Source of the DNA: Rhodothermales bacterium
GTDB lineage: Bacteria; Bacteroidota; Rhodothermia; Rhodothermales; Bin80
Direction of reading: 5' to 3'
DNA: 64,000 bases
Assembly: GCA_958296045.1 (NCBI GenBank)
Contig: CATQHT010000001.1
Span: 885,102-949,101, forward strand
In this document: positions 1 through 64,000 of the stretch, piece after piece
Numbering within the stretch: the first letter of the stretch is position 1
How the letters are laid out: every line of letters begins with the position of its first letter
The notes under the pieces: generated by a model
Databases searched by the model: none
What the model was told of the DNA's origin: nothing
Seen by the model: only the letters and a program-made list of their open reading frames with translations
Position numbers and translations under genes: made by a program

Positions 1-143
1 AGAGACAGTCCCTCTGGATTGTTACGCGAGGCCACACGGTGGGATTAGCCGACTTGCAACCTCCGCGCGCATCCGGTAGTTTATCCACGGGATCAGCCGG
101 AATCGACCGTCCACAGTTTCGATGGCATAACCAGGAGTTACAT

Positions 144-422
144 ATGACACCGGTTCAGGCCGTTAGAAAAGCTAAGGAGCACATTCTTGAGCTCTTCAAC
201 GATGAATCGATTGCTCAGGTTGGATTGGAGGAGCTGGCTTTCAAGGACGTTGAAGACGTGTGGGAAGTGACAATCGGCTTTCAGCGCCTATGGAAACCCG
301 TTTCACCTCCGCTGCTGAACATAGGCTCCCATTCTTCTAGGAGGACCTACAAGACCGTCTGCATGCGTAACAATGGGGAGGTCATTTCCGTGAGACACCG
401 TGCTATCTCCGTCCCAGCCTGA
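144..422 (+). CDS. hypothetical small protein (92 aa), immediately upstream of a PIN-like ORF
   Basis: ATG at 144 inside ORF 39..422. The composition is protein-like (MTPVQAVRKAKEHILELF...). The stop at 420-422 lies about 25 nt before the PIN-like frame. No family recognised. Confidence 0.35.
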   Translation: MTPVQAVRKAKEHILELFNDESIAQVGLEELAFKDVEDVWEVTIGFQRLWKPVSPPLLNIGSHSSRRTYKTVCMRNNGEVISVRHRAISVPA

Positions 423-447
423 AGGAGATCAGCCACGCGGCGTCTTC

Positions 448-887
448 GTGGATGCCAGCCTATTGGTGCTTCTCGTCGCCGGGAAGCAAGATCCATGCAT
501 CATTGCTAAGCACAAGCGGTTGCGAACATTCCACCCCGAAGATTTCAAAGGGTTTTGGCGATGGTAGAACCGTTCAAGCGTATTCTGGTCACGCCCAACA
601 CGCTCACGGAGGCATCGAATCTTCTAGGGCAGCACCGGGATCCAGAGAAATCCCAACTGCTGGAGACGCTGCGCATCTTTATCGACGAGAGCTGCGAGAT
701 CGTCGTGGCTAGCGCCGAAGCAGCCAAGCACCGGGCCATTGCCCGGCTCGGCCTGACTGATACTGCATTGCTGTGCCGCGTGACACGAAAGACTCCGCTC
801 TTTACTGTAGACTTAGAACTCTACCTTGCCGCATCAATGGTGGATCCGTATTCAGCCATCAACTACCGTCATTTTCAAGATCGGTAA
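448..887 (+). pseudogene. PIN-like domain protein with a broken reading frame
   Basis: The frame from GTG 448 reads VDASLLVLLVAGKQDP..KHKRLRTFHPEDFKG and stops at TAG 565-567. The motif continues in ORF 555..887 (KRILVTPNTLTEASNLL...). The frame switch falls in the aaagggtttt run at 547-556. Confidence 0.45.
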
Positions 888-1207
888 TCTCGCGCTTGGC
901 CCACCCGTGCCAATAGTGTCCCCAATCGCGTATGTCACCTAGTTTCACTTCTTAGCACCCAGTTGTAGCAATCACGCCCGAGCTGCGATCAGGCGAGCTA
1001 CCACCTTCACGAGTTACCGCCGCCTCTCTTACTGACCCCGCGGGCGAAGTAGTAAGGCCGCTTCCCTTAGAACGGAAGGTATGCCGGTGCCAAACCCGGC
1101 GGAATCTCTGCCTGAATATCCGGAAACAAGCGGACCACAAGTGACCGCAAGTAACAGACGATATCCATGATCGACACGGGTTGCCGACTCTTGCGTTAAA
1201 GAGTAGA

Positions 1208-1884
1208 TCAGTCGGCGATCAGGACCCGGTGCATGCCCCGCTTGCCGACCAGTTGGGCGACGACATGCCGGATCTGTACCAGCGAATCTAGCTCTCTAAT
1301 GTTCTGCCGGGAGCGAACGGTTTGACCTAGGTTTCAGGTGCTTCGACGAGAACTGGTGGTAGACACCCTGTGCGGCCTGCTTCAGCATCGACCAGAAGGA
1401 CTCGACACCGTTAGTGAGGGTCACCGCACCTCCGAAGCTGGGCTGTGCTACACCGATTGGTGATCCCTCTGGCTGCCCTTGTAGCGGTAGCGTCATCGGT
1501 AGAGAATGCGGTATTCGCGTCCCTAAGGAGGTCCACGAAGCTCGGTCTGGTCTCTTTGTCCGTCCAGTTGATTACCCGCGCGACCACCTGTCTGGTTTGT
1601 CAGTCCTTCATTCCAACAACCGCGGTCTTCCCTACCGGACCTCGGTCCATGCCCTAGAACCCGTTTCGCATCGCGCCGCTCATGTTCTTCCGCTTATCAC
1701 TTGTAAGGGTCGTCTGCCTATTGGGGAGATATGCGCTACCGATTTCGGCGTACTGGTATTGCCTGCCACGCCAATACCATATTGAATGTCCTCCGATGAG
1801 GCATCGTGAGAGTTCTGACTGAGAACCGCACTGGCGTGCCCTGGAGGCAGCCACAATCTCCATCACAAGATGACTGCGAAGCAC
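1208..1884 (-). pseudogene. IS1595-family (ISXO2-like) transposase remnant
   Basis: Minus-strand fragments lie in different frames. They read GRGPVGKTAVVGMKD*QTRQVVARVINWTDKET (in-frame TGA), NGVESFWSMLKQAAQGVYHQFSSKHL (ORF 1296..1496) and IRELDSLVQIRHVVAQLVGKRGMHRVLIAD* ending at 1208. These are characteristic ISXO2-like motifs. Confidence 0.75.
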
Positions 1885-2063
1885 GCGCTAACCGGCAGCG
1901 TATGCGTCGCGTAATGAATCAAGGATAACTTCGTAGCGCTGCATGGCGACACAGGCATGACGCCCAGAAAGGACTGATTACGGGTGGAATGAATCGAGCG
2001 CTATGGGCATCAAAGAAGCGGAAGTCGGGCAGAGCGCCTGACAGGAATTAAGACTCCAGATCC

Positions 2064-3263
2064 ATGAGAACCAGAATACTTGCCGCCATGGCGGTGAGCC
2101 TACTCCTATTGATGCCCGCCAGCGCCCAGCATCGTGCATCGGAAAACGGTATTGCCCGGCACATCGAAATGATGACCCAGCAGCTTGAACTCTCCCAAGA
2201 GCAGGCAGACAAGATTGCAGAACTCCTAAGAGAGTTCGCGAATTCCGAAGAAGGCGATGCTGCCGCCCTGCATGAAGCGGTCAGCCAAGTGCTGACACCC
2301 AAGCAGCGTGAAAGGATACAGGATCATCCGATCACCATGGCGAACCGTTTCCGGTCGAGTCCTACCCCTCGGGACGCATCTGCGCGAGCCTCTCGTGCAC
2401 GCCGGGCGCGAGCTGCGTCGCGGGCGCCGCAAGCCCCAACGCTGGCGTTAGTCGCACTGACTCGTGCTTTGGACCTCACCGAGGAGCAACAAGAGCAGCT
2501 CAAAGAGGCGCAGACCGGCATCCAGCAGGCTGCTGAAGAGCAGATGGCTGCCGTGGAGCAAGTGCTCAGAGACGTGCTGACACTGGAGCAATACCAGCGG
2601 ATGATGGAATTACGCGAACGAAGGACATCTCGCAGCCAGAACGTTCGCAGCGAGCACAGCAACAGGTTCCGTCGTTCGCGGGGCCGGATGGCGCCGGCGC
2701 GCCATCGCATGACGCGCAGGGGGCAGGCAACGCAGCGCTGGCATCGCAACAATAGGCAGGTCGGAAGGCGACAAGCCACCATGCCGATGGGACGGATGAG
2801 TGCTGCGCAGCGCGAGGCCTTGGAGGTGGTTCGTCGCGCAATGGAAGCCAAGCGCCGTGCCTTTGCGCAGGACAACCCCGAGGCTTCGGCCGAAGATAAG
2901 CGCGCCTTTGCTGCTAATCAGCGAGAGACCTTCGCAGCCGCGATGGACTCCGTACTTACCGTGGAGCAGCGGTTGCGCATGGTGATGCAGCATGTGGATC
3001 GTCACGCAGAATCCAGGTCCCGGCTGGGGCTCATTGAAGCGCAGAAAGCCCAACTCGAGGCGGTGCTGGCCGAGCATGGGGAGTCGGCTCGGGCATGGCG
3101 TCAGGCCAACCCCGATGCCACGCCGGCGGCCCGCATGCAACACGCGCAGACCCAGATCGAATCGCTACACAACGCGCTTAAAGAGGTGCTTTCCGAAGAG
3201 CAGTATCGGCGATTGAGCCGTGATTCCGCTCCTCGCCCGCGGCGCAGCCGTCGCATCCGGTAG
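2064..3263 (+). CDS. secreted repeat protein with LTxxQ-like motifs (Spy/CpxP-like), very Arg-rich
   Basis: Signal peptide MRTRILAAMAVSLLLLMPASAQ. Motifs recur: VLTPKQRERI, DLTEEQQEQL, VLTLEQYQRM, VLTVEQRLRM, LIEAQKAQL, VLSEEQYRRL. Long Arg-rich linkers separate them. Confidence 0.45.
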   Translation: MRTRILAAMAVSLLLLMPASAQHRASENGIARHIEMMTQQLELSQEQADKIAELLREFANSEEGDAAALHEAVSQVLTPKQRERIQDHPITMANRFRSSPTPRDASARASRARRARAASRAPQAPTLALVALTRALDLTEEQQEQLKEAQTGIQQAAEEQMAAVEQVLRDVLTLEQYQRMMELRERRTSRSQNVRSEHSNRFRRSRGRMAPARHRMTRRGQATQRWHRNNRQVGRRQATMPMGRMSAAQREALEVVRRAMEAKRRAFAQDNPEASAEDKRAFAANQRETFAAAMDSVLTVEQRLRMVMQHVDRHAESRSRLGLIEAQKAQLEAVLAEHGESARAWRQANPDATPAARMQHAQTQIESLHNALKEVLSEEQYRRLSRDSAPRPRRSRRIR

Positions 3264-3299
3264 ATGCAACCGTCTGATCACCTCTAAACAGCCTCTCCC

Positions 3300-6155
3300 A
3301 TGAAAGCTGTGCTCTCCGCTCTGGCCTGCCTGATGGTTTTCCAAGCCTTTGGACAAGAGAGGGAATCCGTGACGATTGCAGGTACCGTCATATCCGCTGC
3401 AGACAGCGCCGCCCTGCAAGGCGTCAATGTGGTGCTGCTGCAAGGAGGCGTGGCTGCTCCGCTCTATGGTGAAGCCACCAGCCTGACCGGTACCTTCCAG
3501 ATAGAGGCGGCAGCGCGCAGCACCTACGTCATGAGGCTCTCCTTTGTCGGTTACACTACCGTCGAGCGGAGACTCCGCATTGGTACCCAAGACCTTGACC
3601 TCGGGCGTATCGTGATGGTGGAATCCCCGGTGGAGTCCGACGAAGTCGTCGTCATTGGCGAGCAGGAGCCCGTCATGATGCGCGGGGACACCACGGTATT
3701 CAATGCTGACGCTTACAAAGTCAACCCCGATGCGGATGCAGAAGACCTGGTGCGGAAACTTCCCGGTGTTACCGTGGAAGAAGGCGAGGTGCAGGCGCAG
3801 GGTGAAGCGGTGCGCCGCGTACTCCTGGACGGACGTGAGTTCTTCGGGCAGGACCCTACCTTAGCACTGCGCAATATGCCTGCGGAAGTCGTCAAAGAGA
3901 TAGAGGTGTATGACCGCCTCAGCGATCAGGCCCAGTTTACCGGGTTCAATGATGGTAACACTGAAAAGACGGTCAATATCGTTACGCGGCCCGGCATGCG
4001 CGTAGGCCAGTTCGGCAGGCTGCACGGGGGCTATGGCACAGAGTCACGGTACATCGGCGGAGGCAGTGTTAACATCTTTGACGATGAGCGGAGGATTTCG
4101 CTTATCGGATTTAGCAACAACGTTAATCAGCAGAATTTCGCTTCTGAGGATCTGCTTGGCGTCCTTAACACCGCTAGCCGACGGCGCGGTGGGGGCGGTG
4201 GCCGTTTGGGCGACGGACGCGGGCGTGGCCGTGACCAACGCGGAGGCGGAGGCGCGGGGGGAGGCCGCGGAGGCGGATTCAACCGGATGAGCTCCAATCC
4301 GTCTAACTTCCTGGTCGGGCAGCAGCCCGGCGTGAGCACCACCAGCGCCTTGGGCATGAACTACTCTGACCAGTGGGGAGATAAAGTCCAGGTGTCGTCC
4401 AGCTACTTTTTTAATGCCAGCGGCAACACAGCCGATGTATTTCTGGATCGTGAATACGTGCTCGCCGACGCACGGTCGCAGCTCTACAATGAGTCGAACC
4501 TGTCCGAAAGTGATAACCGGAACCACCGGTTCAATATGCGCATGACGTATACCATCGATGAGCGCAACTCCATCATATTCACGCCGCGCGTGAGCTTCCA
4601 AGACAATACCTCCTCTAGCATATTAAGCGGCGTTAACAGTATGCCATCGGGGATGCTGCTCAGCAGGACATCGAACGACTACCGCAGCTCTAACCTGGGC
4701 TACACGTCGAGCGCAAACCTTCTGTTCCGGCACCGACTGGCCAAACCGGGCAGAACGCTCTCTGCCAATCTGGGTCTTGGATTCAATGATCGGTGGGGTG
4801 ACACCAAGCAGCAGTCCGCGAGCGACTTCTTTGACGGGCGCAGCCTTGTTCCCGATTCCACGCTAGCATATGATCAGCGCATTGATTCCGATACCGGGGG
4901 GCGGTCTCTGTCGATGGTGCTGTCCTATACCGAGCCCTTGGGATCCATCGGGTTGCTGGAATTTAGCTACAGACCGTCGCTATCTACTAACCAGTCCGAC
5001 CGGCTTGCCAATGCACTGGATTCGGCTGGCACCTATTCGGTGCTCGACACCGCCTTTTCCAACGTGTTCAGCAACGATGTGATGCGTCAAAGCGGCGGCA
5101 TGAGTCTTCGGGGGCGCGGGGCAAAGCTGTCTGGCGCCATTGGGTTCCAGGTACAGTCGGAGCGTCTGCAGGGCAACGCCACGTTTCCATATGCACTGGC
5201 CGTAGACCGGACTTTTACCAATATCCTTCCGTACGCAATGGCCAACTACCGCTTTGCACGCACCAGCAGTCTGCGACTATTCTATCGCACCAGCACCGGG
5301 ACTCCCTCCATCAACCAGCTCCAGGAGGTGGTAGACAACACGAACCCGCTGCAGCTTACAAGCGGCAACCCGCACCTGAAACCCAGCTACCGATACACCC
5401 TAGTTGCGCGATACAACCATGCAAGGGGTGGGCGCACCGTGATGGGCATGGCAAGTGTGTCCCGGACCGATGACTATATCGGCAATGCCACCTTTTTCGC
5501 TCAGGCGGACACCATGCTGCGGCCTAACGTGCTCCTGTTGCAGGGAGCACAGTTTTCGCAGCCGGAAAATTTAGGCAGCCAGTGGAACGTGCGATCCTTC
5601 GTGACGCTTGGTGTTCCCGTCTGGAAGACCAGCCTAAACCTCAATGGTCGATTCAACTACACCCGAACCCCTGGCATCATCGACGGAGAAAGCAACACGG
5701 CCATCGTGCAAGGCCTCAGCGGCGGTGCCGTACTGAGCAGCAACATAAGCCCTAGGGTGGACTTTACCCTTTCGTACAGCGGTACCTGGTCGCAGATACA
5801 CAACAGCCTTTACCCAGAGTTGGACAACAATTACGTAACGCACAACGCAGGTGCACGGCTGTACCTGATGCCGCTGCCACGGATAGTGATTGATGCTAAC
5901 CTCGCGATGCTGATGTACCAGGGGCTGGGTGACAGCTTCGATCAGAAGAGCACGCTGCTTAACGTCGGAGTGGGCTACAAGCTGCTCAAAGACCGGTCGG
6001 TAGAGGTCAAGCTCATGGTAGCCGATGTGCTGAACCAGAATAGCGCGGTCAGCCGCTCGGTGATGGACGTCTACACAGAAGACAGTCAGACAGATACGTT
6101 GGGCCGGTATATTATGCTCAACCTTTCGTACAGGCTGCGCAACTTCCGCATCTAG
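3300..6155 (+). CDS. outer-membrane beta-barrel receptor with N-terminal CarboxypepD_reg-like domain and plug-like region
   Basis: Signal peptide, then VTIAGTVISAADSAALQGVNVVLL (carboxypeptidase-regulatory-like). A plug-like stretch reads VTVEEGEVQAQGEAVRRVLLDGREF. A long beta-strand-rich C-terminus ends in ..LSYRLRNFRI. A Gly/Arg low-complexity insert lies at about 4175-4285. Confidence 0.75.
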   Translation: MKAVLSALACLMVFQAFGQERESVTIAGTVISAADSAALQGVNVVLLQGGVAAPLYGEATSLTGTFQIEAAARSTYVMRLSFVGYTTVERRLRIGTQDLDLGRIVMVESPVESDEVVVIGEQEPVMMRGDTTVFNADAYKVNPDADAEDLVRKLPGVTVEEGEVQAQGEAVRRVLLDGREFFGQDPTLALRNMPAEVVKEIEVYDRLSDQAQFTGFNDGNTEKTVNIVTRPGMRVGQFGRLHGGYGTESRYIGGGSVNIFDDERRISLIGFSNNVNQQNFASEDLLGVLNTASRRRGGGGGRLGDGRGRGRDQRGGGGAGGGRGGGFNRMSSNPSNFLVGQQPGVSTTSALGMNYSDQWGDKVQVSSSYFFNASGNTADVFLDREYVLADARSQLYNESNLSESDNRNHRFNMRMTYTIDERNSIIFTPRVSFQDNTSSSILSGVNSMPSGMLLSRTSNDYRSSNLGYTSSANLLFRHRLAKPGRTLSANLGLGFNDRWGDTKQQSASDFFDGRSLVPDSTLAYDQRIDSDTGGRSLSMVLSYTEPLGSIGLLEFSYRPSLSTNQSDRLANALDSAGTYSVLDTAFSNVFSNDVMRQSGGMSLRGRGAKLSGAIGFQVQSERLQGNATFPYALAVDRTFTNILPYAMANYRFARTSSLRLFYRTSTGTPSINQLQEVVDNTNPLQLTSGNPHLKPSYRYTLVARYNHARGGRTVMGMASVSRTDDYIGNATFFAQADTMLRPNVLLLQGAQFSQPENLGSQWNVRSFVTLGVPVWKTSLNLNGRFNYTRTPGIIDGESNTAIVQGLSGGAVLSSNISPRVDFTLSYSGTWSQIHNSLYPELDNNYVTHNAGARLYLMPLPRIVIDANLAMLMYQGLGDSFDQKSTLLNVGVGYKLLKDRSVEVKLMVADVLNQNSAVSRSVMDVYTEDSQTDTLGRYIMLNLSYRLRNFRI

Positions 6156-6184
6156 TTCAGTCCAACCCTTGCCCTGCTAACACC

Positions 6185-7006
6185 ATGCGCCTTTTTGTCC
6201 TCTTGACTGTCCTTACAGTCGCCGGATGCTCGTCGACGCAAGCCTTGGTAAGCCGGGCGCCACAGACCGACGTTACCATTGACGCGCAGGTTGCCGACTG
6301 GGCCGGTGCGCTAAGCCCCGTGGAGGGTAAGGACTTTTCGCTCGGTGTCCTAAACGACGCAGACCATCTGTATGTGGCGCTTGTGACGCAGAGTCCTCAG
6401 GTGATCCGCCAGATCGTAATGCGGGGTCTCACGTTCTGGATTGACCCAGCGGGCGGCAAAGATAAGGCGGTAGGATTGCGCTTTCCGACCGGAATGGCCG
6501 CACCGGGTGCGGCGCTTGGCGAGATATCCGGCGCCGAAGCGGGTCGAAGACAAGACCGGATCCAACGGGCACTGGAGCGCGCCACAAGTCACTTTGAAAT
6601 CGTGCGCGGTGAAGACGAAACGTGGCGGCATCCGGCTGGCAGCGTCCCTGCTATCGGCACTAGCGCGGGTCTGAAATACGGTGCGCTCACGCTGGAGGTG
6701 CGCATCCCGATTGGTGACGACACCCACTTTGACCTTGGCGCGCCCATCGGCAGCAGCATCGGGCTGGGCCTAGAAACCCCGCCCTTCGGATTTTATGATC
6801 TGCAGCAGGGCCTGGGTGATGCCGGGGGCGCCGTAGGCCGCGGGCGCCGCGGCGGCGGTGTGGGCGGTGGAGGATTCGACGGAGGCGGTCGTGGCGGATT
6901 GGGAGGTGGCCCGCCAGCCGGTGTTGGTCAGCGTGCACGCGAAGGTGTGGGCGGTCCGCAGCCCGAGCCACTCAAGCTGTGGACCAAGGTGACGTTGGCG
7001 CAATAG
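6185..7006 (+). CDS. lipoprotein with Gly/Arg-rich C-terminal tail
   Basis: Lipobox LTVAGC|SS at the N-terminus. It lies 30 nt downstream of the barrel gene. The tail reads GRGRRGGGVGGGGFDGGGRGGLGGG. Confidence 0.6.
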   Translation: MRLFVLLTVLTVAGCSSTQALVSRAPQTDVTIDAQVADWAGALSPVEGKDFSLGVLNDADHLYVALVTQSPQVIRQIVMRGLTFWIDPAGGKDKAVGLRFPTGMAAPGAALGEISGAEAGRRQDRIQRALERATSHFEIVRGEDETWRHPAGSVPAIGTSAGLKYGALTLEVRIPIGDDTHFDLGAPIGSSIGLGLETPPFGFYDLQQGLGDAGGAVGRGRRGGGVGGGGFDGGGRGGLGGGPPAGVGQRAREGVGGPQPEPLKLWTKVTLAQ

Positions 7007-7009
7007 GCG

Positions 7010-7696
7010 CTACAGCTGTTCCAGCGCCCATGCGGCCGCAGCGCCAATCACGTTCCGCGGTGATGAGATGTTACGGGCTGCCTCCAGGAAGCGCCGCAGA
7101 TGAGGAGCACCTGTCCTGGCAAGACTGCGCAGCGCCTCAGCGCGAGCTACGTAGCTGTCATCACGCGCAAAGCGCTCCTTGAAAAACTCGGCCAGCGCAA
7201 CGTCCTGGCTGGCGCCGAGGCTGCGGAGCGCCGCTGCGCGAACGCGAGAATGCACATCCAGGCAGCGCTCCTTGAGAAAAGCGACCGAAGCCTCTGAACC
7301 AAGCGCGGTGATGCTCGTTGCCCGGACATACCAGAACGGATCGTCACGCGCGCTTTCCATGAGCGAGGTCCGCGCAGAAGGCTGCGCGGCGTGCGCGGCC
7401 AGCATCCCTGCTGCACGCGCCCTGCCCATCGCGTTGTCGTGTGTGAGCTGGTACTGCAGCTCAGAGCGCGACTTCGTGTGCACCCATTCGGCCAAAAGCA
7501 CATCGTTTTCGTCGAATCGAACCATCAGGGGGGCTCCTGGCAGGGCGAATGAGAATGAGTCGGTGCGCGCGGTGAGCCAGACCTCTTCGCGCTGAACGCT
7601 GTTGCCAGCTGTCTCTATCCGCAGCGTGACCGGCATTCGATACGCTGCCAGCGTGCCACCAGTCGTGTCCTGTACTTGAGCAACATGGACGGTCAC
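7010..7696 (-). CDS. M1-family aminopeptidase, exon 2 (C-terminal 228 aa, HEAT-like repeats)
   Basis: It begins VTVHVAQVQDTTGG..PVTLRIETAGN.. directly after the intron 3' end and is in frame with exon 1. The part of track ORF 7010..7957 upstream of 7696 reads through intron RNA. Confidence 0.85.
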   Translation of the reverse strand: MTVHVAQVQDTTGGTLAAYRMPVTLRIETAGNSVQREEVWLTARTDSFSFALPGAPLMVRFDENDVLLAEWVHTKSRSELQYQLTHDNAMGRARAAGMLAAHAAQPSARTSLMESARDDPFWYVRATSITALGSEASVAFLKERCLDVHSRVRAAALRSLGASQDVALAEFFKERFARDDSYVARAEALRSLARTGAPHLRRFLEAARNISSPRNVIGAAAAWALEQL

Positions 7697-8401
7697 ATCG
7701 CGGTAGCCCCAGGGTTTCCCCTGGGGCCCCGCACAGATCCGTGCGTGCGCGTTAACGCACACGGCTCTTCCCGCAGGTCGCGCTCCCGCGCATGACGTTA
7801 GGAAGTGGGGATACCCACCTCCAGCCGTAAGCGGTACACCTGCGCCCCGACTGTGGCACTGAGTCCACAGCTCTTGGACAGATTCACGTAATCCGGCCCA
7901 GAGTCCGGCATGAATCCAGCTTTCCGCTTTCCCCTTGGGTGCGACCCTTGGCTCCACCGGCTCCGCCCCGTGGTCATCAACGCGTTGTTCGCTGGCTTCA
8001 TAGCTACTATGGTCGCATCTGACTTCTCTCCACCGTACATCCTCCGATCGGCATTTAGCCTACGCTTTGGCGACCCTCCCCGAAGGGATGGGTAGTGGAG
8101 AGACCTCCCAGGTCCCGATGCAGTACGTACGTGCGTGCCTGGGTTCTTGGACACCGCGGGACCCTCCTCCGCCTCACCATTAACGGCAAAGAAGGTGTTG
8201 CCTTCGACCACGAAGAAACCCTCGGCGTCCCGGACGATGACATTTTCGGTGCTCATTAGCCCTGCCCACCCGCACCTCTACCGACGCTTCGCCTGCACCC
8301 TCGCGGGTACCAACGCACGGCTCGAGGACATGCGTGGATGGTTAGTCCTTCACATCGGGAGACTTTCACTCCCTGTACTGGCACCAGTTAGCCTGGCGCA
8401 C
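7697..8401 (-). ncRNA. ORF-less group II intron, copy 1 (705 nt), inside the aminopeptidase gene in sense orientation
   Basis: The minus-strand RNA starts GUGCGCC (complement of 8395-8401). A domain V-like hairpin lies at 7737-7767 (AGC triad, 2-nt CG bulge, tetraloop). A domain VI hairpin has a bulged A (complement of 7704) 7 nt from the 3' end ...CUACCGCGAU. There is no RT-like ORF. Excising it joins the flanks in frame. Confidence 0.85.
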
Positions 8402-9880
8402 CTCCATCTGCGCCTCATCCCAGATACTGGATACATCAAGCACAGGGTGGCCAGACCGGTATATCCACTGCTCGAAGAACCAGTCCAGGTCCTGTCCGGT
8501 AGCCTCCTGTACGGCCGTCATCAGGTCTGACGTGGCTACAGGCTCAAAGGCATGCTTCGATAGAAAGTGCTGCATGGTGCGCTCCCAGTGCGCATCCCCC
8601 AACAGATCGGTGAGCATGGCCAAAATTGCGGCCCCTTTCTGGTAGGTGTGCCGGTCAAAGTTCTGACTGGGAAACTCCCATCGGCGAAATACTACCGGAC
8701 GTCGGTACCGGCTGGCAGCTTCCGCAAAGTAGGCCTCCTTCTTGCGCAACAGGTTGAGCGCTCCCTCGTCGGGGCCATGCGCGTGCGCAGCCCACCGGTA
8801 CTCGCTGTAGGTCGCGAAGCTCTCGCTCAGCCAAGTGTCTGACCAGTGGCGATAGGAAACCAGATTCCCCCACCACTGGTGTGCGGCTTCATGCGCTACC
8901 AGCCAGTCGCTCGGGAAGTCCTGATGGGCAGCTTCATCATGGATGGTGGAGTGGCCGAGCACAGTGGCGGTAGTGCTTTCTGCGCCGCCGCCGATGCCAG
9001 GGATGGTGATCTGGTCGTACTTGACCCAAGGGTACGGCGTACTATACAGGTCAGTCAGGTACTGAAGGATTTCCGGTGTGCGCTCAAAAGATCGCATGGC
9101 ATCGTCCACGTCCTGCGGATACACCCAGTAGTTGACAGGAAGGCTTCCTAGTGAGTCCTTGAGCACGACGTACGGCCCGGCGACCATGACGTAGAGGTAG
9201 GTGGGGTGTGGCAATTGCTGGATCCAGTGAAAGGTGTGTTCCCCATTGCCATGGTCGGTCACGGACGCGAGGCGTCCGTTGGATAGCACCTGGTAGTCTT
9301 TTCGGACAGTCACCAATGTCTCGTTGGTGGCCCTGTCCTGCGGGTGGTCGTTGCAGGGCATCCAGTGCCGGGCGCCTTCAGGAAAGGACAGTGTGTTGAT
9401 CAGCTGTGGGTTCTCGTCTGTGGGCTGCTTAAAGCCAAGGCCCAGGTCGTAGGACGCAGGCATTCCGTAGGCTGTTGCATCTACATCCACATCCTCAGCG
9501 TAGTAAGTCACCGCAAAGTGGATGGTATCGCCGCGCGCCGCAGGTTCTTTTAGCGTGATCCGCAGCTGGCGCGGATCCTGGGTGAAGGTAAGTGCATGGT
9601 TGTGTGCGTCTATAGCGGCGGTGGCGACGAAGGTCTCGGCATCGAGCACTATTGTGGTCAGGTTATCTTCAAGCGACCGCAGCGAGATCACGTTGGACCC
9701 GTAGAACGAGCGTGCGGGTTCGTCAAAACGCAGGGTGACGCGGTAATGCAATGCGTCGTACGGACGGACAGGTTCTGCCTGGAGCGGGCGGCTATAGATG
9801 TCGGAGCGCTGCGCTTGGACGGTAGCTGGGGCAGCTCCGATCCACAGCGCAGCAAATAGGATTGTAATAGATTGTTTCAT
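8402..9880 (-). CDS. M1-family aminopeptidase, exon 1 (N-terminal 493 aa)
   Basis: Signal peptide; GGAESTT (GAMEN-like) motif; zinc motif HEAAHQWWGNLVSYRHWSDTWLSESFATY (HExxH-18-E). The exon ends ..IWDEAQME at 8402. Track ORF 8366..9880 runs 12 codons into the intron. Confidence 0.9.
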
Positions 9881-10341
9881 GACCGCAAAGCCGTGAATTA
9901 GTTGATAGCGCCTAAGGTAGGAACCGGGCTAATACCGGGGCGCGTGACAATGTCGCGGGGTTGCCAGCTATACCCTGCCCCATTCGTGGCAGAACATCTA
10001 CCATAGGTGCGTCAGGCTCAGTCCGAGCATTACGACGTTAAAAGCATAACACAAGAAACATCCGCCCACAAGAGGGGCAGTCTGGATGGCATTGGTTACT
10101 CGTGACGCCAAATTGAGTGTCTCGCGTGACGGCACATGGTCCCTGCGGTATGCACATGCTGTGTCCCCTTCCGTGACATGGCCCCCAAGACTTTGGTGCG
10201 CGTTGAAGCGCACACGCTGCACTCTGAGCACCGCTGGCTCCATCTGAGCCCCTTGGATGCGCGGATCCGCAACGGTTTGCCCCCTTCTGTATGGACAGGC
10301 AGGGCTATAATGTACATGCTCACCTTCTTGACTCAGCCCCT

Positions 10342-11382
10342 ATGAGCCTGAATTTTGATCAGGTCCGCCAGTGGCGGCCGCCGACCTCGACCATCATCGC
10401 CATAGACGCGCACACCGAAGGAGAGCCACTCCGGGTCATTATTGGTGGATTTCCCAAGCCAGCCGGCGCTACGATCCTGGAACAGCGTCAGACTTTGCGC
10501 GAGCATCACGATGCTCTTCGTACCGCGCTCATGTGGGAGCCACGTGGCCATGCAGACATGTATGGCTGCCTTATCACACCGCCCGAAAGTGAGGAAGCTG
10601 ATTTCGGCGTGTTGTTTATGCACAATGAGGGGTACAGCACCATGTGCGGCCACGGCATTATTGCCGTCACGAAGGTGGCCCTCGAGGCGGGCCTGCTTCC
10701 CAAGCGAGCCCCGCTCACCACGGTACGCATCGACACACCTGCCGGTCTGGTGACAGCGCATGCACGCATCGAAGGAGGTCAGGTCGGTGCCGTACGTTTC
10801 CTGAATGTGCCGTCCTTCGTCTACGCATTGGACCAGATCGTTTATGTCCCCGGCATTGGGAAACTCAGGTACGATGTAGCGTATGGCGGCGCCTTCTATG
10901 CCTACATCCACGCAGCAGAGGCTGGTGTGGAATGTGTGCCCGCGCGCTTCGCAGACCTCGTGCGGACCGGAATGGCCATCAAGCGTGCTATCATGGCCGA
11001 TACCACCATTGCCCATCCCTTTCAGCCAGACCTTGGGTTCTTATATGGGACGATCTTTATCGACAAAGCGCGTCACACGGGCAGTCACAGTCGCAATGTG
11101 TGCATCTTTGCTGAGGGCGAGGTGGATCGCAGCCCTACCGGGACGGGAGTGAGCGGTCGTGTCGCATTGTCTCATGCACGTGGCGAGATTGACCTAGGCG
11201 AGTCCATCACGATCGAGAGCATCATCGGCACCCGGTTCCGCGTGTCTGCGACACGGACCACGAACTTTGGCCCCTACCCTGCCATCATTCCCGAGGTCGA
11301 AGGGCGTGCCTACATTACCGGGCGCCACGCCTTCTGGATGGACCCCGACGACCCGCTGCGCACCGGGTTTATATTGCGCTGA
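10342..11382 (+). CDS. proline racemase-family enzyme, predicted trans-3-hydroxy-L-proline dehydratase
   Basis: Family motifs AIDAHTEGEPLRV and STMCGHG (first catalytic Cys). The second catalytic position reads DRSPTGTG, with Thr where epimerases/racemases have Cys. Confidence 0.75.
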   Translation: MSLNFDQVRQWRPPTSTIIAIDAHTEGEPLRVIIGGFPKPAGATILEQRQTLREHHDALRTALMWEPRGHADMYGCLITPPESEEADFGVLFMHNEGYSTMCGHGIIAVTKVALEAGLLPKRAPLTTVRIDTPAGLVTAHARIEGGQVGAVRFLNVPSFVYALDQIVYVPGIGKLRYDVAYGGAFYAYIHAAEAGVECVPARFADLVRTGMAIKRAIMADTTIAHPFQPDLGFLYGTIFIDKARHTGSHSRNVCIFAEGEVDRSPTGTGVSGRVALSHARGEIDLGESITIESIIGTRFRVSATRTTNFGPYPAIIPEVEGRAYITGRHAFWMDPDDPLRTGFILR

Positions 11383-11403
11383 CATACAACTCATTTAGCA
11401 ATC

Positions 11404-12390
11404 ATGCCAACGCTGCGAATTCTCTCAGCCGATGACATCCGCCAGGCCGTCACGATGCCAGACGCCATCAGGCTGATGCGCGAAGCTTTCATTGCGCTCT
11501 CGACCGGGCGGATGTATGTGCCGGTTCGCATGAATATGACGCTGTCCGAGCATGGTGAAGGACGGGTGCTCTTCATGCCGGTGTATTCGCCCAGCCACCA
11601 TCAGGTGGCTCAAAAGGTTGTGGCCGTGCATCCCGAGAATGCTCATCGGAATCTACCGTTCATCCACGCGCTTGTGCTCCTCATCGACGCGGCAACCGGC
11701 CGGTTTTTGGCCGTCATGGACGGAGAATTCATCACCGCCCTGCGCACGGGTGCCGGGGCAGGCTTAGCTACCGATCTTCTTGCTGCTCCCGATGCTTCCA
11801 CGTTGGCCATTTTCGGTGCTGGCGTGCAAGCACGCACACAACTTGCCGCCGTCCTGGCTGTGCGCTCCCTCCAGAAGGTTATTGTCTTTGGCCGAACGCC
11901 TGAGCGCGCTGCCGAATTCGCGCAGGAAGCCTCAGCGGCTTACGGCCTGGAGGTGTCCGTGGCTCGCTTTCCAGAGGAGCTTGCTGAAGCGGAAGTGATT
12001 TGCACGGCAACGACCTCTCTGATGCCGGTGTTTGACGATGCGCATGTGCGGTCGGGTGCCCATATCAATGGCATTGGTTCCTACAGGCCTGACATGACCG
12101 AGATTCCCAGCGACACTGTTTGTCGGGCTCGGGTCTTTGTCGACCAGCGCAAGGCGGCGCTGCAGGAGGCAGGAGACCTTGCGGTGCCCATCCGCCGGGG
12201 GCTCATTGATGCTAGGCACATTCGCGCGGAGCTGGGCGAGGTAGCACTGGGCACTGCGGTAGGGAGGCGTTCACCGGAAGACGTAACATTTTTCAAGTCC
12301 GTAGGGAATGCAGCACAAGACCTGGTCGTTGCGAGTCGCGCGTTTGATCTAGCCTGCAAACGTGGGTTGGGTACCGTGGCCACCGTATAG
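11404..12390 (+). CDS. ornithine cyclodeaminase/mu-crystallin family protein, probable delta1-pyrroline-2-carboxylate reductase
   Basis: OCD-family motifs (FITALRTGAGAGLATDLLA, Rossmann IFGAGVQA). It is adjacent to, and co-oriented with, the predicted T3LHyp dehydratase. Confidence 0.7.
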   Translation: MPTLRILSADDIRQAVTMPDAIRLMREAFIALSTGRMYVPVRMNMTLSEHGEGRVLFMPVYSPSHHQVAQKVVAVHPENAHRNLPFIHALVLLIDAATGRFLAVMDGEFITALRTGAGAGLATDLLAAPDASTLAIFGAGVQARTQLAAVLAVRSLQKVIVFGRTPERAAEFAQEASAAYGLEVSVARFPEELAEAEVICTATTSLMPVFDDAHVRSGAHINGIGSYRPDMTEIPSDTVCRARVFVDQRKAALQEAGDLAVPIRRGLIDARHIRAELGEVALGTAVGRRSPEDVTFFKSVGNAAQDLVVASRAFDLACKRGLGTVATV

Positions 12391-12496
12391 CCCAATCGAC
12401 AGGTTAACTTCTGGAATGCTCCAGCGAATGCCTAGCGGTCCCTGCTTTTTGGGTGATGGGTGCTTCTGTCAGGTTGAAGTGGCAGGAAAGGAAAAA

Positions 12497-14644
12497 TCAG
12501 CTGCTAATGGCCAGATCAGTGCCTAATTCCGTCTCTAACTCGGCAAGGAATTCGGACTTTTTGCCGTAGCCCGTCACCAGCAGCGATTTCTTGGCACGTG
12601 TCGCCACGACATACAAGAGTGAGCGCTCTTGCTTCCTTACGTGGCTCCTTGCAACTTTATCCAGGCTGGATTCTGACTGTCTGAGCGGCATCTGTCCGCT
12701 CCGTACCCCTGCCGCGATAACATGGTGATACTCTAGCCCTTTAACGCGGTGCATGGTGCCGATACGCACTCCCGGCTGAGTGATGTTGTCCGCCCCTTTT
12801 CCCAAGACATAAGTCGGTATCCCTGCCTTCTCGAGGCCCTCCTTGTACCGCCTTCGCAAACTATAGAGGCGGGCCACCAGGCAGACCGTGTGGAGATTGG
12901 CCCCGCATCCCAGTGACTTTATATGGTCAATGATGGCCGCTAATTCATCATCACGTGTTTCCAAATGGAGTACCTTCGGCTGCGTACCCCTGATTACTGA
13001 TCGCTCTCCTGTCTGACTGTTGTCCCCGCCATCCAGATCATCATATGCTTCGCCGCGCAGGACTGCAGTTGCCCATTTGCGTACCTCTTCTGGCGTACGA
13101 TAGTTTAGACGGAGCCTGCGTCCCCGGCCCATGATATTTATGCCAGCGTGGCTGAGCACCACTGGACGCCCGTATATGCGCTGATGCGGGTCTCCCACGA
13201 CGAACAGATCGTTGGGTCCTTCTGGAACGATAGCGCGAATGAGCTGCAAGGCGGCCCGGCCCATGTCTTGCACTTCATCTACCAGAACTGAGCGATACTG
13301 GCCGACGCTTTTTCCATCCTTAATGTATGCTGTTAGCTTACGATAAATGTCCTGCGACTCCAGAAGGGTTTTTGCCTTCAATGCTTCCTGAAAGTAGCCA
13401 AAGCAGTGCCACAATAGCCTGCGCTGAACCTGACCTAGCCGTGAGCCGCGCCCGGCTCGGCTGACTTTAAGGTACTCCTGCTCGGTGGTGATGCCGTTGT
13501 GCACGATCACAGCATAGTATTCGTCCTTGAGCCAAGCAGATTTCCAAGGAGCGTGCGCAGGAAGCTCAGCCCGAGCTTGATCCCACGCTTTTCTCGCAAA
13601 GCCTCTGTCTCGATAGATGGGCGTAAAAGACTCACCCATCTTGTAAAGGTGCCTGATGGCCCAGCCGTCAATGGTCTTTACATCAATGCGGGTGAGCTCT
13701 TCGGGTGTACAGATCTTGCAGAGTTGTTTCTGAATGTCTGCCGCAAGATTCGTGTTGTACGTCAGCAACAGTATCCGATCTCTGGGGCCTGCAAATATCT
13801 TTCGCGCAAGCCACCTAGCGCGATGCATGGCTACCACCGTCTTGCCGGTGCCCGCGCCACCGAGAACCCGTACCGGTCCGCTTACATTCATTTCAACTAG
13901 CCGTCGCTGCTCTGGGTGCAAGAACACACGCCATGTCTCAAGGGTACCCTCTAATGCCTCTGCGACAATCTCGTCGTTGATGCGGACAAACAGACGTTTG
14001 GTCGAAGGAAGTGCAAGTGCGGATTCCACATCTTCTGTGTCAACCTTCTTCTTGGGTACCTCTATATTTCGCTCGACTTGGGCGTAGGAGATATCCGGGT
14101 CCGCCAATAGAACAAGGTGTTCATAACAGTCGGCTGGTAAATCCTCTTTGTGCGCGTCAAGGTCGTCCACGTCCGCCAGCGATTTAACGAGTGGCAGCAG
14201 CTTCTCGGGCACCCCGATGCGTCGGAGCTGCCGGTTGCGGTAGCTATGGAAGAGGAGCTTGCGGTCCTCCTTAGGAGGATGTTCCTCTGGTTGCACACTC
14301 CGCACCACCGGATTCTTAACGACCTGAAGGGTGCCGGTGTCTGGGTGTATGTGGGCGCTGTGGCGTCTTGCCCAGTCATAGGCCTCATCGTGATTGTCAA
14401 CCCACAATGCAAGAATCGTGTTACCCTTTGCAGGCATCTGCAGGATAGCGCGATACTTGTCCGAGATCCTCACTGAGCGCAGCCGATTGTGCGAGGCGTT
14501 GGCAATTTTCTCGAAGTTGTAGCCGCTCTTCTTGGGATTTGCGGGGTACGTCTTCAAGAACTTTTCGACTCGCCTCCCAACCGAATTGTCTAGGTTCCTG
14601 AAGCACCTAAGGAAGTCAAAGCTGAGACTGATGGCAACCTGCAT
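12497..14644 (-). CDS. SF1 UvrD/REP-like helicase with RelE/ParE-like N-terminal domain
   Basis: Walker A GGAGTGKTVVAMHRARWLA, motif II DEVQDMG, C-terminal YVVATRAKKSLLVTGYG. The N-terminal ~95 aa (..VEKFLKTYPANPKKSGYNFEKI..LRSVRISDKYRAIL..ILALWVDNHDEAY) resembles RelE/ParE-fold toxins. Start taken at ATG 14644; a TTG lies at 14650. Confidence 0.8.
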   Translation of the reverse strand: MQVAISLSFDFLRCFRNLDNSVGRRVEKFLKTYPANPKKSGYNFEKIANASHNRLRSVRISDKYRAILQMPAKGNTILALWVDNHDEAYDWARRHSAHIHPDTGTLQVVKNPVVRSVQPEEHPPKEDRKLLFHSYRNRQLRRIGVPEKLLPLVKSLADVDDLDAHKEDLPADCYEHLVLLADPDISYAQVERNIEVPKKKVDTEDVESALALPSTKRLFVRINDEIVAEALEGTLETWRVFLHPEQRRLVEMNVSGPVRVLGGAGTGKTVVAMHRARWLARKIFAGPRDRILLLTYNTNLAADIQKQLCKICTPEELTRIDVKTIDGWAIRHLYKMGESFTPIYRDRGFARKAWDQARAELPAHAPWKSAWLKDEYYAVIVHNGITTEQEYLKVSRAGRGSRLGQVQRRLLWHCFGYFQEALKAKTLLESQDIYRKLTAYIKDGKSVGQYRSVLVDEVQDMGRAALQLIRAIVPEGPNDLFVVGDPHQRIYGRPVVLSHAGINIMGRGRRLRLNYRTPEEVRKWATAVLRGEAYDDLDGGDNSQTGERSVIRGTQPKVLHLETRDDELAAIIDHIKSLGCGANLHTVCLVARLYSLRRRYKEGLEKAGIPTYVLGKGADNITQPGVRIGTMHRVKGLEYHHVIAAGVRSGQMPLRQSESSLDKVARSHVRKQERSLLYVVATRAKKSLLVTGYGKKSEFLAELETELGTDLAISS

Positions 14645-15946
14645 CGTCAATCGTGTGTCTTGTCGGGTCTTGTTTGCTGATCAAACTGATGCCCATATCC
14701 AGCGGCGCACGCGCATGGCGGTGCGGGGTCCAGACGTTGCGCATTGCCTTGCACATGCCGTGATCTTTGGTGCCGGTCAGGCACAATAGCTCACTGCGAA
14801 AACGTAGTGAGCACGCTGTTCCGTTACATCGGCTGCGAAAGATAACCAAGGCGCGCGTAATCGGTAGCACAGCGGCGCTTGCGCTGGTCCCCGGACGAGC
14901 CCGCGGGGCCTGACAGCTTCTTTGCGCTGGCTGTGTCTGTACTGTCGCACTTCCGCGGACAAAAGAGCGAATTCCTGAACAGGACGGGGAACGTATGTAG
15001 CTAGCTCGACTTTGTCACTTGTAGTGAAGTGAGAGGTCGGACCTCCTCTGTCCCGTTTTGGGGGCGTTTTTCCGGGTGCTATGGAGCCTCGCTGATTACC
15101 GGAGCGGTCGGTGGTGGCTTAGGGGGTGTTCGCCCGTGTCTTGCGTGTCCATCCTCGCGGTGGCGCCCTTACATCGGGCTTCATCTGTCCGAATCGGACA
15201 CAGCTCACGCTACTCCTTCTGGAGTGGGTACGGGTGGCAAGCATGGGGAGCGTCACAGGATTCATGGGTCAGGAGGTTTTTCCAGATCGCTCGGCTCACC
15301 GGAGTATTCCTCCTTGCTTCTGGTCGCAGCGGGATCGTAGCTCGTGCTTGTCAGAGAATAGGGCATTTTGGGCCTCTGCCTGGCTGAAGTAAGGTTGGGG
15401 ACACGCTGGGGGCCCGAAAGGGACGCTGTGAGCGATGGGAAGGGTACCAGAAGCGCTGCGCGGCCATTTCTGACCCTCAACCGGGCTTCGTTAGCTCCTG
15501 GCGGCGCAGTGTGGATACAGCTTACCCGTCGCGGGTTTGTCGGAGACAGAAAAAGAAGGGCTCAGCCGAAGATGGAGCGGGCGAGCCTTAAGTGGCCTTC
15601 GCGCGAGCGGCGTGCCAGGCTCGTCGTTTCGCTTCTTTTTTCCTGACCACTTTGCCTAGCCTGAATTTCCACGGCGGTGCGATTTTGTGAATGTCAGCGG
15701 CAAGCCACGATGTGGCGCATCGCAGCTGCAGTTCTTCGGTTATGGGGCGTGAAGGCTTGTGCTAGTACGAATTCTGTGTCGGCGGCTGCTTCGTAGTGAG
15801 TTCAAGCGAGGAAGCGCTCCGAGACCTGGGGAAGTTGATGACCGTTGAAGCTACCGCTGGTATATATAGATTGCTGTGCTCTACTCATTGTTGCGCGAAC
15901 GCAGTCTTAGCTTAGTGTCCAACGACAACTAGAATTGAGACCAGCG

Positions 15947-17665
15947 CTACGACTCCACGAATACCGTGAGAACATCTATGCCCTGGTACTTCCGATGGTG
16001 CACACGCGTCGCGTAGTGACGCAAGAGGCGTAGCGATATGGTATCGCCGGTGCCGGTTTCGGAAAGCTGGTCCAAGATGGACAGAATATCTTCAAGGTTA
16101 TCACCATCCAACTGGACCACAAACTCGAGCTCCACTCCCTGGCGCATCGGAGTGGCATAGAGGATCAGGCGCGACACCTTCTCTCCTCGTTCGCGATGCA
16201 AACCCATGATGCACCAGAGTGCTTCCTCTCCCGCAGCGTCGAGCCTAGTCGCTGCTGCCTCCTCCCACTTCAGCTCCTTAGCCAAGTCCGCCAGCAACGT
16301 TCGAACCGAGCGAAACGCCATCAGGTTGAGTACGGCCACCAGATGCTTTGGCCTCCGTGATACCACTCTCGAGATCGTCGCTAGGATCAGGAAGACTACC
16401 GTGCCACTGGACAGGCTATTGCTCAGAATCAGATTCCATGGGTAACCAGCGGCCACAGAGAGAGCTGGCCATGCCTGCATCACTGCTCCGGTAACAATAG
16501 CGACGACGACAGTGAACAGCAGCGATCCGGTCCATTTCGCACGCCTGAATAGGCTGAGGCCGTCCAAGACCAATCGGACTGATGCCAGAATTAGGCAGGT
16601 CCCCATCACTGGAAGCGGTAAAGTAAGCAGTAGACCAGTGATCTTGGGAAAGAATGCGACGCACACGAACAGCGCGCTAAGAATAGGACTTGGCCTGAAT
16701 CCGGTCTTTTGGTTAAGCCTGCCAGCGGAACGGCTAAGACCACTGTATGTCGTAGTTGGTACCGTCAATAACAGTGCAGAGAGCAGCACTCCGATGCCGC
16801 TGGCGTATAAAGAGCCCTGAATCCGGTTGAAATCAAGCGACCGCTCCTCTCTCAGCTTGGCCTCCTGAATCAACGCAGCTCTTCCAGTCAACGCTGCAGC
16901 ATGAACAAAAGCGACCATCACTGTTATGGGTAGCAGCGTCCAGAAGATGGACGGAGACCCGAAGGTCAGCTGTGTATAAGCAGCAGGAGGTAGGCCGAAC
17001 CATGGAAGGTTGACCAACAAAGCTAGGTCAAATTGCCGGAACAGCCCGGCCGCAACACATCCTGCACTGATGGCAATAAACAGCGCGCATGACCGCCATA
17101 GACTAGGGAGCCCCACAAATGAGACTAAGAGCGAGACGGCCATTATCATCGCCACAACAAATCCGCTGCCCTCTTCCGCCTGCGCTGGAACTTGTGGCAA
17201 GAGTTCCACCCCAAACGGAATGACCGAGACTGCGACCAGTATCAACGTCGTCCCCTTTGCCGCTGGCGTGATGATGTGGCGCAGCTTGGGGAGCCAGTGG
17301 GCTACCCCGAAGTATGTGACAGATGCGATGGCCAGCATAAGAGTCCATGTCCCAAGACCACACGTTCTGATAACCAGAATGGAAATAGAAAGGTAGATTG
17401 CAGTCGACCCTACGAATGTGAATTGGCCGCTGCCGAGAAAGCCGAATGTGATCCCGGATATGTATGTGGTGATCCCGATAACGATCAAGCTGGCCGCTAC
17501 CGCCCATACCAGAAACTCATTGCTCAGACCGGCTTCTCTCACGGCAATCGCCAAGAATACCACGGCCATAGCTATGACCACGAAGGAGCCCTGAACGAGC
17601 ATCGCCATGGCTGGCAGCGCGGACTGGTTGGTTCCTAGTCGGAACCTCCTTCTCGCAGTATTCAT
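15947..17665 (-). CDS. multi-pass membrane permease (NCS2/xanthine-uracil-permease-like) with ~130-aa C-terminal cytosolic domain
   Basis: About 12 hydrophobic segments, then a soluble tail (..RLDAAGEEALWCIMGLHRERG..VELEFVVQLDGDNLEDIL..). The family assignment is by general resemblance only. Confidence 0.5.
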   Translation of the reverse strand: MNTARRRFRLGTNQSALPAMAMLVQGSFVVIAMAVVFLAIAVREAGLSNEFLVWAVAASLIVIGITTYISGITFGFLGSGQFTFVGSTAIYLSISILVIRTCGLGTWTLMLAIASVTYFGVAHWLPKLRHIITPAAKGTTLILVAVSVIPFGVELLPQVPAQAEEGSGFVVAMIMAVSLLVSFVGLPSLWRSCALFIAISAGCVAAGLFRQFDLALLVNLPWFGLPPAAYTQLTFGSPSIFWTLLPITVMVAFVHAAALTGRAALIQEAKLREERSLDFNRIQGSLYASGIGVLLSALLLTVPTTTYSGLSRSAGRLNQKTGFRPSPILSALFVCVAFFPKITGLLLTLPLPVMGTCLILASVRLVLDGLSLFRRAKWTGSLLFTVVVAIVTGAVMQAWPALSVAAGYPWNLILSNSLSSGTVVFLILATISRVVSRRPKHLVAVLNLMAFRSVRTLLADLAKELKWEEAAATRLDAAGEEALWCIMGLHRERGEKVSRLILYATPMRQGVELEFVVQLDGDNLEDILSILDQLSETGTGDTISLRLLRHYATRVHHRKYQGIDVLTVFVES

Positions 17666-18132
17666 GCGGAAACAGGAAAGATCTGCGGCAATCTCAGCCG
17701 CGAATGTGCAGTTCCCAGAAAGGCGTGGCCTTCACTGGCGCCACGCAATCCCAGAGGCAACCCAATTTAGTGTTTACCAGCAACAGGGTGATCACGGCCT
17801 CCTTCCGCGTCAGGCTCCGAGCGTGCGTGGCCCGGGCCGCATGGCCGTCCAGTTCGACCCAGAACAGCGGCATTCTGGGGCCCTGATGGTTCCTTGGTGC
17901 AGCCACCTATACGTTTGGCGGTGAGGTAAGAGCGTAGATGTCCCGCCAGTTGTAGGGCTACTACGGGGAGAAGAATGCGCCTGCACTATTTCAGACGAAG
18001 AGGGATCATGAGGTGCTACGCGGCTTGGCATGTCGTGCGCACCGTATCCGTCCGAAAGTCTGCATCTTGACTGGGTGCTTTTGTTGCCCGACCTTGTCGG
18101 AGTTTCTTTCCACCAATCTGGGAGGTCGTTTT

Positions 18133-18453
18133 ATGGCAACGAGAGTCAGGGGCACCTCGGAGGTGATGTTTCCGTTGGTTGCCTGCTATTTGCGTGGTAG
18201 TAAGGGTCTGGACGCATTTTGCCAGGAGCATGGCCTATCGCGTAATCAGCTGACCTATTGGCGCCGGAAGTATGCGGCATCTTCGTCTGGGTCGGAGGTC
18301 GGCGCGTTTGTGGAGGTACCGTCGCCGCAGGCGCGTGAGCGGGTTTTGATGGAGGTCGAGTTTCCAGGCGGCACACGTCTACGCCTGTTCACGCCGGTAT
18401 CGGCGGATTTTCTCGGGTCTGTGCTGCAACGTGTGCGGAGCCCATCATGTTAG
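18133..18453 (+). CDS. tnpA: IS66 orf1 (TnpA-like HTH protein)
   Basis: ATG at 18133 preceded by GGAGG. It occupies the first position of the IS66 three-ORF set and overlaps orf2 by 7 nt. Confidence 0.8.
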   Translation: MATRVRGTSEVMFPLVACYLRGSKGLDAFCQEHGLSRNQLTYWRRKYAASSSGSEVGAFVEVPSPQARERVLMEVEFPGGTRLRLFTPVSADFLGSVLQRVRSPSC

Positions 18454-18794
18454 CGCTGGGGCCGTCGCACCGGTTTCATTATTACCGGGAGCCTACGGAC
18501 ATGCGCAAGGGTTTTGACGGGTTGTGCGGTCTGGTGCGCTCGGGCATGAAGCGTGATCCTCTCTCGGGCGATGTGTTCGTTTTCATCAACCGCCGTCGGA
18601 CACATGCAAAATTCTTGGTGTGGGATCGGAGCGGTTGGGTCGTGTACTACAAGCGTCTCGAGTCGGGTACGTTCGAGCTTCCTTGCAGTGGCACTCCAGA
18701 TTGGGCGCAGATCGTTTGCCTTCTGGAGGGTGTGGCGCTGAATTCTGTTCGTTATCGTCGGCGTTACTCACGGCTGGCAGTGTCGCAGGGATGA
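18447..18794 (+). CDS. tnpB: IS66 Orf2 (TnpB) protein
   Basis: The characteristic sequence TDMRKGFDGLCGLVRSGMKRDPLSGDVFVFINRRRT..LVWDRSGWVVYYKRLESGTF. Confidence 0.9.
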   Translation: MLALGPSHRFHYYREPTDMRKGFDGLCGLVRSGMKRDPLSGDVFVFINRRRTHAKFLVWDRSGWVVYYKRLESGTFELPCSGTPDWAQIVCLLEGVALNSVRYRRRYSRLAVSQG

Positions 18795-18848
18795 AATTTA
18801 TTGTCGTGTGGTATCTTATTTTGGGGAGTTGTGTGCTTAGAGGGCGGT

Positions 18849-20633
18849 ATGAACTCTATGGCCGCACACAAGCCTCCTATCGTGCTTTCTTCGGCCCCGG
18901 CTGGGGACTCGGCGTCGATCATCGCTTCCCTGGAGGCGAGGGAGATGGAGGAGCGCTGCGGGAGGTTGAAGGCAGAGGCGAGGGAGATGGAGGAGCGCCG
19001 CGGGAGGTTGAAGGCAGAGGCGGAGGTTGGACGGTTGCGTCACGAAAACAGCAGCGTTTGCAAGGAGAGAGACGGCTACCGTGACCGTCTGAAGTTCGTC
19101 AAGGCTGAACGCGATGCCCTTCTGAACTTGGTCCACGGTGCGAAGAATGAGCGCTTTGTGCCCAACGATGGGGCGGGCCCCGAGGAGAACTCCTTGTTTT
19201 CCTCTGACGACGAGCCGTCGTCAAAGGTCGAGCCGTCGTCAAAGGTCGAGCCGTCGTCAGATACGGACAAGGCGCGCCCTGAGGCCTCGAAGCGCAAAGC
19301 GGTTTCGCAGAAACCGAAGCGGACACGCCGCCGCCTTCAAGCCGGTTTTCCGCCCCACCTTGAGCGCGACATGGCCGTCCTCGAGCCCGAGGAAGATGTC
19401 TCGGGCATGAAGCGCATAGGCTTTGTAGATAAAGAGACGCTACATGTAGTGCATCTTAAGGTGATCGTCAAAGTGCTCAGGCGGTACAAGTACGCTCGTA
19501 GTGAGACGACGGATGGTAATGGCGAGCGTTCGGACGAGGATGGCGGTCCGAGCCCCATCGTCATCGCGCCGTCACCGCCCCGCCTGAGCGAGAAATGTAT
19601 GGCTGAGCCAAGCCTGCTCGCTCATGTAACCGCCGCTAAGTACCTGGATTACCTTCCTCTCTACCGCCAGCGAAAACAGTTCTTACGGCAACAACTCCCG
19701 ATTTCCAGCTCGACCCTGGGTGACTGGATCGGCCTGGTAGCATTCCACTTGGGGGCCCTCTATGATGCGCTCAAGAAAGAGGCCCTTCAGAGCGGCTACC
19801 TATGCGTGGACGAGACCACCATTGCGGTGCAAGATCGTAGCAAGGTCGGGGCACATCACCGTGGGTATTTCTGGGTGCACCGTGCACCGGAGCTCGGACT
19901 CGTGTGGATGGAGTATCGTAAGGGCCGTGACCAGCAAGGGCTGATCCACTCTTTGCAGACCTTCGGGGGTCACATTCAGTGCGATGGCCTCGCAGCCTAC
20001 AACGCTCTTGGCCGCAATCCGAACATCGTTTTACACGGATGCTGGGCCCATGCCCGACGCTATTTCGTCCGGGCGCAGCAGAGCTATTCGGAGCGGGCCG
20101 AGCATGTGCTGACGAGGATTCAGCAGTTGTACATGATTGAGCGCAGGCTGCGCGAGGCGGGCTGCACGCCAGAGGAACGCTACCAGGCGCGCCAAAAAGA
20201 GGCGGTCCCCATCCTGAAAGACCTGAAGGCATGGCTTCAAGCGCACTTCGGCACGCCACGCAGCGTTTGGGGCAAAGCCGTGGGCTATACCCTGAATCAG
20301 TGGGACAAGCTGTTTCGATACACCCGCTTCGGGCGCGTTGAGATAGACAACAACCTCGTGGAAAACTCCATCCGGCCGTTGGCTCTGGGCCGCAAAAACT
20401 ACATGCACGCCGGATCACACGATGCAGCCCAACGCGCAGCCGTCATCTACTCGTTGCTGGCAACCTGCAACCTGCAAGGCATAGCCGACCCCCAAGATTG
20501 GCTCGAGGATGTGCTAACGCGCATGCCTACGCACACCGCAGATATTCGTGAGCTGCTACCCCAACAGTGGACCGAGCGTCCAAGCTCCGCGACCTCACAG
20601 GCATTGCTCCCAGCGATGCGGGCCTGCGCATAA
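18849..20633 (+). CDS. tnpC: IS66-family transposase (TnpC)
   Basis: Coiled-coil N-terminus. DDE core region reads ..YLPLYRQ...LCVDETTI.V......HRGYFWV......GHIQCDGLAAY......HGCWAHARRYF. ATG 18849 chosen inside track ORF 18801..20633. Confidence 0.9.
   Translation: MNSMAAHKPPIVLSSAPAGDSASIIASLEAREMEERCGRLKAEAREMEERRGRLKAEAEVGRLRHENSSVCKERDGYRDRLKFVKAERDALLNLVHGAKNERFVPNDGAGPEENSLFSSDDEPSSKVEPSSKVEPSSDTDKARPEASKRKAVSQKPKRTRRRLQAGFPPHLERDMAVLEPEEDVSGMKRIGFVDKETLHVVHLKVIVKVLRRYKYARSETTDGNGERSDEDGGPSPIVIAPSPPRLSEKCMAEPSLLAHVTAAKYLDYLPLYRQRKQFLRQQLPISSSTLGDWIGLVAFHLGALYDALKKEALQSGYLCVDETTIAVQDRSKVGAHHRGYFWVHRAPELGLVWMEYRKGRDQQGLIHSLQTFGGHIQCDGLAAYNALGRNPNIVLHGCWAHARRYFVRAQQSYSERAEHVLTRIQQLYMIERRLREAGCTPEERYQARQKEAVPILKDLKAWLQAHFGTPRSVWGKAVGYTLNQWDKLFRYTRFGRVEIDNNLVENSIRPLALGRKNYMHAGSHDAAQRAAVIYSLLATCNLQGIADPQDWLEDVLTRMPTHTADIRELLPQQWTERPSSATSQALLPAMRACA
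18933..19016. repeat. 2 x 42-bp in-frame tandem repeat inside tnpC
   Basis: gaggcgagggagatggaggagcgc(t/c)gcgggaggttgaaggca occurs twice. It encodes EAREMEER(C/R)GRLKA twice. Confidence 0.9.
19212..19260. repeat. 2.7 x 18-bp in-frame tandem repeat inside tnpC
   Basis: gagccgtcgtcaaaggtc x2 plus a partial copy. It encodes EPSSKV EPSSKV EPSS. Confidence 0.9.
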
Positions 20634-20812
20634 GCCCTCTGCGCCACTGCTGAGCGCCACTTCTGCACTGCCGCGCGCAGGCATCCAAGCGCTTGCGCCT
20701 GCCGACCGCTAGCATTCCCGCAGCCCCCGCAGCCCCCGTCGGCCCCGCTCCAGCAGCGGCTTGAGCCCAGTAACCCCAGCAAGGGGCGCCGCCAACCAGA
20801 TGCGCCCAGCAT

Positions 20813-21300
20813 GTGCCGACGACGAGTCGACTACGGTACGGGATCGAACGCAGGCTACGCGAGGCGGGCTGCACGCCGACCGACCGCTACAAGGCGCGTC
20901 AAAGAGAAGCGGTCCCCATCCCTGGAAGACCTGAAGGCATCGCTTCAAGAACACACCAACGCGCAACTGGCATCTACGCGCTGCTAGAAACCTCCAACAC
21001 TTAGATGCCCAAGACGGGCTCGAAGATGTGGTAGCGCGCGTGCCCACACCTACCACAGCACTACGCGAGCCGCTCCCCCAGCGGCAGACCTACCTTGAAA
21101 CTTCCGCGACCCCACAGACACCGCTCCCACCAGGGCGTGCCTGCGCATAAGACCCGCTGTGCCACTCCCAAGCGCGAGACATGCACCGCACTGCGCAGGC
21201 GCCCAAGCACCCTGCGCATGCCTACCGCTACCATCCCCGCAGCGCCCATCGGTCCGCTCCAGCAGCGGCCCTAGCACAGTAACCCCAGCAAGATGTGCCG
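20813..21300 (+). repeat. degenerate, internally deleted second copy of the tnpC 3' part and 3' UTR, inside the same IS66 element
   Basis: ORF 20813..21004 (..IERRLREAGCTPTDRYKARQREAVPI..) mirrors tnpC residues ..IERRLREAGCTPEERYQARQKEAVPI... The stretch 21125-21300 mirrors 20600-20810 (..ccgctccagcagcgg...cagtaaccccagcaag..). Confidence 0.75.
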
Positions 21301-21922
21301 CTCAAAAGCACGCGCCACCGTGCATTCCATGGCCTGAAGGCAAACACGACGGCGAAAAATAGTCCTCGGCACGCTACCAGTCAGCTGAAATATCCCCGAA
21401 AAACCGGATTTTCGGACGGATACTGCGCACCAGCGCCGTCGGTTCGCAGTTTGGCATCTGAGCACTCGGCACAGGTGGTCAGAAGTGACGATTCACTATT
21501 TTGCATTGCATTCTGTACCAGAGCTCGCGCACACGTTCCACCCGGAATCTACATTACCGCTGAACAAGGACAGTCCTATGTTCATGTGCAGAGTGCGTCC
21601 TAGTTTGGAGCCCACAGCCCGAGAGTCGCCATGCAACCTTTAGATCATGTCTTGGCCTTCTAAGAGCTGAATCGCGGTGACCTCGCAAGTCTCGACTCCT
21701 GGTACACTTCCGGCGATCGGTCTCGAGGCCTATCCGGACGTGTATACAAGGTGATTCCGAGTAACCGGAACTAGAGATCACCGCCCGTTGCACCGCGGCC
21801 GAGGCCGAGGCCGGTGCATTCTGGCGGCCTTGGATCCAGTTCGCGATTCAAGTGCCGCATTCTCCCGTGTTCCACGCGCTTCTCAAAGTAAGGCCTATTC
21901 ATCCACCAAACATGTTACGCAG

Positions 21923-24900
21923 ATGTCAGCGCAGACTAGAATTGCCATCGTGGGCTACAGCTACCGGCTGCCTAGCGGCATCCGCACGGATAAGGAATTC
22001 TGGCAGCTGCTTAGTAATCGGCAGTTTATCCGGGAACCGATTGTCAAGCGCTTTGGCCGCGGCCATCGGCCGATTGGCCCATACAGCGGGCCCGCCCGCA
22101 TGGCCAGTCCATACGAAGGCCTGATCCGTGACAAAGACGAACTGCTGTTCGATAGAGCCTTCTTCGGCATGTCGTACAGCGAAATGCTACATGCCATACC
22201 GGAAGTGCGGATGCTCCTGAACACCGCTTGGGAATCCATCGAGCGTGCAGGTTGGAGCCTTCAGGGGCTGCATAATAGCTCAACCGGTGTATTCATCGGT
22301 GCCCAATTGCCTGCCACGGCCAATTGGCGCCCGATGCGCGGAGTCACCATCCACACCGTCTCTAGCATCAGCCTGTCGATGCTGGCGAACAGGATTTCGT
22401 TTCATTTCAACCTGATGGGGCCTTCGGTGACGTACTGCACGGCCTGCTCGGCTGGACTCAGCGCGCTACATGCCGCCGTAGGCGCGCTATCTAGTAGCGA
22501 TTGTGATCGAGCACTCGTTGGTGCAGTCACCTACCTGGGGAGTTCCAGAATGAGCAGCGGCTTCAACATGATGGGTATCATCAGCCCGGATGGAATCTGC
22601 CGTTCATTCGATGCTGAAGCTAATGGTTATTTGCGCTCAGAAGGAGCTTTCATGTACGCTATGAAGCCGCTGGAGGCAGCTGAGCGCGACGGCGACCATA
22701 TTGAAGCGGTCATAGAAGCTACGGCAATCAATGCTGCCGGTGCCGCCGACGGTGCCACCGGACTTACACCGGGCCGCTATATCAGTGCACCTACCCGGCA
22801 CGCGCAGGCTTCCCTGCTCCACCGCGCGCTGGACAAGGCTGATCTCACACCGGCGGCAATAGACTATGTCGAAGCCCATGCCACCGGAACGGCAGTTGGT
22901 GACCCTATCGAGGGAAATGCCATCGCCGAGGCGCTAGGCGGAGTACGTCGTGACATCCCGCTGCGCCTGGCCAGTGTCAAGAGCAACCTGGGACATATGG
23001 AAGCGGCGGCGTTTACGTGTGCGCTGACCAAGGTGGTGCTGATGATGCAGCGGCGCACCTTTGCGCCTATGTCGCGGAGCTTTCGGGTACCAAACCCTGC
23101 CATTGATTTCGAATCGTGCCCCATGCGGGTGCAGACAGGCTGCGAGCCCTTTCCTGATCACAGCGTTACCGTAGGGATCAACTCCTTCGGATTCGGAGGT
23201 GCCAATGGGCATTGTATCGTTCGCGAGTACCGGCCTGCGCGCCCGCGCACGTGGTCGATTCCGCTGGCTCCCAAAGCGGGATACATGGTCCCGCTTTCGA
23301 CCCGTACCCCTGCCGCGCTGCCAGAAAGAGCCCACAGACTGCGGCAGTTCCTAGATAGGCACTCGCCGGATCTTTATTCGCTAGCAGGAAATCTCAGTCG
23401 ACGGTGCACCCATTTTCCAGCCCGTGCAGCATTGGTCGTGCGCACCATGGATGATTTGCGCGAAAAGCTGGAGGAACTGGCGCGGTCTGAGGAATCGTTC
23501 CCTCTGGTCGCGGACCGTGGGCCGCGCGTCGCGATGGTGTTTTCTGGGCAGGGAACGCAGTGGGCTGGCTGCGGCCGCAAGCTCTATGAAGCGCATCCTG
23601 TATTTCGGCGGGTCATCGACACCATCGAAGACTACTGGCTGAGATATTCCCCGCATTCCCTGCGTATGGCATGCTTTGGTGCGCCACAGAGTGAATTGGA
23701 CGAAACTGAGCTGGCCCAGCCTGTGGTGTTTGCGCTTCAGTGCGCCCTTTACGAACTCCTGAAGACATGGGGCGTGTACCCAGACTGCGTTGTCGCGCAC
23801 AGCAGTGGCGAAATTGCAGCTGCCTACGCGGCGGGCCTGCATTCGCTTGCCGATGCGACCCGACTAGTTTACCACCGCGCCACGCTCCAGCAGCGCATCG
23901 CGGGTTCGGGCCGCATGCTGGCCATCAGTCTGGATTCGTCTACTGTCGCCGAATTACTGGCCAGCACAAAGACCCCAGGACATGTGGAAATCGCGTGCAT
24001 CAATAGTCCCGCGAACACCGTGGTCTGCGCGCCCGCAACGGTGCTTAAGCCCGTGATGGAAAAACTCGAACGGCAGGGGGTGCAACATACGCTGATCGCG
24101 GGCAACATCGCATTTCATTCGCCAGCGATGGACCCCATACGGGAAGATGCCCTGGAAGCTTTCTCATTTCTGGACCTTGAGGCACCTGACCCCGTGGTGC
24201 CCTACGTCTCGTCGGTAACTGGCCAAGAAGTGCTGCGGCTAGATAGTCGCTACTGGTGGTCCAACATGCGGGAGCCGGTCCGTTTCGCGGCCGCCATGCA
24301 GACGGTCGTTGAAAACTACAATCCCGATATCGTGCTCGAGGTGGCACCCCACTCTGCTCTTCAGCCAATCATTGCCCAATGCGTGGACGACCGTCAAGCA
24401 CCGCCCACCATCGTTGGGAGCTTTACGCGCCACAAGGATACACGCACGAGTTTTCAGGAAATGCTGGCCGCCCTTTACCAGGCCGGACTGTCCCTCGACT
24501 TCGCCGCTCAGTATCCGAGGCCAGCTCCGATTACGCATCTCCTTCCAGGCCATCCGCGCAGCGAATCCAGGCTCGTCGAGCCGACGCTCGATGATGAGCA
24601 CATGCAGAACATGAGCCAGTATGCCCATGGTCCGCTGGTCGGGCATCGGATTCCGTGCGACCACCTGCTCTTTGAGGCGCGATTGTCTAGTGCCGCCTTT
24701 CCCTGGATGGAAGAGCATCGTGTGCATCATGCTCCTATCATGCCCACTGCTGGATACATAGAGCTCGTGTTTGAGGCGCTGGAAGGTGTCCCATTGGAAA
24801 TCGAGCGGCTTGAGCTTATGCACCAAGTTCCTATAGCGGATCCGGTCCGACTCCAGACTGCGCTACGCCCGCTTCGAGCCTTTCCTGATACGTTCGAGAT

Positions 24901-27900
24901 TACAATTTCTTCGCATCCCTATGAGGAGGCCGACGCGACTGCTGGCGAGATACATTGCCGTGGTCGAGTGCGGCGGACAGATACGAGGTTCCCGCTGGGC
25001 GTGCCGAGGCACCTGTCAGAGATTGATGCCTCGCTTCATACCCAAGTGGCCTTCGATTCAGACGAAGAATTGTACGATCAATTCTCTGCAGTGCTGGGCG
25101 ACACCTTTCAGTATGGCCCAAACTTCAGAAATATCCGAAACCTTCGGCGCGACCCGGTTGTGGGCAACTTGCTGTTTGAGTTGGAAATGGACGAGGCGCT
25201 GTGGAGGGGCGGCCAAAGCGAAGGCTTCGTATACAATCCGGCACTGCTTGATGGAGGACTCCAGGCATTTCTCTATGATCTGACGGTAGGGATGGGAGGT
25301 GACACCTTTTCCATTCCGCTCCGAGTGGAAAACGTAGTGCTGGTGCGTGCCCCAAGTTCCAATAGAATGGTGTGCCGGGTCACATACCCCAACAACAAAC
25401 GCTACGAAGTGGATGATAATGGTCAGTATTCGATCCCGAACGGTGAGTGGGTTTCAGGGAGTCTAAGCTGCTATGATGCGGTCACCGGGGACCTGATTCT
25501 GAACGTTGGGAAGTACATTTCCTTTAACTCGGACTCAAAGCGGATCGCATTTCCAAACAGTAGGCATTTTATACGCTGGCAGCGGAAAGCAATTACGGAC
25601 AGCCACCGCATAGTCTCCCGAATCCCGAATGGAGACATAGCACCTTCAATGCTGCTGAGCCTATTGGAAACGTCTGGTTTGCACGAGGCTCGGGTCTGCC
25701 GCATCGCAGAATTTGCTGGAGAAAGAGAGCCGGGGCAGACGGTGCTTGCGTGTTGCATAGACCACCTTGTCGCCAGTGAGGCGCAGAGCGAGTACTGGTT
25801 GGTATGCTCGAGCGAAGCCGGTGCGCGCGCCTGTTATGACGAGTTTCATGGTCATCGTGCGACGCTGCGCTTCATCTCTAGGGAAGCACAGCCTGACCAC
25901 GACTCTGCACTGCAGGATTCATTATTTCGACGTAATGCCGCCGATCTTCTGATACTGCACGGCGACACGGACTTTGAGCCAGCCGATTGGACCTTCTGGA
26001 GACGCCTACTGATCAGCGGCGGGCTGGCGTTGGTCGTTCACGAGGCAGATGCCTTCAAACAGCCAGATGCGGGTTGGACGACCTTACGTGCTGGGTCCAG
26101 GTCCACACTACTTGGCGCGCCCGTGACCACGACAGCCCTCACGCGCGAGTCGAGGATGCCCGTGCCTGGGCCACGTTGGGTTATTGGAGAGCCATCAAGC
26201 CTGGCAGAAGCGTGGGCCTCGCGCTTCAATGGAGCTGATGTTACCAGTATCCCTGAAGCGTTTCAGCCATCTGAGTTTTTTTCTGCGGAAGAGCAGCCGG
26301 ATGCGGCTGTGGTGCAGGCGATTGATGTCTTTTTTGGCAACGACCCGCAGGATCCCACTGGAGAAAATGCGCTCATTCAGTTTTTGCCCATCATTCAGTC
26401 CCTCATCTACTACCGCGCCGAGAACGCGGAGTGCGACTGTCGCTTGACCGTAATAACCCATCGTGCAGCTTCTGACGTGCATAATCCGCGCGGCGCCGCC
26501 TTGTGGGGTGCACTGCGATGCATGGTATTGGAGATTGGGCCTGAGATCAGGCTGGATCTCCGCTTGGTAGATGTTGGTTCGGAAGACGACCTAGCGGTAG
26601 TGGCGCACCTGGCGCGGCATGACGTACGTGAGCGTGAGCTTGTCGTGCGCGATGGCGAGATCTGGGTGCCCCGCATTCATAGCGACAGGCGTCTGCATCA
26701 CCCTATTGCCACCCAGGAGGATCCTCCGTACCGGCTCTTCGTGGACGATGTAGGTCAGGTAGGCGGCCTACGTATGAAGACCTACGATCCGAAGCCTCTC
26801 TCAGCAGATGCCGTGGAGGTAGACATCGATACCGCGGCGCTGAATTTCCGCGATGTCATGGTAACGCTCGGACTGCTGCCTGCTCTTGCCTTTGAGCGAT
26901 CCGGCGTTGGAAGGGAAATTGGCATGGAAGCCAGCGGTATCGTTCGCCGCATCGGCTCTGACGTGGACGAGTTGCAGGTGGGCGACAAGGTAGTGATAGT
27001 AGGTGCGGGCTGCATCGCTAATCGCGTGACGGCTAAAACATACCAGGTGTTCCCAGTGCCAGAGGGCTTATCTATGGATCAGGCCGGCGCATCCTTGACG
27101 GTGCTGGCCACAGCCTACTATGCGCTTGTGCATCTGGCGCAGCTTCGACACGGGCAGCGTGTACTCATTCACTCGGCCATGGGCGGCGTAGGCCAGGCAG
27201 CCATCGCACTGGCCAGACATGTGGGCGCTGAGATCTACGCTACAGCGGGAAGTGATAGCAAGCGCAATCAGCTTCTCTCCATGGGAGTGGCGGCCGCATT
27301 TGACTCGCATTCCACATCGTGGTACTCTGAGCTGATGCAGGCCACTGGCGACGGTGTGGATGTCGTTCTAAATTCATTGGCTGGTCCGCATGTGCCGCTG
27401 TGCCTTCGTGCATTACGCCCGGGCGGATGGCACTGTGAAATTGGTAAGGTCGACATCTACTCCGACGGTCAGGTCGACCTACGTCTGCTGCGCAAGAACC
27501 TCAGCTTTGCCGCCATCGATATGGATCGGCTCATGCTGGATGATCCGCACCTGTCGCGGCAGATTTCTGAAACGTGCACGGACCTATTAGACCGCGGCAT
27601 TGTGCCACCGTTGCCAGTCACCGTCTTTCCGTTTGGAGCGTTTACCAAAGCCTTCCGGCTGATGGCGTCGGGCCAGCATCAAGGTAAGATCGTGCTGAAG
27701 GCGCCCGCCTCGCTGGCTGATCGCGACTTTCACGTTGATGATCGCCGACCATTCTTCGATCCCGATGCAACCTACCTGGTAACCGGCGGACTAGGAGGAT
27801 TCGGATTGCGCTTGGTGCCCTACCTCGTGGCTGCGGGAGCGCGACACCTGACGCTTCTGGATCGCGACCCGAATCAACGTAGGAGAGCCAAGTGGCTATA

Positions 27901-28912
27901 CACCCGTACTTCCCTCCCTGGTATGTCAACGTCAGCCGAGTTTGACTTTATCCAGGGAGATGCTTCCATCGAAGCGGACATTCAGCAGTGCGTGGCCAGC
28001 CTGAAGAAACCGCTCAAAGGCGTGTTCCACCTGGCTGGCATCCTCGATGACAGGTTGCTTGTCGATGTGACCCCAGAGTCTGTCCATCGCATATTTGCTC
28101 CCAAGGCATGTGGGGCGCTCTACCTGCATCGTGCAACACAAGGGCATGCCCTGGACTATTTCGTTATGTTTTCGTCTGTAGCCGGGACATTTGGTAACGT
28201 TGGGCAGACCGCCTACGGCGCAGCCAACGCCTTTGTGGACGCATTGGCTGCTATGCGCCGGCGGCAGGATTTGCCAGCATTGTCATACATCTTGGCAGCT
28301 ATTGGCGATGTGGGCATGGCCGCGCGCAACCTCTCTGTTTTACAACTGGCGCGGACCTCGGGGATGCCTCCTGTCAGCAGCAGTCTTGCGGCTGCAAACT
28401 TGGACTATGCCCTGAGGCGAGCCCCTGGCGATCATGTGATCACGGCCTTGTTCAAGCGCGTATTCTGGGAGCTTGACTCTTCGGACTACCTGCGCGTGGG
28501 CACGCTGATTGGCAATCAGTTTGCATTCGATACGGGATCGAACGATCAGCTGACGACGGACATCATCACGACACGTATCGCAAGCAAAGTCGCGGACCTG
28601 TGCGGCCACGATGACTTCAACACGGATGAGCCGCTTTCCAGTCTGGGACTCAACTCTATCTCAGTAGCTGAGTTGGCGGCCTTCATTCGCAGCGATTTCA
28701 ATTTTCGTGCCAGTGCACTTGAGCTGATGACTACCGCTTCGTGCCAGTCACTGGCCGATGCCATCGTAACGGGCTCGGATTCTGCAAAGGAATCCGAGAG
28801 TACGGCGCCAGACACAGAGCAAGTAGCATCCACTTCCAGGGGACGGGTGCGACGGGCAGGACGAAAGCCTTCAGTGTTTGCCAGCGACACTGAAGATCAC
28901 TTCAGGTCCTGA
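21923..28912 (+). CDS. reducing type I polyketide synthase, KS-AT-DH-(pseudoMT/structural)-ER-KR-ACP
   Basis: KS: TACSAG (Cys codon 22445-22447), EAHATGT, NLGHMEAAA. AT: FSGQGTQW, AHSSGE (23795-23809), FHS. DH: HGPLVGHRIP. ER: LNFRDVM, HSAMGGVGQAA. KR: YLVTGGLGGFG, SSVAGTFGNVGQTAYGAANAF. ACP: LGLNSIS (Ser codon 28655-28657). ATG 21923 chosen inside track ORF 21788..28912. Confidence 0.9.
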   Translation: MSAQTRIAIVGYSYRLPSGIRTDKEFWQLLSNRQFIREPIVKRFGRGHRPIGPYSGPARMASPYEGLIRDKDELLFDRAFFGMSYSEMLHAIPEVRMLLNTAWESIERAGWSLQGLHNSSTGVFIGAQLPATANWRPMRGVTIHTVSSISLSMLANRISFHFNLMGPSVTYCTACSAGLSALHAAVGALSSSDCDRALVGAVTYLGSSRMSSGFNMMGIISPDGICRSFDAEANGYLRSEGAFMYAMKPLEAAERDGDHIEAVIEATAINAAGAADGATGLTPGRYISAPTRHAQASLLHRALDKADLTPAAIDYVEAHATGTAVGDPIEGNAIAEALGGVRRDIPLRLASVKSNLGHMEAAAFTCALTKVVLMMQRRTFAPMSRSFRVPNPAIDFESCPMRVQTGCEPFPDHSVTVGINSFGFGGANGHCIVREYRPARPRTWSIPLAPKAGYMVPLSTRTPAALPERAHRLRQFLDRHSPDLYSLAGNLSRRCTHFPARAALVVRTMDDLREKLEELARSEESFPLVADRGPRVAMVFSGQGTQWAGCGRKLYEAHPVFRRVIDTIEDYWLRYSPHSLRMACFGAPQSELDETELAQPVVFALQCALYELLKTWGVYPDCVVAHSSGEIAAAYAAGLHSLADATRLVYHRATLQQRIAGSGRMLAISLDSSTVAELLASTKTPGHVEIACINSPANTVVCAPATVLKPVMEKLERQGVQHTLIAGNIAFHSPAMDPIREDALEAFSFLDLEAPDPVVPYVSSVTGQEVLRLDSRYWWSNMREPVRFAAAMQTVVENYNPDIVLEVAPHSALQPIIAQCVDDRQAPPTIVGSFTRHKDTRTSFQEMLAALYQAGLSLDFAAQYPRPAPITHLLPGHPRSESRLVEPTLDDEHMQNMSQYAHGPLVGHRIPCDHLLFEARLSSAAFPWMEEHRVHHAPIMPTAGYIELVFEALEGVPLEIERLELMHQVPIADPVRLQTALRPLRAFPDTFEITISSHPYEEADATAGEIHCRGRVRRTDTRFPLGVPRHLSEIDASLHTQVAFDSDEELYDQFSAVLGDTFQYGPNFRNIRNLRRDPVVGNLLFELEMDEALWRGGQSEGFVYNPALLDGGLQAFLYDLTVGMGGDTFSIPLRVENVVLVRAPSSNRMVCRVTYPNNKRYEVDDNGQYSIPNGEWVSGSLSCYDAVTGDLILNVGKYISFNSDSKRIAFPNSRHFIRWQRKAITDSHRIVSRIPNGDIAPSMLLSLLETSGLHEARVCRIAEFAGEREPGQTVLACCIDHLVASEAQSEYWLVCSSEAGARACYDEFHGHRATLRFISREAQPDHDSALQDSLFRRNAADLLILHGDTDFEPADWTFWRRLLISGGLALVVHEADAFKQPDAGWTTLRAGSRSTLLGAPVTTTALTRESRMPVPGPRWVIGEPSSLAEAWASRFNGADVTSIPEAFQPSEFFSAEEQPDAAVVQAIDVFFGNDPQDPTGENALIQFLPIIQSLIYYRAENAECDCRLTVITHRAASDVHNPRGAALWGALRCMVLEIGPEIRLDLRLVDVGSEDDLAVVAHLARHDVRERELVVRDGEIWVPRIHSDRRLHHPIATQEDPPYRLFVDDVGQVGGLRMKTYDPKPLSADAVEVDIDTAALNFRDVMVTLGLLPALAFERSGVGREIGMEASGIVRRIGSDVDELQVGDKVVIVGAGCIANRVTAKTYQVFPVPEGLSMDQAGASLTVLATAYYALVHLAQLRHGQRVLIHSAMGGVGQAAIALARHVGAEIYATAGSDSKRNQLLSMGVAAAFDSHSTSWYSELMQATGDGVDVVLNSLAGPHVPLCLRALRPGGWHCEIGKVDIYSDGQVDLRLLRKNLSFAAIDMDRLMLDDPHLSRQISETCTDLLDRGIVPPLPVTVFPFGAFTKAFRLMASGQHQGKIVLKAPASLADRDFHVDDRRPFFDPDATYLVTGGLGGFGLRLVPYLVAAGARHLTLLDRDPNQRRRAKWLYTRTSLPGMSTSAEFDFIQGDASIEADIQQCVASLKKPLKGVFHLAGILDDRLLVDVTPESVHRIFAPKACGALYLHRATQGHALDYFVMFSSVAGTFGNVGQTAYGAANAFVDALAAMRRRQDLPALSYILAAIGDVGMAARNLSVLQLARTSGMPPVSSSLAAANLDYALRRAPGDHVITALFKRVFWELDSSDYLRVGTLIGNQFAFDTGSNDQLTTDIITTRIASKVADLCGHDDFNTDEPLSSLGLNSISVAELAAFIRSDFNFRASALELMTTASCQSLADAIVTGSDSAKESESTAPDTEQVASTSRGRVRRAGRKPSVFASDTEDHFRS

Positions 28913-28984
28913 CAATTGGAACGCGCAAAGGCAGCAGCACGCTGCTAGGTAACCTCCTCATTTGGATTACATATACGCCCGAGC

Positions 28985-31483
28985 ATGTTGGAGAACAAAC
29001 CCCCTAAGGATACAAGCGTGTCCCCACTCAACGGCCGGATGCCGCGTAAGTGCGAGAGTGACCTAATCAACTTGCGCCGCTTCATCAGCTCAATAACGGC
29101 AGAGGAGCAGCCCGCTGAAGCGGTTTCGCCTGCCGCATTTCAAGAGGTCTTTCTGACCGGCGCCACCGGCTTCATAGGCCGATTTCTTGTTCGCGAACTC
29201 TTGCAACAGAGCGAGCGGCTGAGCATCCACTGCTTGGTTCGCGCAGGCAACATCGAGGAGGGCTTAGCGCGGGTGCGCGATGCCATGACGGTGGCGGAAA
29301 TTTGGGACGATGCCTATCAGGATCGATTGCGCATCCTTCCCGGCGATCTTACTCTGGAGCGATTCGGGCTGGAGGAAGAAGTATTTAACGTTCTTGCTGA
29401 CAGGGTTGATGCGGTATATCATGTGGCTGGACGCGTCTCATTGGCAATGTCATACAGCTCGGCCCGAGTATATAACGTGGTGGGTATGCGACCCGTGCTC
29501 CAGTTATGCCTGCGCGCGCGTCGTAAGCATCTGTACTATATCTCTACACTGGGAATTTTTCCCGAATACTTCGCAAGGTTCACGGGCCGCTACGAAAGTT
29601 GCCGTATCGAGCACCATGGCCAACCTGATGTGCGGGAGATGATGTGGCTGTTTCCACTTGGCATCGCGGGATATGTATGGAGTAAGCTGGTTGCCGAGCA
29701 GTGTTCCCTGGCGGCGCAGGCCGTTGGACTGCCCGTCGCCGTGTTTCGTCTCCCGAACATGACGCTAGCCAGCACAGGATACACTGATCCCAACAATGTC
29801 GAAGTGCGGATGGTTGCGGCTTCGAATCAGACCGGCAAAATTCCGCAGGGCTTCTCACAGCGTATTTCGGGCGAACCTGCCGCCGCTGTGGCCGAAAGTA
29901 TTGTGGCTGTTTCGCTGAACCCAGACCGGCGTTATACCATCTATCATTGCTGTGATCCTGACCCTTCTTCGGAGGTGTTGGAGACTGCTGACCTTGGGAT
30001 CTACTGGAAAAAGGTTTCTTATTCCACGTTCAAGCTCGCATGTCTGGCGCATGGGGACAGCTCACCGCTCAATGGTTTGTGGCCAGCTCTTGACCACTTC
30101 AGACAATTATGGTATGAGCGTGGCAGTTACCCTGGTAGGCAGCCGATCAGCGATCGATCTTTAAGGGAAGACTGCCCGCGACCCATACACTGGCCAGCTC
30201 GTCTGGTCTGTAATTTGCGCTCTTACCTCTGGATCTGGCGTAACCGCGAAGCATGGCCGTATCCGAAGGCAGAGATTTGCCTTGACCACAATCGGCTCCT
30301 GGAGCGGGCTCAGCACTATGCGGACACCGCCGGTGTTTCTTTTGAGGATGCATATCCCTCAGAAAGTCTGGAAGGCTTGAAGCAGTTGGTAGAAGCGCTG
30401 CAGCGGCCCGAAGCCCGCATGCTACCGAGTGGGATTCGCGAAGCGGTCTACATTCTTGGGCATGGCCTCCGCGTCGGTGCGGCGTTGGAACGAGAACGAC
30501 TTGCGCATCCCGAGATTGTGAACCATGAGGTGGTGCGGCCGATCTTCATCATCGGGATTAACCGTACTGGAACGACACTGCTGCATCGGCTCATGGCGCG
30601 TGACCAGAGGCATTGGGCGCTGCGCTATTACGAGCTTGCTGAGCCCGTTCTTGCATCTGGACGTTACGATAAGTTCGCATCTTCGAAACAGGATCCCCGC
30701 TACACCTATCGGAAGGAGCTGCTCGAGTCCAAAGATGCCAGTGACCGATTCGCCGGCATTCACGCGACGGAGGTTGACGACCCGGAAGAGGACTTGTGGC
30801 TGTTTATGTACCGGTTTCTGAGTTGGGCCTACTCGACCCTCTACCATATTCCGCAATATTATGAATGGCTTTTGGGCACGGATTCACGGCCCGCATACAG
30901 GATGCACCGGCGGTTCATACAGCATTTTACGTGGCAGAGGCGTCAGCAGGACAAGGGCGGCCAGCGATGCTGGCTACTTAAGATGCCCTGGCATCTGATG
31001 CGGTTTGACACTCTTGTCGAAACATACCCGGACGCCACCTTTATACAGACACACAGAGATCCTGCAGAGGTGATGGGCTCATGGAACAGCCTGGTTACGC
31101 AACTAAGGAGCCGTACAATGGAGCCGCGCCCAGCGGATGAAACCGGTGCTGAGCAGCTAGCCCGCATGAGTCACATGCTTAATGGTGCCACAGCGTTTCG
31201 CGCGGCGCATCCCGAGCTGGAATCACGCTGGATTGATGTCAGATTCACGGACTTGGTTGCTGGGCCTATAGCCACAGTCCGCGACATTTACCAGGAGGCC
31301 GGATGGCCGCTCACGGAGGAAGCAGTGCATGCCATGCGCGCGTGGCTGCTGGATCAGCAAGAAAAGCGTCGCAAGGAATCCCGCCATCAGTACAGCCTTA
31401 GCGACTACGGATTGAGCGCGGAAACCGTGCGTGATGCATTTTCTCCGTATCTCGACTTCGTTGCTGCGCGCGGCCTCATGTAG
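28985..31483 (+). CDS. fusion protein: thioester-reductase-type SDR domain plus sulfotransferase domain
   Basis: The N-terminal half has FLTGATGFIGRFLVRELL and YVWSKLVAE (TR/NAD_binding_4-like GxxGxxG and YxxxK). The C-terminal half has IFIIGINRTGTTLLHRLMA (a PAPS-binding-loop-like sulfotransferase motif). It lies 72 nt downstream of the PKS on the same strand. Confidence 0.8.
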   Translation: MLENKPPKDTSVSPLNGRMPRKCESDLINLRRFISSITAEEQPAEAVSPAAFQEVFLTGATGFIGRFLVRELLQQSERLSIHCLVRAGNIEEGLARVRDAMTVAEIWDDAYQDRLRILPGDLTLERFGLEEEVFNVLADRVDAVYHVAGRVSLAMSYSSARVYNVVGMRPVLQLCLRARRKHLYYISTLGIFPEYFARFTGRYESCRIEHHGQPDVREMMWLFPLGIAGYVWSKLVAEQCSLAAQAVGLPVAVFRLPNMTLASTGYTDPNNVEVRMVAASNQTGKIPQGFSQRISGEPAAAVAESIVAVSLNPDRRYTIYHCCDPDPSSEVLETADLGIYWKKVSYSTFKLACLAHGDSSPLNGLWPALDHFRQLWYERGSYPGRQPISDRSLREDCPRPIHWPARLVCNLRSYLWIWRNREAWPYPKAEICLDHNRLLERAQHYADTAGVSFEDAYPSESLEGLKQLVEALQRPEARMLPSGIREAVYILGHGLRVGAALERERLAHPEIVNHEVVRPIFIIGINRTGTTLLHRLMARDQRHWALRYYELAEPVLASGRYDKFASSKQDPRYTYRKELLESKDASDRFAGIHATEVDDPEEDLWLFMYRFLSWAYSTLYHIPQYYEWLLGTDSRPAYRMHRRFIQHFTWQRRQQDKGGQRCWLLKMPWHLMRFDTLVETYPDATFIQTHRDPAEVMGSWNSLVTQLRSRTMEPRPADETGAEQLARMSHMLNGATAFRAAHPELESRWIDVRFTDLVAGPIATVRDIYQEAGWPLTEEAVHAMRAWLLDQQEKRRKESRHQYSLSDYGLSAETVRDAFSPYLDFVAARGLM

Positions 31484-31912
31484 CCGACTTCGATGCATCG
31501 GCCCAGGAAACCTCGGTGGCGAAGGCCGTGGTCAATTAGGGCGCAGCCCCTCACAGGCCCATTGTACAGCCGCCTGCATGCGCCTTTGTGTCAATGCGGT
31601 CTTATTCCACGTTCGTCTCTTCTATCCCAAGAGGTCAGAAATTATATGAGTCACTTGTGGTAATTACATTCCGCTCCGAACACTGATCACTGTTTTTCTT
31701 CCATATCCGCGGGGAGTATGGTGGTCTTCTTGGGCTTGAGATAGCGCAGTCGGTGCGAGCTGTAGGGAGCGCCGCAGATCTCGGCCATGCGCCAGACATC
31801 TTTGCCTGGGCGCGTGTCCTGAAAGTTAACATGTTGCTGCTACAACCCCGGCCTCTGATGTTTCAAGGCAGGCATGCTTAGCCATGCGCCGCCGTATTGG
31901 CATGGTAGGTCA

Positions 31913-32278
31913 TCAAAGGGTGGTTAAGCTGACGACTTCAACGATGCGCCCCCACATCCTGATTGACATCACGCCCGTGCGCTCGCGAACGGTGAATCGG
32001 ACACGTAAGCCATCCTGCTGAAAGCTCTCGCCGAGCGTGCCAGCGTCAAAACGCTGTCCGTCATCGGCTACGATCCCGTAAAAGCCTCCTTCCAGATCGA
32101 TAAATCTTATCGTGCCCGTACCCATGATGTCTTGCATCGGCTTAACTGTCTGGTCTATCTGGTCTGTCTCTTCTCCTTTAGCTGGTGACGGTGTCGAAGG
32201 GTGCGTGCTTTCCTTTGGCTCCAAGGAGCTGCAACACATTATCAGTAACAGGGCCGTGCCGACAGAAATCCGCTTCAT
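31913..32278 (-). CDS. small lipoprotein, hypothetical
   Basis: MKRISVGTALLLIMCCSS lipobox. Its ATG overlaps the mnmA stop (ATGA, 32275-32278). Confidence 0.6.
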   Translation of the reverse strand: MKRISVGTALLLIMCCSSLEPKESTHPSTPSPAKGEETDQIDQTVKPMQDIMGTGTIRFIDLEGGFYGIVADDGQRFDAGTLGESFQQDGLRVRFTVRERTGVMSIRMWGRIVEVVSLTTL

Positions 32279-33432
32279 GGTGCCGCTATACTCTGATGAC
32301 GGTCCACAGCAGTCGCGCGTTGCGGGGCGTCCTCTTCCCGCCATGCCGCTGCGATCCACCCTCCACCCAACACATCGTCTCCCTCGTACAGCACTACGGA
32401 TTGTCCGGGTGTGATGGCTGCGCGGCGCACCGCAAAGCCGACCTGCAGCTCGTCATCACCGCTCTGTCGCACAAGACAGGGCGCTCCCGGATCGCGGTAA
32501 CGTATCTTACCAGTGGCTGGCCGTTCCTCACGCAACTGGGGAAACTTGATTAGGTTGATCTGCCGTGCCACCAGATATTCCTTCAGCAGCTCCTCGCGCG
32601 GACCCACCGTGACCGTGTTGGTGATCGGATCTATGTTGGTCACATAGACCGGATACCCTAATGCCAGCCCCAACCCGTGACGCTGACCCACGGTAAAGAA
32701 CGGGTACCCGGCATGGCGCCCGACTTCGCTCCCGTCTGAAAGGACAAACGGACCGCCGTGCACGCGCTCCTCTAACCCAGCGACCTGATCCTTCAAGAAA
32801 CGACGGTAATCGTTGTCGGGAATGAAACAGATCTCGTACGAATCCGGCTTATCTGCCACATGGCTCAATCCGAAATCGCTGGCCATCTGCCGGATGACCG
32901 GCTTGGTATAGTTACCCAACGGCAGTAACGTCCGGGCAAGATGCGCCTGGGGCAGTCCCCATAGTGCGTAGCTCTGATCCTTGTTGGTATCCAACCCGCG
33001 CGACACTATGTAGCGCCCTGCCTCCTGCCGCACGCGCGCATAGTGGCCGGTAGCGATGTGGGAGCAGTCCAGGTCGTCTGCACGCTGGAGCAGCGCATTC
33101 CATTTGATATGTGTGTTGCACAGTACGCATGGGTTGGGCGTGCGCCCAGCCAGGTATTCTCCCGTAAAGCGCTCTACCACCCAATCTCCGAATTCGCGGC
33201 GGATGTCCACAATGAAATGTGTGAAGTCATATTCGATAGCCACGCGCCGCGCATCATTCATGGATTCCAGCGTGCAGCAGCCGACCACCTTGCCGTTGTG
33301 GGGCATACTCTGCGCAAAGTCCCACGTCTTCATCGTAAGGCCGATCACCTCCCATCCCGCCTTGTGCAGGAGCACGGCTGCCACCGACGAGTCCACGCCG
33401 CCGCTCATGGCCACCAGCACACGCTTTTTCAT
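32275..33432 (-). CDS. mnmA: tRNA 2-thiouridine(34) synthase MnmA
   Basis: PP-loop VLVAMSGGVDSSVAAVLL and family-typical sequence throughout. Confidence 0.9.
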   Translation of the reverse strand: MKKRVLVAMSGGVDSSVAAVLLHKAGWEVIGLTMKTWDFAQSMPHNGKVVGCCTLESMNDARRVAIEYDFTHFIVDIRREFGDWVVERFTGEYLAGRTPNPCVLCNTHIKWNALLQRADDLDCSHIATGHYARVRQEAGRYIVSRGLDTNKDQSYALWGLPQAHLARTLLPLGNYTKPVIRQMASDFGLSHVADKPDSYEICFIPDNDYRRFLKDQVAGLEERVHGGPFVLSDGSEVGRHAGYPFFTVGQRHGLGLALGYPVYVTNIDPITNTVTVGPREELLKEYLVARQINLIKFPQLREERPATGKIRYRDPGAPCLVRQSGDDELQVGFAVRRAAITPGQSVVLYEGDDVLGGGWIAAAWREEDAPQRATAVDRHQSIAAP

Positions 33433-33444
33433 CGTTTGCTACCG

Positions 33445-34257
33445 TTAAAAGACGTGCTTTGAGTAGCCCCCATCCACGGGCAGTGCGATGCCGGTGATAA
33501 ACGCAGCGGGCTTGCCAGCCAGAAAGGCCACCGCCGCCGCAAATTCCTCCGGGTCCGCCATGCGGCGCAACGCAGCTCCCGCGGCCCATCCGGCCTCAAC
33601 CTCCTCTTTTGTCTTTCCCGTACGCGCAATTATGTCATCTACCAGGTGCTGCAGGCGCTTTGTTCGCGTAAAGCCAGGAAGCACCGTGTTGACGGTGATT
33701 CCGAGAGGGCCCACCTCTTCTGAGAGCGTCTTCGCGAACCCCTGCACGCCGGCCCGGGCTGTGTTGGACAGATAGAGGGTCTGAACTGGTTGCTTCGCAG
33801 CGATCGAAGTGACCATCACGATGCGAGCATGGCCATCGCTGGCAGCCGCCTTACGCAAATAAGGCAATGCGTGGCGGCACAGGTTGATGGTGCTTAGAAG
33901 ATTCAATTCCAAGCCTTGGCGCCAGCCGTCTGCATCGAAGTCGTCTACAAGTCCGGTAGGCGGACCGCCGGCATTTGTGAGAAGGATGTGGAGGCCACCC
34001 TGCCTTCCTGCGGCCTGTTTCATCGCTAGAGCGATCTGTGACTCCTGTGTTACGTCGCAGACCAGTGCCATCACGCGATCCGGCGTAGCGCCAGATGTGT
34101 GTATCACCACTTTACGCGCCGCGGCCAGACGTTCCTCGCTGCGGGAGCATATCGCCACACGGCATCCTTCACGCGCCAGGGCAATGGCAGCAGCCAGTCC
34201 CAGGCCGCTACTGGCTCCGGCGACAAACGCGTTCCGATCCGTTAATCCCAAGTCCAT
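33445..34257 (-). CDS. SDR-family oxidoreductase
   Basis: AFVAGASSGLGLAAAIALAREG cofactor motif; NAGG; S..Y...K-type core. Confidence 0.85.
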   Translation of the reverse strand: MDLGLTDRNAFVAGASSGLGLAAAIALAREGCRVAICSRSEERLAAARKVVIHTSGATPDRVMALVCDVTQESQIALAMKQAAGRQGGLHILLTNAGGPPTGLVDDFDADGWRQGLELNLLSTINLCRHALPYLRKAAASDGHARIVMVTSIAAKQPVQTLYLSNTARAGVQGFAKTLSEEVGPLGITVNTVLPGFTRTKRLQHLVDDIIARTGKTKEEVEAGWAAGAALRRMADPEEFAAAVAFLAGKPAAFITGIALPVDGGYSKHVF

Positions 34258-34614
34258 AGCACAGTGTTGCTGGTCCGAAGACCTAGTGGCTACCAGGCAT
34301 CGGTTGTGTGGCTTCGCGGGGTTTGGCGCAGTGCTCTAACCATCGTGGGACGAAGCGTGTCCTGACATCCTTGCAGCACCGTGGCCTACTGCCCGACGCA
34401 ATACCGGCATCCGCGTATTTCCACGCTCAGGACGCTCAGCCCAGCACAGCTAAGTCGTCAAATCCGCCTGCCCATTGCTTCAGAGCCAATTGGTCAAACA
34501 AGAATCTGTTTCACCGCAAGCAACGGCGCACGGTTCCCGGAATCTTCGTTTGAAAAGCGTGGCTTGGATTTCGATATTTCTGGTGGTGCAGCCCCTCATC
34601 CTTCGACGTTGCCG

Positions 34615-35016
34615 ATGTCTCGCAATCTCCCCATTTCCCCTCGTACAGCGGTGAGATCCAGACTCGCACCGGCGGCTATCGGTCCTTACAGCCAAGCCAT
34701 CAAGGTGGGCAACACCTTGTACTGCTCCGCTCAGATCGGCATCCACTCTGCCACCCAGAGCCTCGTTGAAGGTGGCATCGAAGCACAGACCGAGCGAGTC
34801 CTCAAGAATATCGGTGCACTGCTGAGTGCCGCTTCGCTGGGCTACCGCCATGTCGTACACTGCCGGATATACCTGACGGACATCAGCGACTACGCACAGG
34901 TGAACGAGGTATACCTGAAGTACTTCGACGACAAACCTCCGTGCCGCGAAACGGTGCAGGTGGTCGCACTACCCCGGGACGCGGCCATAGCCATTTCCTG
35001 TATCGCGGTCAGCTGA
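34615..35016 (+). CDS. ridA: RidA/YjgF-family deaminase
   Basis: APAAIGPYSQAIKVGNTLYCSAQIG..., ..RIYLTDISDY..VNEVY..YF....PCRETVQVVALPRDAAI. ATG 34615 chosen inside the longer track ORF 34381..35016. Confidence 0.85.
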   Translation: MSRNLPISPRTAVRSRLAPAAIGPYSQAIKVGNTLYCSAQIGIHSATQSLVEGGIEAQTERVLKNIGALLSAASLGYRHVVHCRIYLTDISDYAQVNEVYLKYFDDKPPCRETVQVVALPRDAAIAISCIAVS

Positions 35017-35163
35017 CATCACTCCGCCAGCAGCGCATAGCTCGGCACGGCATCAGGCAGCTTCTGGCGCCCGAGCATCACCTGCGGTTCAATCGGGAAC
35101 GAACACCTTGCGGTTACCACCCCGTCCTCGTGCATCAGCCTGTCTGTTGCGCTGGAAGCGAGC

Positions 35164-36279
35164 CTACCGCGAAACCTCATATACGACCACTGCACTGTCG
35201 TTTTCGTCCACGGCATACACCCTTCCATCTCTGACTGCCTCCAGGCTAATCCCCGGGAGTACGGTCAGTGTACCATAAATCCTGCTTTCGGTATCTATTA
35301 CAAGCCACTCCGTAGCATCCGGTATCTCTGACGAGCTGTTGTTGACCCAGACCCGGCCCAAGTCGTCCACCAGGAAGTCTTCGTAGGCGGGCTTGGTGGA
35401 ATGTATGTCGGAATTCAGGATAGCATTCCTTACAAAGGACGCCCTACCTTCGAGCCACTCTTCGATGTCAGTCGCCGTTACCGGTATATATTCACGCCCA
35501 AGACTGATGGACACGCTGGCCAATCCTGTGGCTTCGGTGACAGCAATATCCAGCGACTCGTTCCATCCCGAGTAGACGCTCTGGCTTGGGCCCATGCGAA
35601 TCACGGGAATGCGGCCGAATGGCACACCTAACGAGGCGATCCCGCCTCTCGGGGACTCGGTAATGAGCTCTTCTACGGCTGGCAATGTAATCAGTGGTTC
35701 GCCTATAATTCGCCCCTGCCGGTCTACCACCATAACGCGCGTTTCAATGTCCAAATCCTTGTCTGATCTCCCCCAAAACGGCAGTACGTACTTGAACAGC
35801 AAACCAGACACAGCCGCGCCCACGAATTGGCTCGGGCTGTACAGCTCATCCCTGGGCACCCTGACGATATACGCCAAGTCAAACGACTCGGGCTCGAATA
35901 CGGATACGCGATCCTGCCCACGATCATAAGCGTACAGCGAGTCACCGGGTCCAACGTGAATCAGGCCTAACTGCTGAAACTCGCCGGGACCCTCTCCAGG
36001 TTGCCCAACTACTGATAGCAACTTACCAGCGGCAGAAAAGACGTAGATCTTGGGATGCTGTGCTTCTCCCACGAAGATGCGGCCTGCACCGTCCACCGTG
36101 ACAAGTCCACCGATCCAGCCGAAGAGCACGGAATCCCCCGCTGACTCGTCCCCCAAGCGCATCGTTTCCACAAGCCCTAGCTGAAACACTTCGCCCGGAG
36201 CTTTATTACTCGTACAGCCAGACAGCAAGGCACCTACGATGAGCAGCGGCGCAAAAAAGACTGCGGCTTGCTGCGCCAT
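35164..36279 (-). CDS. 6-bladed beta-propeller-type lipoprotein
   Basis: Lipobox LLSGC|TSN after ATG 36279. Repetitive beta-rich sequence with motifs such as D..GRIFV and D..GR.WV. Family call by resemblance. Confidence 0.5.
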   Translation of the reverse strand: MAQQAAVFFAPLLIVGALLSGCTSNKAPGEVFQLGLVETMRLGDESAGDSVLFGWIGGLVTVDGAGRIFVGEAQHPKIYVFSAAGKLLSVVGQPGEGPGEFQQLGLIHVGPGDSLYAYDRGQDRVSVFEPESFDLAYIVRVPRDELYSPSQFVGAAVSGLLFKYVLPFWGRSDKDLDIETRVMVVDRQGRIIGEPLITLPAVEELITESPRGGIASLGVPFGRIPVIRMGPSQSVYSGWNESLDIAVTEATGLASVSISLGREYIPVTATDIEEWLEGRASFVRNAILNSDIHSTKPAYEDFLVDDLGRVWVNNSSSEIPDATEWLVIDTESRIYGTLTVLPGISLEAVRDGRVYAVDENDSAVVVYEVSR

Positions 36280-36727
36280 TCGGAGCACTGCCCAAAGCCT
36301 TCCTTGAGAAAGTGGTCGCAGCTGTAGCGGATTTTCAAGGATGCGACCAACTCTGCAAGCAACTTGATAGTAATTCTTACGAACAATCATTGGTCGCTGT
36401 TGGGTTATGACCTAGTTACCAGGAGCGCGACATAGAACCGTCAGCCGATAGTCTGAAACGCTGTGCGATGCTTATCCCGAACAGGAATCCACGGGACTCC
36501 AGACCTACCACCTGGAAGATCCCTGCTCCCTTGTACGGGCTCCGTCAGAAGGTCTGTAGCCAGTCACAGGAGTGCCGCATCACCCAGGATCGGCCCTATG
36601 TCAAAAACTGTATCCCCGGCTTCGGAGAGTCAGAGATTTCGAATCGCACTCTTGAGTGCTTGGCTCATCATGGCAGCGGCGAAGGCATCATTGTGGGATG
36701 CCCTTATAGCCGCTACCAGACCGTTTG

Positions 36728-37474
36728 TTACCAGTCGAAGATGGAGTGGCGACCGAGCAGCTCATCCATCCGGCGCTCCAGGATCGTTGCGCGATTCACT
36801 TCGCGCTGCCTCTTCTCCTCTTTGGCTTTGGCAAGCTCCTCCTCCATGGACACAATTGCGGTGGCGCGAATCTCCTGCTTCAGGTCAAAGATATCGTTGA
36901 GCAGCGCCGTCAGCTCTTCCTCAAACGTCGCTTTCTCCTCTTCATCTGCCCTGCGGATCCGTGTGCTAAGAGCGCGTGCCTCACTCTCCTTTTTCCTGAG
37001 CTCTTCACGCTGCTGTGGCGTGCCCGAATGCCTGTGCAGCACGCTTCGAGAGAGAGACCATCCCTGGCTGCTACGCAATAGCGTAGGTAAATCGGTATGG
37101 CCATTAAATTCCTCATCATCGTCTACTAAGGAACGGAAAGCTACACTGCCATCCCTGGACATCCAGCCAGACCTAGGAGAGTACTTCATCACAATCCGAT
37201 CTTCGCTATCGTCATAGCCGTAGACTACGACCCAGTCGTCTCCTAGGTCCAGCCTTTTGGTCAATCGAGGCTTCGCATCAAGGGAGTCGTCCGCCGTGAG
37301 CACGATGACGTAATCTTTGTTAAATCCAAGTTTGTTAAATTCAAGGGTGACAGCCTTGGGTTTCTTGGCGGCCGGAGGAGCCTCCTCTGATTTCTGCGCC
37401 ACAGCAGGCAGGGTCAAGGGTAGCAGCAGCGCTGCTGCCAGAAGGCGGAAGCCGAGAGTCTTGAGTACGTCCAT
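36728..37474 (-). CDS. secreted protein with C-terminal coiled coil, last gene of the ECF sigma operon
   Basis: Signal peptide MDVLKTLGFRLLAAALLLPLTLPAVAQ. The C-terminus reads ..FDLKQEIRATAIVSMEEELAKAKEEKRQREVNRATILERRMDELLG. Confidence 0.6.
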   Translation of the reverse strand: MDVLKTLGFRLLAAALLLPLTLPAVAQKSEEAPPAAKKPKAVTLEFNKLGFNKDYVIVLTADDSLDAKPRLTKRLDLGDDWVVVYGYDDSEDRIVMKYSPRSGWMSRDGSVAFRSLVDDDEEFNGHTDLPTLLRSSQGWSLSRSVLHRHSGTPQQREELRKKESEARALSTRIRRADEEEKATFEEELTALLNDIFDLKQEIRATAIVSMEEELAKAKEEKRQREVNRATILERRMDELLGRHSIFDW

Positions 37475-37529
37475 GGGTTTGGGTGTCCTGATTGGGGTTG
37501 GATACGATCCGTGCGGCATGCTGCTTTCG

Positions 37530-38381
37530 TCATTGGCGCACCTGGCCCAGCATCTCTTCCAGGCGCCGCTCCACCATGGAGCTGCGCAACGCTTCGCGTC
37601 TTTCCAGACGATCCTGAAGGGCTTCGAGTCTGGCTTCTAGCTGCCCAATTTCCAGGCGGCGATTGTCCAGCTTGCGCTCAAATATCGCGTCCAGTCGTCT
37701 GTGCAGCGATTCGACCTTCGCGTCGCGCTCCGGCCCAGAAGGCATGAGAGTGATTTCAACAGCCAGCTGCTGCACCTCCCGCTCCATGACCCATTCTTGC
37801 CGGAGTCGCGAATACAGGCCCGTATCTGCCTGCGCTACATGTCCATAATAGCGCACGATGTGCAGATCGGGCAACAGCTGCAGCGTCGTTGCCGCTTCTG
37901 CAATTTGTGCCTGTGCCGCCTGCAGGGCGAGCCCGGCCTCTTCATGAAGGTCGGAGTCTTCCAAGGTGACCCGCAGGCCACGGGTGGTCTGCTTAAGGTC
38001 AAGTGCGAGCTCGCGGGCACGCTGCCCGACAACCCATAACCCATTGTCATAACTCAGAGCGGCCGCGGTGTCTGCAAGGATCTTCAGGCTGTATGCATCA
38101 TCAGCACGCGAGTGTTCATGACCAGCCGCCACAAAACGTACTCCGTCAACTTCGATGGTTCGAAGCGCATGCCCTTGGTCGATACCAAGGTCGACGGTGA
38201 GGGCGAATTCTTTCAAGGGAAGCGACCGTGCAAGCTCATCTCGACTCATGCGGCTGCCGTTGATGTACACCTCGCCGTCTCGTATTACAATGCTGACCTG
38301 TTGGGCTACGACGGGCTGCGCTGTTGCAAAGGTCAGCGCAACGGTCATCCAACAGGCAGGCCTGAGCCACATCGTTTTCAT
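37530..38381 (-). CDS. secreted protein with C-terminal coiled coil, ECF sigma operon
   Basis: Signal peptide ..ALTFATAQPVVAQ. The C-terminus reads ..IFERKLDNRRLEIGQLEARLEALQDRLERREALRSSMVERRLEEMLG, the same tail architecture as the downstream gene. Confidence 0.6.
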   Translation of the reverse strand: MKTMWLRPACWMTVALTFATAQPVVAQQVSIVIRDGEVYINGSRMSRDELARSLPLKEFALTVDLGIDQGHALRTIEVDGVRFVAAGHEHSRADDAYSLKILADTAAALSYDNGLWVVGQRARELALDLKQTTRGLRVTLEDSDLHEEAGLALQAAQAQIAEAATTLQLLPDLHIVRYYGHVAQADTGLYSRLRQEWVMEREVQQLAVEITLMPSGPERDAKVESLHRRLDAIFERKLDNRRLEIGQLEARLEALQDRLERREALRSSMVERRLEEMLGQVRQ

Positions 38382-38393
38382 GGTATCACTCCG

Positions 38394-38972
38394 TTAGCGT
38401 TGGCGGAAAGCACTGGCGGGCGTGAAGCCACTGGATGCCCCGGCTGGTGGCAACGAGTCAATCCTGAGCACCTCCGGCTCGTCCCATGCGTCATCAGTGC
38501 TGCGGGCGCTAAGCACCTCAATGTGGGTGTAGACATCGACCAGCTGCGAACCGTCGTCCCATGGCGGCAACACCTCTGTGGACTCAGACGCGGCCTCGCT
38601 TGGGGCTGAATCTGGAGCAACAGCATCGTCGGGGTCCAGGGGCCAAACCAAGAGCGCAGCTACTGCGGCCGCTGCCGCGAATGCAGACCAGGCTGACACA
38701 CGGCGAATCAGCCGCATCCGCGGGCGGCGTCGTGTGGTGTCTGCTGCTCCGTGTAGCCCATTTGGTGCAGCAGCGCGCAGCACATGCGCTACTCTTGCCG
38801 GATCCGGGTGCACTCGTCGCTGGTCGAGAAGGCTCTTGACCTGACCCAGCTGCCGATACTCTTCGCTTAGCGCCCCGTCCTTGAGGAGCTCGTCCAGATC
38901 GTCAGCATTGTGTTCCTCGCCATAGAGGTGTAAGAGCAGCCATAGGTTTTTGTCCATATGAATCCGTTTCAT
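38394..38972 (-). CDS. anti-sigma factor (single-pass membrane protein)
   Basis: Its start overlaps the sigma gene stop. It has a cytoplasmic N-terminus, one TM segment (VSAWSAFAAAAAVAALLVW) and a periplasmic tail. Confidence 0.6.
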   Translation of the reverse strand: MKRIHMDKNLWLLLHLYGEEHNADDLDELLKDGALSEEYRQLGQVKSLLDQRRVHPDPARVAHVLRAAAPNGLHGAADTTRRRPRMRLIRRVSAWSAFAAAAAVAALLVWPLDPDDAVAPDSAPSEAASESTEVLPPWDDGSQLVDVYTHIEVLSARSTDDAWDEPEVLRIDSLPPAGASSGFTPASAFRQR

Positions 38973-39577
38973 CAGGCGGTCACCGGCGTATCCACCGGCA
39001 CTTGGTGTGCGCTATTCATCATCTTGCGCAAGTTGATGAGCCCGTAGCGCATGCGTCCGAGCGCCGTGTTGATGGACACCCCGGTAAGCTGGGCGATCTC
39101 TCTGAAGGTCAGCCCTTCCTGTCGCATGAGCACGACCTCCCGCTGGGCACTGGGCAGCCGCCCAATGCTCTCTTCCAGCAACTGCAGGTCTTCACTTATG
39201 GTAAGCACGGCATCTGGCAAAGGATTCCGATCTGGCAAACGATCCCAGTACGTCTCGTCGGCACCATTGTCTGTCCATCGGCTGCGCCGCCGAAAATGGT
39301 CCAGCGCCGCGTTGCGGGCGATACGGATCACCCAGTTGATGAAGCGACCCGTGTGCTCATAGGAGCCGCGCTTCTTGCGAAGAGCACTGATGACACTGAG
39401 CCAGGTATCCTGAAAAAGGTCGTTGGCCAAATTTCTATCCTGCACCATGCCCAACAGGAATCCGAAGACGCGCTCTTTGTGCAGCCTCACCAGAACTTCG
39501 AAAGCCTCCTGGTCGCCCTCCAGGTAGCGTCCAATAAGCTCTCCCTCAGGCAGGTCTTTGTACGCGCTGGCTTTCAT
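38972..39577 (-). CDS. ECF-type RNA polymerase sigma-70 factor
   Basis: Region 2 (..FEVLVRLHKERVFGFLLGMVQDRNLANDLFQDTWLSV) and region 4 HTH (..REVVLMRQEGLTFREIAQLTGVSINTALGRMRYGL). Confidence 0.85.
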   Translation of the reverse strand: MKASAYKDLPEGELIGRYLEGDQEAFEVLVRLHKERVFGFLLGMVQDRNLANDLFQDTWLSVISALRKKRGSYEHTGRFINWVIRIARNAALDHFRRRSRWTDNGADETYWDRLPDRNPLPDAVLTISEDLQLLEESIGRLPSAQREVVLMRQEGLTFREIAQLTGVSINTALGRMRYGLINLRKMMNSAHQVPVDTPVTA

Positions 39578-39643
39578 CAGGCATAGAACGCACAATGGAT
39601 ACGTCTTATTGCGTCCTCGCCCCACGAGTCCAGTCGGATCCCG

Positions 39644-40993
39644 CTACAGAAAAAGGCGCAACACCTCACTCACCGTAGTCACGCCCGTTACCACCATCTC
39701 TGGGGGAATGCGCGCACCCTGCAGGCTAGACTTGGGGACCACCGCGTGCGTAAACCCGAGCTTGGAGGATTCACCCAGGCGCAGGTCGACTTTGCTTACG
39801 CCGCGTACCTCGCCTCCTAGGCCTACCTCGCCCGCCAACATGCCGCAGCCATTGGCTGGCATATCGTAAAGCGACGATGCGACCGCCATCGCGACCCCCA
39901 GATCTGCGGCGGGCTCGTCCAGGCGCACGCCGCCAGCCACGTTGACAAACACGTCGTGGTCCGACAAGCTCATCCCGTGGCGCTTTTCCAGCACCGCCAA
40001 AAGCAGCTGCAGCCGCCGATGGTCAAAGCCATTAGCGGTGCGCTGCGGCGTGCCATACGAGGCGGGTGTAGTCAACGCCTGCACCTCCACTAGGAGTGGG
40101 CGCGTACCCTCGATGCTGCACACTACTGTAGAGCCACTCTGCCCTTCGCGCCGCTCGGCCAGAAATATCCTGCTCGGATTGGTGACCTCACGCAGGCCAT
40201 CGGTATGCATCTCAAAGATGCCGATCTCGTTGGTTGAGCCGAAGCGGTTCTTCACCGCACGCAGCACTCGGTAGCCATGGTGCCGCTCACCCTCGAAATA
40301 GAGCACCGTATCCATCATATGCTCCAGAACGCGAGGGCCCGCCACGATGCCAGCCTTGGTCACATGCCCTACTAGGAAGGTAGAAGCGTTCATGTCCTTG
40401 GTCAGGTGCATCAGCGCCGCTGCGCATTCGCGAATCTGACTGACGCTGCCAGGCGCGCTCTGCACCTCCTCGCTGTAGACAGTCTGGATCGAGTCCACAA
40501 TCAGGATGTCTGCGGCGGTATCGGCGGCCGCTTCGAGGATGATTTCCAGGCTGGTGGCGGCAAGCAGCAGCACGTTATCTGTGGTGGCTCCGAGCCGCTC
40601 GGCGCGGATCTTCACCTGGCGTGCGGACTCTTCCCCGGTTACGTAAAGGATGGTAGAGTCTGGCAGGTGACGCCCAAGCTCGGTCATGAGCGTGCTTTTG
40701 CCAATGCCCGGGTCGCCAGCCACAAGCGTGACTGAGCCGCGCATGATGCCGCCTCCCATGACCCGGTCGAGCTCCTGCACCTGCGTACAGATGCGCGGCT
40801 CTTCGCTTATGGTGACCGCGCTCATGGGACGCGGCCGCACCGCCTTTGGCCTGCCCCGTCCCTGCTTTTTTGAGGCCCCTTCCCGCTCTTCCACAAAGGT
40901 GTCCCAGAACCCGCATGAAGGGCACTTGCCAATCCAGCGGGCGGCACTGTAGCCACACTCCTGGCAGCGGTGACGGATACGGGGTTTGGCCAT
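39644..40993 (-). CDS. radA: DNA repair protein RadA
   Basis: Zinc finger CQECGY..KCPSCGFW, Walker A GDPGIGKST, KNRFG motif, Lon-like C-terminal domain. Confidence 0.95.
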   Translation of the reverse strand: MAKPRIRHRCQECGYSAARWIGKCPSCGFWDTFVEEREGASKKQGRGRPKAVRPRPMSAVTISEEPRICTQVQELDRVMGGGIMRGSVTLVAGDPGIGKSTLMTELGRHLPDSTILYVTGEESARQVKIRAERLGATTDNVLLLAATSLEIILEAAADTAADILIVDSIQTVYSEEVQSAPGSVSQIRECAAALMHLTKDMNASTFLVGHVTKAGIVAGPRVLEHMMDTVLYFEGERHHGYRVLRAVKNRFGSTNEIGIFEMHTDGLREVTNPSRIFLAERREGQSGSTVVCSIEGTRPLLVEVQALTTPASYGTPQRTANGFDHRRLQLLLAVLEKRHGMSLSDHDVFVNVAGGVRLDEPAADLGVAMAVASSLYDMPANGCGMLAGEVGLGGEVRGVSKVDLRLGESSKLGFTHAVVPKSSLQGARIPPEMVVTGVTTVSEVLRLFL

Positions 40994-41090
40994 AGAATGC
41001 TGCTGAGGAAGGCTGCTAATAAGGTGCGAAGGCAAGGTAGAAACAAACGCCTTCACATTTCATTTATGTGCGCTAATATCCTGCCTTGCG

Positions 41091-41852
41091 ATGCCCGTCT
41101 TGCAGCGGCGGCTTATGCAGCCGCTTTTCAGCCTTGGGCGGTACGCGCTGCTGCTGACCAAGGGATTTGTTTGGCTGGGGCAGTTCAGCGCTTACCGGAA
41201 GGACCTTGTCGCCCAGTGCGTACGCATTGGCATTGAATCCATCCCGATCGTTGCTCTGGCCGCAGCCTTCTCTGGTGCGGTCACCACCGTTCAGACAGCC
41301 TATCAGCTCGTTTCGCCATTTATCCCTAGTGCGGTTATTGGCGCTGTGGTGGTTCAGTCTTTGATTCTGGAGCTTGGTGCCGTAGTCACGGGATTCATTC
41401 TGGCGGGACGTGTAGGCGCCCGGATCGCGGCGGAGCTGGGAACGATGCGTGTGACGGATCAGATTGACGCGTTAGAGGCTATGGGGCTCAACTCCGTGGG
41501 CTACCTTATTGTGCCGCGCATCCTGGCCGGGGTCATCATGTTTCCGGTCCTGTACGTGTCGGCGGTGTCGGTCGGGGTTGCAGGTGGCCTGTTGGCAGCA
41601 GCAGCCACGGATGTGGTTACCATGGCCGAGTTCGTTCAGGGGGCCCGCGAGAGTTATCTCCTGTTCGGCCCCACGTTCGGTCTCATCAAGTCCGTGGTGT
41701 TCGGCTTTGTTATCACCTCCATCTCGTGCTATATGGGGTACTTTACCGAGGGCGGTGCCGAGGGCGTCGGACGCAGCACCACCCAGGCGGCTGTCATCAG
41801 TTGCGTGTTTATTTTGATTTCGGACTTCATGCTGGCGGTGCTGTTGCTTTAA
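41091..41852 (+). CDS. mlaE: MlaE-family ABC transporter permease
   Basis: Typical MlaE sequence and length. It is followed by the ATPase and MCE genes. Confidence 0.85.
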   Translation: MPVLQRRLMQPLFSLGRYALLLTKGFVWLGQFSAYRKDLVAQCVRIGIESIPIVALAAAFSGAVTTVQTAYQLVSPFIPSAVIGAVVVQSLILELGAVVTGFILAGRVGARIAAELGTMRVTDQIDALEAMGLNSVGYLIVPRILAGVIMFPVLYVSAVSVGVAGGLLAAAATDVVTMAEFVQGARESYLLFGPTFGLIKSVVFGFVITSISCYMGYFTEGGAEGVGRSTTQAAVISCVFILISDFMLAVLLL

Positions 41853-41875
41853 GGCCCGAATCCATACGCTGCGCA

Positions 41876-42649
41876 ATGATAAGGATGGAGAACATCTGCA
41901 AGTCTTTTGGCGGGCGCGTCGTGCTTGATGACGTGTCGCTAGACATGCCGGAAGGCGAGACGCTGGCGATTATCGGTCGCAGCGGATCGGGCAAGAGCGT
42001 GCTGATGAAGCATGTCATAGGCCTTCTGCGCCCTAACAGCGGGCGCGTGCTGGTCGATGACACCGATATCGGCCAGGTATCGTACAAGACGTTGCGCGGC
42101 ATACGACGCCAGTTTGGGGTGCTGTTTCAGGGGGGAGCGCTATTTGATTCGATGAACGCGTTTGACAACGTGGCCTTTCCGCTGCGTACTTTTCGAAGCG
42201 ATCCTGAGCACAAGGTCCGCGCCCGCGTGCTGCAGTGTCTGGACCTGGTAAACTTGTCGGGTGTGGAGACTGAGAAGCCGTCGGAGCTTTCTGGTGGCAT
42301 GGCCAAGCGTGTGGCGTTAGCCCGCGCTATTGCACTGGAGCCCCGCTACATCTTGTATGATGAGCCGACGAGTGGGCTGGATCCGCATACGTCCACCCGG
42401 ATCAACAAGCTAATCAACGGTCTGGCCGAAAAGCTTGCCGTGACCAGCATCGTGGTTACGCACGACATGCGCTCGGTGCTCAGCGTTGCGGACCGCGTGG
42501 CGTTTCTACATAAGACGCGTATGCATTGGGTTGGCACGATCGGGGCGCTGCACCGGAGCACGAACAAGATTCTGCGCGACTTTGTCAAGGCAAACGAATA
42601 CTCGATCGGGGTGGATGTACGCGTGTCGAGTGAGACTGTAAGACCGTGA
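41876..42649 (+). CDS. mlaF: MlaF-family ABC transporter ATP-binding protein
   Basis: Walker A GRSGSGKSV, signature LSGGMAKRVALARA, Walker B ILYDEPTSGLD. Confidence 0.9.
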   Translation: MIRMENICKSFGGRVVLDDVSLDMPEGETLAIIGRSGSGKSVLMKHVIGLLRPNSGRVLVDDTDIGQVSYKTLRGIRRQFGVLFQGGALFDSMNAFDNVAFPLRTFRSDPEHKVRARVLQCLDLVNLSGVETEKPSELSGGMAKRVALARAIALEPRYILYDEPTSGLDPHTSTRINKLINGLAEKLAVTSIVVTHDMRSVLSVADRVAFLHKTRMHWVGTIGALHRSTNKILRDFVKANEYSIGVDVRVSSETVRP

Positions 42650-43563
42650 CTATAGGTAAAGAGATACAGGTTGGTGGCGCTCTGTTGCTTGCCGTACTTG
42701 TGTTGTACCTGGGGCAGCGCTTTCTTAGGGACCTCCCGGTCTTTGCCGGTACGCACACATATGTCACGGTCGCGGACAATGCGTCCGGTCTTGTCCCTGG
42801 CAACGCCGTGTGGATCAACGGTGTCCTTGTCGGATCTGTCTCCGACGTGAAGCTTGGGCACAGCAGCGTCGAGGTACAGTTTACCGTCACCGATGAGGTA
42901 GCACTCCCCCACGGCACGATGGCCGCGATGGGCGGGTTCGCGTTTGTGGGCGACATGCGGTTGGACCTTGTATTGGGTTCGCCCGACACCTCCTATCATC
43001 AGCCAGGTGATGTGATTCCTGAACAGAAGGCCGAGGGTGGACTAGGAAGCTTGAGTGCAGCGGTACCAGCGCTAATGGAACAGCTGGATACGATATTCGC
43101 GGGGGCTGGCCAGACCATTTCTGCAGCTCAGGTTCTCTTGGAGCACCCCGGCAGCGGACTCAACTCGTCGCTGAATTCTATAGGCGGCGCAGCGGAGTCT
43201 CTCAATGCACTCCTTGAAGCTGAATCTGGCATATTGAGTGCCACGCTCACGGACATCCGCTTGCTGGCGGTTGCGGTCACTGACCTTGCCGAAGATTCGC
43301 TGGCCACAACGATTGGCAACCTTAACGGCGTTACCACCCGGTTGGAACGTAACCTCCACCTTTTGGAGCAGGCCACGGTTGCGCTGAGCACCTTGCTTGA
43401 GCGGATAAACGCTGGCGAGGGCACCTTGGGAAAGCTGGCCACGGACCCTGAGCTGTACGATGAAACGACGGCCGCGGTGACCGCCTTGCGGCGCATCCTG
43501 GAGGAGCTGGAAGAGAATCCGCGCAAGTACCTGCGTGAGGTCCGACTCGTCGACATCTTCTGA
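42646..43563 (+). CDS. mlaD: MlaD/MCE-family substrate-binding protein
   Basis: N-terminal TM segment, then an MCE domain (..VTVADNASGLVPGNAVWINGVLVGSV..). Its GTG start overlaps the mlaF stop. Confidence 0.8.
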   Translation: MTIGKEIQVGGALLLAVLVLYLGQRFLRDLPVFAGTHTYVTVADNASGLVPGNAVWINGVLVGSVSDVKLGHSSVEVQFTVTDEVALPHGTMAAMGGFAFVGDMRLDLVLGSPDTSYHQPGDVIPEQKAEGGLGSLSAAVPALMEQLDTIFAGAGQTISAAQVLLEHPGSGLNSSLNSIGGAAESLNALLEAESGILSATLTDIRLLAVAVTDLAEDSLATTIGNLNGVTTRLERNLHLLEQATVALSTLLERINAGEGTLGKLATDPELYDETTAAVTALRRILEELEENPRKYLREVRLVDIF

Positions 43564-43649
43564 GCAAATATGCATCCCGACCGGGGTGGTTGATTAGGCA
43601 GTAGCAGGTCACATTTGCGGTTAGATATCTTAGGCTGGTGAAATATTAA

Positions 43650-45830
43650 CTTAGGGATCATCCATAAATAACTTGCCCATCTGGACAGGTTGTCTCAGAT
43701 AAGCGGGATGTGGTCCAGTCCTTCGCTGGCGCATTACAGAGCATTCCGGGTCCTGTTAGCCTAGTGTTATGGAACACTGTTGATCAAGCCAAGACTGACT
43801 GAGTACTTTTTCGGCCCGCTCATCAGCTGTTTTCCGCGCTCAGTGGGTAGCTGGATCCGTTTGCCCTTAATCCTTGTTCATCATGGATGCCCGCTCCACG
43901 AGCCAGATGCAGTTCGCTGCATCCATGAGCTATTGTCTGCATTATGACTATATTACGATATGTCCTAATACGATACATGTCATAAGGAGGCCATGAGACC
44001 CGTTACCTATTCCGCCGACAAGCTGGCGGAGGCCCTGCGACGCATGACCGTTGCTACCTTACCCGAACTGGCTGCTGCGCTCGGCAATTGCTCCGCCATC
44101 ACGGTCCACCGCAAACTTAAGCAGCTCGGCTACCTCTCTAGCTACTCGCACCGTGGCAAGTACTACGCGCTCCAAGCGGGTGCGAACTTTGATGCGCACG
44201 GTTTGTGGTTTCACAACGATATTCGATTCTCCACTTACGGTACGCTTCGCAATACGGCCAAGATGCTGGTTGAGGCATCCCCACTGGGCTACCGTTCTAC
44301 CGAACTGGATGATGTGCTGCAAGTCCGCACCATTGATACGTTAGCGGCCCTGGTCCGTGACGGCGATCTTGCCCGTGTCCGCTTTCAGGAGCGGAGTGTG
44401 TATTGTTCTGCGGATATTACTCGTCAGCGGCGCCAAGTTGCTGCTCGCCGGATTCAAGCAGCCGGAATTGAGGCCATGCCCAATCCCACCCAAGCCAACA
44501 GCACACACTCAGCTGCGATCGCCTTGTTTTACAGTGTGCTGAATGAGAAGCAGCGGCGCCTGTTTGGGGGTCTTACCTCTCTGTTATGCGGCTATGGTGG
44601 GGACCGACGGGCCGCGAGTCTGTTCGGTCTGCACCGAAAGACCGTCCGAAAGGGTCGCCTTGAACTGGCCAGCGGCAAAGTGGAGGCGCATCGCATTCGC
44701 AAACCGGGTGGGGGGCGTACCGCCTTGAAAAAAAAGCCCTTGGATGATCGCGGAGCTGATCCGACTGGTCCAACCGGAGACCGCTGGTGATCCCATGGGT
44801 GGTCTGTTATGGACACGGCGTTCGCTGTCCAAGCTCGCCGCTGCTCTTGCGTGCTCAGGTATCAAGGTCAGCCCGACCACGGTAGGTAAATGGCTCCGAA
44901 TGCTCGGATACTCCATGCGCGTGAATCGCAAGAGTCTCAGTCGTACCGCACCGTCCGGGCGCGACAAGCAATTCAGGCACATCGCTGCTCTGCGTCAGCA
45001 GTGCTATGACGATGGCATTCCCGTTATCAGTGTGGACACCAAAAAGAAAGAGTTGATCGGGCTGTTTGCTAACTCCGGGGCTGTCTGGTGCCGCGCTCCA
45101 CACCAGGTCAATGATCACGACTTCCGGTCTCAGGCCAAGGGCTTGGCGGTACCTTACGGCATCTACGATGTGCAGGCGAATAGCGGTACCGTCTTTGTCG
45201 GTGACTCCCGGGATACTCCGGCCTTCGCCGTGGATTGCATTGCCCACTGGTTCAATACCGTGGGCCGTAGTCGGTATCCCGATGCCGACCGGCTCGTTAT
45301 CTTGGCTGACTGTGGCGGAGCGAACGGCTACCGTTCACACGCTTGGAAGTACTTCCTGCAAACAGGTGTGTGCGATATCCATCAACTGAGAGTTTCGGTT
45401 GCGCATTATCCCAGCGGTGCAAGCAAGTGGAACCCCATCGAGCACCGCCTCTTTAGTGCTATAAGCCGGAACTGGGCGGGCCGACCACTGGATAGCTGGG
45501 AAACACTGCTCAAGTACATCCGCACGACAACTACCAAGTCTGGGTTGCGCGTCAACTCTGTCAGAGTAACGAAGCAATATCAAACCGGCATCAAAATCAG
45601 CAAGCAACAGATGGTAAAGGTGAACATTAACCGTAGCGAGACGCTACCTCAGTGGAACTACGACATCTACCCCAGCGAAACGCTGGCCTCTGCTCGGATG
45701 CCAACAGATGCCTGACTACCCAAACATCATCTGCCAGATCGCGATTTACCTCCCCTAGTCTGCCAAAGTGGACTCCTGGAGAGGTTGACTTCATTCAGGA
45801 TGGGAAAGTTATTTATGGACGAACCCTTAG
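43650..45830 (+). mobile_element. ISAzo13-family insertion sequence
   Basis: Imperfect terminal inverted repeats of about 36 bp. The left one is cttagggatcatccataaataacttgcccatc at 43650. The right one, reverse-complemented, is ctaagggttcgtccataaataactttcccatc and ends at 45830. They enclose the transposase frames. No clear target duplication seen. Confidence 0.7.
43993..45715 (+). pseudogene. ISAzo13-family DDE transposase in two frames, switching at an A8 run
   Basis: ORF 43993..44790 ends ..IRKPGGGRTALKKK. ORF 44744..45715 continues the family sequence ..IAELIRLVQPETAGDPMGGLLWT...ISVDTKKKELIG...ADCGGANG...KWNPIEHRLFS. The switch is at aaaaaaaa 44728-44735. Confidence 0.8.
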
Positions 45831-45897
45831 CCTGACCGGAACCATGGGCTCCGTAACTGTGCAGATGCTATGCACGCCAATAACCGCTCCCGCCTGA

Positions 45898-46089
45898 ATG
45901 TCGGAAATAGTCGTTGTTTACGTTTCACGTAGATCCCTTGACGCTGCTTTCGGTCTGGCCCTGCGCGAAGGGGTGCCGTACACGGACGTCTTGCGCCGAG
46001 CCGTTGTCGATGAGGCCATTACGTACTCGAAGCGGATACGGGCTGCCCAGACGGCATGCCTGAAAGCCGGCCCACGAGAGCGCTTGTAG
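45898..46089 (+). CDS. possible small ribbon-helix-helix-like protein
   Basis: The 63-aa ORF has a beta-strand/two-helix pattern (VVVYVSRRSLDAAFGLALREGVPYTDVLRRAVVDEAI). It overlaps the proposed tnpB exon 1 in another frame. Support is weak. Confidence 0.25.
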   Translation: MSEIVVVYVSRRSLDAAFGLALREGVPYTDVLRRAVVDEAITYSKRIRAAQTACLKAGPRERL

Positions 46090-48088
46090 CCTTGCTCCTG
46101 AGCCAGACATACCGCTGCTATACAAAGAAGGCGGGCTATGCCCGTCTGCGGCGGAAGTTCGTAAACGGTAAGTGGGTGCGCCAGGCTAACTGGTGCCAGT
46201 TCAGGGAGTGAAAGTCTCCCGATGTGAAGGACTAACCATCCACGCATCTCCTCGAGCCGTGCGTTGGTACCCGCGAGGGTGCCAGCCGAGCGTCGGTCGA
46301 GGTGCGGGTAGGCAGGGCTAATGAGCACCGAAAATGTTATCGTCCGGGATGCCGAGGCTTTCTGCTTGGTCGAAGGCAACACCTTCTTTGCCGTTAATGG
46401 TGAGGTGGAGGAGGGTCCCGCGGTGTCCAAGAACCCAGGCACGCACATACGTACTGCATCGGGACCTGGGAGGTCTCTCCATTACCCATCCCTTTGGGGA
46501 GGGTCGCCAAAGCGTAGGCTAAATGCTGATCGGAGGATGTACGGTGGCGTGAAGTCAGATGTGACCATAGTAGCTACGAAGCCAGCGAACAACGCGTGGA
46601 TGACCACGGGGCGGAGCCGGTGGAGCTAAGGGTCGCACCCAAGGGAAAAGCGGAAAGCCGGATTCATGCCGGACTCTGGGCCGGTTTTCGTGAATCTGTC
46701 CAATGGCTGTGGACTCTGAGCCACAGTCGGGGCGCAGGTGTACCGCTTACGGCTGGGGGTGGGTATCCCCACTTCCTAACGTCATGCGCGACAGCGCGAC
46801 CTGCGGGAGGAGCCGTGTGCGTCAACGCGCACGCACGGATGTGTGCGGGGCCCCAGCGGAAACCCTGGGGCTACCGCGATGTCCGCAATTGGGCGGTCGA
46901 ACAATGCCGCAACGCACACAAGGTAGCAGAGAAGCATCCGAGCTTTTTCACGTTGACGAAGCTCTGGACGGCCGCCCGCAACGCCGATGAGCGCAATCTC
47001 GAGTTCGGCGTGACTGAGCAGCGTTCTCTGATCAGGGGCGTGACGGAGGGTTACAAGCGCTTTTTCAATAAGCACAATGCGCGCCCGCCGCGTTTCAGCG
47101 GCGACTTGGTGAAGAGCTTCAGGCTGCTACGAAAGCCCGAACGCGTCAGGCGCCAAGACTATCGCGTTCGCATCAAGGGCGTCGGGTACGTCCGTTTCAC
47201 CGATTGGCGCGGGTTGATCAAGCGCTACGGCTGCAAGTTCGTGCGCATCGTGCGGTCGTCGCTGGGTACCGAATACTCGATACAAGTCGTGTACGAGCGC
47301 CCCGAGGCGCCAGAGAACAGCTGCGCAGACACGCCGATGGCCGTGGACCTTGGCTGCAAGGCCATCGCGACGCTGGCGGATGGGAAGAGCTACGCGCCCA
47401 TCAAAAAGAGTGAGCCCCGCAGGGACGCTGTGCGGCGTCGGGCTGCTAAGACGAAGAAAGGCACGCGTTTGCGCCGCAAGCGGTTCGGTGCTTGGCGCAA
47501 GGAGGCCGAGCGAGTAGTAAGACGCAACCGCGGGTACCGCCACGAGGTGGCGGCCGACGTCGTTAAGCGATCCGCGAATCTGTTTCTGGAAGACCTGAAA
47601 GTAGAACGCATGACACGCGCCGGTGGCAGCCGCAAGACGGGGCTGAACCGATCGATGCGCGCGCAAGGGCTGTACGAATTGGTGCAGCTGTTGAAGTACA
47701 AATCCGCTTTGCTTGGCGGTAAGTGGAGCTGGTTCCGCCGAACGACACAACGCAGAGATGCAGCGCTTGCCCTCACAAGCCAGAGGAAAGGCTACGCCTG
47801 GCTGACAGGAAGCATCGTTGTGCCACGTGCGGAAAGACCCAGTGCCGCGACGTTAACGCGGCGTTGAACGTGTTGTATCGGGGCCTTTGCCCTGATGGAT
47901 GGGCGGCGAGCCTATCGTACGCGCAACACATGTCTGCTCACCCGGACGCTGAGCGGCATCCGCTGTTGGATGCTGTGGCAGGTCTGGGGAGTGTACAGAA
48001 TCGTGCTCGTGAGCTGCATCCGCAGGGGTGTTGCGCACCCACGAGTTCATGCGAAATTGACCACCGACCAACCAGGCAGATATGTTAA
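46056..48088 (+). pseudogene. tnpB: TnpB-like (IS200/IS605 OrfB) RNA-guided nuclease gene, interrupted by a group II intron and carrying a 1-nt frameshift
   Basis: Proposed exon 1 (46056-46175) reads MPESRPTRALVALLLSQTYRCYTKKAGYARLRRKFVNGKW. Exon 2 from 46881 has ..RFFNKHNARPPRF.., RuvC-I VDLGCKAIATLADG and RuvC-II FLEDLKVERM. The frame breaks at about 47720-47728. ORF 47723..48088 continues ELVPPNDTTQRCSACPH..HRCATCG...CRDVNAALNV (zinc finger and RuvC-III). Confidence 0.75.
46176..46880 (+). ncRNA. ORF-less group II intron, copy 2 (705 nt), inside the tnpB-like gene in sense orientation
   Basis: It is colinear with copy 1 over the full length, with scattered substitutions. It starts GTGCGCC at 46176. 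Domain V lies at 46810-46840, the domain VI bulged A at 46873, and it ends ..CTACCGCGAT at 46880. Confidence 0.85.
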
Positions 48089-48783
48089 GTTTTCGCCAGC
48101 CCTTAGCGTGCGTTGACGTGAACAAGCCCCAGATAAGTTGCTGGACCGGCCCAAGCGCCGCCGCCGCCCTCACGCGAGGTCGGGAAAGTAATGGCGGTAC
48201 CTGGGGTAGCTGTTTGGCCAGGTGGCGGAGTCTTGTTACGACTGTTCCGAGCGGGGCCAGAATCTTCAGTGTCCAGCCGTATCGTACCCCTCGCTGACTG
48301 TGATGTGTAAGGGTCAGAAGGTGAGGTCGGTGCTTCCCATGGAGCTTCGCGTAGCATGCACGAGCAGGGCTCGCACACCTGCTGGCACTTCGTTAAGAAG
48401 CTTGGCGACTTGCTCGGGAACAGCGTGGGCGATGGTAGGTCTGGGCTGCGTGCTATGTCATACTTGGCGCGTACGAGACGGTAAGTGGGAAATGCTTTAG
48501 GATGCATTCCATTCGGCAACGCCACCGAGCAGTGGTGGCTCGCAAGTACCGGGCTGCAGCTCAAGCACCGCGCAGGAAGACACGTTTCTGGAAAAAGATC
48601 ATGTTCCCGGTCGTGGTGGCAGAAGTCGTGCTCATTACGTGCAGACTGTGATCGATGATGCGCGTAGGCTCGCGCAGCTGCAGCCTGAGCTGGGCGATGC
48701 CACAGACTAGAAAACCTTCGACTATGCTGAGTCCTGCATGCTGCTGATGAGCAGTGCTGAACCCAGCTACAGCACAGAATCGT

Positions 48784-49383
48784 ATGCTCAAGCCCGAACA
48801 CAAGTTTGCAGGTGCCGATTCGGCAGGTTATGATCGCGCGCTTGCGTTATTTCATCAATGGACGCATTCGTTGAGTCTGCGCCGCCATGCGCATGCGGTC
48901 GAGGCCGCCATGGAGCGGTATGCCACGCTTTGGAAGCAGGATGTGATCCTATGGCGCATCACTGGGCTGCTGCACGACATGGATTATGAGAAGCATCCCA
49001 CGCCGGAAGAACACCCTTTCGTGGGGGTAGCACACCTACAGTCGCTCGGCTATCCAGAGAGCGTTACTACCGCTATCATGGGCCATACCATGCACGGCCA
49101 TACGCCACGCGAGTCGCTCATGGCCAAGACGCTGTTTGCCTGTGATGAGCTGGCTGGGTTTATCACAGCGGTCGCATTGGTTCGGCCCACTCGGATGGCT
49201 GGCATGAAGGTCAAGTCCGTGCGCAAGAAGCTGAAGGACAAGGCCTTTGCGGCAGCGGTTAGCCGCCTGGAGATCGCGCAGGGTGCCAGAGAGCTTGGCA
49301 TTGCGCTACCGGAGCATATCGCAAACGTTATTGCGGCGATGCAGCACCGCGAGGCACGGCTTCAGCTGCCCCGGGCTCGATGA
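48784..49383 (+). CDS. HD-domain phosphohydrolase
   Basis: H..HA.AVEA.M and GLLHDMDYEKHP motifs. ATG 48784 chosen inside track ORF 48754..49383. Confidence 0.75.
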   Translation: MLKPEHKFAGADSAGYDRALALFHQWTHSLSLRRHAHAVEAAMERYATLWKQDVILWRITGLLHDMDYEKHPTPEEHPFVGVAHLQSLGYPESVTTAIMGHTMHGHTPRESLMAKTLFACDELAGFITAVALVRPTRMAGMKVKSVRKKLKDKAFAAAVSRLEIAQGARELGIALPEHIANVIAAMQHREARLQLPRAR

Positions 49384-50630
49384 ATCAAGAGCCACAGGAA
49401 GCACTTCTGGATTCATCGGCTACGCAGCCTGACAACCGGACGCTGTTTACTGGCTTAAGAGACATCGTCGCCCGTCACCTGCTGCATTGGCCTGCCAAGC
49501 CGGCAGCCAAGCGACACAGGGACATCGCGCCGCCCACTATGTCTGCTGCAACGCGTCTCCTTGCGCGCCTCATACCCTGGGGCCTTGGACTGACCTTCCT
49601 AGTGTCGTTTTTTTGGGACTTTGACGGGCTCGCTTTGGATTGGACCGGGCTGTCATTGCGACTGCTGCAGGATGATCAGGCCGTGCTGACCTGGAATCTT
49701 GCCTGGCTTCCTCTGCCTGTCCGAACCGCGGTTCTCCCGTTAGAGGGGCTGCTGCTGGTCCTTAGCTCCAGCGGTCTCATCGGCTTTTTTACCAACTGGC
49801 TTGCCATCGCGCTCCTGTTCCGTCCGCGCGGGCCCAGGCCGGTATTTGGGCAGGGCGTGATTCCCGCACAGCGGGAGAGCATCATCGTACGGCTGGCCAC
49901 GGCTATTGACGCGGAGCTGATTGGCCCTGAGGTTATCAAGCGAGGCATTCGCGACAGCAACCTGGTGCCAAGCTTTCTGGTGCAGGCACAGGTTGCGCTC
50001 CGCGGGCTGTTGGATGATGACGATTTTCGGACGGAAATACGCAGGGTGATCCGCGACTATGTCGAGGAGACGCTTAGCAGCGACGAGTTACGCCGGGAGA
50101 TTGCTGACTTCACCCTTGCTAGGCTTGAGCAGCACTTTGACAGGGGCGTTGGAGCGATCGCTATGAAGACATTGCTCCAGCTGACCCGGAGTCAGCTGCG
50201 CGCAGCGGTGGACCGTGCCATTCGCGAGATGCCTCAGGGCCTAGATATAGTGCTCGATAAGCTTGACAGGATGCTCGATTCCCTGCCGAATCGTCTTACC
50301 GAGCATACAGATGCCATTGAGGAATGGACTACCGGTGCGGTGCAGCGATTTGCGGGCAACCTTGACATCTATGGGATGCTTGTGAAGCAGATGCGCGACT
50401 TTGATGAGCAGCGCCTCGAGGATCTTATCAAAAACTCCAGCAACGATCAGCTAGACTACATCAAGTACCTTGGGGGTGTGCTGGGCACCGTGGGAGGCCT
50501 TGTGATTTTCAACAGGTGGCTGGCGCTGCCCGCGCTTGCGCTCCTGTTTCTGCTTCTGGTGGGCGTTGACGCGCTGCTTCTTAGGGCGCGAAAAATGCGG
50601 GAGCGAAGCTCTAACGGTGGCACCACGTGA
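49380..50630 (+). CDS. DUF445-family membrane protein
   Basis: FTNWLAIALLFRPRGPRPVFGQGVIPAQRESI motif and a C-terminal TM segment. Its start overlaps the HD gene stop (ATGA). Confidence 0.7.
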   Translation: MNQEPQEALLDSSATQPDNRTLFTGLRDIVARHLLHWPAKPAAKRHRDIAPPTMSAATRLLARLIPWGLGLTFLVSFFWDFDGLALDWTGLSLRLLQDDQAVLTWNLAWLPLPVRTAVLPLEGLLLVLSSSGLIGFFTNWLAIALLFRPRGPRPVFGQGVIPAQRESIIVRLATAIDAELIGPEVIKRGIRDSNLVPSFLVQAQVALRGLLDDDDFRTEIRRVIRDYVEETLSSDELRREIADFTLARLEQHFDRGVGAIAMKTLLQLTRSQLRAAVDRAIREMPQGLDIVLDKLDRMLDSLPNRLTEHTDAIEEWTTGAVQRFAGNLDIYGMLVKQMRDFDEQRLEDLIKNSSNDQLDYIKYLGGVLGTVGGLVIFNRWLALPALALLFLLLVGVDALLLRARKMRERSSNGGTT

Positions 50631-51614
50631 CGGTCGCTGAACAGCCTGCTCCGGTCTGAACTCTTCGAGAACAGCCTGCACTTGCGCCTGCGTGGCGGCC
50701 TTCATGAGGCGGGCCCGAAGCACGCTTGCTGAGCGAAAGCCCTTGAAATAGCCACCATACATGCGCCGCATTTCATTGACTCCCCGTCGTTCCCCCAGCC
50801 AAGCGCATTTGAGGTCCAGGTGCTCGGCCACTACGCCGATACGTTCTTCCCAGGTCGGCTGCGGTGGCACCGTACCTTTCGCCATGAATGATTTTGCATC
50901 GGAAAATACCCAAGGGTTACCGATGGCAGCCCGGCCGATCATGACCCCGTCCACGCCAGTTTCCTCGAACATGCGTGTCACCGCCTCTGGAGACAAAGCG
51001 TCACCGTTGCCGATGAGCGGGATATCGCGGAGTCCCTGCTTCTTGATGTCCCGCAGGTAGGCCCAACGCGCTTGGCCCCGGTACATCTGTTTGCGCGTAC
51101 GTGCGTGCACCGCCAGCGCCTTAATGCCACAATCTTCCAGCATCCGCGCTACGCGCACTATATCAATGGAGTTATCGTCCCATCCCAGCCGCGTCTTAAC
51201 GGTTACCGGACGTGTGGCAATCTCTACTACCGCACGGGTGATGGCCTCCATCTTAGGCAGGTTGCGCAAGATCCCCGCCCCGCCATCGCGGCATACCACC
51301 TTGCGCACCGGGCACCCGAAGTTGATATCGAGGATGTCCGGCTCTGCCGCGTCCGCGATAGCTGCTGCCTGACGCACCTGGCCCAGGTCGCCCCCGAAAA
51401 TCTGAATCCCTACCGGCCGTTCATTCTCCCGGATATCGAGCTTCATTACCGAGTCATGCGCCTGGTACACTAGGCCACCCGAAGAGATGAATTCCGTGTA
51501 TACCACATCCGCGCCGTACCGCTTGCATATAGCCCGAAACGGCGGGTCCGACACATCCTCCATGGGTGCCAGCATCAGGGGACGCGGGCCCAGCTCAATG
51601 TTGCCAATTCGCAT
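50451..51614 (-). CDS. dusB: tRNA-dihydrouridine synthase (DusB-like)
   Basis: LAPMEDVSDPPFRAICKRYGADVVYTEF, DINFGCP, the HARTR catalytic region. ATG 51614 chosen. The basic C-terminal tail overlaps the DUF445 gene by 180 bp. Confidence 0.85.
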   Translation of the reverse strand: MRIGNIELGPRPLMLAPMEDVSDPPFRAICKRYGADVVYTEFISSGGLVYQAHDSVMKLDIRENERPVGIQIFGGDLGQVRQAAAIADAAEPDILDINFGCPVRKVVCRDGGAGILRNLPKMEAITRAVVEIATRPVTVKTRLGWDDNSIDIVRVARMLEDCGIKALAVHARTRKQMYRGQARWAYLRDIKKQGLRDIPLIGNGDALSPEAVTRMFEETGVDGVMIGRAAIGNPWVFSDAKSFMAKGTVPPQPTWEERIGVVAEHLDLKCAWLGERRGVNEMRRMYGGYFKGFRSASVLRARLMKAATQAQVQAVLEEFRPEQAVQRPSRGATVRASLPHFSRPKKQRVNAHQKQKQERKRGQRQPPVENHKASHGAQHTPKVLDVV

Positions 51615-51852
51615 GCGGCATACTACAGGGCGGGTTGGGGCCGGTTTCCATGCTGGGTCGCGTTCTATCGCCTTGCCCTGCCCCGCCAGCAGGTTCGGCA
51701 CCAATAGCGGAGCCATAGCTATGCCGCCTGCAGGTCTGGGCGCAGGGCTCATATGGCCCGATGCCATGCGATTGGACGATTACACGGGGAAAGTGAAACA
51801 TTCGGTCTACTTTTGCGCAGAACACTAACAGTCGTATCAGATTTCTTGCGCT

Positions 51853-52113
51853 ATGACAGACCGGCTCTTACGCGGGCTTCTTTATTCCTTGGTCATGGTC
51901 TTGGCCCTTGCCATGGCTGGTTGTATCGGGATCGACTCACTTTGGGGTGCTGGCAGCGGCATATGCGGCCTGATCGTTCTGGTTCTTGACATCATTGCCA
52001 TTGTAGAGATCGCTGGCAGTGGCAGGACCGTAGGCGGCAAGTTGCTATGGGTCCTTTTCATCATCTTTGCGCCCATCGTCGGGCTGATCGTGTACTACTT
52101 AGTCGGCCGGTAG
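51853..52113 (+). CDS. PLDc_N-domain small membrane protein
   Basis: GKLLWVLFIIFAPIVGLIVYYLVGR C-terminal signature and two TM segments. Confidence 0.7.
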   Translation: MTDRLLRGLLYSLVMVLALAMAGCIGIDSLWGAGSGICGLIVLVLDIIAIVEIAGSGRTVGGKLLWVLFIIFAPIVGLIVYYLVGR

Positions 52114-52395
52114 CAGGCCTCACCTGGGTGGCTTCGTGGTCGGTTGTGGGGTCAGTTTGGGCTGCGAATGCCCTAAGTCGCTAGAGTGACCAGCTCTTTG
52201 ACTGCTGTGCTACCAGAAAGGCTGATCCAATGCAGGCGGGCGCCAACATTGTGACGTGTACGGGCATCACCCTCTGACTGTGCTCGGCTTGCGCATGGCG
52301 TATGCTTCGCCATGTGGGGCATGCGCGATGTTAGCGTTCCATGCTGATTCGCAGGTTGGAGCGATCGGCTTGACTTTTGCATTGAGCCCAGACCC

Positions 52396-52420
52396 GGGCG
52401 CGTAATGCCGCGCCCTTTTT
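52396..52420 (+). terminator. rho-independent terminator-like hairpin
   Basis: A 7-bp GC stem (gggcgcg/cgcgccc), a 6-nt loop (taatgc) and then TTTTT at 52416-52420. Confidence 0.5.
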
Positions 52421-52774
52421 CGGCGATTCGAAGAGTTTGTCTGTTGCAATCGGGTCGCGCTTGATACAGGTGCTCATCGGAGGTGGAACGCACATGCTGT
52501 TCACCAGCAGCGCGATTGCTAAGTTAGGACTACGGGCTATCTTCTCTTGGATCGCGTTTCCGTTTCCGCGCACTTGTGGCAACCCAAGGTGGAAAATGTT
52601 GTTGGGTCGTGAATGGGTCGACATTTCGAGTTGGCATTGGGCTTCGCCTTTCAGCGTGGTAGGTAGGACGACCTTGCCGCCTACTGTTGCGCTGCTGTCT
52701 TGCGGACGGCGCTGGACCCAGACCGGAACTGTGCGGTCCGATCTTCTCATAGCCATTGAACCCGATTTCCATTG

Positions 52775-54043
52775 ATGTTTGCCAGCGTCAGGGCCGTCAG
52801 CAAACCACCAGTCGCCATTCGTCGGTTAGCAGGGATCGCTGTAGTGGTTGCCGCCCTGGCGGCAGCCGCATCGATTCGACCAGAGGATCCGTCCAGATTA
52901 CCGCCGACGGTGATCCTGGTGTCGCTGGACGGATTCCGCGCGGACTACCTTGAGCGATACCAGCCGCCGACGTTGCTCCAGATGGCAGAAGAAGGGGTGC
53001 GTGCCGAATACCTGCAGCCGGTGTTTCCTACCAAGACTTTTCCCAATCACTACACGCTTGTTACGGGCAGGTACGTCGAGAACCACGGCATCGTTGCTAA
53101 CACGATGCACGATGCGGAGCTTGGTCGTTTCAGCCTGGGCCGCCGCGCGGCCGTCACTAACGGAGCGTGGTGGGATGACGCAGAGCCTATATGGGTAACG
53201 TTGCACAAGGCTGGTGTCTGGAGTGCTATGTATTTCTGGCCCGGCTCAGAGGCGGAGATTAGCGGTGTCAGGCCTGCCTTGTTTCGGCCGTTTAGTGGTT
53301 CTACGCCCGCTGAGACTCGCATCGCATGGGTGATGGCCGCCTTAAGGATGCCGCCGGAGGACCGTCCTCAGCTGATCTCGCTGTACTTCGAGGACGTAGA
53401 CACGGCAGGCCATGCCCACGGGCCCCAGAGCGATGAGGTGCATGCAGCCGTTCATTCGGTGGATCGGTATCTCACACACCTAGACAGTCTACTGCACGGA
53501 GCCGACCTGTATGAAGACGTCAATGTGATTGTTACGAGCGACCATGGCATGGCACCGACAAGCTCCGATTCTGTCGTACTGCTGGATAACTACGTCAGCC
53601 TTGACAGCCTATCTGTGGTCGACTGGGATCCCGTGGTAGCGCTCAATCCGAAGCATGGCAATGCTGATGAGCTCCTGGTCGCGCTTGAGCGGATGCCCCA
53701 CGTCTCCTTTTTCAGGAAGGAATCCGTTCCTGCTCGGCTGCACTATAGCCGACACCATCGAATACCATCGATCATTGGTATTGCGGACGTGGGGTGGCGC
53801 ATTTCCAGCCGAGCCTATTTTGAGGCCAACCGGCAGCGATTCGATGGCGGGACCCATGGCTACGACCCTGCATCCCCATCAATGCATGGCATCTTCCTGG
53901 CTCGGGGGCCCGCGTTCGAGGCAGGTACTTTGTCCGCCGGCATTGAAAGCATCCATATCTACGAGCTGCTTTGTGCCATCTTCGGGGTAGATCCTGCGCC
54001 CAACGATGGCCGCCTGAACGCTGTTAGGCACCTGCTACGTTAG
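52775..54043 (+). CDS. ectonucleotide pyrophosphatase/phosphodiesterase (alkaline-phosphatase superfamily)
   Basis: VILVSLDGFRADYL, FPTKTFPNHYTLVTG (nucleophile Thr), DHGM, GTHGYDP motifs. Confidence 0.85.
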   Translation: MFASVRAVSKPPVAIRRLAGIAVVVAALAAAASIRPEDPSRLPPTVILVSLDGFRADYLERYQPPTLLQMAEEGVRAEYLQPVFPTKTFPNHYTLVTGRYVENHGIVANTMHDAELGRFSLGRRAAVTNGAWWDDAEPIWVTLHKAGVWSAMYFWPGSEAEISGVRPALFRPFSGSTPAETRIAWVMAALRMPPEDRPQLISLYFEDVDTAGHAHGPQSDEVHAAVHSVDRYLTHLDSLLHGADLYEDVNVIVTSDHGMAPTSSDSVVLLDNYVSLDSLSVVDWDPVVALNPKHGNADELLVALERMPHVSFFRKESVPARLHYSRHHRIPSIIGIADVGWRISSRAYFEANRQRFDGGTHGYDPASPSMHGIFLARGPAFEAGTLSAGIESIHIYELLCAIFGVDPAPNDGRLNAVRHLLR

Positions 54044-54549
54044 CGGCTCTAAGCCCTGCGCATACAAATTACGATGTAATCCGCACGAAAGCCTGGTGCG
54101 GGGAACCCGCACGCCGTGGTTTGACGTGGCGGAGTCTGGAAACGTGATTCTAGGAGACGGCGGTTACCGACCGAGTCCCGTGGGTTGGCGCGCCAGATCC
54201 CGGCTTTGATTGCGCGAGCCCGTGGGCGAGGATTCCCCGGGCAATTCAACGATGCATTCGAAGTCTTTGAGGCGCAGCGCACACGGAAGCGTACGGAATT
54301 GCTGGCACGGGCCAAGTTCGGTCGGAATCTGGGTAAGAACCACGGTCGCCTGTGGAATGCGATGCGCAGTGGACCTCCCGCGGGTGTGATGGAGCTGCTG
54401 TTAGAATATCTGAGTCTTCGTGTCAAGTCTGGTCGGGTCACGCACAAAGGCTGTCCGAAGGTATCCGTCCGAAAGTCTGCCTCTTGAACAGGTACAATTA
54501 CTGCCCGACCTTGTGGGAGGTACTATTGGCCAATCCATGAGGTCGGGGC

Positions 54550-54867
54550 ATGGCCACGAGAGTCAGGGGCACATCAAAGGTGACGATTCCGTTGATCGCG
54601 CTTCATTTGCGCGATTCGCAGCGTGCGGAGGCACTTTGCCCGGAGCATGGCAATGGGCGTAGTCAGCTGATGTCCAGGCGCCGCAAGAACGCGGCATCTT
54701 CGTCTGAGGTGGTGGCGACGCGTTTGTGGAGGTGCTTCCCCTTGTTCGGCCAGACCGAGGAGCGTCGATGGGGTTGCAGTTTCCAGGCGGCGCCTGTTTG
54801 CGTGTATTTTCGCCAGCATCGTCGTCTGTCGGCGCTGAATCATGCTGAGGGTGGCAACTCATGTTAG
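54550..54867 (+). pseudogene. IS66 orf1, frameshifted
   Basis: MATRVRGTSKV.. matches the intact orf1 up to ..AASSS, after which the sequence is out of frame. Confidence 0.7.
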
Positions 54868-55208
54868 CGCTGGGACCTGCTGACCGCTCTTACGTGTATT
54901 GCGTACCATCGGACCTGCGGAAGGGATTTGACGGCCTATGCGGTCTGGTTCGTTCAGGGATGAATCGGGATCCATTGTCGGGTGATATCCGTGTCCTGGT
55001 CAATCGTCGTCAGACGTACATCCAGCTCTTGGTGCGGGATTGCAGCCGGTTTGCGCTTTGCTACAGGCGTCTGGAGTCGGGAACGTTTGCGCTTCCTGTC
55101 ACGGGCACGCCGGATTGGACGCAGGTTGTTTGTCTTTTAGAGGGTGCATCGCTGAAGTCTGTTCGTTATCGTTGGCGTAACACGCTCCCGGTGGCTGCGC
55201 GCGGTTGA
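54861..55208 (+). CDS. IS66 Orf2 (TnpB), diverged orphan copy
   Basis: At 115 aa it is colinear with 18447..18794 (SDLRKGFDGLCGLVRSGMNRDPLSGD...YRRLESGTF). It probably has no function without tnpC. Confidence 0.6.
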   Translation: MLALGPADRSYVYCVPSDLRKGFDGLCGLVRSGMNRDPLSGDIRVLVNRRQTYIQLLVRDCSRFALCYRRLESGTFALPVTGTPDWTQVVCLLEGASLKSVRYRWRNTLPVAARG

Positions 55209-55832
55209 ACTTTTTCGTGCGATATCTCATCTTACCGAAAGAATCCCGGTTGGTGATGGAGTCCCAGATATTAGCCACCTGACAGATCCGGGCCGACGCC
55301 GCTACTGCTCCGCTGCTACCAGCCAGCATCGCATAGCAATTAAGGCCTCTACACAGCTCCGCCACCGGTGCCAGTAGCCCTCCGTAAGTGTCCAGTTTAC
55401 CTCGGATTGCTCGTCCACTTTGGATCGGATGATGCAACCTTATTGTCCACGGAGGCCTTGAATAAATGGGCCTAGTAAGAAGTCCCCCCTTCCCCTTCCT
55501 CCGCTTCCGCCGCACGATACCACTAATGCCGTTCACCATAGCCGCCTCGCCGTGGCATACGCTAGGAGGTCACCATCGCCAATCCGGTCCACCCTGGCTA
55601 GGCCAGGGACGCAGCGCCCAGGTCGCGGTGTGTCCAGGCGCAGTAGAGCCCTGCCCGTATCGATTGTTTGTGCCCCGGGCATGTGGTGGTGGTGTGGTCC
55701 GCACCGCGCGCCTTCCTAAAGCGGAGGCCATGCGCAGAGTAGTTCCAAAGGACGACATGAAGCACTTGCCCAAACGTTACCTGCGCGCGTAACGTATAAA
55801 CCTCTTCGCTGTCCCCTTTCCCGCCAATCGCC

Positions 55833-56381
55833 ATGCGTGCCGCCCTGCCGTTCTTGTTTTCGCTGTGTATTAGTCTTCTGGCATCTGTGCCCGCCATGTG
55901 GGCCCAGGAAACCCCGGAAGCTGATCCAGCAGATGTAGCGTCCGTTGATGCCATCATCGCCGCGCTATATGATGTGATTTCCGGCCCCGCTGGTTCACGT
56001 GACTGGGATCGCTTTCGGTCGCTTACCACCCCGTCATGCCGCCTGACGCCCACATACATGGATTCCACGGGCGCATCCGTCTACAGAACATGGACGACTG
56101 ACGAGTACGCAGAATTTGCAGGCAGGTATTTTGAGCAGAACGGTTTCTTTGAAGTCGAGATTGCCCGCACCACGGAGCGGTATGGCAACGTCATGCATGC
56201 CTTCAGCACGTACGTATCCTATCACAATGCCGACGACGAAGAACCCTTCCAGCGGGGGATCAATAGCATCCAGATACTGTGGAGCCAAGGTCGCTGGTGG
56301 ATTCACTCCATACTGTGGCAGCCGGAGCATGACAATCTGCCGATTCCAGACGATTACCTTCCCGGTAGCGATGGTCCCTGA
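55833..56381 (+). CDS. secreted NTF2/SnoaL-like fold protein, hypothetical
   Basis: Signal peptide ..LLASVPAMWAQ. The size and pattern (VDAIIAALYDVISG...GRWWIHSILW) resemble DUF4440/SnoaL-like proteins. Confidence 0.45.
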   Translation: MRAALPFLFSLCISLLASVPAMWAQETPEADPADVASVDAIIAALYDVISGPAGSRDWDRFRSLTTPSCRLTPTYMDSTGASVYRTWTTDEYAEFAGRYFEQNGFFEVEIARTTERYGNVMHAFSTYVSYHNADDEEPFQRGINSIQILWSQGRWWIHSILWQPEHDNLPIPDDYLPGSDGP

Positions 56382-56657
56382 GCGTGTCTCTGGGCATAGC
56401 GTGCCATCTATCGGGACCTGCTACCCTGATTCTCACGCTGCAACCCTGCACGGAACGCCAGGCAAGGCCCGCCGCGCAGCACCATCTCGAGGCTTGGATC
56501 ACCCGGCTAATCACGGCCGACTGGGGCGTAGCTACCAGCCGCGCAGCACCCACCAGTGCGGCATCACCCTCCCCCGCACCCTGCAGGTGTTGGCTGCAAT
56601 CACAACCCAGAAGCGTATGTGTTTGGTAAAACGCAGCGGTCTGCCAGGGGGTAGGCG

Positions 56658-58961
56658 TCAGCCAAGCACGCGGAGCCTAGCATAAGCAAGCACAAGATTC
56701 TTGTGACCACGATTGTCAAACAACACGGTCGCTTCCCTCGGATCCCCTCGAAGTCCCTTGATTGAAACCACACGACCGTCGCCAAACGTGGGGTGCCTGA
56801 CACGCACTCCCGGGCGTATTTCGGCTGTGTACCTACGGCCTGATCCCACCGGAGCAGGCAGCCGTGGCGCCTTGGCTGGCATACCAAAAGCTTGACGGCG
56901 CTTCGGCGAAGAGAAGCTTCGTGCCAAACCTCCACCCAAGTGCTGCCCGCGCAACGTAGAAGTTGGATTCGCAGACGAACTCTCCCTGATTAAGTCATCA
57001 TCCAGCTCCCGCACGAATGTGCTGAGCTGGAAGCGCCTCGTTGACCCAAACATCAATCGCGACTTAGCTCGCCCAAGGTACAGATGACGCTCCGCACGCG
57101 TGATGCCCACATAAAACAGGCGCCGCTCTTCTTCTAGCTTCTTCGGGTCCGCATCCCTGAGCGCATGCGAAGACGGAAACAATTCATCCTCAAGCCCACC
57201 GATAAACACCACCTTGAATTCCAGACCCTTCGAAGCATGCAGCGTCATCAAGGTGACCTTGTTCGCCGTGTCTTTGCCCTCGTCTGCGTCCGTAAGGAGC
57301 GCGACGGACTGCAAATACGCATCCAGCGTGCCCGTCTGCATGTCTTGGGTATACTGGGCAATAGCACTAATCACCTCCTGCACATTGTCCACTTTCTTCC
57401 GTGCCAGATCCGTGCCAGTCTTGGCGATCTCAGCCAACAGACCAGACATCTTAAGCAAGTCCTTGGCGACTTCGTGCGGCGGTTCGCTGGTAAGACGAGC
57501 CTGGTGCTGGGCAATAAGACTGTGAAAGTCACCGAGCACTCTCTTCTCTCGCGCCCCGACAGGTAACTTCGGAATCCGGTTCAACGCCTCCCAAAGACTT
57601 AGCTCGTGCAAGCGGGCGTAGTCGGCCAGCTTCTCCTGGGTCCTCAAGCCAATGCAACGCCTTGGATAGTTGATGACGCGCAGGGTGCTTGAACGATCGT
57701 CGGGATTCACTAACAGGCGCAGGTAGGCCAAAGCATCCTTAACCTCCTTGCGCTGGTAAAACGAGACGCCTCCGACCACACGGTAAGGAATGCCCTCAGC
57801 ACGGAGACATTCCTCAAAGTTGCGGCTCTGCGCATTGGTACGGTACAAAATCGCGCAGTCACGATAGTCATACTGCGGCAGACTGCGGAAAGCTGCCCCG
57901 ACCCTACTGCAGTGGCCCAGAATCTTTTTGGCTGCAGCCTCCGCCTCCTCCTGACCAGTCTCCAACTCGATCAGCTCCACCGGAGCTCCTTCATCGTTGT
58001 CAGTATGGAGCGTCTTTTTGACCTGTTGCACATTGTGCTTGATAACGCGGTCCGCCAGTCGAACTATGGTGGCAGTGGAGCGGTAGTTCTGCTCCAGCAT
58101 CACGACCTTTGCCTCTGGATAGCTGTCCTTGAAATTCAGAATGTTTCTCAGATCGGCGCCACGAAACGCGTAAATGCTTTGCGCATCGTCGCCCACCACG
58201 CAGATGTTGCGGTGCTCCTGCGCAATCAGGTGCGAGAGGCGAAATTGTACCAGGTTTGTGTCCTGGTACTCATCAATATGCACATGGCGCCAGCGCCGCC
58301 GGTACTTATCTAGAATCTTGGGATGGCGTCGAAACAGCTCGAGCGGCTTAAGCAGCAGATCATCAAAATCCAGCGCATTGGCTCCATGCAGCGCCTTCTC
58401 ATACACATGATAGACCTGCGCAATCAGCTTGTTGTCTGGAGTTCTTGCATGCTGCTCGAACGCCGCCGGTGATATCATCATGTTTTTCTGCCGCGATATC
58501 ACCGCACGGATTCGCCGCGGCTCCACCCGTTTCTTGTCGATGTGCAGATCCTTGATGATCTGGCGAATCATCCGCTCCGAGTCGCCCGTGTCGTATATGG
58601 AGAATTTTGCCGTATACCCCGGAAGCCATCCGTCCCTCAGCTCCATGCGCAGCAAGCGCGCCATCACGGAATGAAATGTCCCCATTGTAATGCCACGGGT
58701 GCCGCCAGACGGCAGGAGCGCGTTGATACGGCTCTGCATCTCCCGGGCGGCCTTATTGGTGAAGGTCAGAGCAAGAATCTGTGAAGGATGCGCAGCAGCG
58801 ACAGCAATCAGGTAAGCAATACGGGACGTCAGGACACGCGTCTTGCCCGATCCGGGACCAGCAAGGATCAGAAGCGGTCCAGCCACCGTCTGGACGGCCT
58901 CTCGCTGCCTCTGATCAAGCGACTTGAGTATTTTCTCAGATTCTGGAGTGGAGCCTCCCAT
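56658..58961 (-). CDS. pcrA: ATP-dependent DNA helicase PcrA/UvrD
   Basis: LNxxQ-like LDQRQREAV, Walker A AGPGSGKTRVLT, DEYQDTN, and the full set of UvrD motifs. ATG 58961 chosen; an alternative TTG lies at 58979. Confidence 0.9.
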   Translation of the reverse strand: MGGSTPESEKILKSLDQRQREAVQTVAGPLLILAGPGSGKTRVLTSRIAYLIAVAAAHPSQILALTFTNKAAREMQSRINALLPSGGTRGITMGTFHSVMARLLRMELRDGWLPGYTAKFSIYDTGDSERMIRQIIKDLHIDKKRVEPRRIRAVISRQKNMMISPAAFEQHARTPDNKLIAQVYHVYEKALHGANALDFDDLLLKPLELFRRHPKILDKYRRRWRHVHIDEYQDTNLVQFRLSHLIAQEHRNICVVGDDAQSIYAFRGADLRNILNFKDSYPEAKVVMLEQNYRSTATIVRLADRVIKHNVQQVKKTLHTDNDEGAPVELIELETGQEEAEAAAKKILGHCSRVGAAFRSLPQYDYRDCAILYRTNAQSRNFEECLRAEGIPYRVVGGVSFYQRKEVKDALAYLRLLVNPDDRSSTLRVINYPRRCIGLRTQEKLADYARLHELSLWEALNRIPKLPVGAREKRVLGDFHSLIAQHQARLTSEPPHEVAKDLLKMSGLLAEIAKTGTDLARKKVDNVQEVISAIAQYTQDMQTGTLDAYLQSVALLTDADEGKDTANKVTLMTLHASKGLEFKVVFIGGLEDELFPSSHALRDADPKKLEEERRLFYVGITRAERHLYLGRAKSRLMFGSTRRFQLSTFVRELDDDLIRESSSANPTSTLRGQHLGGGLARSFSSPKRRQAFGMPAKAPRLPAPVGSGRRYTAEIRPGVRVRHPTFGDGRVVSIKGLRGDPREATVLFDNRGHKNLVLAYARLRVLG

Positions 58962-59089
58962 GTTCACTGTTGGCTTCAATGGCGGTGCGCTTCCTTCTGG
59001 CCGGTGCGCTTCGGCCGCGCAGAAACGTCAAGATATGCCTTCACTGCGTATAATATAATGAGCCGTCCAGCGTCGTCGATATAGTATTG

Positions 59090-60445
59090 ATGGACATCCT
59101 CCTTGACATTGCTCGAGCCGTGTTCGGTCTGTGCGTCATCCTTGGCGTTGCCTACCTTGTGTCCGAGCATCGTCGGTCGGTATCGCTTGGAATGATTTGC
59201 TGGGGCGTAGGGTTGCAGCTGCTACTGGCTGTGTTGATCCTCAAAGGAGGGGACATGGGAGCTGTGTGGGCTCCCCTGGGATGGCCCAAGGCAGCATTTG
59301 CCTGGGTCAGCTCTGGCTTTGTTCACATTCTCGGCTTTACTGCTGCCGGCGCTGAATTCATCTTTGGCGACCTCGCACGCTCACCCACCGAAGGCATGCC
59401 GCCGGGGACGCCCTTGGTTACCGGCCAGAGCTGGGGAAACGCGTTTGCCTTTCAAGTGTTACCGACGATCATCTTTTTCGGATCCCTGATGGCCGTGCTG
59501 TATCACCTGGGTGTCATGCAGCGCGTAGTAGGAGCTATGGCCTACCTGGTTCGGAAGATGCTGGGTACTAGTGGCGCCGAGTCGCTCTCGGCGGTGGCCA
59601 ACATCTTTGTCGGTCAGACCGAGGCGCCCCTGGTTATTCGGCCCTATCTCAAAGGTATGACGCGCTCGGAGGTGATGGCGGTAATGACCGGCGGTATGGC
59701 CACGATTGCCGGCGGCGTGATGGCTGCGTATATCCTGTTTCTTGGGGCCTCGTTTGCCGCTGCCGAAGGCATCACACTGGCTGCCGGGCAGCTCCGCTTT
59801 GCCGAGCACCTGTTGGGCGCAAGCCTGATGGCAGCGCCCGCCGCTCTTGTAATCGCTAAGGTGATGGTGCCCGAGACAGGCATCCCCGCCACTTTGGACA
59901 GAAGTGCTAAGGCTCCCGTCTCCGAAGCTAAGAACGTGCTGGATGCTGCTGCCTCGGGCGCCGGCGACGGACTCAAGCTCGCTCTCAACATCGCTGCCAT
60001 GCTGATCGCCTTCGTGGCACTTATCGCGATGCTTGATTTCTTTCTCGGGTGGATTAGCGGACTTTTCGGCCAGGAGCTGACGCTCGGCCAAGTGCTCGGA
60101 TGGGTGTTCGCCCCTGTAGCCTGGGGCATGGGTGTCCCCTGGGAAGATGTCACCAAATTCGGTTCGCTGGTCGGGATATCTATTGTAGCCAACGAGTTTG
60201 TCGCGTACCTGCAGTTAGCAGGCGAGATCACCGCAGGTGACCTTAACCCGAAAACGGTAGTGATGGCCACGTTTGCACTCTGCGGATTTGCCAACTTCTC
60301 CTCGATTGCCATCATGATCGGAGGGATTGGCCCCCTGGCGCCTGAGCACAAGCCGCTCCTGGCTGCGCTTGGACCCAAAGCCGTACTTGCAGGTACGCTC
60401 GCAAACCTCATGACGGCAACGATCGCCGGAGTGCTCGCCGTCTAG
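59090..60445 (+). CDS. nupC: NupC/NupG-family concentrative nucleoside transporter
   Basis: NIFVGQTEAPLVIRPYL and GFANFSSIAIMIGG signatures; multi-TM. Confidence 0.9.
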   Translation: MDILLDIARAVFGLCVILGVAYLVSEHRRSVSLGMICWGVGLQLLLAVLILKGGDMGAVWAPLGWPKAAFAWVSSGFVHILGFTAAGAEFIFGDLARSPTEGMPPGTPLVTGQSWGNAFAFQVLPTIIFFGSLMAVLYHLGVMQRVVGAMAYLVRKMLGTSGAESLSAVANIFVGQTEAPLVIRPYLKGMTRSEVMAVMTGGMATIAGGVMAAYILFLGASFAAAEGITLAAGQLRFAEHLLGASLMAAPAALVIAKVMVPETGIPATLDRSAKAPVSEAKNVLDAAASGAGDGLKLALNIAAMLIAFVALIAMLDFFLGWISGLFGQELTLGQVLGWVFAPVAWGMGVPWEDVTKFGSLVGISIVANEFVAYLQLAGEITAGDLNPKTVVMATFALCGFANFSSIAIMIGGIGPLAPEHKPLLAALGPKAVLAGTLANLMTATIAGVLAV

Positions 60446-60607
60446 TCTCAGAGGTCGTGGCCGCATGTCATTTTGATGCATAGATTGGACTGTTTCCGCA
60501 CGCTGTCTGGAATTCGGGAGCGCAGGGGCTCCTCGCTTAATGAATCACTTTAACTACACCGCTATGTCTGCACGTTTCAGTGTAATTCCTATAGACAGGA
60601 CGGCCCA

Positions 60608-61177
60608 TTGAAGCGATCAGATCGGCATCCACTGAGTGATGGCGCGGACGGTCAGCTGACGGAGCGCATCAAGGCCTCCGATCAACGTGCCTTCGGAGAA
60701 CTGGTTGACAGCATGGAAATCCAACTCATCCGACTTGCGGTTCGCTACACCGGCCAGGGCAAGCTGGAGGATGCCAAGGATATCGTGCAGGAGGCGTGGG
60801 CGAATCTGTGGGAGAAGCGGCACACGTTGGATTCCAAGCGTACCGTCAGGGGGTTGATTTACACGATGGTGCAGAACCTGTCTATCAACTTTTACAAACG
60901 TAAGCAGAGGCGTGCTGGAGAGCCCCTGCCCGCGCACGGGGTCCCTGACCTCGATGTGTTGGCCGACAAGCTGCTAGATGACAAGATTGTTCGCAAGCAT
61001 ATGGCGCGTTGGGTGGAGGATCTGACCCCTTTGCGCAGGACGGCTTTCGTTCTCAGCCGAGTCGATGGGCTGACCCATAAGCAGATCGCCAAGAAAATGG
61101 GGATTAAGCCCGCTACCGTGAATAGTCACATCACGGCTGCGCTAAAGGAGCTGCGCCTCCGCTTCAATGAACTGTAA
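60608..61177 (+). CDS. ECF sigma factor (FecI-like)
   Basis: Region 2 (AKDIVQEAWANLW) and region 4 HTH (LTHKQIAKKMGIKPATVNSHI). The TTG start is uncertain. Confidence 0.8.
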   Translation: MKRSDRHPLSDGADGQLTERIKASDQRAFGELVDSMEIQLIRLAVRYTGQGKLEDAKDIVQEAWANLWEKRHTLDSKRTVRGLIYTMVQNLSINFYKRKQRRAGEPLPAHGVPDLDVLADKLLDDKIVRKHMARWVEDLTPLRRTAFVLSRVDGLTHKQIAKKMGIKPATVNSHITAALKELRLRFNEL

Positions 61178-61189
61178 TTTCATGGTGTC

Positions 61190-62170
61190 ATGACGTACAG
61201 AAACGGCCATAACCTGCCGCCGTCTAAGGCTAGGTCGGAAATCCCTCCAGACCGGCTGGCGTTGATTTCCAGCGAGGTGATAGCCGGAATACCGCTTGCC
61301 GGTGCGGCCGAAGCGCGGCTGCCGGAACTGGCACGGAAAATTCGCGTGCATCTGCAGAGCATCGGGGCCTTGCCACAGGAGCGCCGGACCATGCGGCGCC
61401 TACGCCTAGCCCGCCCGCGCATGCCTCGTATTGTGCCCCTGCGTCCGTCATTGGGCTATGGCGCTATCGCGGCATGCGTCCTCGTGCTCGTGGCCATTGG
61501 GATCACCCTGGATAACAACACCATCAACGCTCCTTACGGAAATCAGCTGACGCAGACTTTGTCCGATGGTACGACGCTAACGCTAAATGCTGGCACGAAG
61601 GTACGGGTAGCGCGCGACTACAACGGGGACTCACGCACCGTGAAGCTGATGCGTGGCGAGGTAATGTTTGACGTTACCGAAAGCGCGGTGCCGTTCGTGG
61701 TCAGCACAGACCATGGCATAGTAGAGGTGCTGGGAACCACGTTTGGTGTCAGAAGCTGGCCCACAGATGCTGAGAATTATACGGCGGTGGCCGTGACATC
61801 CGGCCATGTGCGGGTGACCGCCAGAGCCGGCGAAGCGCATGTCCTGGAAGCGGGCGACGCGGCGCGCCTGTCTGGCAGAGGCTTCACCAGCGTGGATCGC
61901 ATGACGTCAGAGGTGGAGCATCAGGTCTCATGGGTGGACAAAGACTTTAAATTCTCCGACCACCTTACCGGTGACATCCTCGAAGAGCTGGAGCGACGGT
62001 ACGACATTGACATCACCGTTGAGGTCGAGAACTTGGAAAAGACCCGCAGTGGCATACTTTTGGAGAGTCCTTCGGGACCAGAACGGATCCTTGAGGACCT
62101 TTGCGAATTACACGACTGCAGATTTATTGCCAATCCCGACGGCAGATTTTTCCGGATCGTGCCGCGGTAA
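61190..62170 (+). CDS. FecR-family anti-sigma/sensor protein
   Basis: One TM segment, then a FecR domain (TLSDGTTLTLNAGTKVRV...GEVMFDVT...V.T..G.VEVLGTTFGVR). Confidence 0.85.
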   Translation: MTYRNGHNLPPSKARSEIPPDRLALISSEVIAGIPLAGAAEARLPELARKIRVHLQSIGALPQERRTMRRLRLARPRMPRIVPLRPSLGYGAIAACVLVLVAIGITLDNNTINAPYGNQLTQTLSDGTTLTLNAGTKVRVARDYNGDSRTVKLMRGEVMFDVTESAVPFVVSTDHGIVEVLGTTFGVRSWPTDAENYTAVAVTSGHVRVTARAGEAHVLEAGDAARLSGRGFTSVDRMTSEVEHQVSWVDKDFKFSDHLTGDILEELERRYDIDITVEVENLEKTRSGILLESPSGPERILEDLCELHDCRFIANPDGRFFRIVPR

Positions 62171-62232
62171 GGCAAACTTGTCGCGGGTGCGAGGGCCTGG
62201 TCCGGGGGCAGCACTCCCCGCACTAGGCTTTC

Positions 62233-64000
62233 TTGTTTGTGCTGCTCCAGTCTGCCATCCTGAGGTGGGGTATCCTCGGCATCGCCGCTGCCATGTGCAT
62301 CCACAGTGCACATGCGCAGTCGCGAACCAGCTACTATACTTCACTCCATGATGCGCTGGTAGACTTTCAAGTCCACTGGAGTGTCAACCTAGCGTACGAT
62401 GCCAGCCTTGTAGAGAACCGTTGGACCATCTGGGCCAGCCCGGAAAGTGCTGACCCTGAAGAAGATCTGGCTGCGCTCCTCGTCGGCACCGGTGTGGTGG
62501 CCCGCCGCCTGGAGAGCGGCACCTTCAGCCTGATGTTGGCGCCGACGCTGCGTAGCACGGTGGTCGGTACAGTTATTGACGCGTACACGCGCCTGCCGTT
62601 GCGCCAGGCCAACGTGGTAATCCTAGGCACACCCTTGGGCGTCGCGACCGACGCAGAAGGCAGGTTCGAGATTCCCAGGGTACTGGCTGGCCACCTACTA
62701 CTGCGGGTCAGCTATGTAGGCTATGCGGCCCATACAGATACGCTGATACTCGCTCCAGGCACGCGCAAGACCGTGACCGTGGCGCTCGTTCCCAACGCGA
62801 TCGAGTTCGCAGCAGTGGAAATCTGGGATACCCCGATCGCTATGACGCCTCGCCTCCGCAAGCTTAATGCGGTAGAAGGAGCTATGCTGACCACCGTGGC
62901 CGGGCTGGGGACCGTGGATGCTGTCCGCAGCATTGGGCGTGTACCCGGCGTGGCGCTTGACGACAAGACGGCCAACTTTCACATTCAGGGAGGCGGACAG
63001 GGCGATCACCAGTTTGTGCTTGACGGAAGCAAAGTATTCGAACCCGTGCAGCAGTTCGGCCTTATCGGCAGCTTCAATGCCTTTGCGCTGGACAACATTG
63101 AGGTGCACAAGGCGGGGTTCGGTGCTCCCGAGGGCAGCTACCTGTCCGGCGTGATCCATGCTGATCATGCGCTGACCGACACCAGCGGGATGCCTGTGGA
63201 TGCGTACTTGGATCCTCTCAGCTTCAACGCGCGTGTCAACTACTCCTTCACGGGGCGCGACGACCTTAGTGCGACCGTTATGGCGGCGTTTCGAACAAGT
63301 GTGTGGGATGGCTGGTGGTCCAGCATCCGGAGCGGGAGCATCAATCAGCTTCTTCTGGACTGGAATGAGCCGGACATCTTCCTTCTCAGGGCCAGTATGT
63401 ACCCGCTGAAGAAGCTGCGCCCCGACCTTTACAAGCCCGTGGTCGATCGCCTCACTCATGTGCCTCCGCCAGCGCTGCCCGACATCGTTTTCAACGATAT
63501 CCATGTGGCGGGAGAGTTGCGGTTTCGGGACGGCAGCCTAAACGGTTCCTACTATCGGGGCGGCAACCGGCTGCAGGGGCGTCACCTTATCGCGTCGATC
63601 CTGGTCGATGACGAGTCAATACCGCGGCCCGACACATACGACTGGATCAATCAGGCTGGCCAGCTTACTTGGTTTACCGAACCGTCACCAGGACTGTCGC
63701 TGACTGCCAGGATCCGGGGCAGTAGCTACAGGCTCAACCACAAGTATGCTGGTCTGGATCGCCAGAATGCACGGGTCATTCCATTCGGTAACCGCCTCTT
63801 TATCGACCTAGCACCGGCAGAAGACGGCAACAGAATCCAGGAGCTTGGCATAGAAACGGTAGTAGAGGCCTCCCATGGCGGCGGCACGCTGGCTGCCTCT
63901 TTGGACTACATGCTGAGCGATCACCGCTTTATCGTTCGCAGCATCTTCCCGCAGGGTATCCTGCACCAGCGCCGAACCTCGAGTCTGGCTTTGTATCTGG
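62233..64000 (+). CDS. TonB-dependent receptor with N-terminal STN signalling domain, 3' end outside the window
   Basis: My own translation of the frame opening after TAG 62224-62226. It shows a signal peptide ..CIHSAHAQ, an STN-like SLHDALVDFQVHWSVNLAYD, a CarboxypepD_reg TVVGTVIDAYTRLPLRQANVVILG and a plug FHIQGGGQGDHQFVLDGSKVFEP. The frame is open to position 64000. It is absent from the ORF track because no stop is reached. Confidence 0.8.
   Translation, partial: MFVLLQSAILRWGILGIAAAMCIHSAHAQSRTSYYTSLHDALVDFQVHWSVNLAYDASLVENRWTIWASPESADPEEDLAALLVGTGVVARRLESGTFSLMLAPTLRSTVVGTVIDAYTRLPLRQANVVILGTPLGVATDAEGRFEIPRVLAGHLLLRVSYVGYAAHTDTLILAPGTRKTVTVALVPNAIEFAAVEIWDTPIAMTPRLRKLNAVEGAMLTTVAGLGTVDAVRSIGRVPGVALDDKTANFHIQGGGQGDHQFVLDGSKVFEPVQQFGLIGSFNAFALDNIEVHKAGFGAPEGSYLSGVIHADHALTDTSGMPVDAYLDPLSFNARVNYSFTGRDDLSATVMAAFRTSVWDGWWSSIRSGSINQLLLDWNEPDIFLLRASMYPLKKLRPDLYKPVVDRLTHVPPPALPDIVFNDIHVAGELRFRDGSLNGSYYRGGNRLQGRHLIASILVDDESIPRPDTYDWINQAGQLTWFTEPSPGLSLTARIRGSSYRLNHKYAGLDRQNARVIPFGNRLFIDLAPAEDGNRIQELGIETVVEASHGGGTLAASLDYMLSDHRFIVRSIFPQGILHQRRTSSLALYL

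Follow-up and report, generated by a model that had tools for sequence, protein, structure and literature searches.

The window analysed here, a stretch of 64,000 nucleotides from a genome of about 4.8 Mb, contains an ORF-less group II intron, named W1, which interrupts a conserved gene for an M1 aminopeptidase on its sense strand, precisely between codons 493 and 494. A preliminary description of this DNA had placed the peptidase in two blocks on the minus strand with an intron between them, and both the blocks and the frame hold: ligation of the two exons in silico yields 721 codons and a stop. We consider it probable, from what the sequence offers, that W1 is a non-autonomous intron with its usual home in a TnpB gene, was retargeted to the peptidase and splices from its transcript, most likely with the help of a maturase acting in trans, or otherwise by self-splicing. 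The coordinates of the features discussed below are given in Table 1.

Table 1. Features of the two intron copies and their host genes in the 64-kb window (nt, position within the intron).
Feature	Position in window	Strand	Size	Remarks
Exon 1, M1 aminopeptidase	8402-9880	-	1479 nt, 493 codons	ends ..DEAQME
Content of exon 1	8402-9880	-		signal peptide, Peptidase_M1_N, catalytic Peptidase_M1 domain with HEAAH...E
IBS1	8402-8407	-	6 nt	AUGGAG, last 6 nt of exon 1; pairs with EBS1
Intron W1	7697-8401	-	705 nt	ORF-less group II intron; Rfam matches and precise in-frame insertion
Domain 1	8107-8396	-		nt 6-295; RNAalifold on 14 family members, alignment, RF02005
EBS1	8210-8215	-	6 nt	CUUCGU, nt 187-192; terminal loop, immediately 5' of GGUCGAAGGC
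EBS3	8149	-	1 nt	C253; pairs with G+1 of exon 2
Domain 2	8025-8103	-		nt 299-377; RNAalifold, compensatory changes in most pairs
Gamma (candidate)	8020	-	1 nt	A382 in J2/3; candidate partner of U705, the 3'-terminal nucleotide
Domain 3	7940-8017	-		nt 385-462; basal helix UGCGAC/GUCGCA
Domain 4 remnant	7770-7939	-		nt 463-632; site of the deleted RT/maturase ORF
Domain 5	7736-7767	-	32 nt	AGC triad, 2-nt bulge; RF00029 alignment, exact pattern, family comparison
Domain 6	7697-7735	-		bulged branch-point A at 7704
IBS3	7696	-	1 nt	G7696, first base of exon 2 (G+1)
Exon 2, M1 aminopeptidase	7010-7696	-	687 nt, 228 codons + stop	begins VTVHVAQVQD
TnpB exon 1	46092-46175	+	28 codons	IS200/IS605-type RNA-guided nuclease; TTG start, ..FVNGKW
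Intron W2	46176-46880	+	705 nt	RF02005, 157.8 bits
TnpB exon 2	46881-48088	+		OrfB_IS605 and Cas12f1-like TNB zinc ribbon; Pfam, comparison with intact paralogues

The nature of the host gene is evident from its first exon, in which Pfam recognises the domains Peptidase_M1_N (PF17900, E = 7e-18) and Peptidase_M1 (PF01433, E = 1e-42). The latter, catalytic domain covers amino acids 264-472 and lies entirely within exon 1, where the sequence HEAAHQWW...E conforms to the HEXXH-(18)-E motif of M1 metallo-aminopeptidases, while exon 2 encodes a C-terminal HEAT-repeat domain (Pfam HEAT_2, E = 3e-18). At the predicted ligated junction the DNA reads ..CAGATGGAG|GTGACC.. and the protein ME|VT. Along its entire length, the spliced 721-aa protein shows 64-66% identity to homologues of 721 aa, and its alignment to 59 uninterrupted M1 peptidases of about 721 aa contains no indel at ME|VT, which bears out the prediction that no residue would be missing or extra at this point. 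The site was also found to be empty in orthologues, including the syntenic, intron-less orthologue L001, all of which have contiguous coding sequence at the insertion point. The ratio of exon 2 identity to exon 1 identity is 0.76-0.86, compared with 0.67-0.87 among intron-less homologues; of 50 highly conserved columns, exon 2 keeps 49, its frame of 228 codons is open, and it is conserved to the same degree as exon 1. If the intron is not removed, the frame of exon 1 (ORF 8366-9880, minus strand) stops 11 codons inside the intron, and the predicted product of 504 aa ends with the intron-encoded residues VRQANWCQYRE (C-terminus ..QMEVRQANWCQYRE). The database entry for the peptidase is a 504-aa fragment. 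Since gene callers split the gene in this way, intron-aware annotation would alter the gene content reported for such genomes.

The identity of W1 as a group II intron, previously proposed without database searches, was confirmed with covariance models that match both halves of the element. RF02005 (group-II-D1D4-6) matches with 167.7 bits (E = 1e-48; gathering score 49) at 8142-8366 on the minus strand, corresponding to intron nt 36-260, and RF00029 (D5-D6) matches at 7697-7769 on the minus strand with 40.0 bits, which is exactly the gathering score. The reported ends are present as well: the 5' end GUGCGCC carries the terminal GUGYG in the form GUGCG (8401-8397), the 3' end reads ..CUACCGCGAU, and domain 6 (..GGGGCU-A-CCGCGAU) has a bulged A, followed by 7 nt to the 3' end. 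The hairpin described as D5-like and its AGC triad could be verified; its bulge, however, is AC in the usual register and not CG. In the family of W1, D5 measures 32 nt, with a loop of the NAAC type and, across from the triad G, a G.A; this form occurs in about 110 relatives, of which both D5 and D6 of W1 are typical. The D5-D6 score of W1, lying only at the Rfam threshold, reflects a trait of the whole family and is not a sign of decay.

All six domains were placed in W1 with covariation support. The closing helix of D1, CCAGG/CCUGG in W1, covaries with CCAAG/CUUGG in relatives, and the other partners that RNAalifold offered for CCUGG, J2/3 or the segment preceding D5, were rejected because CCUGG covaries with nt 6-10. 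D2 consists of a 10-bp outer helix (UCUCUCCACU/GGUGGAGAGA) around a covarying hairpin. The basal helix of D3 shows compensatory changes at all six of its pairs among 18 relatives, and such changes occur at 30 of the 46 pairs of D2 and D3 in the RNAalifold analysis. An unconstrained minimum free energy fold of the entire intron, in which the 5' end was paired with the D5 region, was not used. For the gamma interaction, A382 is proposed as the partner of U705, as the corresponding positions of the relatives are occupied by three pair types (G with a terminal C, U with a terminal A, A with a terminal U); A309, just 5' of the inner hairpin of D2, was dropped as a candidate because relatives ending in A carry U at the J2/3 position only. 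The remnant of D4, the variable region in which relatives have the ORF, retains frameshifted traces of IEP codons (..AEPVEPRVAPKGKAES..RESV..), which are weak in tblastn, and the longest ORF internal to W1 is a frameshifted remnant. About 60 IEP codons are still present, and the IEP frame in the family of W1 starts inside D2 (nt 362 in IEP-encoding relatives); their interpretation as a relic maturase-binding site was rejected, the stretch being the 3' half of D2, J2/3 and D3. W1 is a complete six-domain group II intron, IIB-like, from a lineage whose IEPs have no endonuclease domain.

The exon-binding sequences tie W1 to its site in the peptidase gene. EBS1 (CUUCGU) and IBS1 (AUGGAG) form six of six pairs, two of them G.U. 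Across the family, 21 of 22 members pair at all six positions with their own exon, whereas only 4 of 416 cross pairings do so, and EBS3 can pair with IBS3 in 14 of 14 members, through four pair types. This family-wide covariation of EBS1 with IBS1 and of EBS3 with IBS3 provides an independent determination of both splice sites. For EBS2 and IBS2, no convincing and consistent pairing was found in W1 or in the second copy, W2, where the matches were weak or differently placed; in several relatives, exon positions -9 to -14 form 4-6 bp with a hypervariable stretch that lies 5' of the EBS1 hairpin.

W2 and its TnpB context had not been part of the preliminary description. This copy is 94.5% identical to W1 and colinear with it, without indels, differs from it at 39 positions and has unique flanks. 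It splits a TnpB gene in frame, the second exon of which carries a 1-nt frameshift at about 47721-47730, and its EBS1, CUGCUU (46362-46367), forms six of six pairs with its own exon end, AAGUGG. The EBS1 sequences of the two copies differ at three of six positions, as opposed to 5.5% overall, and each matches its own exon only, with four of six pairs in the cross combination. An intact TnpB paralogue (P0121) is uninterrupted at the site (MLLSQIYRCYTKKAGYARLRRMFVNGKW|VRNWAVEQ). Since the same genome has at least 24 TnpB paralogues, and at least one more of them (P0133) carries the intron, as a third copy, at the same site, the intron likely has its home in TnpB and came to the peptidase, an ectopic site, by way of a changed EBS1. 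The preliminary description had called a sense insertion in an enzyme gene unusual; the insertion is real, but it is less exceptional than this implied, given W2 in TnpB and the common occurrence of the family on the sense strand of genes in other genomes (transposases, a Ser/Thr kinase, an acyl-AMP ligase). Relatives of W1 appear to be invading host genes elsewhere too, as in the case of the kinase and the acyl-AMP ligase.

The two copies are not equally well preserved. D5-D6 of W2 reaches 30.6 bits, which is under the gathering score of RF00029, and at the 16 differences between the copies that can be polarised, the family-consensus base is kept 13 times by W1 and three times by W2. The D2 helix is a perfect 10 bp in W1, while W2 has two broken pairs in it and one more in D5. 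Judged by these bases and helices, the peptidase copy is the better-preserved ribozyme, and its consensus bases and intact D2 helix, together with the conserved exon 2, hint at a maintained function. The better preservation of W1 could, however, simply mean that it is the younger copy, and a recent insertion would likewise leave the exons intact.

Relatives of about 1.9 kb, approximately 70% identical to W1, carry an IEP ORF of about 1.25 kb in D4, which encodes an RVT_1 protein of about 490 aa; compared with these, W1 is evidently a deletion derivative from whose D4 the RT/maturase ORF is gone. As already noted in the preliminary description, there is no RT/maturase ORF in the element or in the 64-kb window, where the best match in tblastn searches with two family IEPs had E = 0.09, and no YADD-type ORF was found in the window either. 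A close IEP-encoding parent was not found in a scan of genomes with the D5 pattern, which returned relatives only about 70% identical, or in a scan of metagenomes with a lineage-specific 5' 21-mer, which returned 29 loci, all of them 70-73% identical. A search for the cognate IEP with the remnant N-terminus against 5.8 billion proteins gave only ORFs of 50-92 aa with at most 59% identity. None of these came from the contigs of the source genome, even though the protein set includes its TnpB paralogues; the cognate full-length intron may therefore be absent, with the reservation that the IEP start chosen by a gene caller could lie downstream of the queried region. Compared with ltrA genes of rhizobia and Burkholderia, whose ribozyme is likewise matched by RF02005, the family IEPs show 53-57% identity, and they possibly belong to bacterial class E. 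One class E intron is reported from an accessory plasmid of Sinorhizobium meliloti (PMC5894124), but a class assignment by way of this plasmid yielded no decisive record.

In the explanation that we favour, W1 would have arisen as a non-autonomous derivative of an intron whose usual home is a TnpB gene that the same genome carries in multiple copies. A variant in which three positions of the 6-nt EBS1 had changed would have reverse-spliced into the look-alike site in the peptidase gene, and an RT acting in trans would have copied it into DNA. The 705-nt unit was evidently mobilised in its ORF-less form, as both window copies are of the same size and colinear and a third is found at the TnpB site of P0133; the presence of the ORF-less unit at three or more sites implies that an RT was needed in trans, if not now then formerly. 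In the peptidase pre-mRNA, EBS1 would bind the end of exon 1 and EBS3 the first base of exon 2, after which the 2'-OH of the bulged A in D6 would attack the 5' splice site (8402|8401) and the freed exon 1 would attack 7697|7696, so that a lariat is released and the ligated exons form a single ORF of 721 codons. Most bacterial group II introns require an IEP at physiological Mg2+. In vivo, a maturase from elsewhere in the genome would most likely be needed for W1, with unassisted self-splicing as the alternative; the preliminary description had rightly named these two possibilities. That W1 has been kept as a splicing-only intron after the retargeting of EBS1, in a genome that no longer encodes the cognate maturase, seems rather unlikely to us.

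A different outcome, which we hold to be unlikely but serious, is that the insertion is dead: without a maturase W1 would not splice, and the cell would have either no functional enzyme or only the truncated peptidase of 504 aa, which keeps the N-terminal and catalytic domains and loses the C-terminal HEAT domain. The position of the stop codon shortly inside the intron and the location of the Peptidase_M1 domain wholly in exon 1 fit this outcome, as do the absence of an RT from the 64-kb window, the failure to detect a cognate IEP in a large protein set, and the state of the sister copy W2, which lies in a frameshifted TnpB gene and has a decayed ribozyme. Furthermore, IEP-dependent bacterial introns such as RmInt1 can splice poorly in vivo (PMC5894124). 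On the other hand, exon 2 shows no excess divergence and retains nearly all of its conserved columns, the ribozyme of W1 has consensus bases and intact helices in D2, D3 and D5, and EBS1 and EBS3 match the exons perfectly, although each of these observations would also be compatible with a recent insertion.

If, as we favour, W1 does splice, it might do so in vivo without any protein, as was proposed for C.te.I1 of Clostridium tetani, but we regard this as improbable. W1 has kept its six domains and its exon-binding sites intact, and neither tblastn in the window nor the search of the protein set revealed an IEP; nevertheless, the occupation of at least three sites by an ORF-less unit calls for an RT in trans, at least formerly, the IEP dependence of most bacterial group II introns at physiological Mg2+ speaks against it, and sequence alone cannot show self-sufficiency. 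A precedent is provided by C.te.I1, which is robust in self-splicing and comes from a genome without an IEP (PMC4424553, PMC3919590). Finally, the multicopy nature of the element, together with the fact that assemblies made from short reads of related bacteria are interrupted within it (L059, L095, L098), raises the thought of an assembly or annotation artefact with a repeat misplaced inside the gene. The probability of this is negligible in our view: the two window copies differ from each other and have unique flanks, the junctions are nucleotide-exact and in frame, the contig is about 1.05 Mb long, and the EBS1 of W1 is specifically complementary to the end of the peptidase exon, which no misassembly would yield.

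As an example of a host enzyme gene that harbours a bacterial intron, this case is well documented but not unprecedented. A single window provides an unusually clean natural experiment, in which the same ORF-less intron occupies a probably neutral site, the broken TnpB gene, and a site in a conserved enzyme gene, with different exon-binding sequences that are each fitted to their own site and with the better-preserved copy in the enzyme gene. If W1 splices, the peptidase would be an added case of a bacterial protein that depends on group II splicing, drift of EBS1 would represent an escape route for a non-autonomous intron from its home transposon to host genes, and the question would arise which protein, if any, supplies the maturase function. 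If W1 is retained without a maturase, it would be a bacterial analogue, in a free-living or symbiotic organism, of the path along which selfish retroelements became resident introns in organelles.

Among known systems, Thermosynechococcus elongatus has near-identical ORF-less intron copies that have diverged in EBS1 and are inserted at different sites, including protein-coding genes. The family described here resembles that of T. elongatus in the loss of the RT/maturase, in the presence of several near-identical ORF-less copies per genome, in the EBS1-diverged copies at different sites, again including protein-coding genes, and in the reliance on a trans-acting protein, which is proposed for the window intron. 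It differs in that no related IEP-encoding copy was found for the window intron in the 64 kb or by database search, in its host, which is probably a member of the Rhodothermales (Bacteroidota), and in its lineage, which is of the Rfam D1D4-6 type with an IEP lacking the endonuclease domain. As a rule, group II introns of bacteria keep clear of host genes, and examples without an ORF are rare; the genomes that contain the latter nearly always encode related IEPs that can act in trans, and the ORF-less introns of cyanobacteria are spliced or mobilised in trans by the IEPs of related introns (PMC4424553). C.te.I1, in a surface-layer protein gene of C. tetani, is likewise ORF-less and on the sense strand of a protein-coding gene, has no IEP nearby, and its splicing fuses two reading frames, as predicted for W1 (PMC3919590, PMC4024640). 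However, it shows alternative splicing and a shifted 5' splice site, whereas a single canonical junction is predicted for W1, and it occurs only once, in a genome that has no IEP at all, whereas the window intron is multicopy.

RmInt1 and RmInt2 of S. meliloti (IIB3/class D) home into the insertion-sequence genes ISRm2011-2 and ISRm17 (PMC5894124, PMC4615759) and share with the window intron an IEP lineage without endonuclease domain, IIB-like exon recognition through EBS1 and EBS3, a home inside a multicopy transposable element, and ectopic sites reached via relaxed or changed target pairing. In contrast to the window intron, they encode their own IEP of 419 aa, while the IEPs of its relatives, of about 490 aa, have their 53-57% identity with a different rhizobial intron type, and the home of RmInt1 and RmInt2 is a DDE transposase rather than a TnpB gene. 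An association of an intron with a TnpB element is also known from IStrons, in which a group I intron is fused to, and forms the 5' part of, a TnpB-bearing IS200/IS605 element (PMC10690162). W2 does not belong to these, being a group II intron that interrupts the TnpB frame at codon 28 instead of lying at the transposon 5' end, and since most TnpB paralogues of the genome are without the intron, it is a parasite of the IS and not a fused unit. The twintron of Trichodesmium (PMC4649490) and the groEL stop-codon intron of Escherichia coli (PMC12584367) are likewise situated in or at conserved host genes and need accurate splicing. Unlike W1, the introns in conserved cyanobacterial and E. coli genes are mostly IEP-encoding CL/IIB1 types, and the groEL intron lies at the stop codon and leaves the protein unsplit, whereas W1 divides the coding sequence of the peptidase.

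An ORF-less, IIB-like group II intron (W1) lies in the M1 aminopeptidase gene; the kind is already known and this member is new. Ligated in silico, the two blocks of the gene give an open reading frame of 721 codons plus stop, as the preliminary description had proposed; its reading of the insert as a group II intron whose splicing would restore the gene is supported. A search with the spliced peptidase retrieved 1000 homologues, the top ones being uninterrupted proteins of about 721 aa with 64-66% identity and 97-100% coverage, and a MAFFT alignment with 59 homologues contains neither a gap nor an additional residue at the ME|VT junction. The closest homologue (P0002) shares the neighbourhood of the window gene (Pro_racemase, M1 peptidase, 263-aa ORF, CarboxypepD_reg outer-membrane protein), and its DNA is continuous at the position homologous to the insertion site (..CAGAATGAG|CTTCAC..). 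According to Pfam, exon 1 encodes the Peptidase_M1_N and Peptidase_M1 (catalytic) domains and exon 2 the HEAT repeats, so that W1 sits just downstream of the catalytic domain. The database record of this peptidase (P0001; 8366-9880, minus strand), a product of automatic gene calling, comprises 504 aa, the last 11 of them intron-encoded; intron-bearing bacterial genes end up in databases as such fragments.

A search of the whole window against Rfam at gathering thresholds gave three matches, far above chance level. The RF00029 match in W1 stops on the proposed final intron base (7697). The intron starts with GUGCGCC and ends with ..GGGGCUACCGCGAU, and the group II hallmarks first read at its 5' end, in D5 and in D6 are confirmed.

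Features of the two intron copies and their host genes (domains D1-D6 in nucleotides of W1, other positions in the window)
Feature	Position	Strand	Details
M1 aminopeptidase exon 1	8402-9880	-	1479 nt, 493 codons, C-terminal ..DEAQME
M1 aminopeptidase exon 2	7010-7696	-	687 nt, N-terminal VTVHVAQVQD
W1	7697-8401	-	705 nt
RF02005 (group-II-D1D4-6), W1	8142-8366	-	167.7 bits, E = 1e-48
RF00029 (group II D5-D6), W1	7697-7769	-	40.0 bits, exactly the threshold
D1	nt 6-295		closing helix CCAGG/CCUGG, in relatives CCAAG/CUUGG
D2	nt 299-377		outer helix of 10 bp enclosing a hairpin (RNAalifold, 18 diverse relatives)
D3	nt 385-462		RNAalifold, 18 diverse relatives
D4	nt 463-632		site of the real deletion
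D5	nt 635-666		AGC triad; 32 nt
D6			bulged A, then 7 nt
TnpB exons (flanks of W2)	46092-46175 and 46881-48088	+
W2	46176-46880	+	705 nt
RF02005, W2	46211-46435	+	157.8 bits

In the same RNAalifold analysis, 30 of the 46 pairs of D2 and D3 carry compensatory changes. A382 in J2/3 covaries with the final intron nucleotide (G where the intron ends in C, as in most members; U where it ends in A, as in the relatives L015, L105, L016 and L077; A where it ends in U, as in both window copies), which fits a gamma-gamma' interaction. The modest RF00029 score is explained by D5 traits (32 nt, a G.A opposite the triad G, an NAAC-type loop) that are common to essentially all relatives among the matches listed and are no sign of damage.

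The frame of the intron-encoded protein (IEP, the RT/maturase) is normally confined to domain 4. In the IEP-encoding relatives it starts at about nt 362 within D2 and reaches D4 by way of J2/3 and D3, and the NCBI-annotated start of a rhizobial relative lies at the same place. The frameshifted "N-terminal IEP remnant" of the window copies (MYGGEKSD..) is therefore mostly ribozyme core, and the overlap of the frame with D2, J2/3 and D3 (W1 nt 362-462; window 7940-8040) accounts for the retention of the first 60-70 'codons' in every ORF-less derivative. The final ~70 nt of D4 in the window copies cannot be aligned to relatives.

A degenerate D5 pattern, searched in one genome per species, recovered at least 110 loci (L-numbers). 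Among the matches listed, most relatives belong to Acidobacteriota (Vicinamibacterales included), others to Arenicellales, Chloroflexota, Thermodesulfobacteriota, Spirochaetia, Gemmatimonadota, Planctomycetota (Isosphaeraceae) and two Bacteroidota/Rhodothermales MAGs; many of them are ~70% identical to intron nt 1-473, and some are ORF-less forms of ~650 nt, whereas others, of ~1.9 kb, encode a ~490-aa RVT_1 protein that lacks an HNH domain. The closest in D5-D6 among these matches (84-85% identical), L059 (Bacteroidota RHO3_bin_5) and L095 and L098 (Rhodothermales jk18xAbins.42), are situated at the extreme ends of short-read MAG contigs, and the element appears to be multicopy in these bacteria and to disrupt assemblies. 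Twintrons occur in the Vicinamibacterales MAG OZ244228.1 (L011, minus strand, ~1250-2205; L078, plus strand, ~4741-5693), where an inner 654-nt ORF-less copy lies at ~nt 241, in D1, of an outer copy of the same family, whose sequence is matched by the EBS1 and EBS3 of the inner one.

The exon-binding site EBS1, the six nucleotides immediately 5' of the conserved GGUYGAAGRC in a terminal loop of D1, is complementary to the final six nucleotides of the 5' exon. With G.U allowed, all six pairs form in 21 of 22 distinct members, as opposed to 4 of 416 cross pairings with the exons of other members; in W1, CUUCGU pairs with the exon end AUGGAG. EBS3, a single D1 column (W1 nt 253), forms a pair with the opening nucleotide of the 3' exon in 14/14 members (G-C, A-U, U-A, C-G and one G.U), the W1 pair being C253 with G7696. 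Together, these covariations fix both splice sites without any reading-frame argument and identify exon recognition as type IIB. An EBS2-IBS2 pairing was sought for W1 and W2 and none was established. Relatives with 5' ends other than GUGYG (GAGCG or GCGCG in L008, L034, L068 and L105; GUACG in L030, L064 and L073) obey the EBS1-IBS1 rule exactly, so that these deviant termini look genuine.

The second copy, W2, which had escaped the preliminary description, is colinear with W1 and 94.5% identical. It interrupts a TnpB gene (OrfB_IS605 plus zinc ribbon) after codon 28, in frame and in sense orientation (..FVNGKW|VRNWAVEQ..), whereas the intact paralogue P0121, 95% identical, is uninterrupted across this site. 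The same genome holds at least 24 TnpB paralogues (90% cluster of P0121; P0131-P0144 among them) on contigs of 2,880,851, 1,054,277 and 828,064 nt, most of them uninterrupted by an intron; many are truncated or frameshifted. Their assignment to one genome follows from the value 1,054,277 nt, which is also the recorded length of the contig that contains the window. In the paralogue P0133, intron-derived N-terminal residues (CVNAHARICAGPQGKPWGYRD) are joined to VRNWAV, which reveals a third copy at the same TnpB site. This repeated occupancy argues that the intron has its recurrent home in TnpB and that its peptidase site is ectopic. An ORF-less unit found at no fewer than three sites also implies that an RT is, or at least was, supplied in trans. 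EBS1 differs between W1 and W2 at 3/6 positions, against 5.5% overall, and each is complementary to its own exon only; at the sequence level, this is the signature expected of retargeting by a change of EBS1. The paired TnpB copy and this retargeting make the peptidase intron more informative.

The W2-bearing TnpB gene also has a 1-nt frameshift at 47721-47730 (plus strand; CGGTAAGTGG), where intact paralogues read LLGGK-VELVPPND. This 10-mer is identical to the 5'-exon end of W2 (46166-46175) and may have arisen by chance or reflect past action of the intron on a site resembling its target. Immediately 5' of the TnpB element, an ISAzo13-type DDE transposase (PF07592, E = 4e-110; 43993-45715, plus strand) is split into two overlapping ORFs (43993-44790 and 44744-45715), which may reflect frameshift expression or a broken gene.

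If W1 remained unspliced, translation would halt 11 intron codons in and yield a 504-aa protein with an intact catalytic domain. A non-functional W1 would agree with the 64-kb window, in which no RT or maturase was found, as first described, and with the protein search using the IEP remnant, which found no cognate IEP. Among the indirect indicators of function, exon 2 has diverged no further than exon 1: the exon2/exon1 identity ratio, 0.76-0.86 for the window peptidase, lies within the 0.67-0.87 of intron-less homologues, and 49 of the 50 conserved exon 2 columns (>=90%) are kept.

Polarised by 12 outgroup relatives, the differences between the copies show the consensus kept by W1 at 13 sites and by W2 at 3. 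In the W2 ribozyme, two pairs of the D2 outer helix and the first pair of D5 are broken, its D5-D6 score lies under the Rfam threshold, and its host TnpB gene is frameshifted. This pattern agrees with purifying selection acting on the enzyme-gene copy, and equally well with W1 simply being younger than W2.

ORF-less bacterial group II introns are described as rare and are nearly always found alongside related IEP-encoding introns, C.te.I1 being the known exception (PMC4424553, PMC3919590). The ltrA genes of rhizobial and Burkholderia plasmids, with a ribozyme that likewise matches RF02005, are 53-57% identical to the family IEPs, and the family may belong to bacterial class E. En-less (endonuclease-lacking) lineages such as RmInt1 and RmInt2 are classic examples of introns that home into insertion sequences (PMC5894124). 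As a group II intron within the TnpB ORF, W2 is not an IStron. In other genomes, nearly identical 1.9-kb members with the EBS1 CACAGC are inserted at ..CTGTG|C, a target that is shared by several family copies and corresponds to a Leu-Cys codon pair, all on the sense strand of transposases, a Ser/Thr kinase and an acyl-AMP ligase. Sense-strand members in apparent genes are L081 (+1885), L099 (+3249), L062, L089, L013, L046 and L008, whose hosts, identified by translated motifs alone, include a Ser/Thr kinase (..DVWAL|CVILYEML..), an acyl-AMP ligase and IS5/IS1182-like, IS4-like and IS3 (rve) transposases. The sense insertion in an enzyme gene is real, but it is not as unusual as first supposed: insertion into genes is a habit of the family to which W1 and W2 belong.

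Follow-up and report, generated by a model that had tools for sequence, protein, structure and literature searches.

Judged by its domain order, signature motifs and gene linkage, the gene pair at positions 21923 to 31483 of the window (the whole 64-kb stretch of DNA that was analyzed) is the two-gene form of the swf cluster, swfA-swfB, in a Rhodothermales host. The pair is a divergent copy within a known, biochemically uncharacterised family. It probably makes a long-chain alkyl sulfate; a primary alkyl sulfate was already proposed as the swf product in 2013 (PMC3908369), and the product is still unproven. The name swf stands for 'sponge symbiont widespread FAS', and the cluster comprises a PKS/FAS (SwfA), a protein with R and ST domains (SwfB) and an optional B12-radical-SAM protein (SwfC) (Della Sala et al. 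2013, PMC3908369). In the one published attempt at expression, with a three-gene swf cluster in E. coli BAP1, neither positive nor negative ion mode revealed a new compound (PMC3908369). As late as 2022 and 2023, papers called the swf function unknown, and no characterised swf product or TR-ST pathway was found in the literature searched, with most subscription journals outside the reach of that search.

The swfA gene (21923..28912, + strand) encodes a protein of 2329 aa with the Pfam domain order KS-AT-DH-ER-KR-ACP, which is a mono-modular, fully reducing, FAS/MAS-like type I PKS. The KS and the KS-AT linker cover aa 5-504 (21935..23434; ketoacyl-synt aa 5-252, E 1e-49; Ketoacyl-synt_C aa 287-383), with the active-site Cys in YCTACSAGL and His residues in EAHATGT and KSNLGHME. 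They are followed by the AT (aa 539-849, 23537..24469; Acyl_transf_1, E 2e-62) and by the DH (aa 904-1155, 24632..25387; PKS_DH_N / PS-DH), where HRVHHAPIMP is a variant of HxxxGxxxxP. The ER (aa 1628-1925, 26804..27697; ADH_N / ADH_zinc_N) carries the NADPH motif HSAMGGVGQAA. The KR (aa 1949-2124, 27767..28294; KR, E 4e-48) carries the Rossmann motif TGGLGGFG and the catalytic-Tyr motif YGAANAF, and the ACP (aa 2218-2281, 28574..28765; PP-binding) has its phosphopantetheine site in LGLNSISV. All of these domains lie on the + strand, and the domain E-values of SwfA and SwfB are far past chance. A methyltransferase was sought between DH and ER (aa 1160-1620), where only a weak SpnB_Rossmann (pseudo-KR) match at E 0.002 was obtained. 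No thioesterase domain was detected in SwfA, SwfB or the neighboring genes.

The sequence signatures of SwfA largely agree with those of the family. A single PKS module without loading or release domain, as seen in this SwfA, is part of the swf definition, and phosphopantetheinylation of a SwfA ACP by Svp was shown experimentally (PMC3908369). HATGT, which takes the place of HGTGT and marks SwfA, was seen in the window as well as in all aligned homologues (61 of 61). Another hallmark of the swf KS is the replacement of the second Q of DPQQR by I or V (PMC3908369). The window has IPEVR at this site, with V at the diagnostic position and with the D and the first Q changed too, while its relatives have DPQ[V/I/L]R or EPQVR. 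The AT motifs defined for SwfA are FSGQGTQW, QCALVEL, GHSSGE and IAFH (PMC3908369). FSGQGTQW and the malonyl-type IAFH are exact in the window, and QCALYEL and AHSSGE are each one residue off; the latter change, G625A, sits in the GHSxG elbow of the AT and is found in the window alone. In total, 394 of 409 columns that do not vary among the other 60 homologues are retained. The nearest relatives of SwfA with solved structures are mycocerosic acid synthase (E 1.7e-216), Dictyostelium Pks16 and animal FAS.

The swfB gene (28985..31483, + strand) follows the stop codon of swfA after a gap of 72 bp and encodes a stand-alone protein of 832 aa, in which a thioester-reductase (TR) domain is fused to a sulfotransferase (ST) domain. 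The TR, of the SDR-e type, covers aa 55-373 (29147..30103, + strand). It matches Pfam NAD_binding_4 at aa 57-298 (E 1e-48, 166 bits) and NCBIfam TIGR01746 thioester-reductase at aa 55-373 with 199 bits, slightly under the curated cut-off of 213. Its Rossmann motif TGATGFIG is part of TGATGFIGRF (aa 58-67), and its catalytic pair lies in Y230-VWS-K234. The residues G59, G62, G65, R86, Y230 and K234 are invariant in 28 of 28 aligned sequences, and T188 is conserved in at least 90%. The AF2 model of SwfB reached a mean pLDDT of 88.3 and a pTM of 0.82. The best structural matches to its TR part were the MxaA R domain (4W4T/4U7W, TM 0.81) and the TR of an S. coelicolor PKS (8V1X).

The ST covers aa 465-825 (30377..31459, + strand) and matches Sulfotransfer_3 at aa 519-777 (E 1.5e-36). 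It contains INRTGTTLLHRLM at aa 525-537, with GINRTGTT, and further downstream THRDPxxxxxxS. By analogy with sulfotransferases in general, the former would be the 5'-phosphosulfate-binding (PSB-like) loop and the latter the 3'-phosphate-binding (PB-like) motif. The residues R527, G529, T530 and T531 of the loop and R691 and S699 of the second motif are invariant in 28 of 28 sequences. Over its full length, the SwfB of the window retains 102 of 107 family-invariant columns. The ST half matched Stf1 of M. tuberculosis (2ZQ5) with E 2e-42 in phmmer and TM 0.85 in Foldseek, and Stf9 of M. avium (2Z6V) with TM 0.79 in Foldseek. When the PDB was searched with the ST domain at E<=10, Stf1 and Stf9 were the only sulfotransferases returned, and no other sulfotransferase chain was retrieved; structures of the CurM and OLS STs are presumably present in the PDB. 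On these matches the ST resembles mycobacterial Stf1/Stf9 and not the CurM ST. This likeness puts no constraint on the acceptor of the ST, as Stf1 and Stf9 themselves have no established natural acceptor.

A preliminary description of this DNA had read the synthase as a full reducing set without a TE, followed by a TR/sulfotransferase fusion, and had quoted the three SwfB motifs given above. The domain calls and the translation bear out these readings, and the catalytic and cofactor motifs are kept across the family. About 85 cluster representatives at 42-55% identity to SwfB share the identical TR-ST architecture, the closest relative being about 54% identical in a scan of species-representative genomes. 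An exact look-up of the SwfB of the window in public assemblies returned no copy. No homologue with a demonstrated unrelated role was encountered in the literature and homologue searches. The fusion stands as described, and its architecture, of which the preliminary description could not tell whether it had been characterised, is that of the swf cluster (PMC3908369).

The linkage of the two genes is obligate in the family. Of 80 related loci, spread over more than 10 phyla, 74 encode a full-length SwfA homologue immediately before SwfB, and in the remaining six the flank is too short to tell whether SwfA adjoins SwfB. Full-length identity between the SwfA of the window and the products of the swfB-upstream genes in these 74 loci is 46-67%, scored against MAG homologues from taxa with reported swf-like clusters. 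Candidatus Poriferihabitaceae and Candidatus Palauibacter irciniicola are among the MAGs with homologues. The NJ trees of SwfA and SwfB agree, and both place the window beside a clade that mostly lacks swfC. The swfC gene occurs in 52 of the 80 related loci and is missing from the whole window (tblastn, no match at E<=1e-5). Its absence does not disqualify the pair as swf because the family definition takes in the two-gene form. Cis fusions of the TR-ST didomain to a PKS are found in some bacteria as well as in alveolates. In P0122, P0126 and P0130, the TR-ST is covalently fused after the PKS (KS-AT-DH-ER-KR-TR-ST); the fusion protein P0122 has 3179 aa and is 46% identical to the SwfA of the window. 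By blastn, none of the 80 related loci showed synteny with the window beyond swfAB.

Some neighboring genes in the related loci bear on the product. A CysN-CysC fusion gene for PAPS synthesis is located about 0.2-4.6 kb downstream of swfB in six loci from three phyla. An AcrB-family (RND) pump gene adjoins swfAB in 19 loci, and an ORF of about 370 aa that co-occurs with the pump, adjacent in 13 loci, had no Pfam match at E<=1e-5 and may encode a pump adaptor. The position of the AcrB-type pump next to swfAB suggests export of an amphiphilic product.

The explanation that we favor, and consider fairly likely, is that SwfA builds a chain, the TR reduces it off and the ST sulfates it to a primary alkyl sulfate. 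SwfA would work iteratively in the manner of a fatty-acid or mycocerosic-acid synthase, converting malonyl units into a largely saturated acyl chain on its own ACP. With no thioesterase at hand, the TR of SwfB would use NAD(P)H to release the ACP-bound thioester reductively; the in-cis PKS-TR-ST fusions and the fold match to the MxaA R domain support the predicted reduction of a carrier-bound thioester. A four-electron reduction would give a primary fatty alcohol, and the Stf1-like ST would then move sulfate from PAPS onto its hydroxyl. PAPS-dependent sulfation is predicted from the invariant PSB/PB-like motifs, the sequence and fold match to Stf1/Stf9 and the nearby CysN-CysC. The outcome would be an anionic amphiphile, a primary alkyl sulfate with a long chain. 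In the clusters that have SwfC, methylation of the chain probably comes on top; there is no swfC in the window and therefore an unbranched product is expected.

The number of electrons transferred by the TR is the step on which another reading turns. Primary sequence is no predictor here and cannot discriminate two-electron from four-electron TRs. Among the structural relatives, MxaA of myxalamid releases an alcohol, and the S. coelicolor TR 8V1X presumably belongs to a pathway stopping at the aldehyde. The TR could stop at the aldehyde, and the ST could sulfate a different hydroxyl, such as one in the beta or a mid-chain position where DH/ER were skipped in one cycle, giving a sulfated hydroxy-aldehyde or hydroxy-alcohol. 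Iterative reducing PKSs are able to skip reduction steps (PMC3908369). However, no aldehyde-handling gene (aminotransferase, oxidase or other) is conserved beside swfAB in the 80 loci, and the order of TR and then ST within one polypeptide suggests that the ST takes the TR product. We consider this two-electron course unlikely.

Even if a primary alkyl sulfate is formed, its sulfate might act as a leaving group, comparable to CurM: elimination would yield a 1-alkene, or the alkyl group would be passed to another nucleophile. Terminations of this kind have precedent in curacin A and the olefin synthases (cited in PMC3908369), and in 2013 alkyl sulfates did not count among the widespread metabolites known from sponges (PMC3908369). 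Neither a TE nor another conserved partner enzyme that could use the sulfate accompanies the pair, however, and both the Stf1/Stf9-like character of the ST, with no other sulfotransferase chain among its PDB matches, and the amphiphile export suggested by the neighboring RND pumps speak against a leaving group. Such a fate for the sulfate is quite improbable in our judgment.

The local setting raises the question of whether the copy in the window is active. About 500 bp separate swfA from the end of a multicopy IS66 element on its upstream side, the branch of the window is the longest of its clade in the NJ trees, and the G625A and IPEVR (for DPQxR) substitutions are private. These features would fit a horizontally acquired island next to IS66 that is inactive or decaying. 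Transcript data can be read in both directions. In one metatranscriptome, swfA and swfB both have matching small contigs at >=99% identity, although this signal is thin and DNA carry-over is possible, and two of the three metatranscriptomes gave no swfAB match. Against decay, both frames are uninterrupted and at full family length, every catalytic motif is present, and the GC content does not differ from that of the flanks. Changes in invariant columns amount to just 15 of 409 in SwfA and five of 107 in SwfB, comparable with other divergent members. Loss of function in this copy is accordingly held to be improbable.

In a scan for sigma-70 promoters and terminators, the surroundings of the operon were at background level, and Rhodothermales promoter types may fall outside such a scan. 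A 1910-nt 'skip' joint from 29854 to 31765 (run X6), anchored by 21 letters under a different organism label, was taken as spurious. Genes for PAPS synthesis, a PPTase, a transporter and SwfC were sought in the window, and none was located near the swfAB operon. MlaEFD genes at a distance of about 10 kb from swfAB look like ordinary housekeeping genes.

The locus is of wider interest since swf is one of the few biosynthetic loci common to many unrelated sponge-symbiont phyla. If the primary alkyl sulfate reading is true, numerous symbionts would make a detergent-like natural long-chain alkyl sulfate, a candidate for a common factor in symbiosis or in membranes, and reduction followed by sulfation would be a new termination logic for PKSs. 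That the SwfAB alkyl sulfate is instead an activated alkyl donor, through which PKSs would off-load ethers, amines or 1-alkenes by a route spread horizontally among more than 10 phyla of host-associated bacteria, seems very improbable. The window leaves the swf picture unchanged; what it contributes is one more two-gene pair, divergent and from a Rhodothermales host. The in-cis fusions and the adjacency of CysNC and RND pump genes sharpen the alkyl-sulfate hypothesis and suggest better expression designs.

Among known systems, the closest is the two-gene swf cluster on fosmid pPSA11D7 from Plakortis simplex (PMC3908369), which also has a KS-AT-DH-ER-KR-ACP SwfA followed by an 832-aa SwfB and no swfC. 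HATGT, FSGQGTQW, QCALxEL and IAFH occur in both, and an alkyl sulfate is proposed for both. The window differs in its private AHSSGE and IPEVR and in its Rhodothermales host. The three-gene clusters (PS11G3; Poribacteria WGA-A3 POR_0547-0550) share SwfA and SwfB but include SwfC, a B12-binding radical SAM protein with DUF4070, which the window lacks.

SwfA has the domain order of mycocerosic acid synthase, Pks2-type iterative reducing PKSs and animal FAS, which work iteratively with full reduction. However, mycocerosic acid synthase uses methylmalonyl units and passes its product to an acyltransferase, and animal FAS ends in a TE, whereas SwfA has the malonyl-type IAFH and no release domain. 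The TR of SwfB shares the SDR-e fold (TM about 0.8), the Rossmann motif and the Tyr/Lys catalytic pair with the terminal TR domains of MxaA (4U7W/4W4T), S. coelicolor (8V1X) and M. tuberculosis Nrp (R domain, 4DQV), which carry out reductive release of carrier-protein thioesters. Those domains are fused to their synthetases, while the TR of SwfB is part of a separate protein here (fused in some relatives) and carries a C-terminal ST. Stf1 (2ZQ5) and Stf9 (2Z6V), which the ST half matches best in sequence and fold, are likewise Sulfotransfer_3 proteins with the RTGTT loop, but they stand alone without a linked reductase and their acceptors are not firmly established.

CurM and the olefin synthases also place a PAPS-type sulfotransferase at the end of a PKS assembly line. 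There, the ST lies in cis before a TE and adds sulfate to a beta-hydroxyacyl-ACP, from which it is then lost by decarboxylative elimination. In swfAB, the partner of the ST is a reductase, no TE is present and the ST is Stf1/Stf9-like, so the contrast with CurM/OLS drawn in the preliminary description is upheld. A multimodular PKS with a TR-ST end was also noted in Coccidia (PMC3908369). The PKSs of the alveolates Chromera velia, Gregarina and Rhytidocystis end in a TR-ST didomain that matches the whole SwfB profile. These differ from swfAB in being eukaryotic, multimodular proteins of 4000-6700 aa with the didomain in cis.

The two genes are encoded in the same direction, swfA at 21923-28912 (+; 2329 aa counted from the first ATG) and swfB at 28985-31483 (+; 832 aa). 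Pfam placed the SwfA domains in the order KS, AT, DH, ER, KR and ACP (E 1e-49 to 2e-7) and detected no thioesterase (TE) domain in the 2329-aa protein. In SwfB, the same search identified NAD_binding_4 (aa 57-298, E 1e-48) and Sulfotransfer_3 (aa 519-777, E 1.5e-36), and the NCBIfam thioester-reductase model TIGR01746 aligned to aa 55-373 with 199 bits, slightly below its cut-off of 213. These domain calls on both proteins, suggested in the preliminary description, uphold its assignment of a full reducing set without TE, followed by a gene fusing a thioester-reductase-type (TR) and a sulfotransferase (ST) domain; every SwfB motif quoted there was found in the translation. The GC content of the operon did not differ from that of its flanks.

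The swf ("sponge symbiont widespread FAS") cluster was defined by Della Sala et al. 2013 (PMC3908369). It consists of a mono-modular swfA (KS-AT-DH-ER-KR-ACP), a swfB encoding thioester reductase and sulfotransferase, and an optional B12-binding radical SAM gene, swfC, missing from one of the two published fosmids. SwfA-specific motifs were described in the KS (HATGT replacing HGTGT; in DPQQR, I or V in place of the second Q) and the AT (FSGQGTQW, QCALVEL, GHSSGE and IAFH) (PMC3908369). The window SwfA displayed EAHATGT, FSGQGTQW, QCALYEL, AHSSGE and IAFH, and its DPQQR site reads IPEVR, with V at the diagnostic position and the rest of the motif diverged. The IAFH motif indicates that the extender units would be malonyl. 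No swfC match was detected across the entire 64-kb window, which therefore carries the two-gene swfAB form. The pair is a divergent Rhodothermales member of the known, named swf family, whose product is hypothetical.

All SwfA catalytic motifs were present (KS Cys/His/His, AT Ser, DH His, ER and KR nucleotide motifs, KR Tyr and ACP Ser). Of the 409 alignment columns that do not vary among the other 60 SwfA sequences, the window SwfA retained 394; for SwfB, 102 of 107 family-invariant columns were retained. The private changes (15 in SwfA, five in SwfB) fell in a range also seen for other divergent members. Among them, G625A in the GHSxG elbow of the SwfA AT stands out most. Small contigs at least 99% identical to swfA 24537-24704 and swfB 30774-31158 were found in one of three metatranscriptomes with the same source label, which is weak evidence that both genes are transcribed.

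The full TR-ST architecture was common to about 85 protein clusters with 42-55% identity to the window SwfB; the few source-named clusters were annotated as 'SDR family oxidoreductase' or 'thioester reductase-like protein'. Scanning species-representative genomes with 28 aligned SwfB sequences yielded at least 578 confirmed stretches, and the locus counts refer to the best 80 of them, all from MAGs. These loci were distributed among Alpha- and Gammaproteobacteria, Rhodothermales, Latescibacterota, Nitrospirales, Acidobacteriota, Gemmatimonadota (including Candidatus Palauibacter irciniicola), Opitutales, Binatia, Caldilineaceae, Saprospiraceae, Williamsia and Candidatus Poriferihabitaceae. When homologues and their neighbourhoods were searched, as had been proposed, a full-length SwfA homologue (46-67% identity to the window SwfA over about 2320 aa) was located directly upstream of the TR-ST gene in 74 of the 80 loci; in the other six the flank was too short to judge this linkage. 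A SwfC-type gene (B12-binding radical SAM plus DUF4070) occurred in 52 loci, in one of three positions: between the two other genes, behind swfB or ahead of swfA. Tandem duplicates of swfC were present in two Acidobacteriota loci (L049 6667-9993 and L078 6379-9918), and a second full-length swfA was found downstream of swfB-swfC in a Longimicrobiales locus (L052 15447-22421).

Neighbour-joining (NJ) trees of SwfA and SwfB were concordant with each other and discordant with organismal taxonomy, which fits a swfA-swfB pair that may have been inherited as a unit with horizontal spread. In both trees, the window formed a long branch beside a clade mostly without swfC.

Among 1.84 billion representatives, a profile search detected the complete TR-ST didomain joined in cis to a PKS in P0122 (3179 aa, 46% identical to the window SwfA), P0126 and P0130 (both KS-AT-DH-ER-KR-TR-ST). 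SwfA and SwfB form one polypeptide of about 2900-3200 aa in L077/P0122 (from a Saprospiraceae MAG), P0126 and P0130. Such fusions indicate that TR-ST would terminate the chain by acting on the product while it is bound to the PKS. The alveolate multimodular PKSs P0134, P0138, P0145 and P0149 (Rhytidocystis, Gregarina and Chromera velia; 4100-6700 aa) terminate in the same TR-ST didomain, implying that this termination module is common to bacteria and protists and probably either ancient or transferred.

A CysN-CysC fusion (GTP_EFTU plus APS_kinase) was located about 0.2-4.6 kb downstream of swfB in six of the 80 loci, from three phyla (L019 12647-14449, L023, L029, L032, L050 and L051; Nitrospirales, Albidovulum and Gemmatimonadota). 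It would supply PAPS, supporting a reduce-then-sulfate route. An AcrB/AcrD/AcrF-family RND pump adjoined swf in 19 loci (L070 6833-10066; L006, L015, L020, L025, L040, L054, L055, L064, L071, L072 and others), suggesting that the product may be an exported amphiphile. An ORF of about 370 aa co-occurring with the pump adjoined swf in 13 loci; it had no Pfam match at E<=1e-5 and may be the pump's adaptor. Neither was found near the window's operon.

SwfA would act iteratively, to a presumed chain length. The TR would then reduce by four rather than two electrons, a choice for which sequence has no predictive power, and the ST would sulfate a hydroxyl of the reduced chain, its position likewise presumed. 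The likeliest product is a long-chain primary alkyl sulfate, expected to be unbranched in the window because swfC is absent. The earlier logic of reductive release followed by O-sulfation is sound, with support from the in-cis fusions and the CysN-CysC and RND pump neighbours; the product itself is hypothetical.

An alkyl-sulfate product was already proposed in 2013, and heterologous expression of a three-gene version of the cluster in E. coli BAP1 gave no new compound (PMC3908369). Papers from 2022 and 2023 still assigned swf-like clusters of Nitrospirota, Latescibacterota, Acidobacteriota and 'Thalassonella' MAGs to 'unknown function', and one 2022 paper asserted an involvement in methyl-branched fatty acids but added no data. 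No report of the swf product was found in the searchable literature.

The window is rich in mobile elements. A complete IS66-family element (18039-21428; 22-nt terminal inverted repeats at 18039-18060 and 21407-21428) lies upstream of swfA, with about 500 bp between its end and the gene. Its ORFs matched HTH_Tnp_1 (18013-18453, weakly), TnpB_IS66 (18447-18794) and DDE_Tnp_IS66 (18801-20633). In public runs, its contig depth was 35-40 versus about 5 for swf and contigs broke at both element ends; the element is therefore multicopy. ISAZ013-type DDE and OrfB_IS605/TnpB-like transposase genes are located at 44744-45715 and 46596-47867. RadA (39644-41056, -) was 66-67% identical to Rhodothermaceae/Rhodothermales proteins and 74-82% to MAG proteins, which places the host in Rhodothermales, as a member without a genome in the species-representative set. 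At 10291-12390, a proline-racemase-family gene adjoins an ornithine cyclodeaminase/mu-crystallin-family gene, a pairing that may serve hydroxyproline or proline catabolism. Two UvrD/REP-type helicase genes occur in the 64 kb, at 12497-14650 (-) and 56658-58979 (-); the first encodes about 240 additional N-terminal residues that have no Pfam match.

In the 28-sequence SwfB alignment, G59, G62, G65, R86, Y230 and K234 of the TR and R527, G529, T530, T531, E550, R691 and S699 of the ST were invariant. From what is generally known of SDRs and sulfotransferases, the former would be Rossmann/catalytic residues and the latter PSB/PB/base residues. The predicted SwfB model was confident (pLDDT 88.3, pTM 0.82). 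Its N-terminal half superposed on the myxalamid MxaA R domain and a S. coelicolor PKS TR (TM about 0.8), and its C-terminal half on M. tuberculosis Stf1 (TM 0.85) and M. avium Stf9.

The solved relatives closest to SwfA were mycocerosic acid synthase, Dictyostelium Pks16 and animal FAS, all iterative, fully reducing systems. At E<=10, the ST domain alone matched no sulfotransferase chain in the PDB beyond Stf1 and Stf9, and CurM and olefin synthase (OLS) ST structures are presumably present there. The SwfB ST is therefore Stf-like rather than CurM-like, and the distinction drawn in the preliminary description between TR-ST and the ST-TE of CurM and OLS holds, both in the absence of a TE and in these matches. 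Within the swf family, the window resembles the swfC-less published fosmid, which likewise encodes a SwfB of 832 aa (PMC3908369).

Follow-up and report, generated by a model that had tools for sequence, protein, structure and literature searches.

The window, by which we mean the whole 64,000-nucleotide stretch of the Rhodothermales bacterium genome under analysis, contains a copy of a tnpB element whose gene is interrupted by an ORF-less group II intron and broken further downstream by a 1-nt frameshift, and whose left end is split by an ISAzo13-type insertion sequence (IS) (Table 1). The initial annotation had recognised the frame downstream of the intron as TnpB, and the Pfam domains, the RuvC Asp/Glu/Asp residues and the zinc-finger cysteines bear this out: with an X placed at the frame break, the window protein reaches the full 430 aa with no further stop before the TAA at 48086-48088, and it keeps D184, E265 and D352 of RuvC together with all four zinc-finger cysteines. 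Exon 2 is 93-96% identical to the sister copies, and the intact sister protein matches both OrfB_IS605 (E 5.3e-08) and the Cas12f1-like TNB zinc ribbon (E 2.9e-17) in Pfam. Nine intact tnpB copies give a dN/dS of ~0.5. Upstream of the intron, an open frame from an ATG at 46056 had been proposed to supply about 40 N-terminal residues; the frame is indeed open from that codon, but translation in the family begins with the TTG at 46092, which leaves 28 residues. The ATG itself is a private C>T change, 46057 being C also in the collapsed contigs of two public runs. When the exon 1 peptide is compared with TnpB homologues, its final 28 residues align to their N-termini, in line with the original assignment of this peptide, and Asn31, two codons past the intron, is invariant. 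No known guide-RNA family was found at the 3' end of tnpB when 46600-48300 was searched against Rfam with E values up to 1. A possible lead towards a guide (omega/re) RNA, formed from the 3' part of the gene and the transposon end, is an RNA contig that has adapters at both ends and spans ~47718 to 16 nt beyond the inverted repeat of another tnpB copy.

Table 1 Features of the tnpB element copy in the window and of the elements inserted in it
Feature	Position	Strand	Basis
Left 3-bp target-site duplication (TSD; TTA), CTTAG target	43630..43632	+	matching TTA at 48103-48105
Left terminal inverted repeat, degenerate (one G lost, C>T)	43633..43650	+	GGCTGGTGAAATATTAAC vs family consensus GGGCTGGCGAAATATTAAC
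ISAzo13-type IS in CTTAG of the left end of the tnpB element	43654..45826	+	ends fixed by two other full genome copies
5' non-coding part of tnpB element	45830..46091	+	aligns with all sisters
ATG private to the window copy, not the family start	46056..46058	+	ACG in 15/15 aligned sisters
tnpB exon 1: TTG start and 27 codons (MLLSQTYRCYTKKAGYARLRRKFVNGKW)	46092..46175	+	intact sister ORF L034:1135-2427:-; N-terminal alignment
IBS1 AAGTGG, final six 5'-exon bases	46170..46175	+	EBS1 pairing
ORF-less group II intron, 705 nt	46176..46880	+	border motifs, Rfam, sister-copy alignment
EBS1 CUGCUU, domain I hairpin loop	46362..46367	+	covariation with 5' exon
Domains V and VI: AGC triad hairpin, bulged A in CUACCGC, 3' AU	46808..46880	+	RF00029
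tnpB exon 2 to frame break (WED/REC, RuvC-I, RuvC-II)	46881..47722	+	Pfam OrfB_IS605 3.5e-08
Private lesion: C>T at 47720 and one G of AAGG lost; -1 shift	47720..47723	+	sister alignment
tnpB 3' part, shifted frame (zinc finger, RuvC-III RDVNAA, C-terminal tail)	47723..48088	+	Pfam Cas12f1-like_TNB 1.1e-11
Right terminal inverted repeat, includes tnpB stop codon	48084..48102	+	sister alignment
Right 3-bp TSD (TTA)	48103..48105	+	matches left TSD

The intron is flanked by tnpB codons 28 and 29 (W28/V29) and lies in the sense orientation. It starts with GTGCG at 46176 and ends with ...CTACCGCGAT at 46880, and the group II boundaries GUGYG/AY, here GTGCG and the AT at 46879-46880, are present in every full copy of the intron. 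The other tnpB copies of the same genome provide the empty site: in all 15 full-length aligned sisters the sequence runs ...GGTAAGTGG|GTCCGC... without a gap. Because these intron-less sisters join exon 1 to exon 2, the borders of the intron are exact and in frame; exon 1 closes at the codon boundary 46175, and exon 2 opens at 46881 in the same frame. The claims that a genuine TnpB gene has the intron in its N-terminal coding part, and that removal of the intron would give an in-frame N-terminus, are thereby confirmed, the first by the Rfam matches described below and the 15 empty sites and the second by the single continuous ORF of the sisters. Neither outcome that the initial annotation had named as a refutation was seen. 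Most tnpB copies lack the intron, and the homing site is filled in at least five further copies (C1:316694, C3:1398238, and the fragments C3:2254769, C1:629926 and C3:2243205).

To the Rfam covariance models the intron is a clear match in its domains D1-D4 (RF02005, 157.8 bits at 46211-46435; gathering score 49). Domains V and VI match RF00029 over the full model length at 46808-46880, with the last base being the 3' splice site, and the score of 30.6 bits (E 0.0012) falls short of the gathering score of 40, which a sister intron of the window (7697-8401) just attains over 7697-7769 (40.0). EBS1 and IBS1 pair at six of six positions, including two G-U pairs, and this pairing covaries: among 25 distinct combinations of intron and 5' exon, a mean of 4.92 of the six positions pair, compared with 3.14 in mismatched controls, and none of 10000 shuffles reached so high a value across the intron subfamilies. 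For EBS2/IBS2, no position showed consistent pairing across the intron/exon combinations. The 5' exons of the intron copies share a purine-rich motif around -16..-10, and the 3' exons begin with G with a single exception.

Splicing of the window intron is predicted from these features, with a reservation. Two changes are private to this copy and absent from the sister intron at 7697-8401: the basal pair of domain V has a C>G, and the stem of domain VI has a mismatch caused by a G>C. Together with the sub-gathering score they imply that the intron may splice poorly or not at all. It is conceivable, if doubtful, that this copy is a dead ribozyme, so that the gene would be interrupted for good regardless of the frameshift; besides the two changes, the drop of the RF00029 score from 40.0 in the sister copy to the value found here and the fact that the host tnpB copy is under no selection point in this direction. 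However, the AGC triad, the bulged branch-point A, the splice-site dinucleotides and the EBS1/IBS1 pairing are all intact, and the closest intron copy, which is 98% identical, has most of the same changes. Parts of the intron and of tnpB are represented among the RNA contigs, none of which contains a spliced joint specific to this copy, an outcome that is uninformative on splicing in either direction. The sole 46175>46881 joint in the public-run contigs comes from one run of unrecorded type, which also covers the unique flanks, and a contig bearing this joint is expected anyway since intron-less genomic copies exist.

The intron belongs to a large family in this genome. Seventeen copies match along all 705 nt with 92.8-98% identity, many fragments and twintrons are found besides, and more than 50 intron 5' ends were counted in total. 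Neither the ORF list nor Pfam revealed an RT-type ORF within the 705-nt intron. Genome-wide, there are 31 maturase-domain matches, and a 78%-related intron holds an intact RT/maturase ORF of 502 aa; in the twintrons of this genome, an ORF-containing intron is nested in the ORF-less intron at position 387/388. As the window intron has no RT/maturase of its own, it must use proteins supplied by ORF-containing relatives at other places in the genome, and we infer that such a maturase acts in trans and that retrohoming was the route by which the intron entered tnpB.

The element that carries the gene is represented by ~25 copies in the genome, each ~1.6 kb long and with TnpB as its sole product. 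Their ends are inverted repeats of ~19 bp, and the 3-bp duplications, which lie in CTNAG, match in 14 of the 15 complete sister elements. The Y1 transposase (PF01797) has no match in the genome, which is 96.7% complete. Given the inverted ends, the duplications and the missing Y1 transposase, the element is not IS200/IS605-like and lies outside the IS1341 group.

The family of the partner transposase was identified solely through an end remnant. The end sequence of the tnpB element also occurs at C3:438216, where a decayed transposase of the ISAzo13 type has its stop 55-60 nt away, and another genome of the same family (G015) contains eight copies of a 1.92-kb IS whose ends begin GGGCTGGCGAAAA, which is flanked by 3-bp TAA/TTA duplications and whose transposase is 74-77% identical to the C3:438216 fragment. 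By sequence identity, the ends of the tnpB element are ISAzo13-family ends. The general DDE profiles did not point to the partner, PF01609 giving 135 matches from many IS families and PF13359 none. An intact cognate transposase with exactly these ends was not found in the genome, where the cognate type is represented by two fragments; besides these, there are three intact copies of a 55%-identical ISAzo13 paralogue with other ends. An inverted-pair scan with up to five mismatches found no other elements bounded by tnpB-type ends, and one of the closest foreign TnpBs (P0003) lies on a phage-like 98-kb contig that has no DDE gene. From the sequence of the ends, we suggest that an ISAzo13-family DDE transposase probably moves, or has moved, the tnpB element in trans, in which case mobilisation would proceed by cut-and-paste and not by the Y1 mechanism of IS200/IS605. 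A solo end remnant, 'Type B', is a tnpB left end that was cut by another IS at its CTTAG.

The same kind of transposase is encoded by the IS nested in the left end of the window copy. This 2.2-kb element duplicates the TNA of CTNAG, has its own TTA duplications at 43651-43653 and 45827-45829 and has the ends GGGATCATCC...GGACGA(A/G)CCC; its transposase (44744-45715) matches DDE_Tnp_ISAZ013 with an E value of 3.6e-110. The degenerate left inverted repeat of the tnpB element sits beyond it. The window copy also carries ~20 private substitutions in addition to the frame lesion, C>T being the commonest type. It is therefore old, and the suggestion of the initial annotation that the gene was freshly inactivated is unlikely given the split left end, the degenerate repeat and the number of substitutions.

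At the frame break, the window reads GGCGGTAA-GTGGAG while all 15 sisters read GGCGGCAAGGTGGAG, and the lesion is private to the window among the 16 aligned copies. A 1-nt frameshift had been reported here, and one base is indeed missing relative to the sisters, but it is a G of AAGG and not the third G of a TGGG. The junction given at that time, GGKW|ELV, has to be revised as well: the ancestral protein reads GGK-VELVPPN, the junction is GGK|VELV, and the loss comes with a C>T located three bases upstream of it. Because the frame is shifted before the zinc finger and RuvC-III, the window copy cannot make TnpB, even if spliced.

We infer that the deletion is biological and not an assembly error. 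The competing explanation, that the deletion and the nearby C>T arose in assembly or polishing and that the spliced gene is in truth intact, with GGCAAGGTGG and not GGTAAGTGG as the true site, appears to us unlikely, though it deserves weight. The deletion falls in a run of two Gs, repeats are harder to polish, and the contigs of three public runs have, at the lesion, the C of the consensus and the additional G; these contigs collapse ~25 tnpB copies and give only the consensus at 47720-47723, so that the lesion of the window is neither confirmed nor excluded by them. Against an error, polishing cross-talk would bring in the consensus, whereas the window has a variant absent from all 15 sisters. 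The window contains unbroken ORFs of up to 7.1 kb, implying that the assembly is not riddled with indels, and the copy is decaying anyway, as its substitutions and split left end indicate. In addition, 1-nt indels in the coding region are not confined to the window copy: C3:1052962, C3:1562722 and C3:2224285 have them too, which makes four of the 16 copies aligned.

Two further explanations of the lesion were considered. A programmed -1 ribosomal frameshift by which the broken gene would still make TnpB is recommended by nothing except that the protein would be restored by shifting -1; GGT-AAG-TGG-AGC contains no slippery heptamer, and the sister copies, which all use a single frame when intact, refute the idea, which we rejected as having next to no chance of being correct. 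The other explanation starts from the observation that the two changes convert the site from CGGCAAGGTGG to CGGTAAGTGG, the latter being identical to the end of the 5' exon of the intron 1.55 kb upstream (46166-46175). The double lesion could then be a templated copying of the 10-nt 5'-exon recognition sequence of the intron into a second, partly matching site in tnpB, either as the footprint of an ectopic or aborted retrohoming event or by short-patch conversion from the homing site. Both of the adjacent private changes go toward this 10-mer, which, once the tnpB copies and a further repeat family are set aside, occurs only ~12 times in 4.78 Mb and is present for a third time at 48479, and the unmutated AGGUGG, judged by eye, already pairs with EBS1 at six of six positions if three G-U pairs are allowed. 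However, no intron or intron fragment is present at 47726, the changes sit 4-8 bases off the would-be insertion point, the next base is A at a position where the 3' exons of the intron start with G in all cases except one, and C>T is the commonest private change of this copy anyway. As the coincidence was also spotted post hoc, we regard templated copying as very improbable; if true, it would be a footprint of intron activity that simultaneously killed the nuclease gene.

Taken as a whole, the locus is very likely a set of nested elements, consisting of a decaying tnpB transposon, a group II intron, an ISAzo13-type IS and a private frameshift. On this reading, 43633-48102 would be one decaying copy of a ~1.6-kb non-autonomous transposon in which two other mobile elements landed; the transposon would encode only TnpB, a putative 430-aa RuvC nuclease guided by RNA and translated from a TTG. 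The ORF-less intron would have retrohomed in sense into the conserved W28/V29 site, and splicing, if it occurred, would give the mRNA the exact TnpB frame. The IS would have entered the CTTAG within the left end of the element, and the C>T and 1-nt deletion would have broken the frame in a separate event.

The initial annotation regarded the intron in a TnpB gene as a curious layering of two mobile elements, for which there are direct precedents. In Thermosynechococcus elongatus, the ORF-less TeI3 introns of family F4 have inserted into ISEL1, an element of the IS200 family, at a conserved site (Mohr, Ghanem & Lambowitz 2010, PMC2882425). The two cases have in common a many-copy ORF-less family that depends on the proteins of related ORF-containing introns (as we suppose here), EBS-driven divergence of targets, twintrons and a preference for inserting at a conserved position in copies of a different mobile element. 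They differ in the host, which is here a sponge-associated Rhodothermales bacterium and not a thermophilic cyanobacterium, in the carrier, which is here a TnpB-only element with ISAzo13-type inverted ends, and in the twintrons, whose order is reversed here, with the ORF-containing intron inside the ORF-less one. Group II introns nested in TnpB-family transposons of the IS605 type, including one in PCC 7107, were described by Kapitonov, Makarova & Koonin (2016, PMC4810608); an RT-HNH protein is encoded by those introns, whose carriers are IS605 elements, whereas the present intron is ORF-less and lies in the tnpB frame at a codon boundary, in a carrier that is not of the IS605 type.

With respect to the carrier, TnpB transposons associated with DDE transposases and bounded by inverted terminal repeats, as well as solo TnpBs with the same ends, have been reported (Altae-Tran et al. 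2023, PMC10691335). The element described here resembles them in being TnpB-only, in its symmetrical inverted ends, in its apparent mobilisation in trans and in having the 3' end of tnpB at the transposon end. The main text of that study names IS630 alone (branch DDE-6), whereas the ends found here match those of ISAzo13-family elements, and a link between TnpB and ISAzo13 was not found in the searchable literature.

IStrons, in which a group I intron is fused to an IS200/IS605/IS607 element with TnpB (Zedaveinyte et al. 2023, PMC10690162), likewise combine an intron of a self-splicing type with TnpB in a single mobile unit. There, the group I intron is the 5' part of the transposon itself and frees host transcripts of the whole element, whereas the intron here is group II, parasitises the tnpB ORF as a separate element and is missing from most copies. 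We therefore rejected IStron membership.

For annotation, the tnpB of the window should be entered as a pseudogene that carries an intron and a frameshift and whose left end is split by an IS, in place of two or three ORFs listed separately. This arrangement is ordinary nesting of mobile elements, the insertion of an intron at a conserved site in IS copies being already documented (PMC2882425, PMC4810608). Its value is as a clean case from nature in which a group II intron finds a safe harbour at a conserved position of a multi-copy transposon, the empty sites of the sister copies serving as internal controls, and it extends intron proliferation in the style of Thermosynechococcus to a sponge-associated lineage of another phylum. 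Possibly more lasting is the occurrence of a TnpB clade in ISAzo13-type inverted-repeat elements with a CTNAG target, which raises the question of the target-adjacent motif and the guide of a TnpB whose own ends rebuild the target motif.

The intron borders in the window tnpB gene were fixed to the base by comparison with other genomic copies of the tnpB-carrying transposon (sister copies). About 25 tnpB elements lie in the 4.78-Mb, four-contig assembly, and in each of the 15 full-length sister copies entering the alignment, exon 1 (left of the intron) runs straight into exon 2 (right of it; ...AACGGTAAGTGG/GTCCGC..., with the slash at the junction), with no base in between. Removal of the intron at these borders restores one frame, in agreement with the initial annotation, which had placed an intron in frame within the N-terminal coding region of tnpB. 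The open frame upstream of the intron (46056-46175) resumes in the same frame at 46881, with a Pfam match to OrfB_IS605. RF02005 (Rfam group II D1-D4) matches at 46211-46435 with 157.8 bits (gathering score 49), and RF00029 (domain V/VI) is aligned from end to end at 46808-46880, its 3' end coinciding exactly with the last intron base. The RF00029 match scores 30.6 bits (E 0.0012), short of its gathering score of 40, a value that the second intron copy in the window (minus strand, 7697-7769) barely attains. The window intron carries private changes at the base of domain V and in the domain VI stem, suggesting that its ribozyme may be weakened. An ORF scan and a Pfam search found no reverse-transcriptase ORF within its 705 nt.

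Features of the window tnpB copy and the elements nested in it
Feature	Position	Strand	Remarks
Whole tnpB element	43633-48102	+	TTA/TTA flanks, CTTAG target
Left inverted repeat of tnpB element	43633-43650	+	one G lost, one C>T; beyond nested IS
ISAzo13-type IS	43654-45826	+	in CTTAG of tnpB element's left end; own TTA duplication
ISAzo13-type transposase	44744-45715		Pfam DDE_Tnp_ISAZ013, 3.6e-110
Group II intron, ORF-less, 705 nt	46176-46880	+	5' GTGCG, 3' ...GGGGCTACCGCGAT

Exon 1 had been proposed to supply the missing N-terminus of the protein, about 40 residues from an ATG at 46056. An intact sister copy (L034:1135-2427, minus strand) encodes a 430-aa protein with a TTG start and both TnpB Pfam domains, and even the nearest foreign relatives share no more than 38-42% identity with it. 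The N-termini of this protein and of those relatives line up from the first residues, so the exon 1 peptide withstood the attempt to refute it as a TnpB N-terminus. In the alignment with foreign TnpBs, the intron site falls between W28 and V29, two codons upstream of the invariant Asn31. The proposed start did not hold: the other aligned copies all have ACG in place of the 46056 ATG, and the collapsed contigs of two public runs have C at 46057; therefore, the family start is TTG 46092 and exon 1 supplies 28 residues.

Past 47722, the TnpB sequence runs on in the -1 frame, with a Pfam match to Cas12f1-like_TNB. The 1-nt frameshift described here is borne out, as the window copy is one base short relative to all 15 sister copies, which read GGCGGCAAGGTGGAG where the window has GGCGGTAA-GTGGAG; the exact lesion was corrected, because the sister reading gives an ancestral protein of ...LLGGK-VELVPPNDTTQRC. 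Programmed frameshifting is excluded, since the sister copies are single-frame. If X is put at the break, the window copy translates to the full 430 aa with no further stop, and D184, E265 and D352 are retained along with all four cysteines of the zinc finger. The missing base might instead be an assembly error, and the public runs consist of contigs only, in which the tnpB repeat is collapsed to consensus. We consider a real mutation the probable explanation, because reads from other copies would bring back the consensus and not create a unique variant, the window ORFs are unbroken up to 7.1 kb, the window copy has ~20 other private substitutions, and the window copy is one of four, out of 16 aligned, with 1-nt indels in the coding region (the other three are C3:1052962, C3:1562722 and C3:2224285; C1 to C3 are contigs of this genome). 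Three instances of the 10-mer CGGTAAGTGG lie on the same strand inside 2.3 kb: one where the 5' exon meets the intron (46166-46175), one at the frameshift site (47717-47726), where two private changes created it, and one 373 nt outside the tnpB element (48479-48488). Genome-wide, it has 37 copies, with ~21 at the tnpB homing site, 4 in another repeat and ~12 singletons (~9 expected by chance).

The copy is old and itself host to another IS, as seen from the IS in its left end, its altered left inverted repeat and its private substitutions, which corrects the suggestion that it was freshly inactivated. Other IS elements have landed repeatedly in the CTTAG at positions 19-23 of the tnpB left end: the ISAzo13-type IS at window 45826-45830 and, at C3:876076, a DDE_Tnp_1 IS with an open frame of ~784 codons stop-to-stop.

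In the genome, 17 introns match along all 705 nt, at 92.8-98% identity, and the total of intron 5' ends exceeds 50. Both states envisaged for the other tnpB copies were encountered: the homing site is empty in about 18, holds the intron in the window, at C1:316694 and at C3:1398238, and holds truncated introns at C3:2254769, C1:629926 and C3:2243205. The domain I hairpin loop CUGCUU (46362-46367) pairs with the final six exon bases AAGUGG (6/6, two G-U), and the loop co-varies with the 5' exon across subfamilies (CUUCGU with GCGAAG, ACGGAG or AUGGAG; UCUAUC with GGUAGA; UUCUUG with CAAGAA). Over 25 distinct combinations of intron loop (EBS1) and 5' exon end (IBS1), a mean of 4.92 of six positions pair versus 3.14 for mismatched combinations, and 0 of 10000 shuffles reach the observed mean. 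This covariation is the EBS1/IBS1 signature of retrohoming, which would be the route of entry; a search of the introns for EBS2 gave no convincing candidate. The ORF-less intron would need a protein supplied in trans, and the genome has a candidate. There are 31 maturase-domain matches. An intact 502-aa RT/maturase, which lacks an endonuclease domain, is encoded by a 78%-related intron that is itself often nested at 387/388 of the ORF-less intron.

Introns were also seen in other arrangements. One tnpB copy has an intron elsewhere (C3:1488481-1489185), after ...GTGACGGAG (GGCGTGACGGAG), equivalent to window 47050; it is of a different subfamily, and its EBS1, CUUCGU, fits its site 6/6. The second 705-nt copy in the window (7697-8401, minus strand) is of the other EBS1 subfamily (CUUCGU versus AUGGAG) and interrupts an M1-aminopeptidase-like ORF in frame (...AQME/VTVHV...). 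At locus L056 (G000:C3:1393600-1398700, minus strand), the same homing site in a tnpB copy is occupied by a direct tandem of two ORF-less introns, of which the upstream member is split at 387/388 by an ORF-containing intron; this single tnpB gene carries three group II introns in all (three RF02005 matches).

Complete tnpB elements have inverted ends (GGGCTGGCGAAA[T/A]ATTAAC), and matching 3-bp duplications (TTA, TAA, TCA/TGA, ATA) inside CTNAG are present in 14 of 15 complete copies. This is a DDE-type signature and not that of IS200/IS605; a search of the genome (96.7% complete) for a Y1 transposase gave no match. At C3:438216 (G000:C3:438216-438656; L054:217-657), the tnpB end sequence recurs (27 of 28 bases); a decayed ISAzo13-type transposase gene, 55% identical to that of the window, has its stop 55-60 nt before it. 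In G015, a genome of the same family, a 1.92-kb IS with eight copies (loci L156, L160) encodes a transposase 74-77% identical to the C3:438216 fragment, and has ends beginning GGGCTGGCGAAAA and 3-bp TAA/TTA duplications. In G007, another relative's genome, a 37%-identical TnpB lies in a multi-copy element whose 14-bp inverted ends (GGGAATTATATACC) match perfectly and which duplicates 8 bp of its target (loci L063, L071, L072). From these end matches and the inverted-end TnpB, the tnpB elements are best read as putative non-autonomous ISAzo13-family elements carrying TnpB as cargo, the cognate transposase having probably decayed in this genome. This points to ISAzo13-type DDE transposases as mobilisers of the present TnpB clade, for which inverted-end carriers may be general, with differing DDE partners. 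A contig of the public RNA run X12 over 47723-48107 starts ~5 nt before 47723, has adapters at both ends, and ends 16 nt beyond the inverted repeat, within the flank TTAGCCACTCCCACAC, where this genome has a CTTAG site that is empty (G000:C2:413516, minus strand). This shows that the tnpB insertion at the C2:413516 site is polymorphic between strains, being present in the RNA-run strain and empty here, and therefore the tnpB family moved recently. The contig may represent a guide-RNA-like species extended by 16 nt at its 3' end.

Thermosynechococcus elongatus has 28 related introns, 17 of them ORF-less, which are spliced and mobilised by relatives' proteins (Mohr et al., PMC2882425); they show diverged target specificity and twintrons, family F4 occupies a conserved site in an IS200-family element, and insertion into other mobile elements is named as a proliferation mechanism (PMC2882425). 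In Anabaena and Nostoc, group II introns lie within IS605 transposons (Kapitonov et al., PMC4810608). The window presents the same kind of nesting in another lineage; judging from the best matches of a housekeeping gene and from the runs containing the sequence, the host is probably a bacterium resembling Rhodothermales and associated with sponges. An IStron, a group I intron that makes the transposon's own 5' part, was ruled out. A 2023 paper (PMC10691335) described TnpBs that are associated with DDE transposases and have inverted ends, as well as solo TnpBs lying between ends of that kind; ISAzo13 is absent from its main text, and a pairing of ISAzo13 with TnpB in this sense was not found in the searchable literature. 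The initial observation is thus confirmed and its interpretation supported, with start codon, exact lesion and copy age corrected. The window locus is a well-controlled yet ordinary case of nested mobile elements, to which the present analysis adds the covariation of EBS1, the link to ISAzo13 and the nested-IS arrangement seen in the window copy.

Follow-up and report, generated by a model that had tools for sequence, protein, structure and literature searches.

Two 705-nt elements in the window, the whole 64-kb stretch of DNA analysed here, are bona fide group II introns, and both arose by deletion from a mobile intron of an endonuclease-less, IIB-like group II family. The best explanation as a whole, and one that we regard as probably correct, is that these are reverse transcriptase-less derivatives of which copy 1 is constrained and copy 2 is decaying. 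An ORF-less group II intron in a bacterium is rare but of an already known kind, and neither a new type of element nor a new mechanism is involved. The two copies lie as follows:

46176..46880, plus strand: intron copy 2, ORF-less group II, GUGCG...CGCGAU; RF02005 157.8 bits, full model
7697..8401 (read 8401..7697), minus strand: intron copy 1, 705 nt; RF02005 167.7 bits, RF00029 40.0 bits; 94.5 per cent identical to copy 2

The copies are colinear, and their alignment contains 39 substitutions and no indels. The initial annotation had placed a second, diverged copy of the same length at exactly these coordinates on the plus strand, and its estimate by eye of 90–95 per cent identity agrees with the computed value. 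Both copies begin with GUGCG and end with CGCGAU, which fits the GUGYG/AY rule of group II introns, and both match Rfam family RF02005 along the full model. In the D5–D6 model RF00029, copy 1 reaches the gathering score (40) and copy 2 falls below it (30.6 bits), and in both models copy 2 scores ∼10 bits below copy 1. These matches, together with the six-domain fold described below, confirm that the second copy is a real group II intron.

The two copies are inserted in host ORFs, each in the sense direction, and both this orientation and the exon ends that had been quoted for them are correct. The host genes are divided by the introns into the following parts:

8402..9880, minus strand: exon 1 of an M1 aminopeptidase (Pfam Peptidase_M1_N and Peptidase_M1)
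7010..7696, minus strand: exon 2 of the M1 aminopeptidase (HEAT repeats), junction colinear with intronless orthologs
46056..46175, plus strand: exon 1 of tnpB, the host of copy 2
46881..48088, plus strand: exon 2 of tnpB (Pfam PF01385 and PF07282), with a 1-nt deletion frameshift at ∼47723
47723-48088, plus strand: Zn-ribbon/TNB domain of tnpB, placed in the shifted frame by frame analysis

Excision of copy 1 in silico produces a continuous 721-aa ORF in phase 0 that aligns without gaps to Rhodothermales orthologs lacking the intron (66 and 58 per cent identity), the predicted ligated junction being CAGAUGGAG joined to GUGACCGUC (in its longer form, ...GCGCAGAUGGAG joined to GUGACCGUCC...). 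Removal of copy 2 (predicted junction ...ACGGUAAGUGG joined to GUCCGCAAUU...) restores TnpB, which after frame correction aligns with ISDra2 TnpB (8H1J) over residues 12–371 and is colinear across the junction. That TnpB also carries the 1-nt frameshift, which could be a sequencing error; with tnpB frameshifted, nothing selects for its splicing.

RNAalifold consensus structures were computed on alignments of 5, 12 and 15 sequences, and they place the domains and the gamma contact of copy 2 at these positions:

46181..46469, plus strand: domain I (intron nt 6–294), closed by CCAGG/CCUGG, from RNAalifold
46474..46552, plus strand: domain II (nt 299–377), one stem strand of which is CUCCAUUACC; also here are the UUUG hairpin and, from the former intron-encoded protein (IEP) ORF, the SD and AUG
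46557, plus strand: gamma A382 in J2/3, pairing with gamma' U705 (46880)
46560..46637, plus strand: domain III (nt 385–462), from the family alignments
46638..46807, plus strand: domain IV remnant (nt 463–632), basal helix CCC-AA-GGG/CCU-GC-GGG, the base of which covaries in the alignments
46809..46842, plus strand: domain V (nt 634–667), with AGC triad, 2-nt bulge and CAAC loop; basal pair G635–C666 broken (C666G)
46845..46878, plus strand: domain VI (nt 670–703), with bulged branch-point A698 at 46873; pair 682–689 broken (G682C)

The 15-member family alignment contains 174 pairs, of which 81 show compensatory double changes, and 96.7 per cent of its cells are paired. Controls with slid partners left 38–42 per cent paired with 12–22 compensatory pairs, and column shuffles left 86 per cent paired with no more than 51. 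The six-domain fold, by which the initial annotation had proposed to check its assignment, is therefore strongly backed by covariation among family members, and this support is drawn from distantly related introns and owes nothing to the differences between copies 1 and 2. Domain V is a hairpin of ∼34 nt (nt 634–667) with the AGC triad at 636–638 and a CG bulge, and its loop is UAAC in copy 1 and CAAC in copy 2 rather than GNRA. In domain VI the sequence between the bulged branch-point A698 and the 3' splice site is CCGCGAU, which gives the expected spacing of 7–8 nt. The gamma–gamma' pair itself covaries, being A/U in both window copies and in relatives L201, L210 and L211, and G/C in the other ten relatives.

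Recognition of the exons, which the initial annotation had left undecided, is now largely settled. The elements concerned are:

46362..46367, plus strand: EBS1 of copy 2, CUGCUU (nt 187–192), pairing 6/6 with IBS1 AAGUGG, two G–U pairs included
8215..8210, minus strand: EBS1 of copy 1, CUUCGU (nt 187–192), in a hairpin loop, pairing 6/6 with its own exon end
46428, plus strand: EBS3 of copy 2 (C253), pairing with the first 3'-exon base, G46881
8149, minus strand: EBS3 of copy 1 (C8149), pairing with G7696
46337..46343, plus strand: tentative EBS2 of copy 2, in a 15-nt one-sided bulge (nt 156–170), where AUCGU (nt 164–168) may face exon ACGGU (−11 to −7)
46165..46175, plus strand: 5' exon end of copy 2, with tentative IBS2 ACGGU and IBS1 AAGUGG
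48478..48489, plus strand: identical repeat of the copy-2 target with no intron in it, ACGGUAAGUGG followed by G (IBS2–IBS1–IBS3)

By direct reading of the sequences, the EBS1 of each copy pairs at all six positions with its own exon end and at only four with that of the other copy, the retuning being due to differences at nt 189 and 191. Since the EBS1 of copy 2 is tuned to the exon in which it lies, copy 2 probably once matched its own target. Exon positions −1 to −5 pair with nt 187–191 in 12/12 family members (4–6 pair types), and EBS3 forms a Watson–Crick pair with exon position +1 in the same number (12/12, four pair types), or in 14/15 when three added members are read by eye from the alignment. 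The segment CUCCA(C/U)UACC, formerly suggested as a single-stranded EBS, is instead the 5' strand of the domain II stem, in which nt 299–308 pair with nt 368–377 and show 4–5 compensatory pairs relative to the relatives; the loop at nt 187–192 is the real EBS1. The pairing of an EBS3 in domain I with the first 3'-exon nucleotide is a IIB-type trait. Membership in class IIC was rejected, as both copies are located inside ORFs with a 6-bp IBS1 and not just downstream of a terminator hairpin.

The identity of EBS2 is more tentative. The bulge at nt 156–170 finds matches of 4–6 bp upstream of IBS1 in most members, in a variable register, and a column-wise search for EBS2 covariation across the family returned no consistent column. 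The candidate EBS2–IBS2 pairing comprises 5 bp at −11 to −7 in copy 2 and only a displaced 5 bp at −18 to −14 in copy 1, which has no convincing IBS2 at −12 to −7 and whose EBS1 hairpin stem carries a G183·G194 mismatch.

Three CGGUAAGUGG target-like sites are clustered around copy 2, at 46166, 47717 and 48479. Whether the CGGTAAGTGG site at 48479 marks a TnpB omega-RNA or an IS end was examined: the preceding 299 nt fold no better than shuffled sequence (z = 0.46), and there was no Rfam hit. A 12-bp direct repeat flanking an inserted 2.3-kb unit was rejected by the colinearity of tnpB across the intron.

The differences between the copies were scored against structure over the 570 nt with homology-supported structure. 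The 352 paired nt contain 14 of them and the 218 unpaired nt contain 15 (odds ratio 0.56–0.58, Fisher p = 0.17), and the generalization that substitutions fall in loops is thus reduced to a weak trend. The four differences quoted in its favour do exist, at nt 648 (the domain V loop), nt 682 in domain VI, nt 320 (UUCG/UUUG) and nt 616–617 (GGGA/GACA). Three of these sites are in loops; nt 682, however, belongs to the covarying pair 682–689 (GC, AU or UA in the family), which is broken in copy 2. Double-sided, compensatory changes of a pair between the two copies were sought and none were found.

There is reason to think that the two copies have experienced different constraints. Copy 2 has lost eight pairs and copy 1 a single one; the breaks in copy 2 are uncompensated, affect positions conserved in 10–13 of 13 relatives, and include the basal domain V pair G635–C666 and a pair of domain VI. 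The initial annotation had named uncompensated stem substitutions as evidence against its own reading, and copy 2 contains them. When differences were polarised with 10–13 outgroups, derived changes were distributed 16:3 (p = 0.004; 0.0044) or 14:3 (p = 0.013) between copy 2 and copy 1, an asymmetry that rests on 17–19 polarisable sites, and copy 1 is the nearer of the two to each of the 13 outgroups. Threading of the family consensus structure gives −165.8 kcal/mol for copy 1 and −129.3 for copy 2, making copy 2 ∼36 kcal/mol less stable. Copy 1 thus appears to be constrained, presumably by purifying selection, and copy 2 looks to be decaying under relaxed constraint, gaining helix-breaking mutations. 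Copy 2 does retain the AGC triad, branch-point A698, gamma, and perfect EBS1 and EBS3 matches, and could still splice.

These retained elements also speak for the view, held in the initial annotation, that both copies are functional under purifying selection, in which case their differences would represent neutral loop changes or adaptive retargeting. The three loop differences, the wobble-conservative nature of 5 of the 14 stem differences, and the fit of the EBS1 changes to each exon are all favorable to it. The depletion of differences from stems is not significant, however, and the eight helix breaks, the 14–16 derived changes in copy 2 against 3 in copy 1, the lower Rfam scores and the absence of selection on splicing of a frameshifted tnpB make it unlikely. 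The claim that selection has kept the element from decaying therefore holds at best for copy 1.

The full-length members of the family measure ∼1.91–1.93 kb and encode RVT_1 and GIIM but no HNH domain. Relative to these, the window copies lack ∼460 codons of the IEP (reverse transcriptase/maturase) while the ribozyme domains D1–D3, D5 and D6 are complete. What is left of the IEP is ∼40 frameshifted N-terminal codons beginning in D2 (nt 362); blastx detects only this N-terminal remnant (E = 9e-7, in two frames), and tblastn found no reverse transcriptase beyond it elsewhere in the 64-kb window. Neither copy, then, contains the intact RT/maturase ORF by which an autonomous retroelement is recognized.

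Excision of each copy from the sense-strand pre-mRNA would follow the usual group II mechanism. EBS1 (nt 187–192) should grip the last six exon nucleotides and EBS3 (C253) the first 3'-exon G, while gamma A382 would pair with U705, the base that ends the intron. The 5' splice site would then be attacked by A698, bulged in domain VI, and attack of the freed exon on the 3' splice site would restore the host reading frame. That copy 1 is functional is predicted from its conservation and its intact host ORF. Splicing in vivo may draw on the trans-acting maturase of a full-length relative at another place in the genome, or the intron may splice itself. According to a review (PMC4424553), an ORF-less intron in a bacterium almost always shares its genome with a related intron that encodes an IEP, and ORF-less and full-length members of the present family occur in the same Vicinamibacterales MAG records (e.g. 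OZ220736.1), where the ORF-less members are ∼74 per cent identical to the full-length one and are thus of a different sublineage. It is also conceivable, if improbable, that copy 1 is an organelle-like, domesticated, splicing-only intron, a stable resident of a conserved chromosomal enzyme gene in a free-living bacterium, with no cognate IEP in the genome and relying on self-splicing or a host factor, in which case the CGGUAAGUGG cluster would be the trace of repeated intron gain followed by precise loss.

Quite improbable is the proposal that both copies are inert relics that do not splice and that the M1 peptidase has been inactivated by insertion. The window has no IEP, bacterial ORF-less introns are often dead ends (PMC4424553), and the lack of a clear IBS2 and the weakened EBS1 stem of copy 1 could be read in the same sense. 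Against it, the peptidase exons (493 and 228 codons) contain no stops or frameshifts, are in phase, retain HEXXH and align end to end with orthologs, and copy 1, with its three derived changes, keeps nearly all family-conserved pairs. The location of copy 2 inside tnpB in IS-rich surroundings might suggest that the repeat is mobile or repetitive DNA of a different sort (for instance a MITE, the end of an IS, or a tnpB-associated intron resembling an IStron), but this is hardly credible given the full-length Rfam group II matches, six covarying domains and EBS/IBS pairing. An IStron is a group I intron fused to an IS200/IS605 element, with ends that coincide with the transposon ends, such that the whole IS is spliced out; the present element is group II, is inserted 120 nt into the tnpB ORF and not at IS ends, and in copy 1 has no IS context at all.

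With regard to family, the placement extends to endonuclease-less and IIB-like only, a class (D, E or other) not being derivable from PMC3522654 and PMC3552965. The nearest relatives found are ∼70–72 per cent identical to the window copies. An exact D5 31-mer and D1 20-mer were absent from genome_contigs, a lineage-specific D5 pattern recovered two loci in metagenome_contigs that are related in D5 only, and a 5' 18-mer matched two loci in viral_contigs. Two ORFs of the window, looked up as exact protein sequences, had no match. Searching plasmids by blastn with the intron gave only matches of 14–24 per cent coverage, to rhizobial and Acidithiobacillus introns.

Group II introns in bacteria usually encode the reverse transcriptase that they need and stay out of functional genes, and the ORF-less, in-gene state is thought to precede organellar and ultimately spliceosomal introns. 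The two copies form a natural matched pair, with copy 1 in a splicing-dependent gene looking constrained, copy 2 in a broken transposon gene looking relaxed, and EBS1 retuned for each target. The locus is therefore suited to asking what parts of the ribozyme are required in vivo, in what way target specificity changes by drift once an intron has inserted ectopically, and whether a maturase acts in trans.

Several known systems share part of this arrangement. Among full-length members of the same ribozyme family (L210, L201, L211 and L095; ∼1.91–1.93 kb), L201, L210 and L211 are 70–71 per cent identical to the window copies, and the N-terminal IEP motif MxxGxEKSDxxIVAxKPANK...AEPVEPR...KGN is recognisable in the window remnant. 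The IEP of L095 is 52 per cent identical to a Klebsiella plasmid ltrA, and the ltrA intron common on Klebsiella/Enterobacteriaceae plasmids is of the same ribozyme family. Unlike the window copies, which have no RT, these introns have kept their RT/maturase intact and can be presumed to be autonomous retroelements. The 654-nt ORF-less members in a Vicinamibacterales MAG (L036, L019 and L105; OZ244228.1) have the same ribozyme architecture, with EBS1 and EBS3 at corresponding positions, show the D5 UAAC/CAAC polymorphism, are likewise ORF-less by internal deletion, and are ∼67–69 per cent identical over the ribozyme. They differ in that an independent in-frame deletion fused N- and C-terminal IEP codons, gamma–gamma' is G–C, and two of the three are nested in another intron copy as twintrons rather than in host genes.

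An ORF-less intron is seldom found inside a conserved protein-coding gene of a bacterium (PMC4424553). The Clostridium tetani intron C.te.I1 and introns in bacterial housekeeping genes, such as that in recA of Geobacillus kaustophilus (PMC4424553), resemble the window copies in occupying the sense strand of a protein-coding gene whose expression depends on splicing. C.te.I1 is also ORF-less, has no IEP anywhere in its own genome and undergoes alternative splicing, whereas the G. kaustophilus intron encodes an IEP. The ORF-less introns of Thermosynechococcus elongatus (Mohr et al. 2010, PMC2882425), together with those surveyed in PMC4424553, are also IEP-deletion derivatives with a complete ribozyme and several diverged copies per genome, in which the EBS has diverged toward new targets and an IEP is presumed to act in trans for splicing or mobility. 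Compared with these introns, the window lineage is endonuclease-less, matches RF02005, begins its IEP ORF in D2 and resides in a Rhodothermales-like host, with two copies visible here, no IEP donor in the 64 kb, and one copy in a conserved chromosomal enzyme gene.

Copy 1 and copy 2 belong to one family of group II introns, with boundaries, fold, gamma and two exon-binding sites (EBS1 and EBS3) defined, and both are deletion derivatives that have lost the intron-encoded reverse transcriptase/maturase (IEP). A repeat search of the window returned a single long inverted repeat (arms 7695–8402 and 46175–46882, 708 nt, 94% complementary), and its arms were trimmed to the intron termini GUGCG...CGCGAU:

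8401..7697, minus strand: copy 1, in an M1 aminopeptidase gene
46176–46880, plus strand: copy 2, in tnpB

Each copy is 705 nt long; between them there are 39 substitutions (20 transitions and 19 transversions) and no indels, and their flanks are unrelated to each other. The initial annotation had the coordinates, colinearity and equal length right, and the computed identity of 94.5% falls within its estimate of 90–95%. The pair forms an inverted repeat of 705 bp with 37.8 kb between its arms and is a potential homologous-recombination substrate for inverting the segment between.

Both copies cover the whole of Rfam model RF02005 (group-II-D1D4-6), at 167.7 bits in copy 1 and 157.8 bits in copy 2 (gathering score 49), and RF00029 (D5–D6) scores 40.0 bits in copy 1, exactly its gathering score, and only 30.6 bits in copy 2. 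Two patterns, a degenerate one for D5 and one for the 5' end, retrieved relatives from a genome-contig collection; family members, 66–72% identical over the ribozyme by blastn, come from MAGs labelled Vicinamibacterales, Alphaproteobacteria, Thermodesulfobacteriota, Arenicellales and others. The RT/maturase of full-length members (1.91–1.93 kb) carries RVT_1 and GIIM domains and no HNH endonuclease; this intron family is IIB-like and lacks an endonuclease. An IEP of the family shares 52% identity with that of the ltrA intron, which is common on plasmids of Klebsiella, and 59% with a Skermanella one, and the collections searched held no relative of the window lineage above ~72% identity. The family alignment (the two copies plus 13 relatives, covering D1–D3, the base of D4 and D5–D6) folds into six domains, with nucleotides counted from the intron 5' end:

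nt 6–294: D1
nt 299–377: D2
nt 378–384: J2/3
nt 385–462: D3
nt 463–632: D4
nt 634–667: D5, with AGC at 636–638, a 2-nt bulge and a UAAC/CAAC loop
nt 670–703: D6, with bulged A698, 7 nt before the intron end

RNAalifold gave 174 pairs on these 15 sequences; compensatory double changes occur in 81 of them, and standard pairs make up 96.7% of cells. The controls were lower: sliding the 3' partners by 1–3 columns left 38–42% paired with 12–22 compensatory pairs, and column shuffles 86% with at most 51. In a smaller full-length alignment of five sequences, 42 of 195 pairs were compensatory.

The initial annotation had left exon recognition unassigned, and a covariation search of intron columns against exon positions (12 members, 10 different target sites) located EBS1 and EBS3. 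Nucleotides 187..191 pair with exon positions -1..-5 in 12/12 members (4–6 pair types) and nt 253 with exon +1 in 12/12, all Watson–Crick and of four types, which places EBS1 in the loop of the nt 176–204 hairpin and EBS3 at C253. EBS1 is CUUCGU in copy 1 (intron-binding site IBS1, AUGGAG) and CUGCUU in copy 2 (IBS1, AAGUGG); each pairs at 6/6 positions, including two G–U pairs, with its own exon and at 4/6 with that of the other copy. Among the 39 differences, those at nt 189 and 191 are thus compensatory with the exons; there is no other compensation between the copies. EBS2 is tentatively placed, probably in a one-sided bulge at nt 156–170: AUCGU in copy 2 pairs with exon ACGGU at -11..-7, and the related loci L019 and L095 form 6 bp each, with a register that differs among members; the sole match in copy 1 is one of 5 bp, displaced to -18..-14. 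Gamma–gamma' covaries, being A382/U705 in both copies and in relatives L201, L210 and L211, and G/C in the remaining ten. The segment CUCCA(C/U)UACC, earlier offered as a single-stranded EBS candidate, is not single-stranded; at about nt 302–311 it forms the 5' strand of the D2 stem, pairing with nt 368–377 (4–5 compensatory pairs relative to Vicinamibacterales copies), and is unavailable as an EBS because it is held there.

Excision of each intron restores the host reading frame. For copy 1, 9880..8402 joined to 7696..7010 (minus strand) is an uninterrupted 721-aa ORF in phase 0 with Peptidase_M1_N, Peptidase_M1 (HEAAHQWWG) and HEAT repeats. Among 185,579 species genomes its closest relatives come from two Rhodothermales MAGs (66% and 58% identity), where the gene has no intron, and the alignment is ungapped through the junction ...WDEAQME/VTVHVAQ..., which makes the splice sites exact and the host a Rhodothermales-like organism. 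For copy 2, 46056–46175 joined to 46881 onward encodes TnpB (PF01385), and from 47723 the zinc-ribbon/TNB domain (PF07282) lies in another frame, implying the loss of 1 nt (AAG GTG to AAGTG; 47717–47726, plus strand). The frame-corrected TnpB aligns with residues 12–371 of ISDra2 TnpB (8H1J), colinear over the intron junction, and its three RuvC acidic residues appear, by this alignment, to be in place. Copy 2 thus sits in a broken transposon gene unless the shift is a sequencing error; tnpB is either a pseudogene or wrongly sequenced.

Directly adjoining tnpB upstream is an ISAzo13-family transposase (43993–45715, plus strand) in two overlapping ORFs (43993–44790 and 44744–45715), a split that suggests a frameshift, and the region is therefore IS-rich. 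Two diverged IS66-family elements also lie on the plus strand (18013–20633 and 54461–55218), with accessory-ORF regions ~70–74% identical (repeat families D1–D3 and D5). In the first, a full DDE_Tnp_IS66 transposase lies at 18801–20633, with a 42-nt tandem duplication at 18933–19016; at the 3' end of this ORF and just downstream are direct repeats (20097–20967 and 20745–21301, plus strand; ~79–85% identity, spacing ~707 and 509 nt). The stretch 21788–31483 (plus strand) encodes a type I polyketide synthase of 2374 aa (KS-AT-DH-ER-KR-ACP) and then a protein of 832 aa that combines reductase (NAD_binding_4) and sulfotransferase domains.

In full-length relatives the IEP ORF, read directly from the alignments, begins at about nt 362 in the 3' strand of D2 and crosses J2/3 and D3 into D4. 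In L095, L111, L040, L210 and other full-length relatives ~37 IEP codons overlap D2, J2/3, D3 and the D4 basal helix (nt ~355–480), such that protein and ribozyme constraints fall on the same nucleotides; ...T-K-G-N... is encoded by the 5' strand of that helix, where synonymous changes are matched by compensating ones on the 3' strand. By blastx both copies match only IEP residues 3–20 and 26–41, in two different frames (E = 9e-7), with no trace of the other ~460 residues, and the copy 2 remnant, read directly, appears to carry a new stop (C452U). A tblastn search with a family IEP found no RT elsewhere in the 64-kb window. Within the family the IEP appears to have been lost repeatedly. Splicing in vivo would need a maturase supplied by a related full-length intron at another site in the genome, the reported rule for bacterial ORF-less introns (PMC4424553). 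The same Vicinamibacterales MAGs hold both ORF-less and full-length members, but of different sublineages.

ORF-less members of roughly 0.8 kb occur several per genome in Vicinamibacterales MAGs (L205, L213, L216, L217, L226, L227), and OZ220736.1 holds some of this size together with the full-length, IEP-encoding L115, at an identity of only ~74%. Vicinamibacterales MAG OZ244228.1 contains twintrons (L019, 1310–2204, minus strand; L105, 4741–5693, plus strand) in which a 654-nt ORF-less member sits inside another family copy at about nt 240, the inner EBS1 (GAGCUC/GAGCCC) matching GGGCUC of the outer intron.

Within the 570 nt covered by the homology-based structure, 14 differences between the copies fall in 347–352 paired nt and 15 in 218–223 unpaired nt (odds ratio 0.56–0.58, Fisher p = 0.17); another 10 lie in the ~135 nt of the D4 interior, for which there is no outgroup. 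Four loop substitutions had been cited at first, of which those at nt 320, 616–617 and 648 are true loops, but D6 nt 682 is in a stem, where it disrupts pair 682–689 (GC/AU/UA in the family) as C.C in copy 2. The stem differences are:

Pair kept via wobble (5/14): nt 109, 175, 307, 387, 634
Mismatch in copy 1 (1/14): G183.G194, EBS1 hairpin stem
Mismatch in copy 2 (8/14): nt 26, 135, 272, 373, 375, 423, 666, 682

The basal D5 pair G635–C666, invariant in 13/13 relatives, is opened in copy 2 by C666G. Polarised with 10 outgroups, 16 changes are derived in copy 2 versus 3 in copy 1 (binomial p = 0.0044), and with 13 outgroups and a stricter majority 14 versus 3 (p = 0.013). All outgroups are nearer copy 1 than copy 2. 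With the family consensus structure copy 1 has an energy of -165.8 kcal/mol and copy 2 one of -129.3 kcal/mol, and copy 2 lies ~10 bits below copy 1 in both Rfam models. Selection rather than decay, as first proposed, therefore describes the family and plausibly copy 1, but not copy 2, whose eight stem mismatches are uncompensated, the pattern the initial annotation had itself set against its reading. From these comparisons we infer that copy 1 is still constrained, presumably by the need of the peptidase for its splicing. Copy 2 would once have been fitted to its target, since its EBS1 fits its own exon, and may now be evolving under relaxed constraint in a defunct tnpB.

The 10-mer CGGTAAGTGG, which comprises IBS2 and IBS1 of copy 2, occurs at three plus-strand sites within 2.3 kb, with 0.06 expected in the window:

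46166–46175, plus strand: real 5' exon of copy 2
47717–47726, plus strand: exactly at the tnpB frameshift
48479–48488, plus strand: within 48478–48489

With IBS3 included, the 12-mer ACGGTAAGTGGG is exact at 46165 and 48478, which makes 48478–48489 an unoccupied perfect target for copy 2. The flanks share no further sequence, and the region upstream of 48479 has no unusual structure. The three sites may be footprints of precise intron loss, a local target preference, or chance.

ORF-less group II introns were reportedly described in Thermosynechococcus elongatus by Mohr et al. in 2010. Bacterial examples of such introns, EBS divergence toward new sites, twintrons and the occasional intron in a housekeeping gene are already known (PMC4424553).
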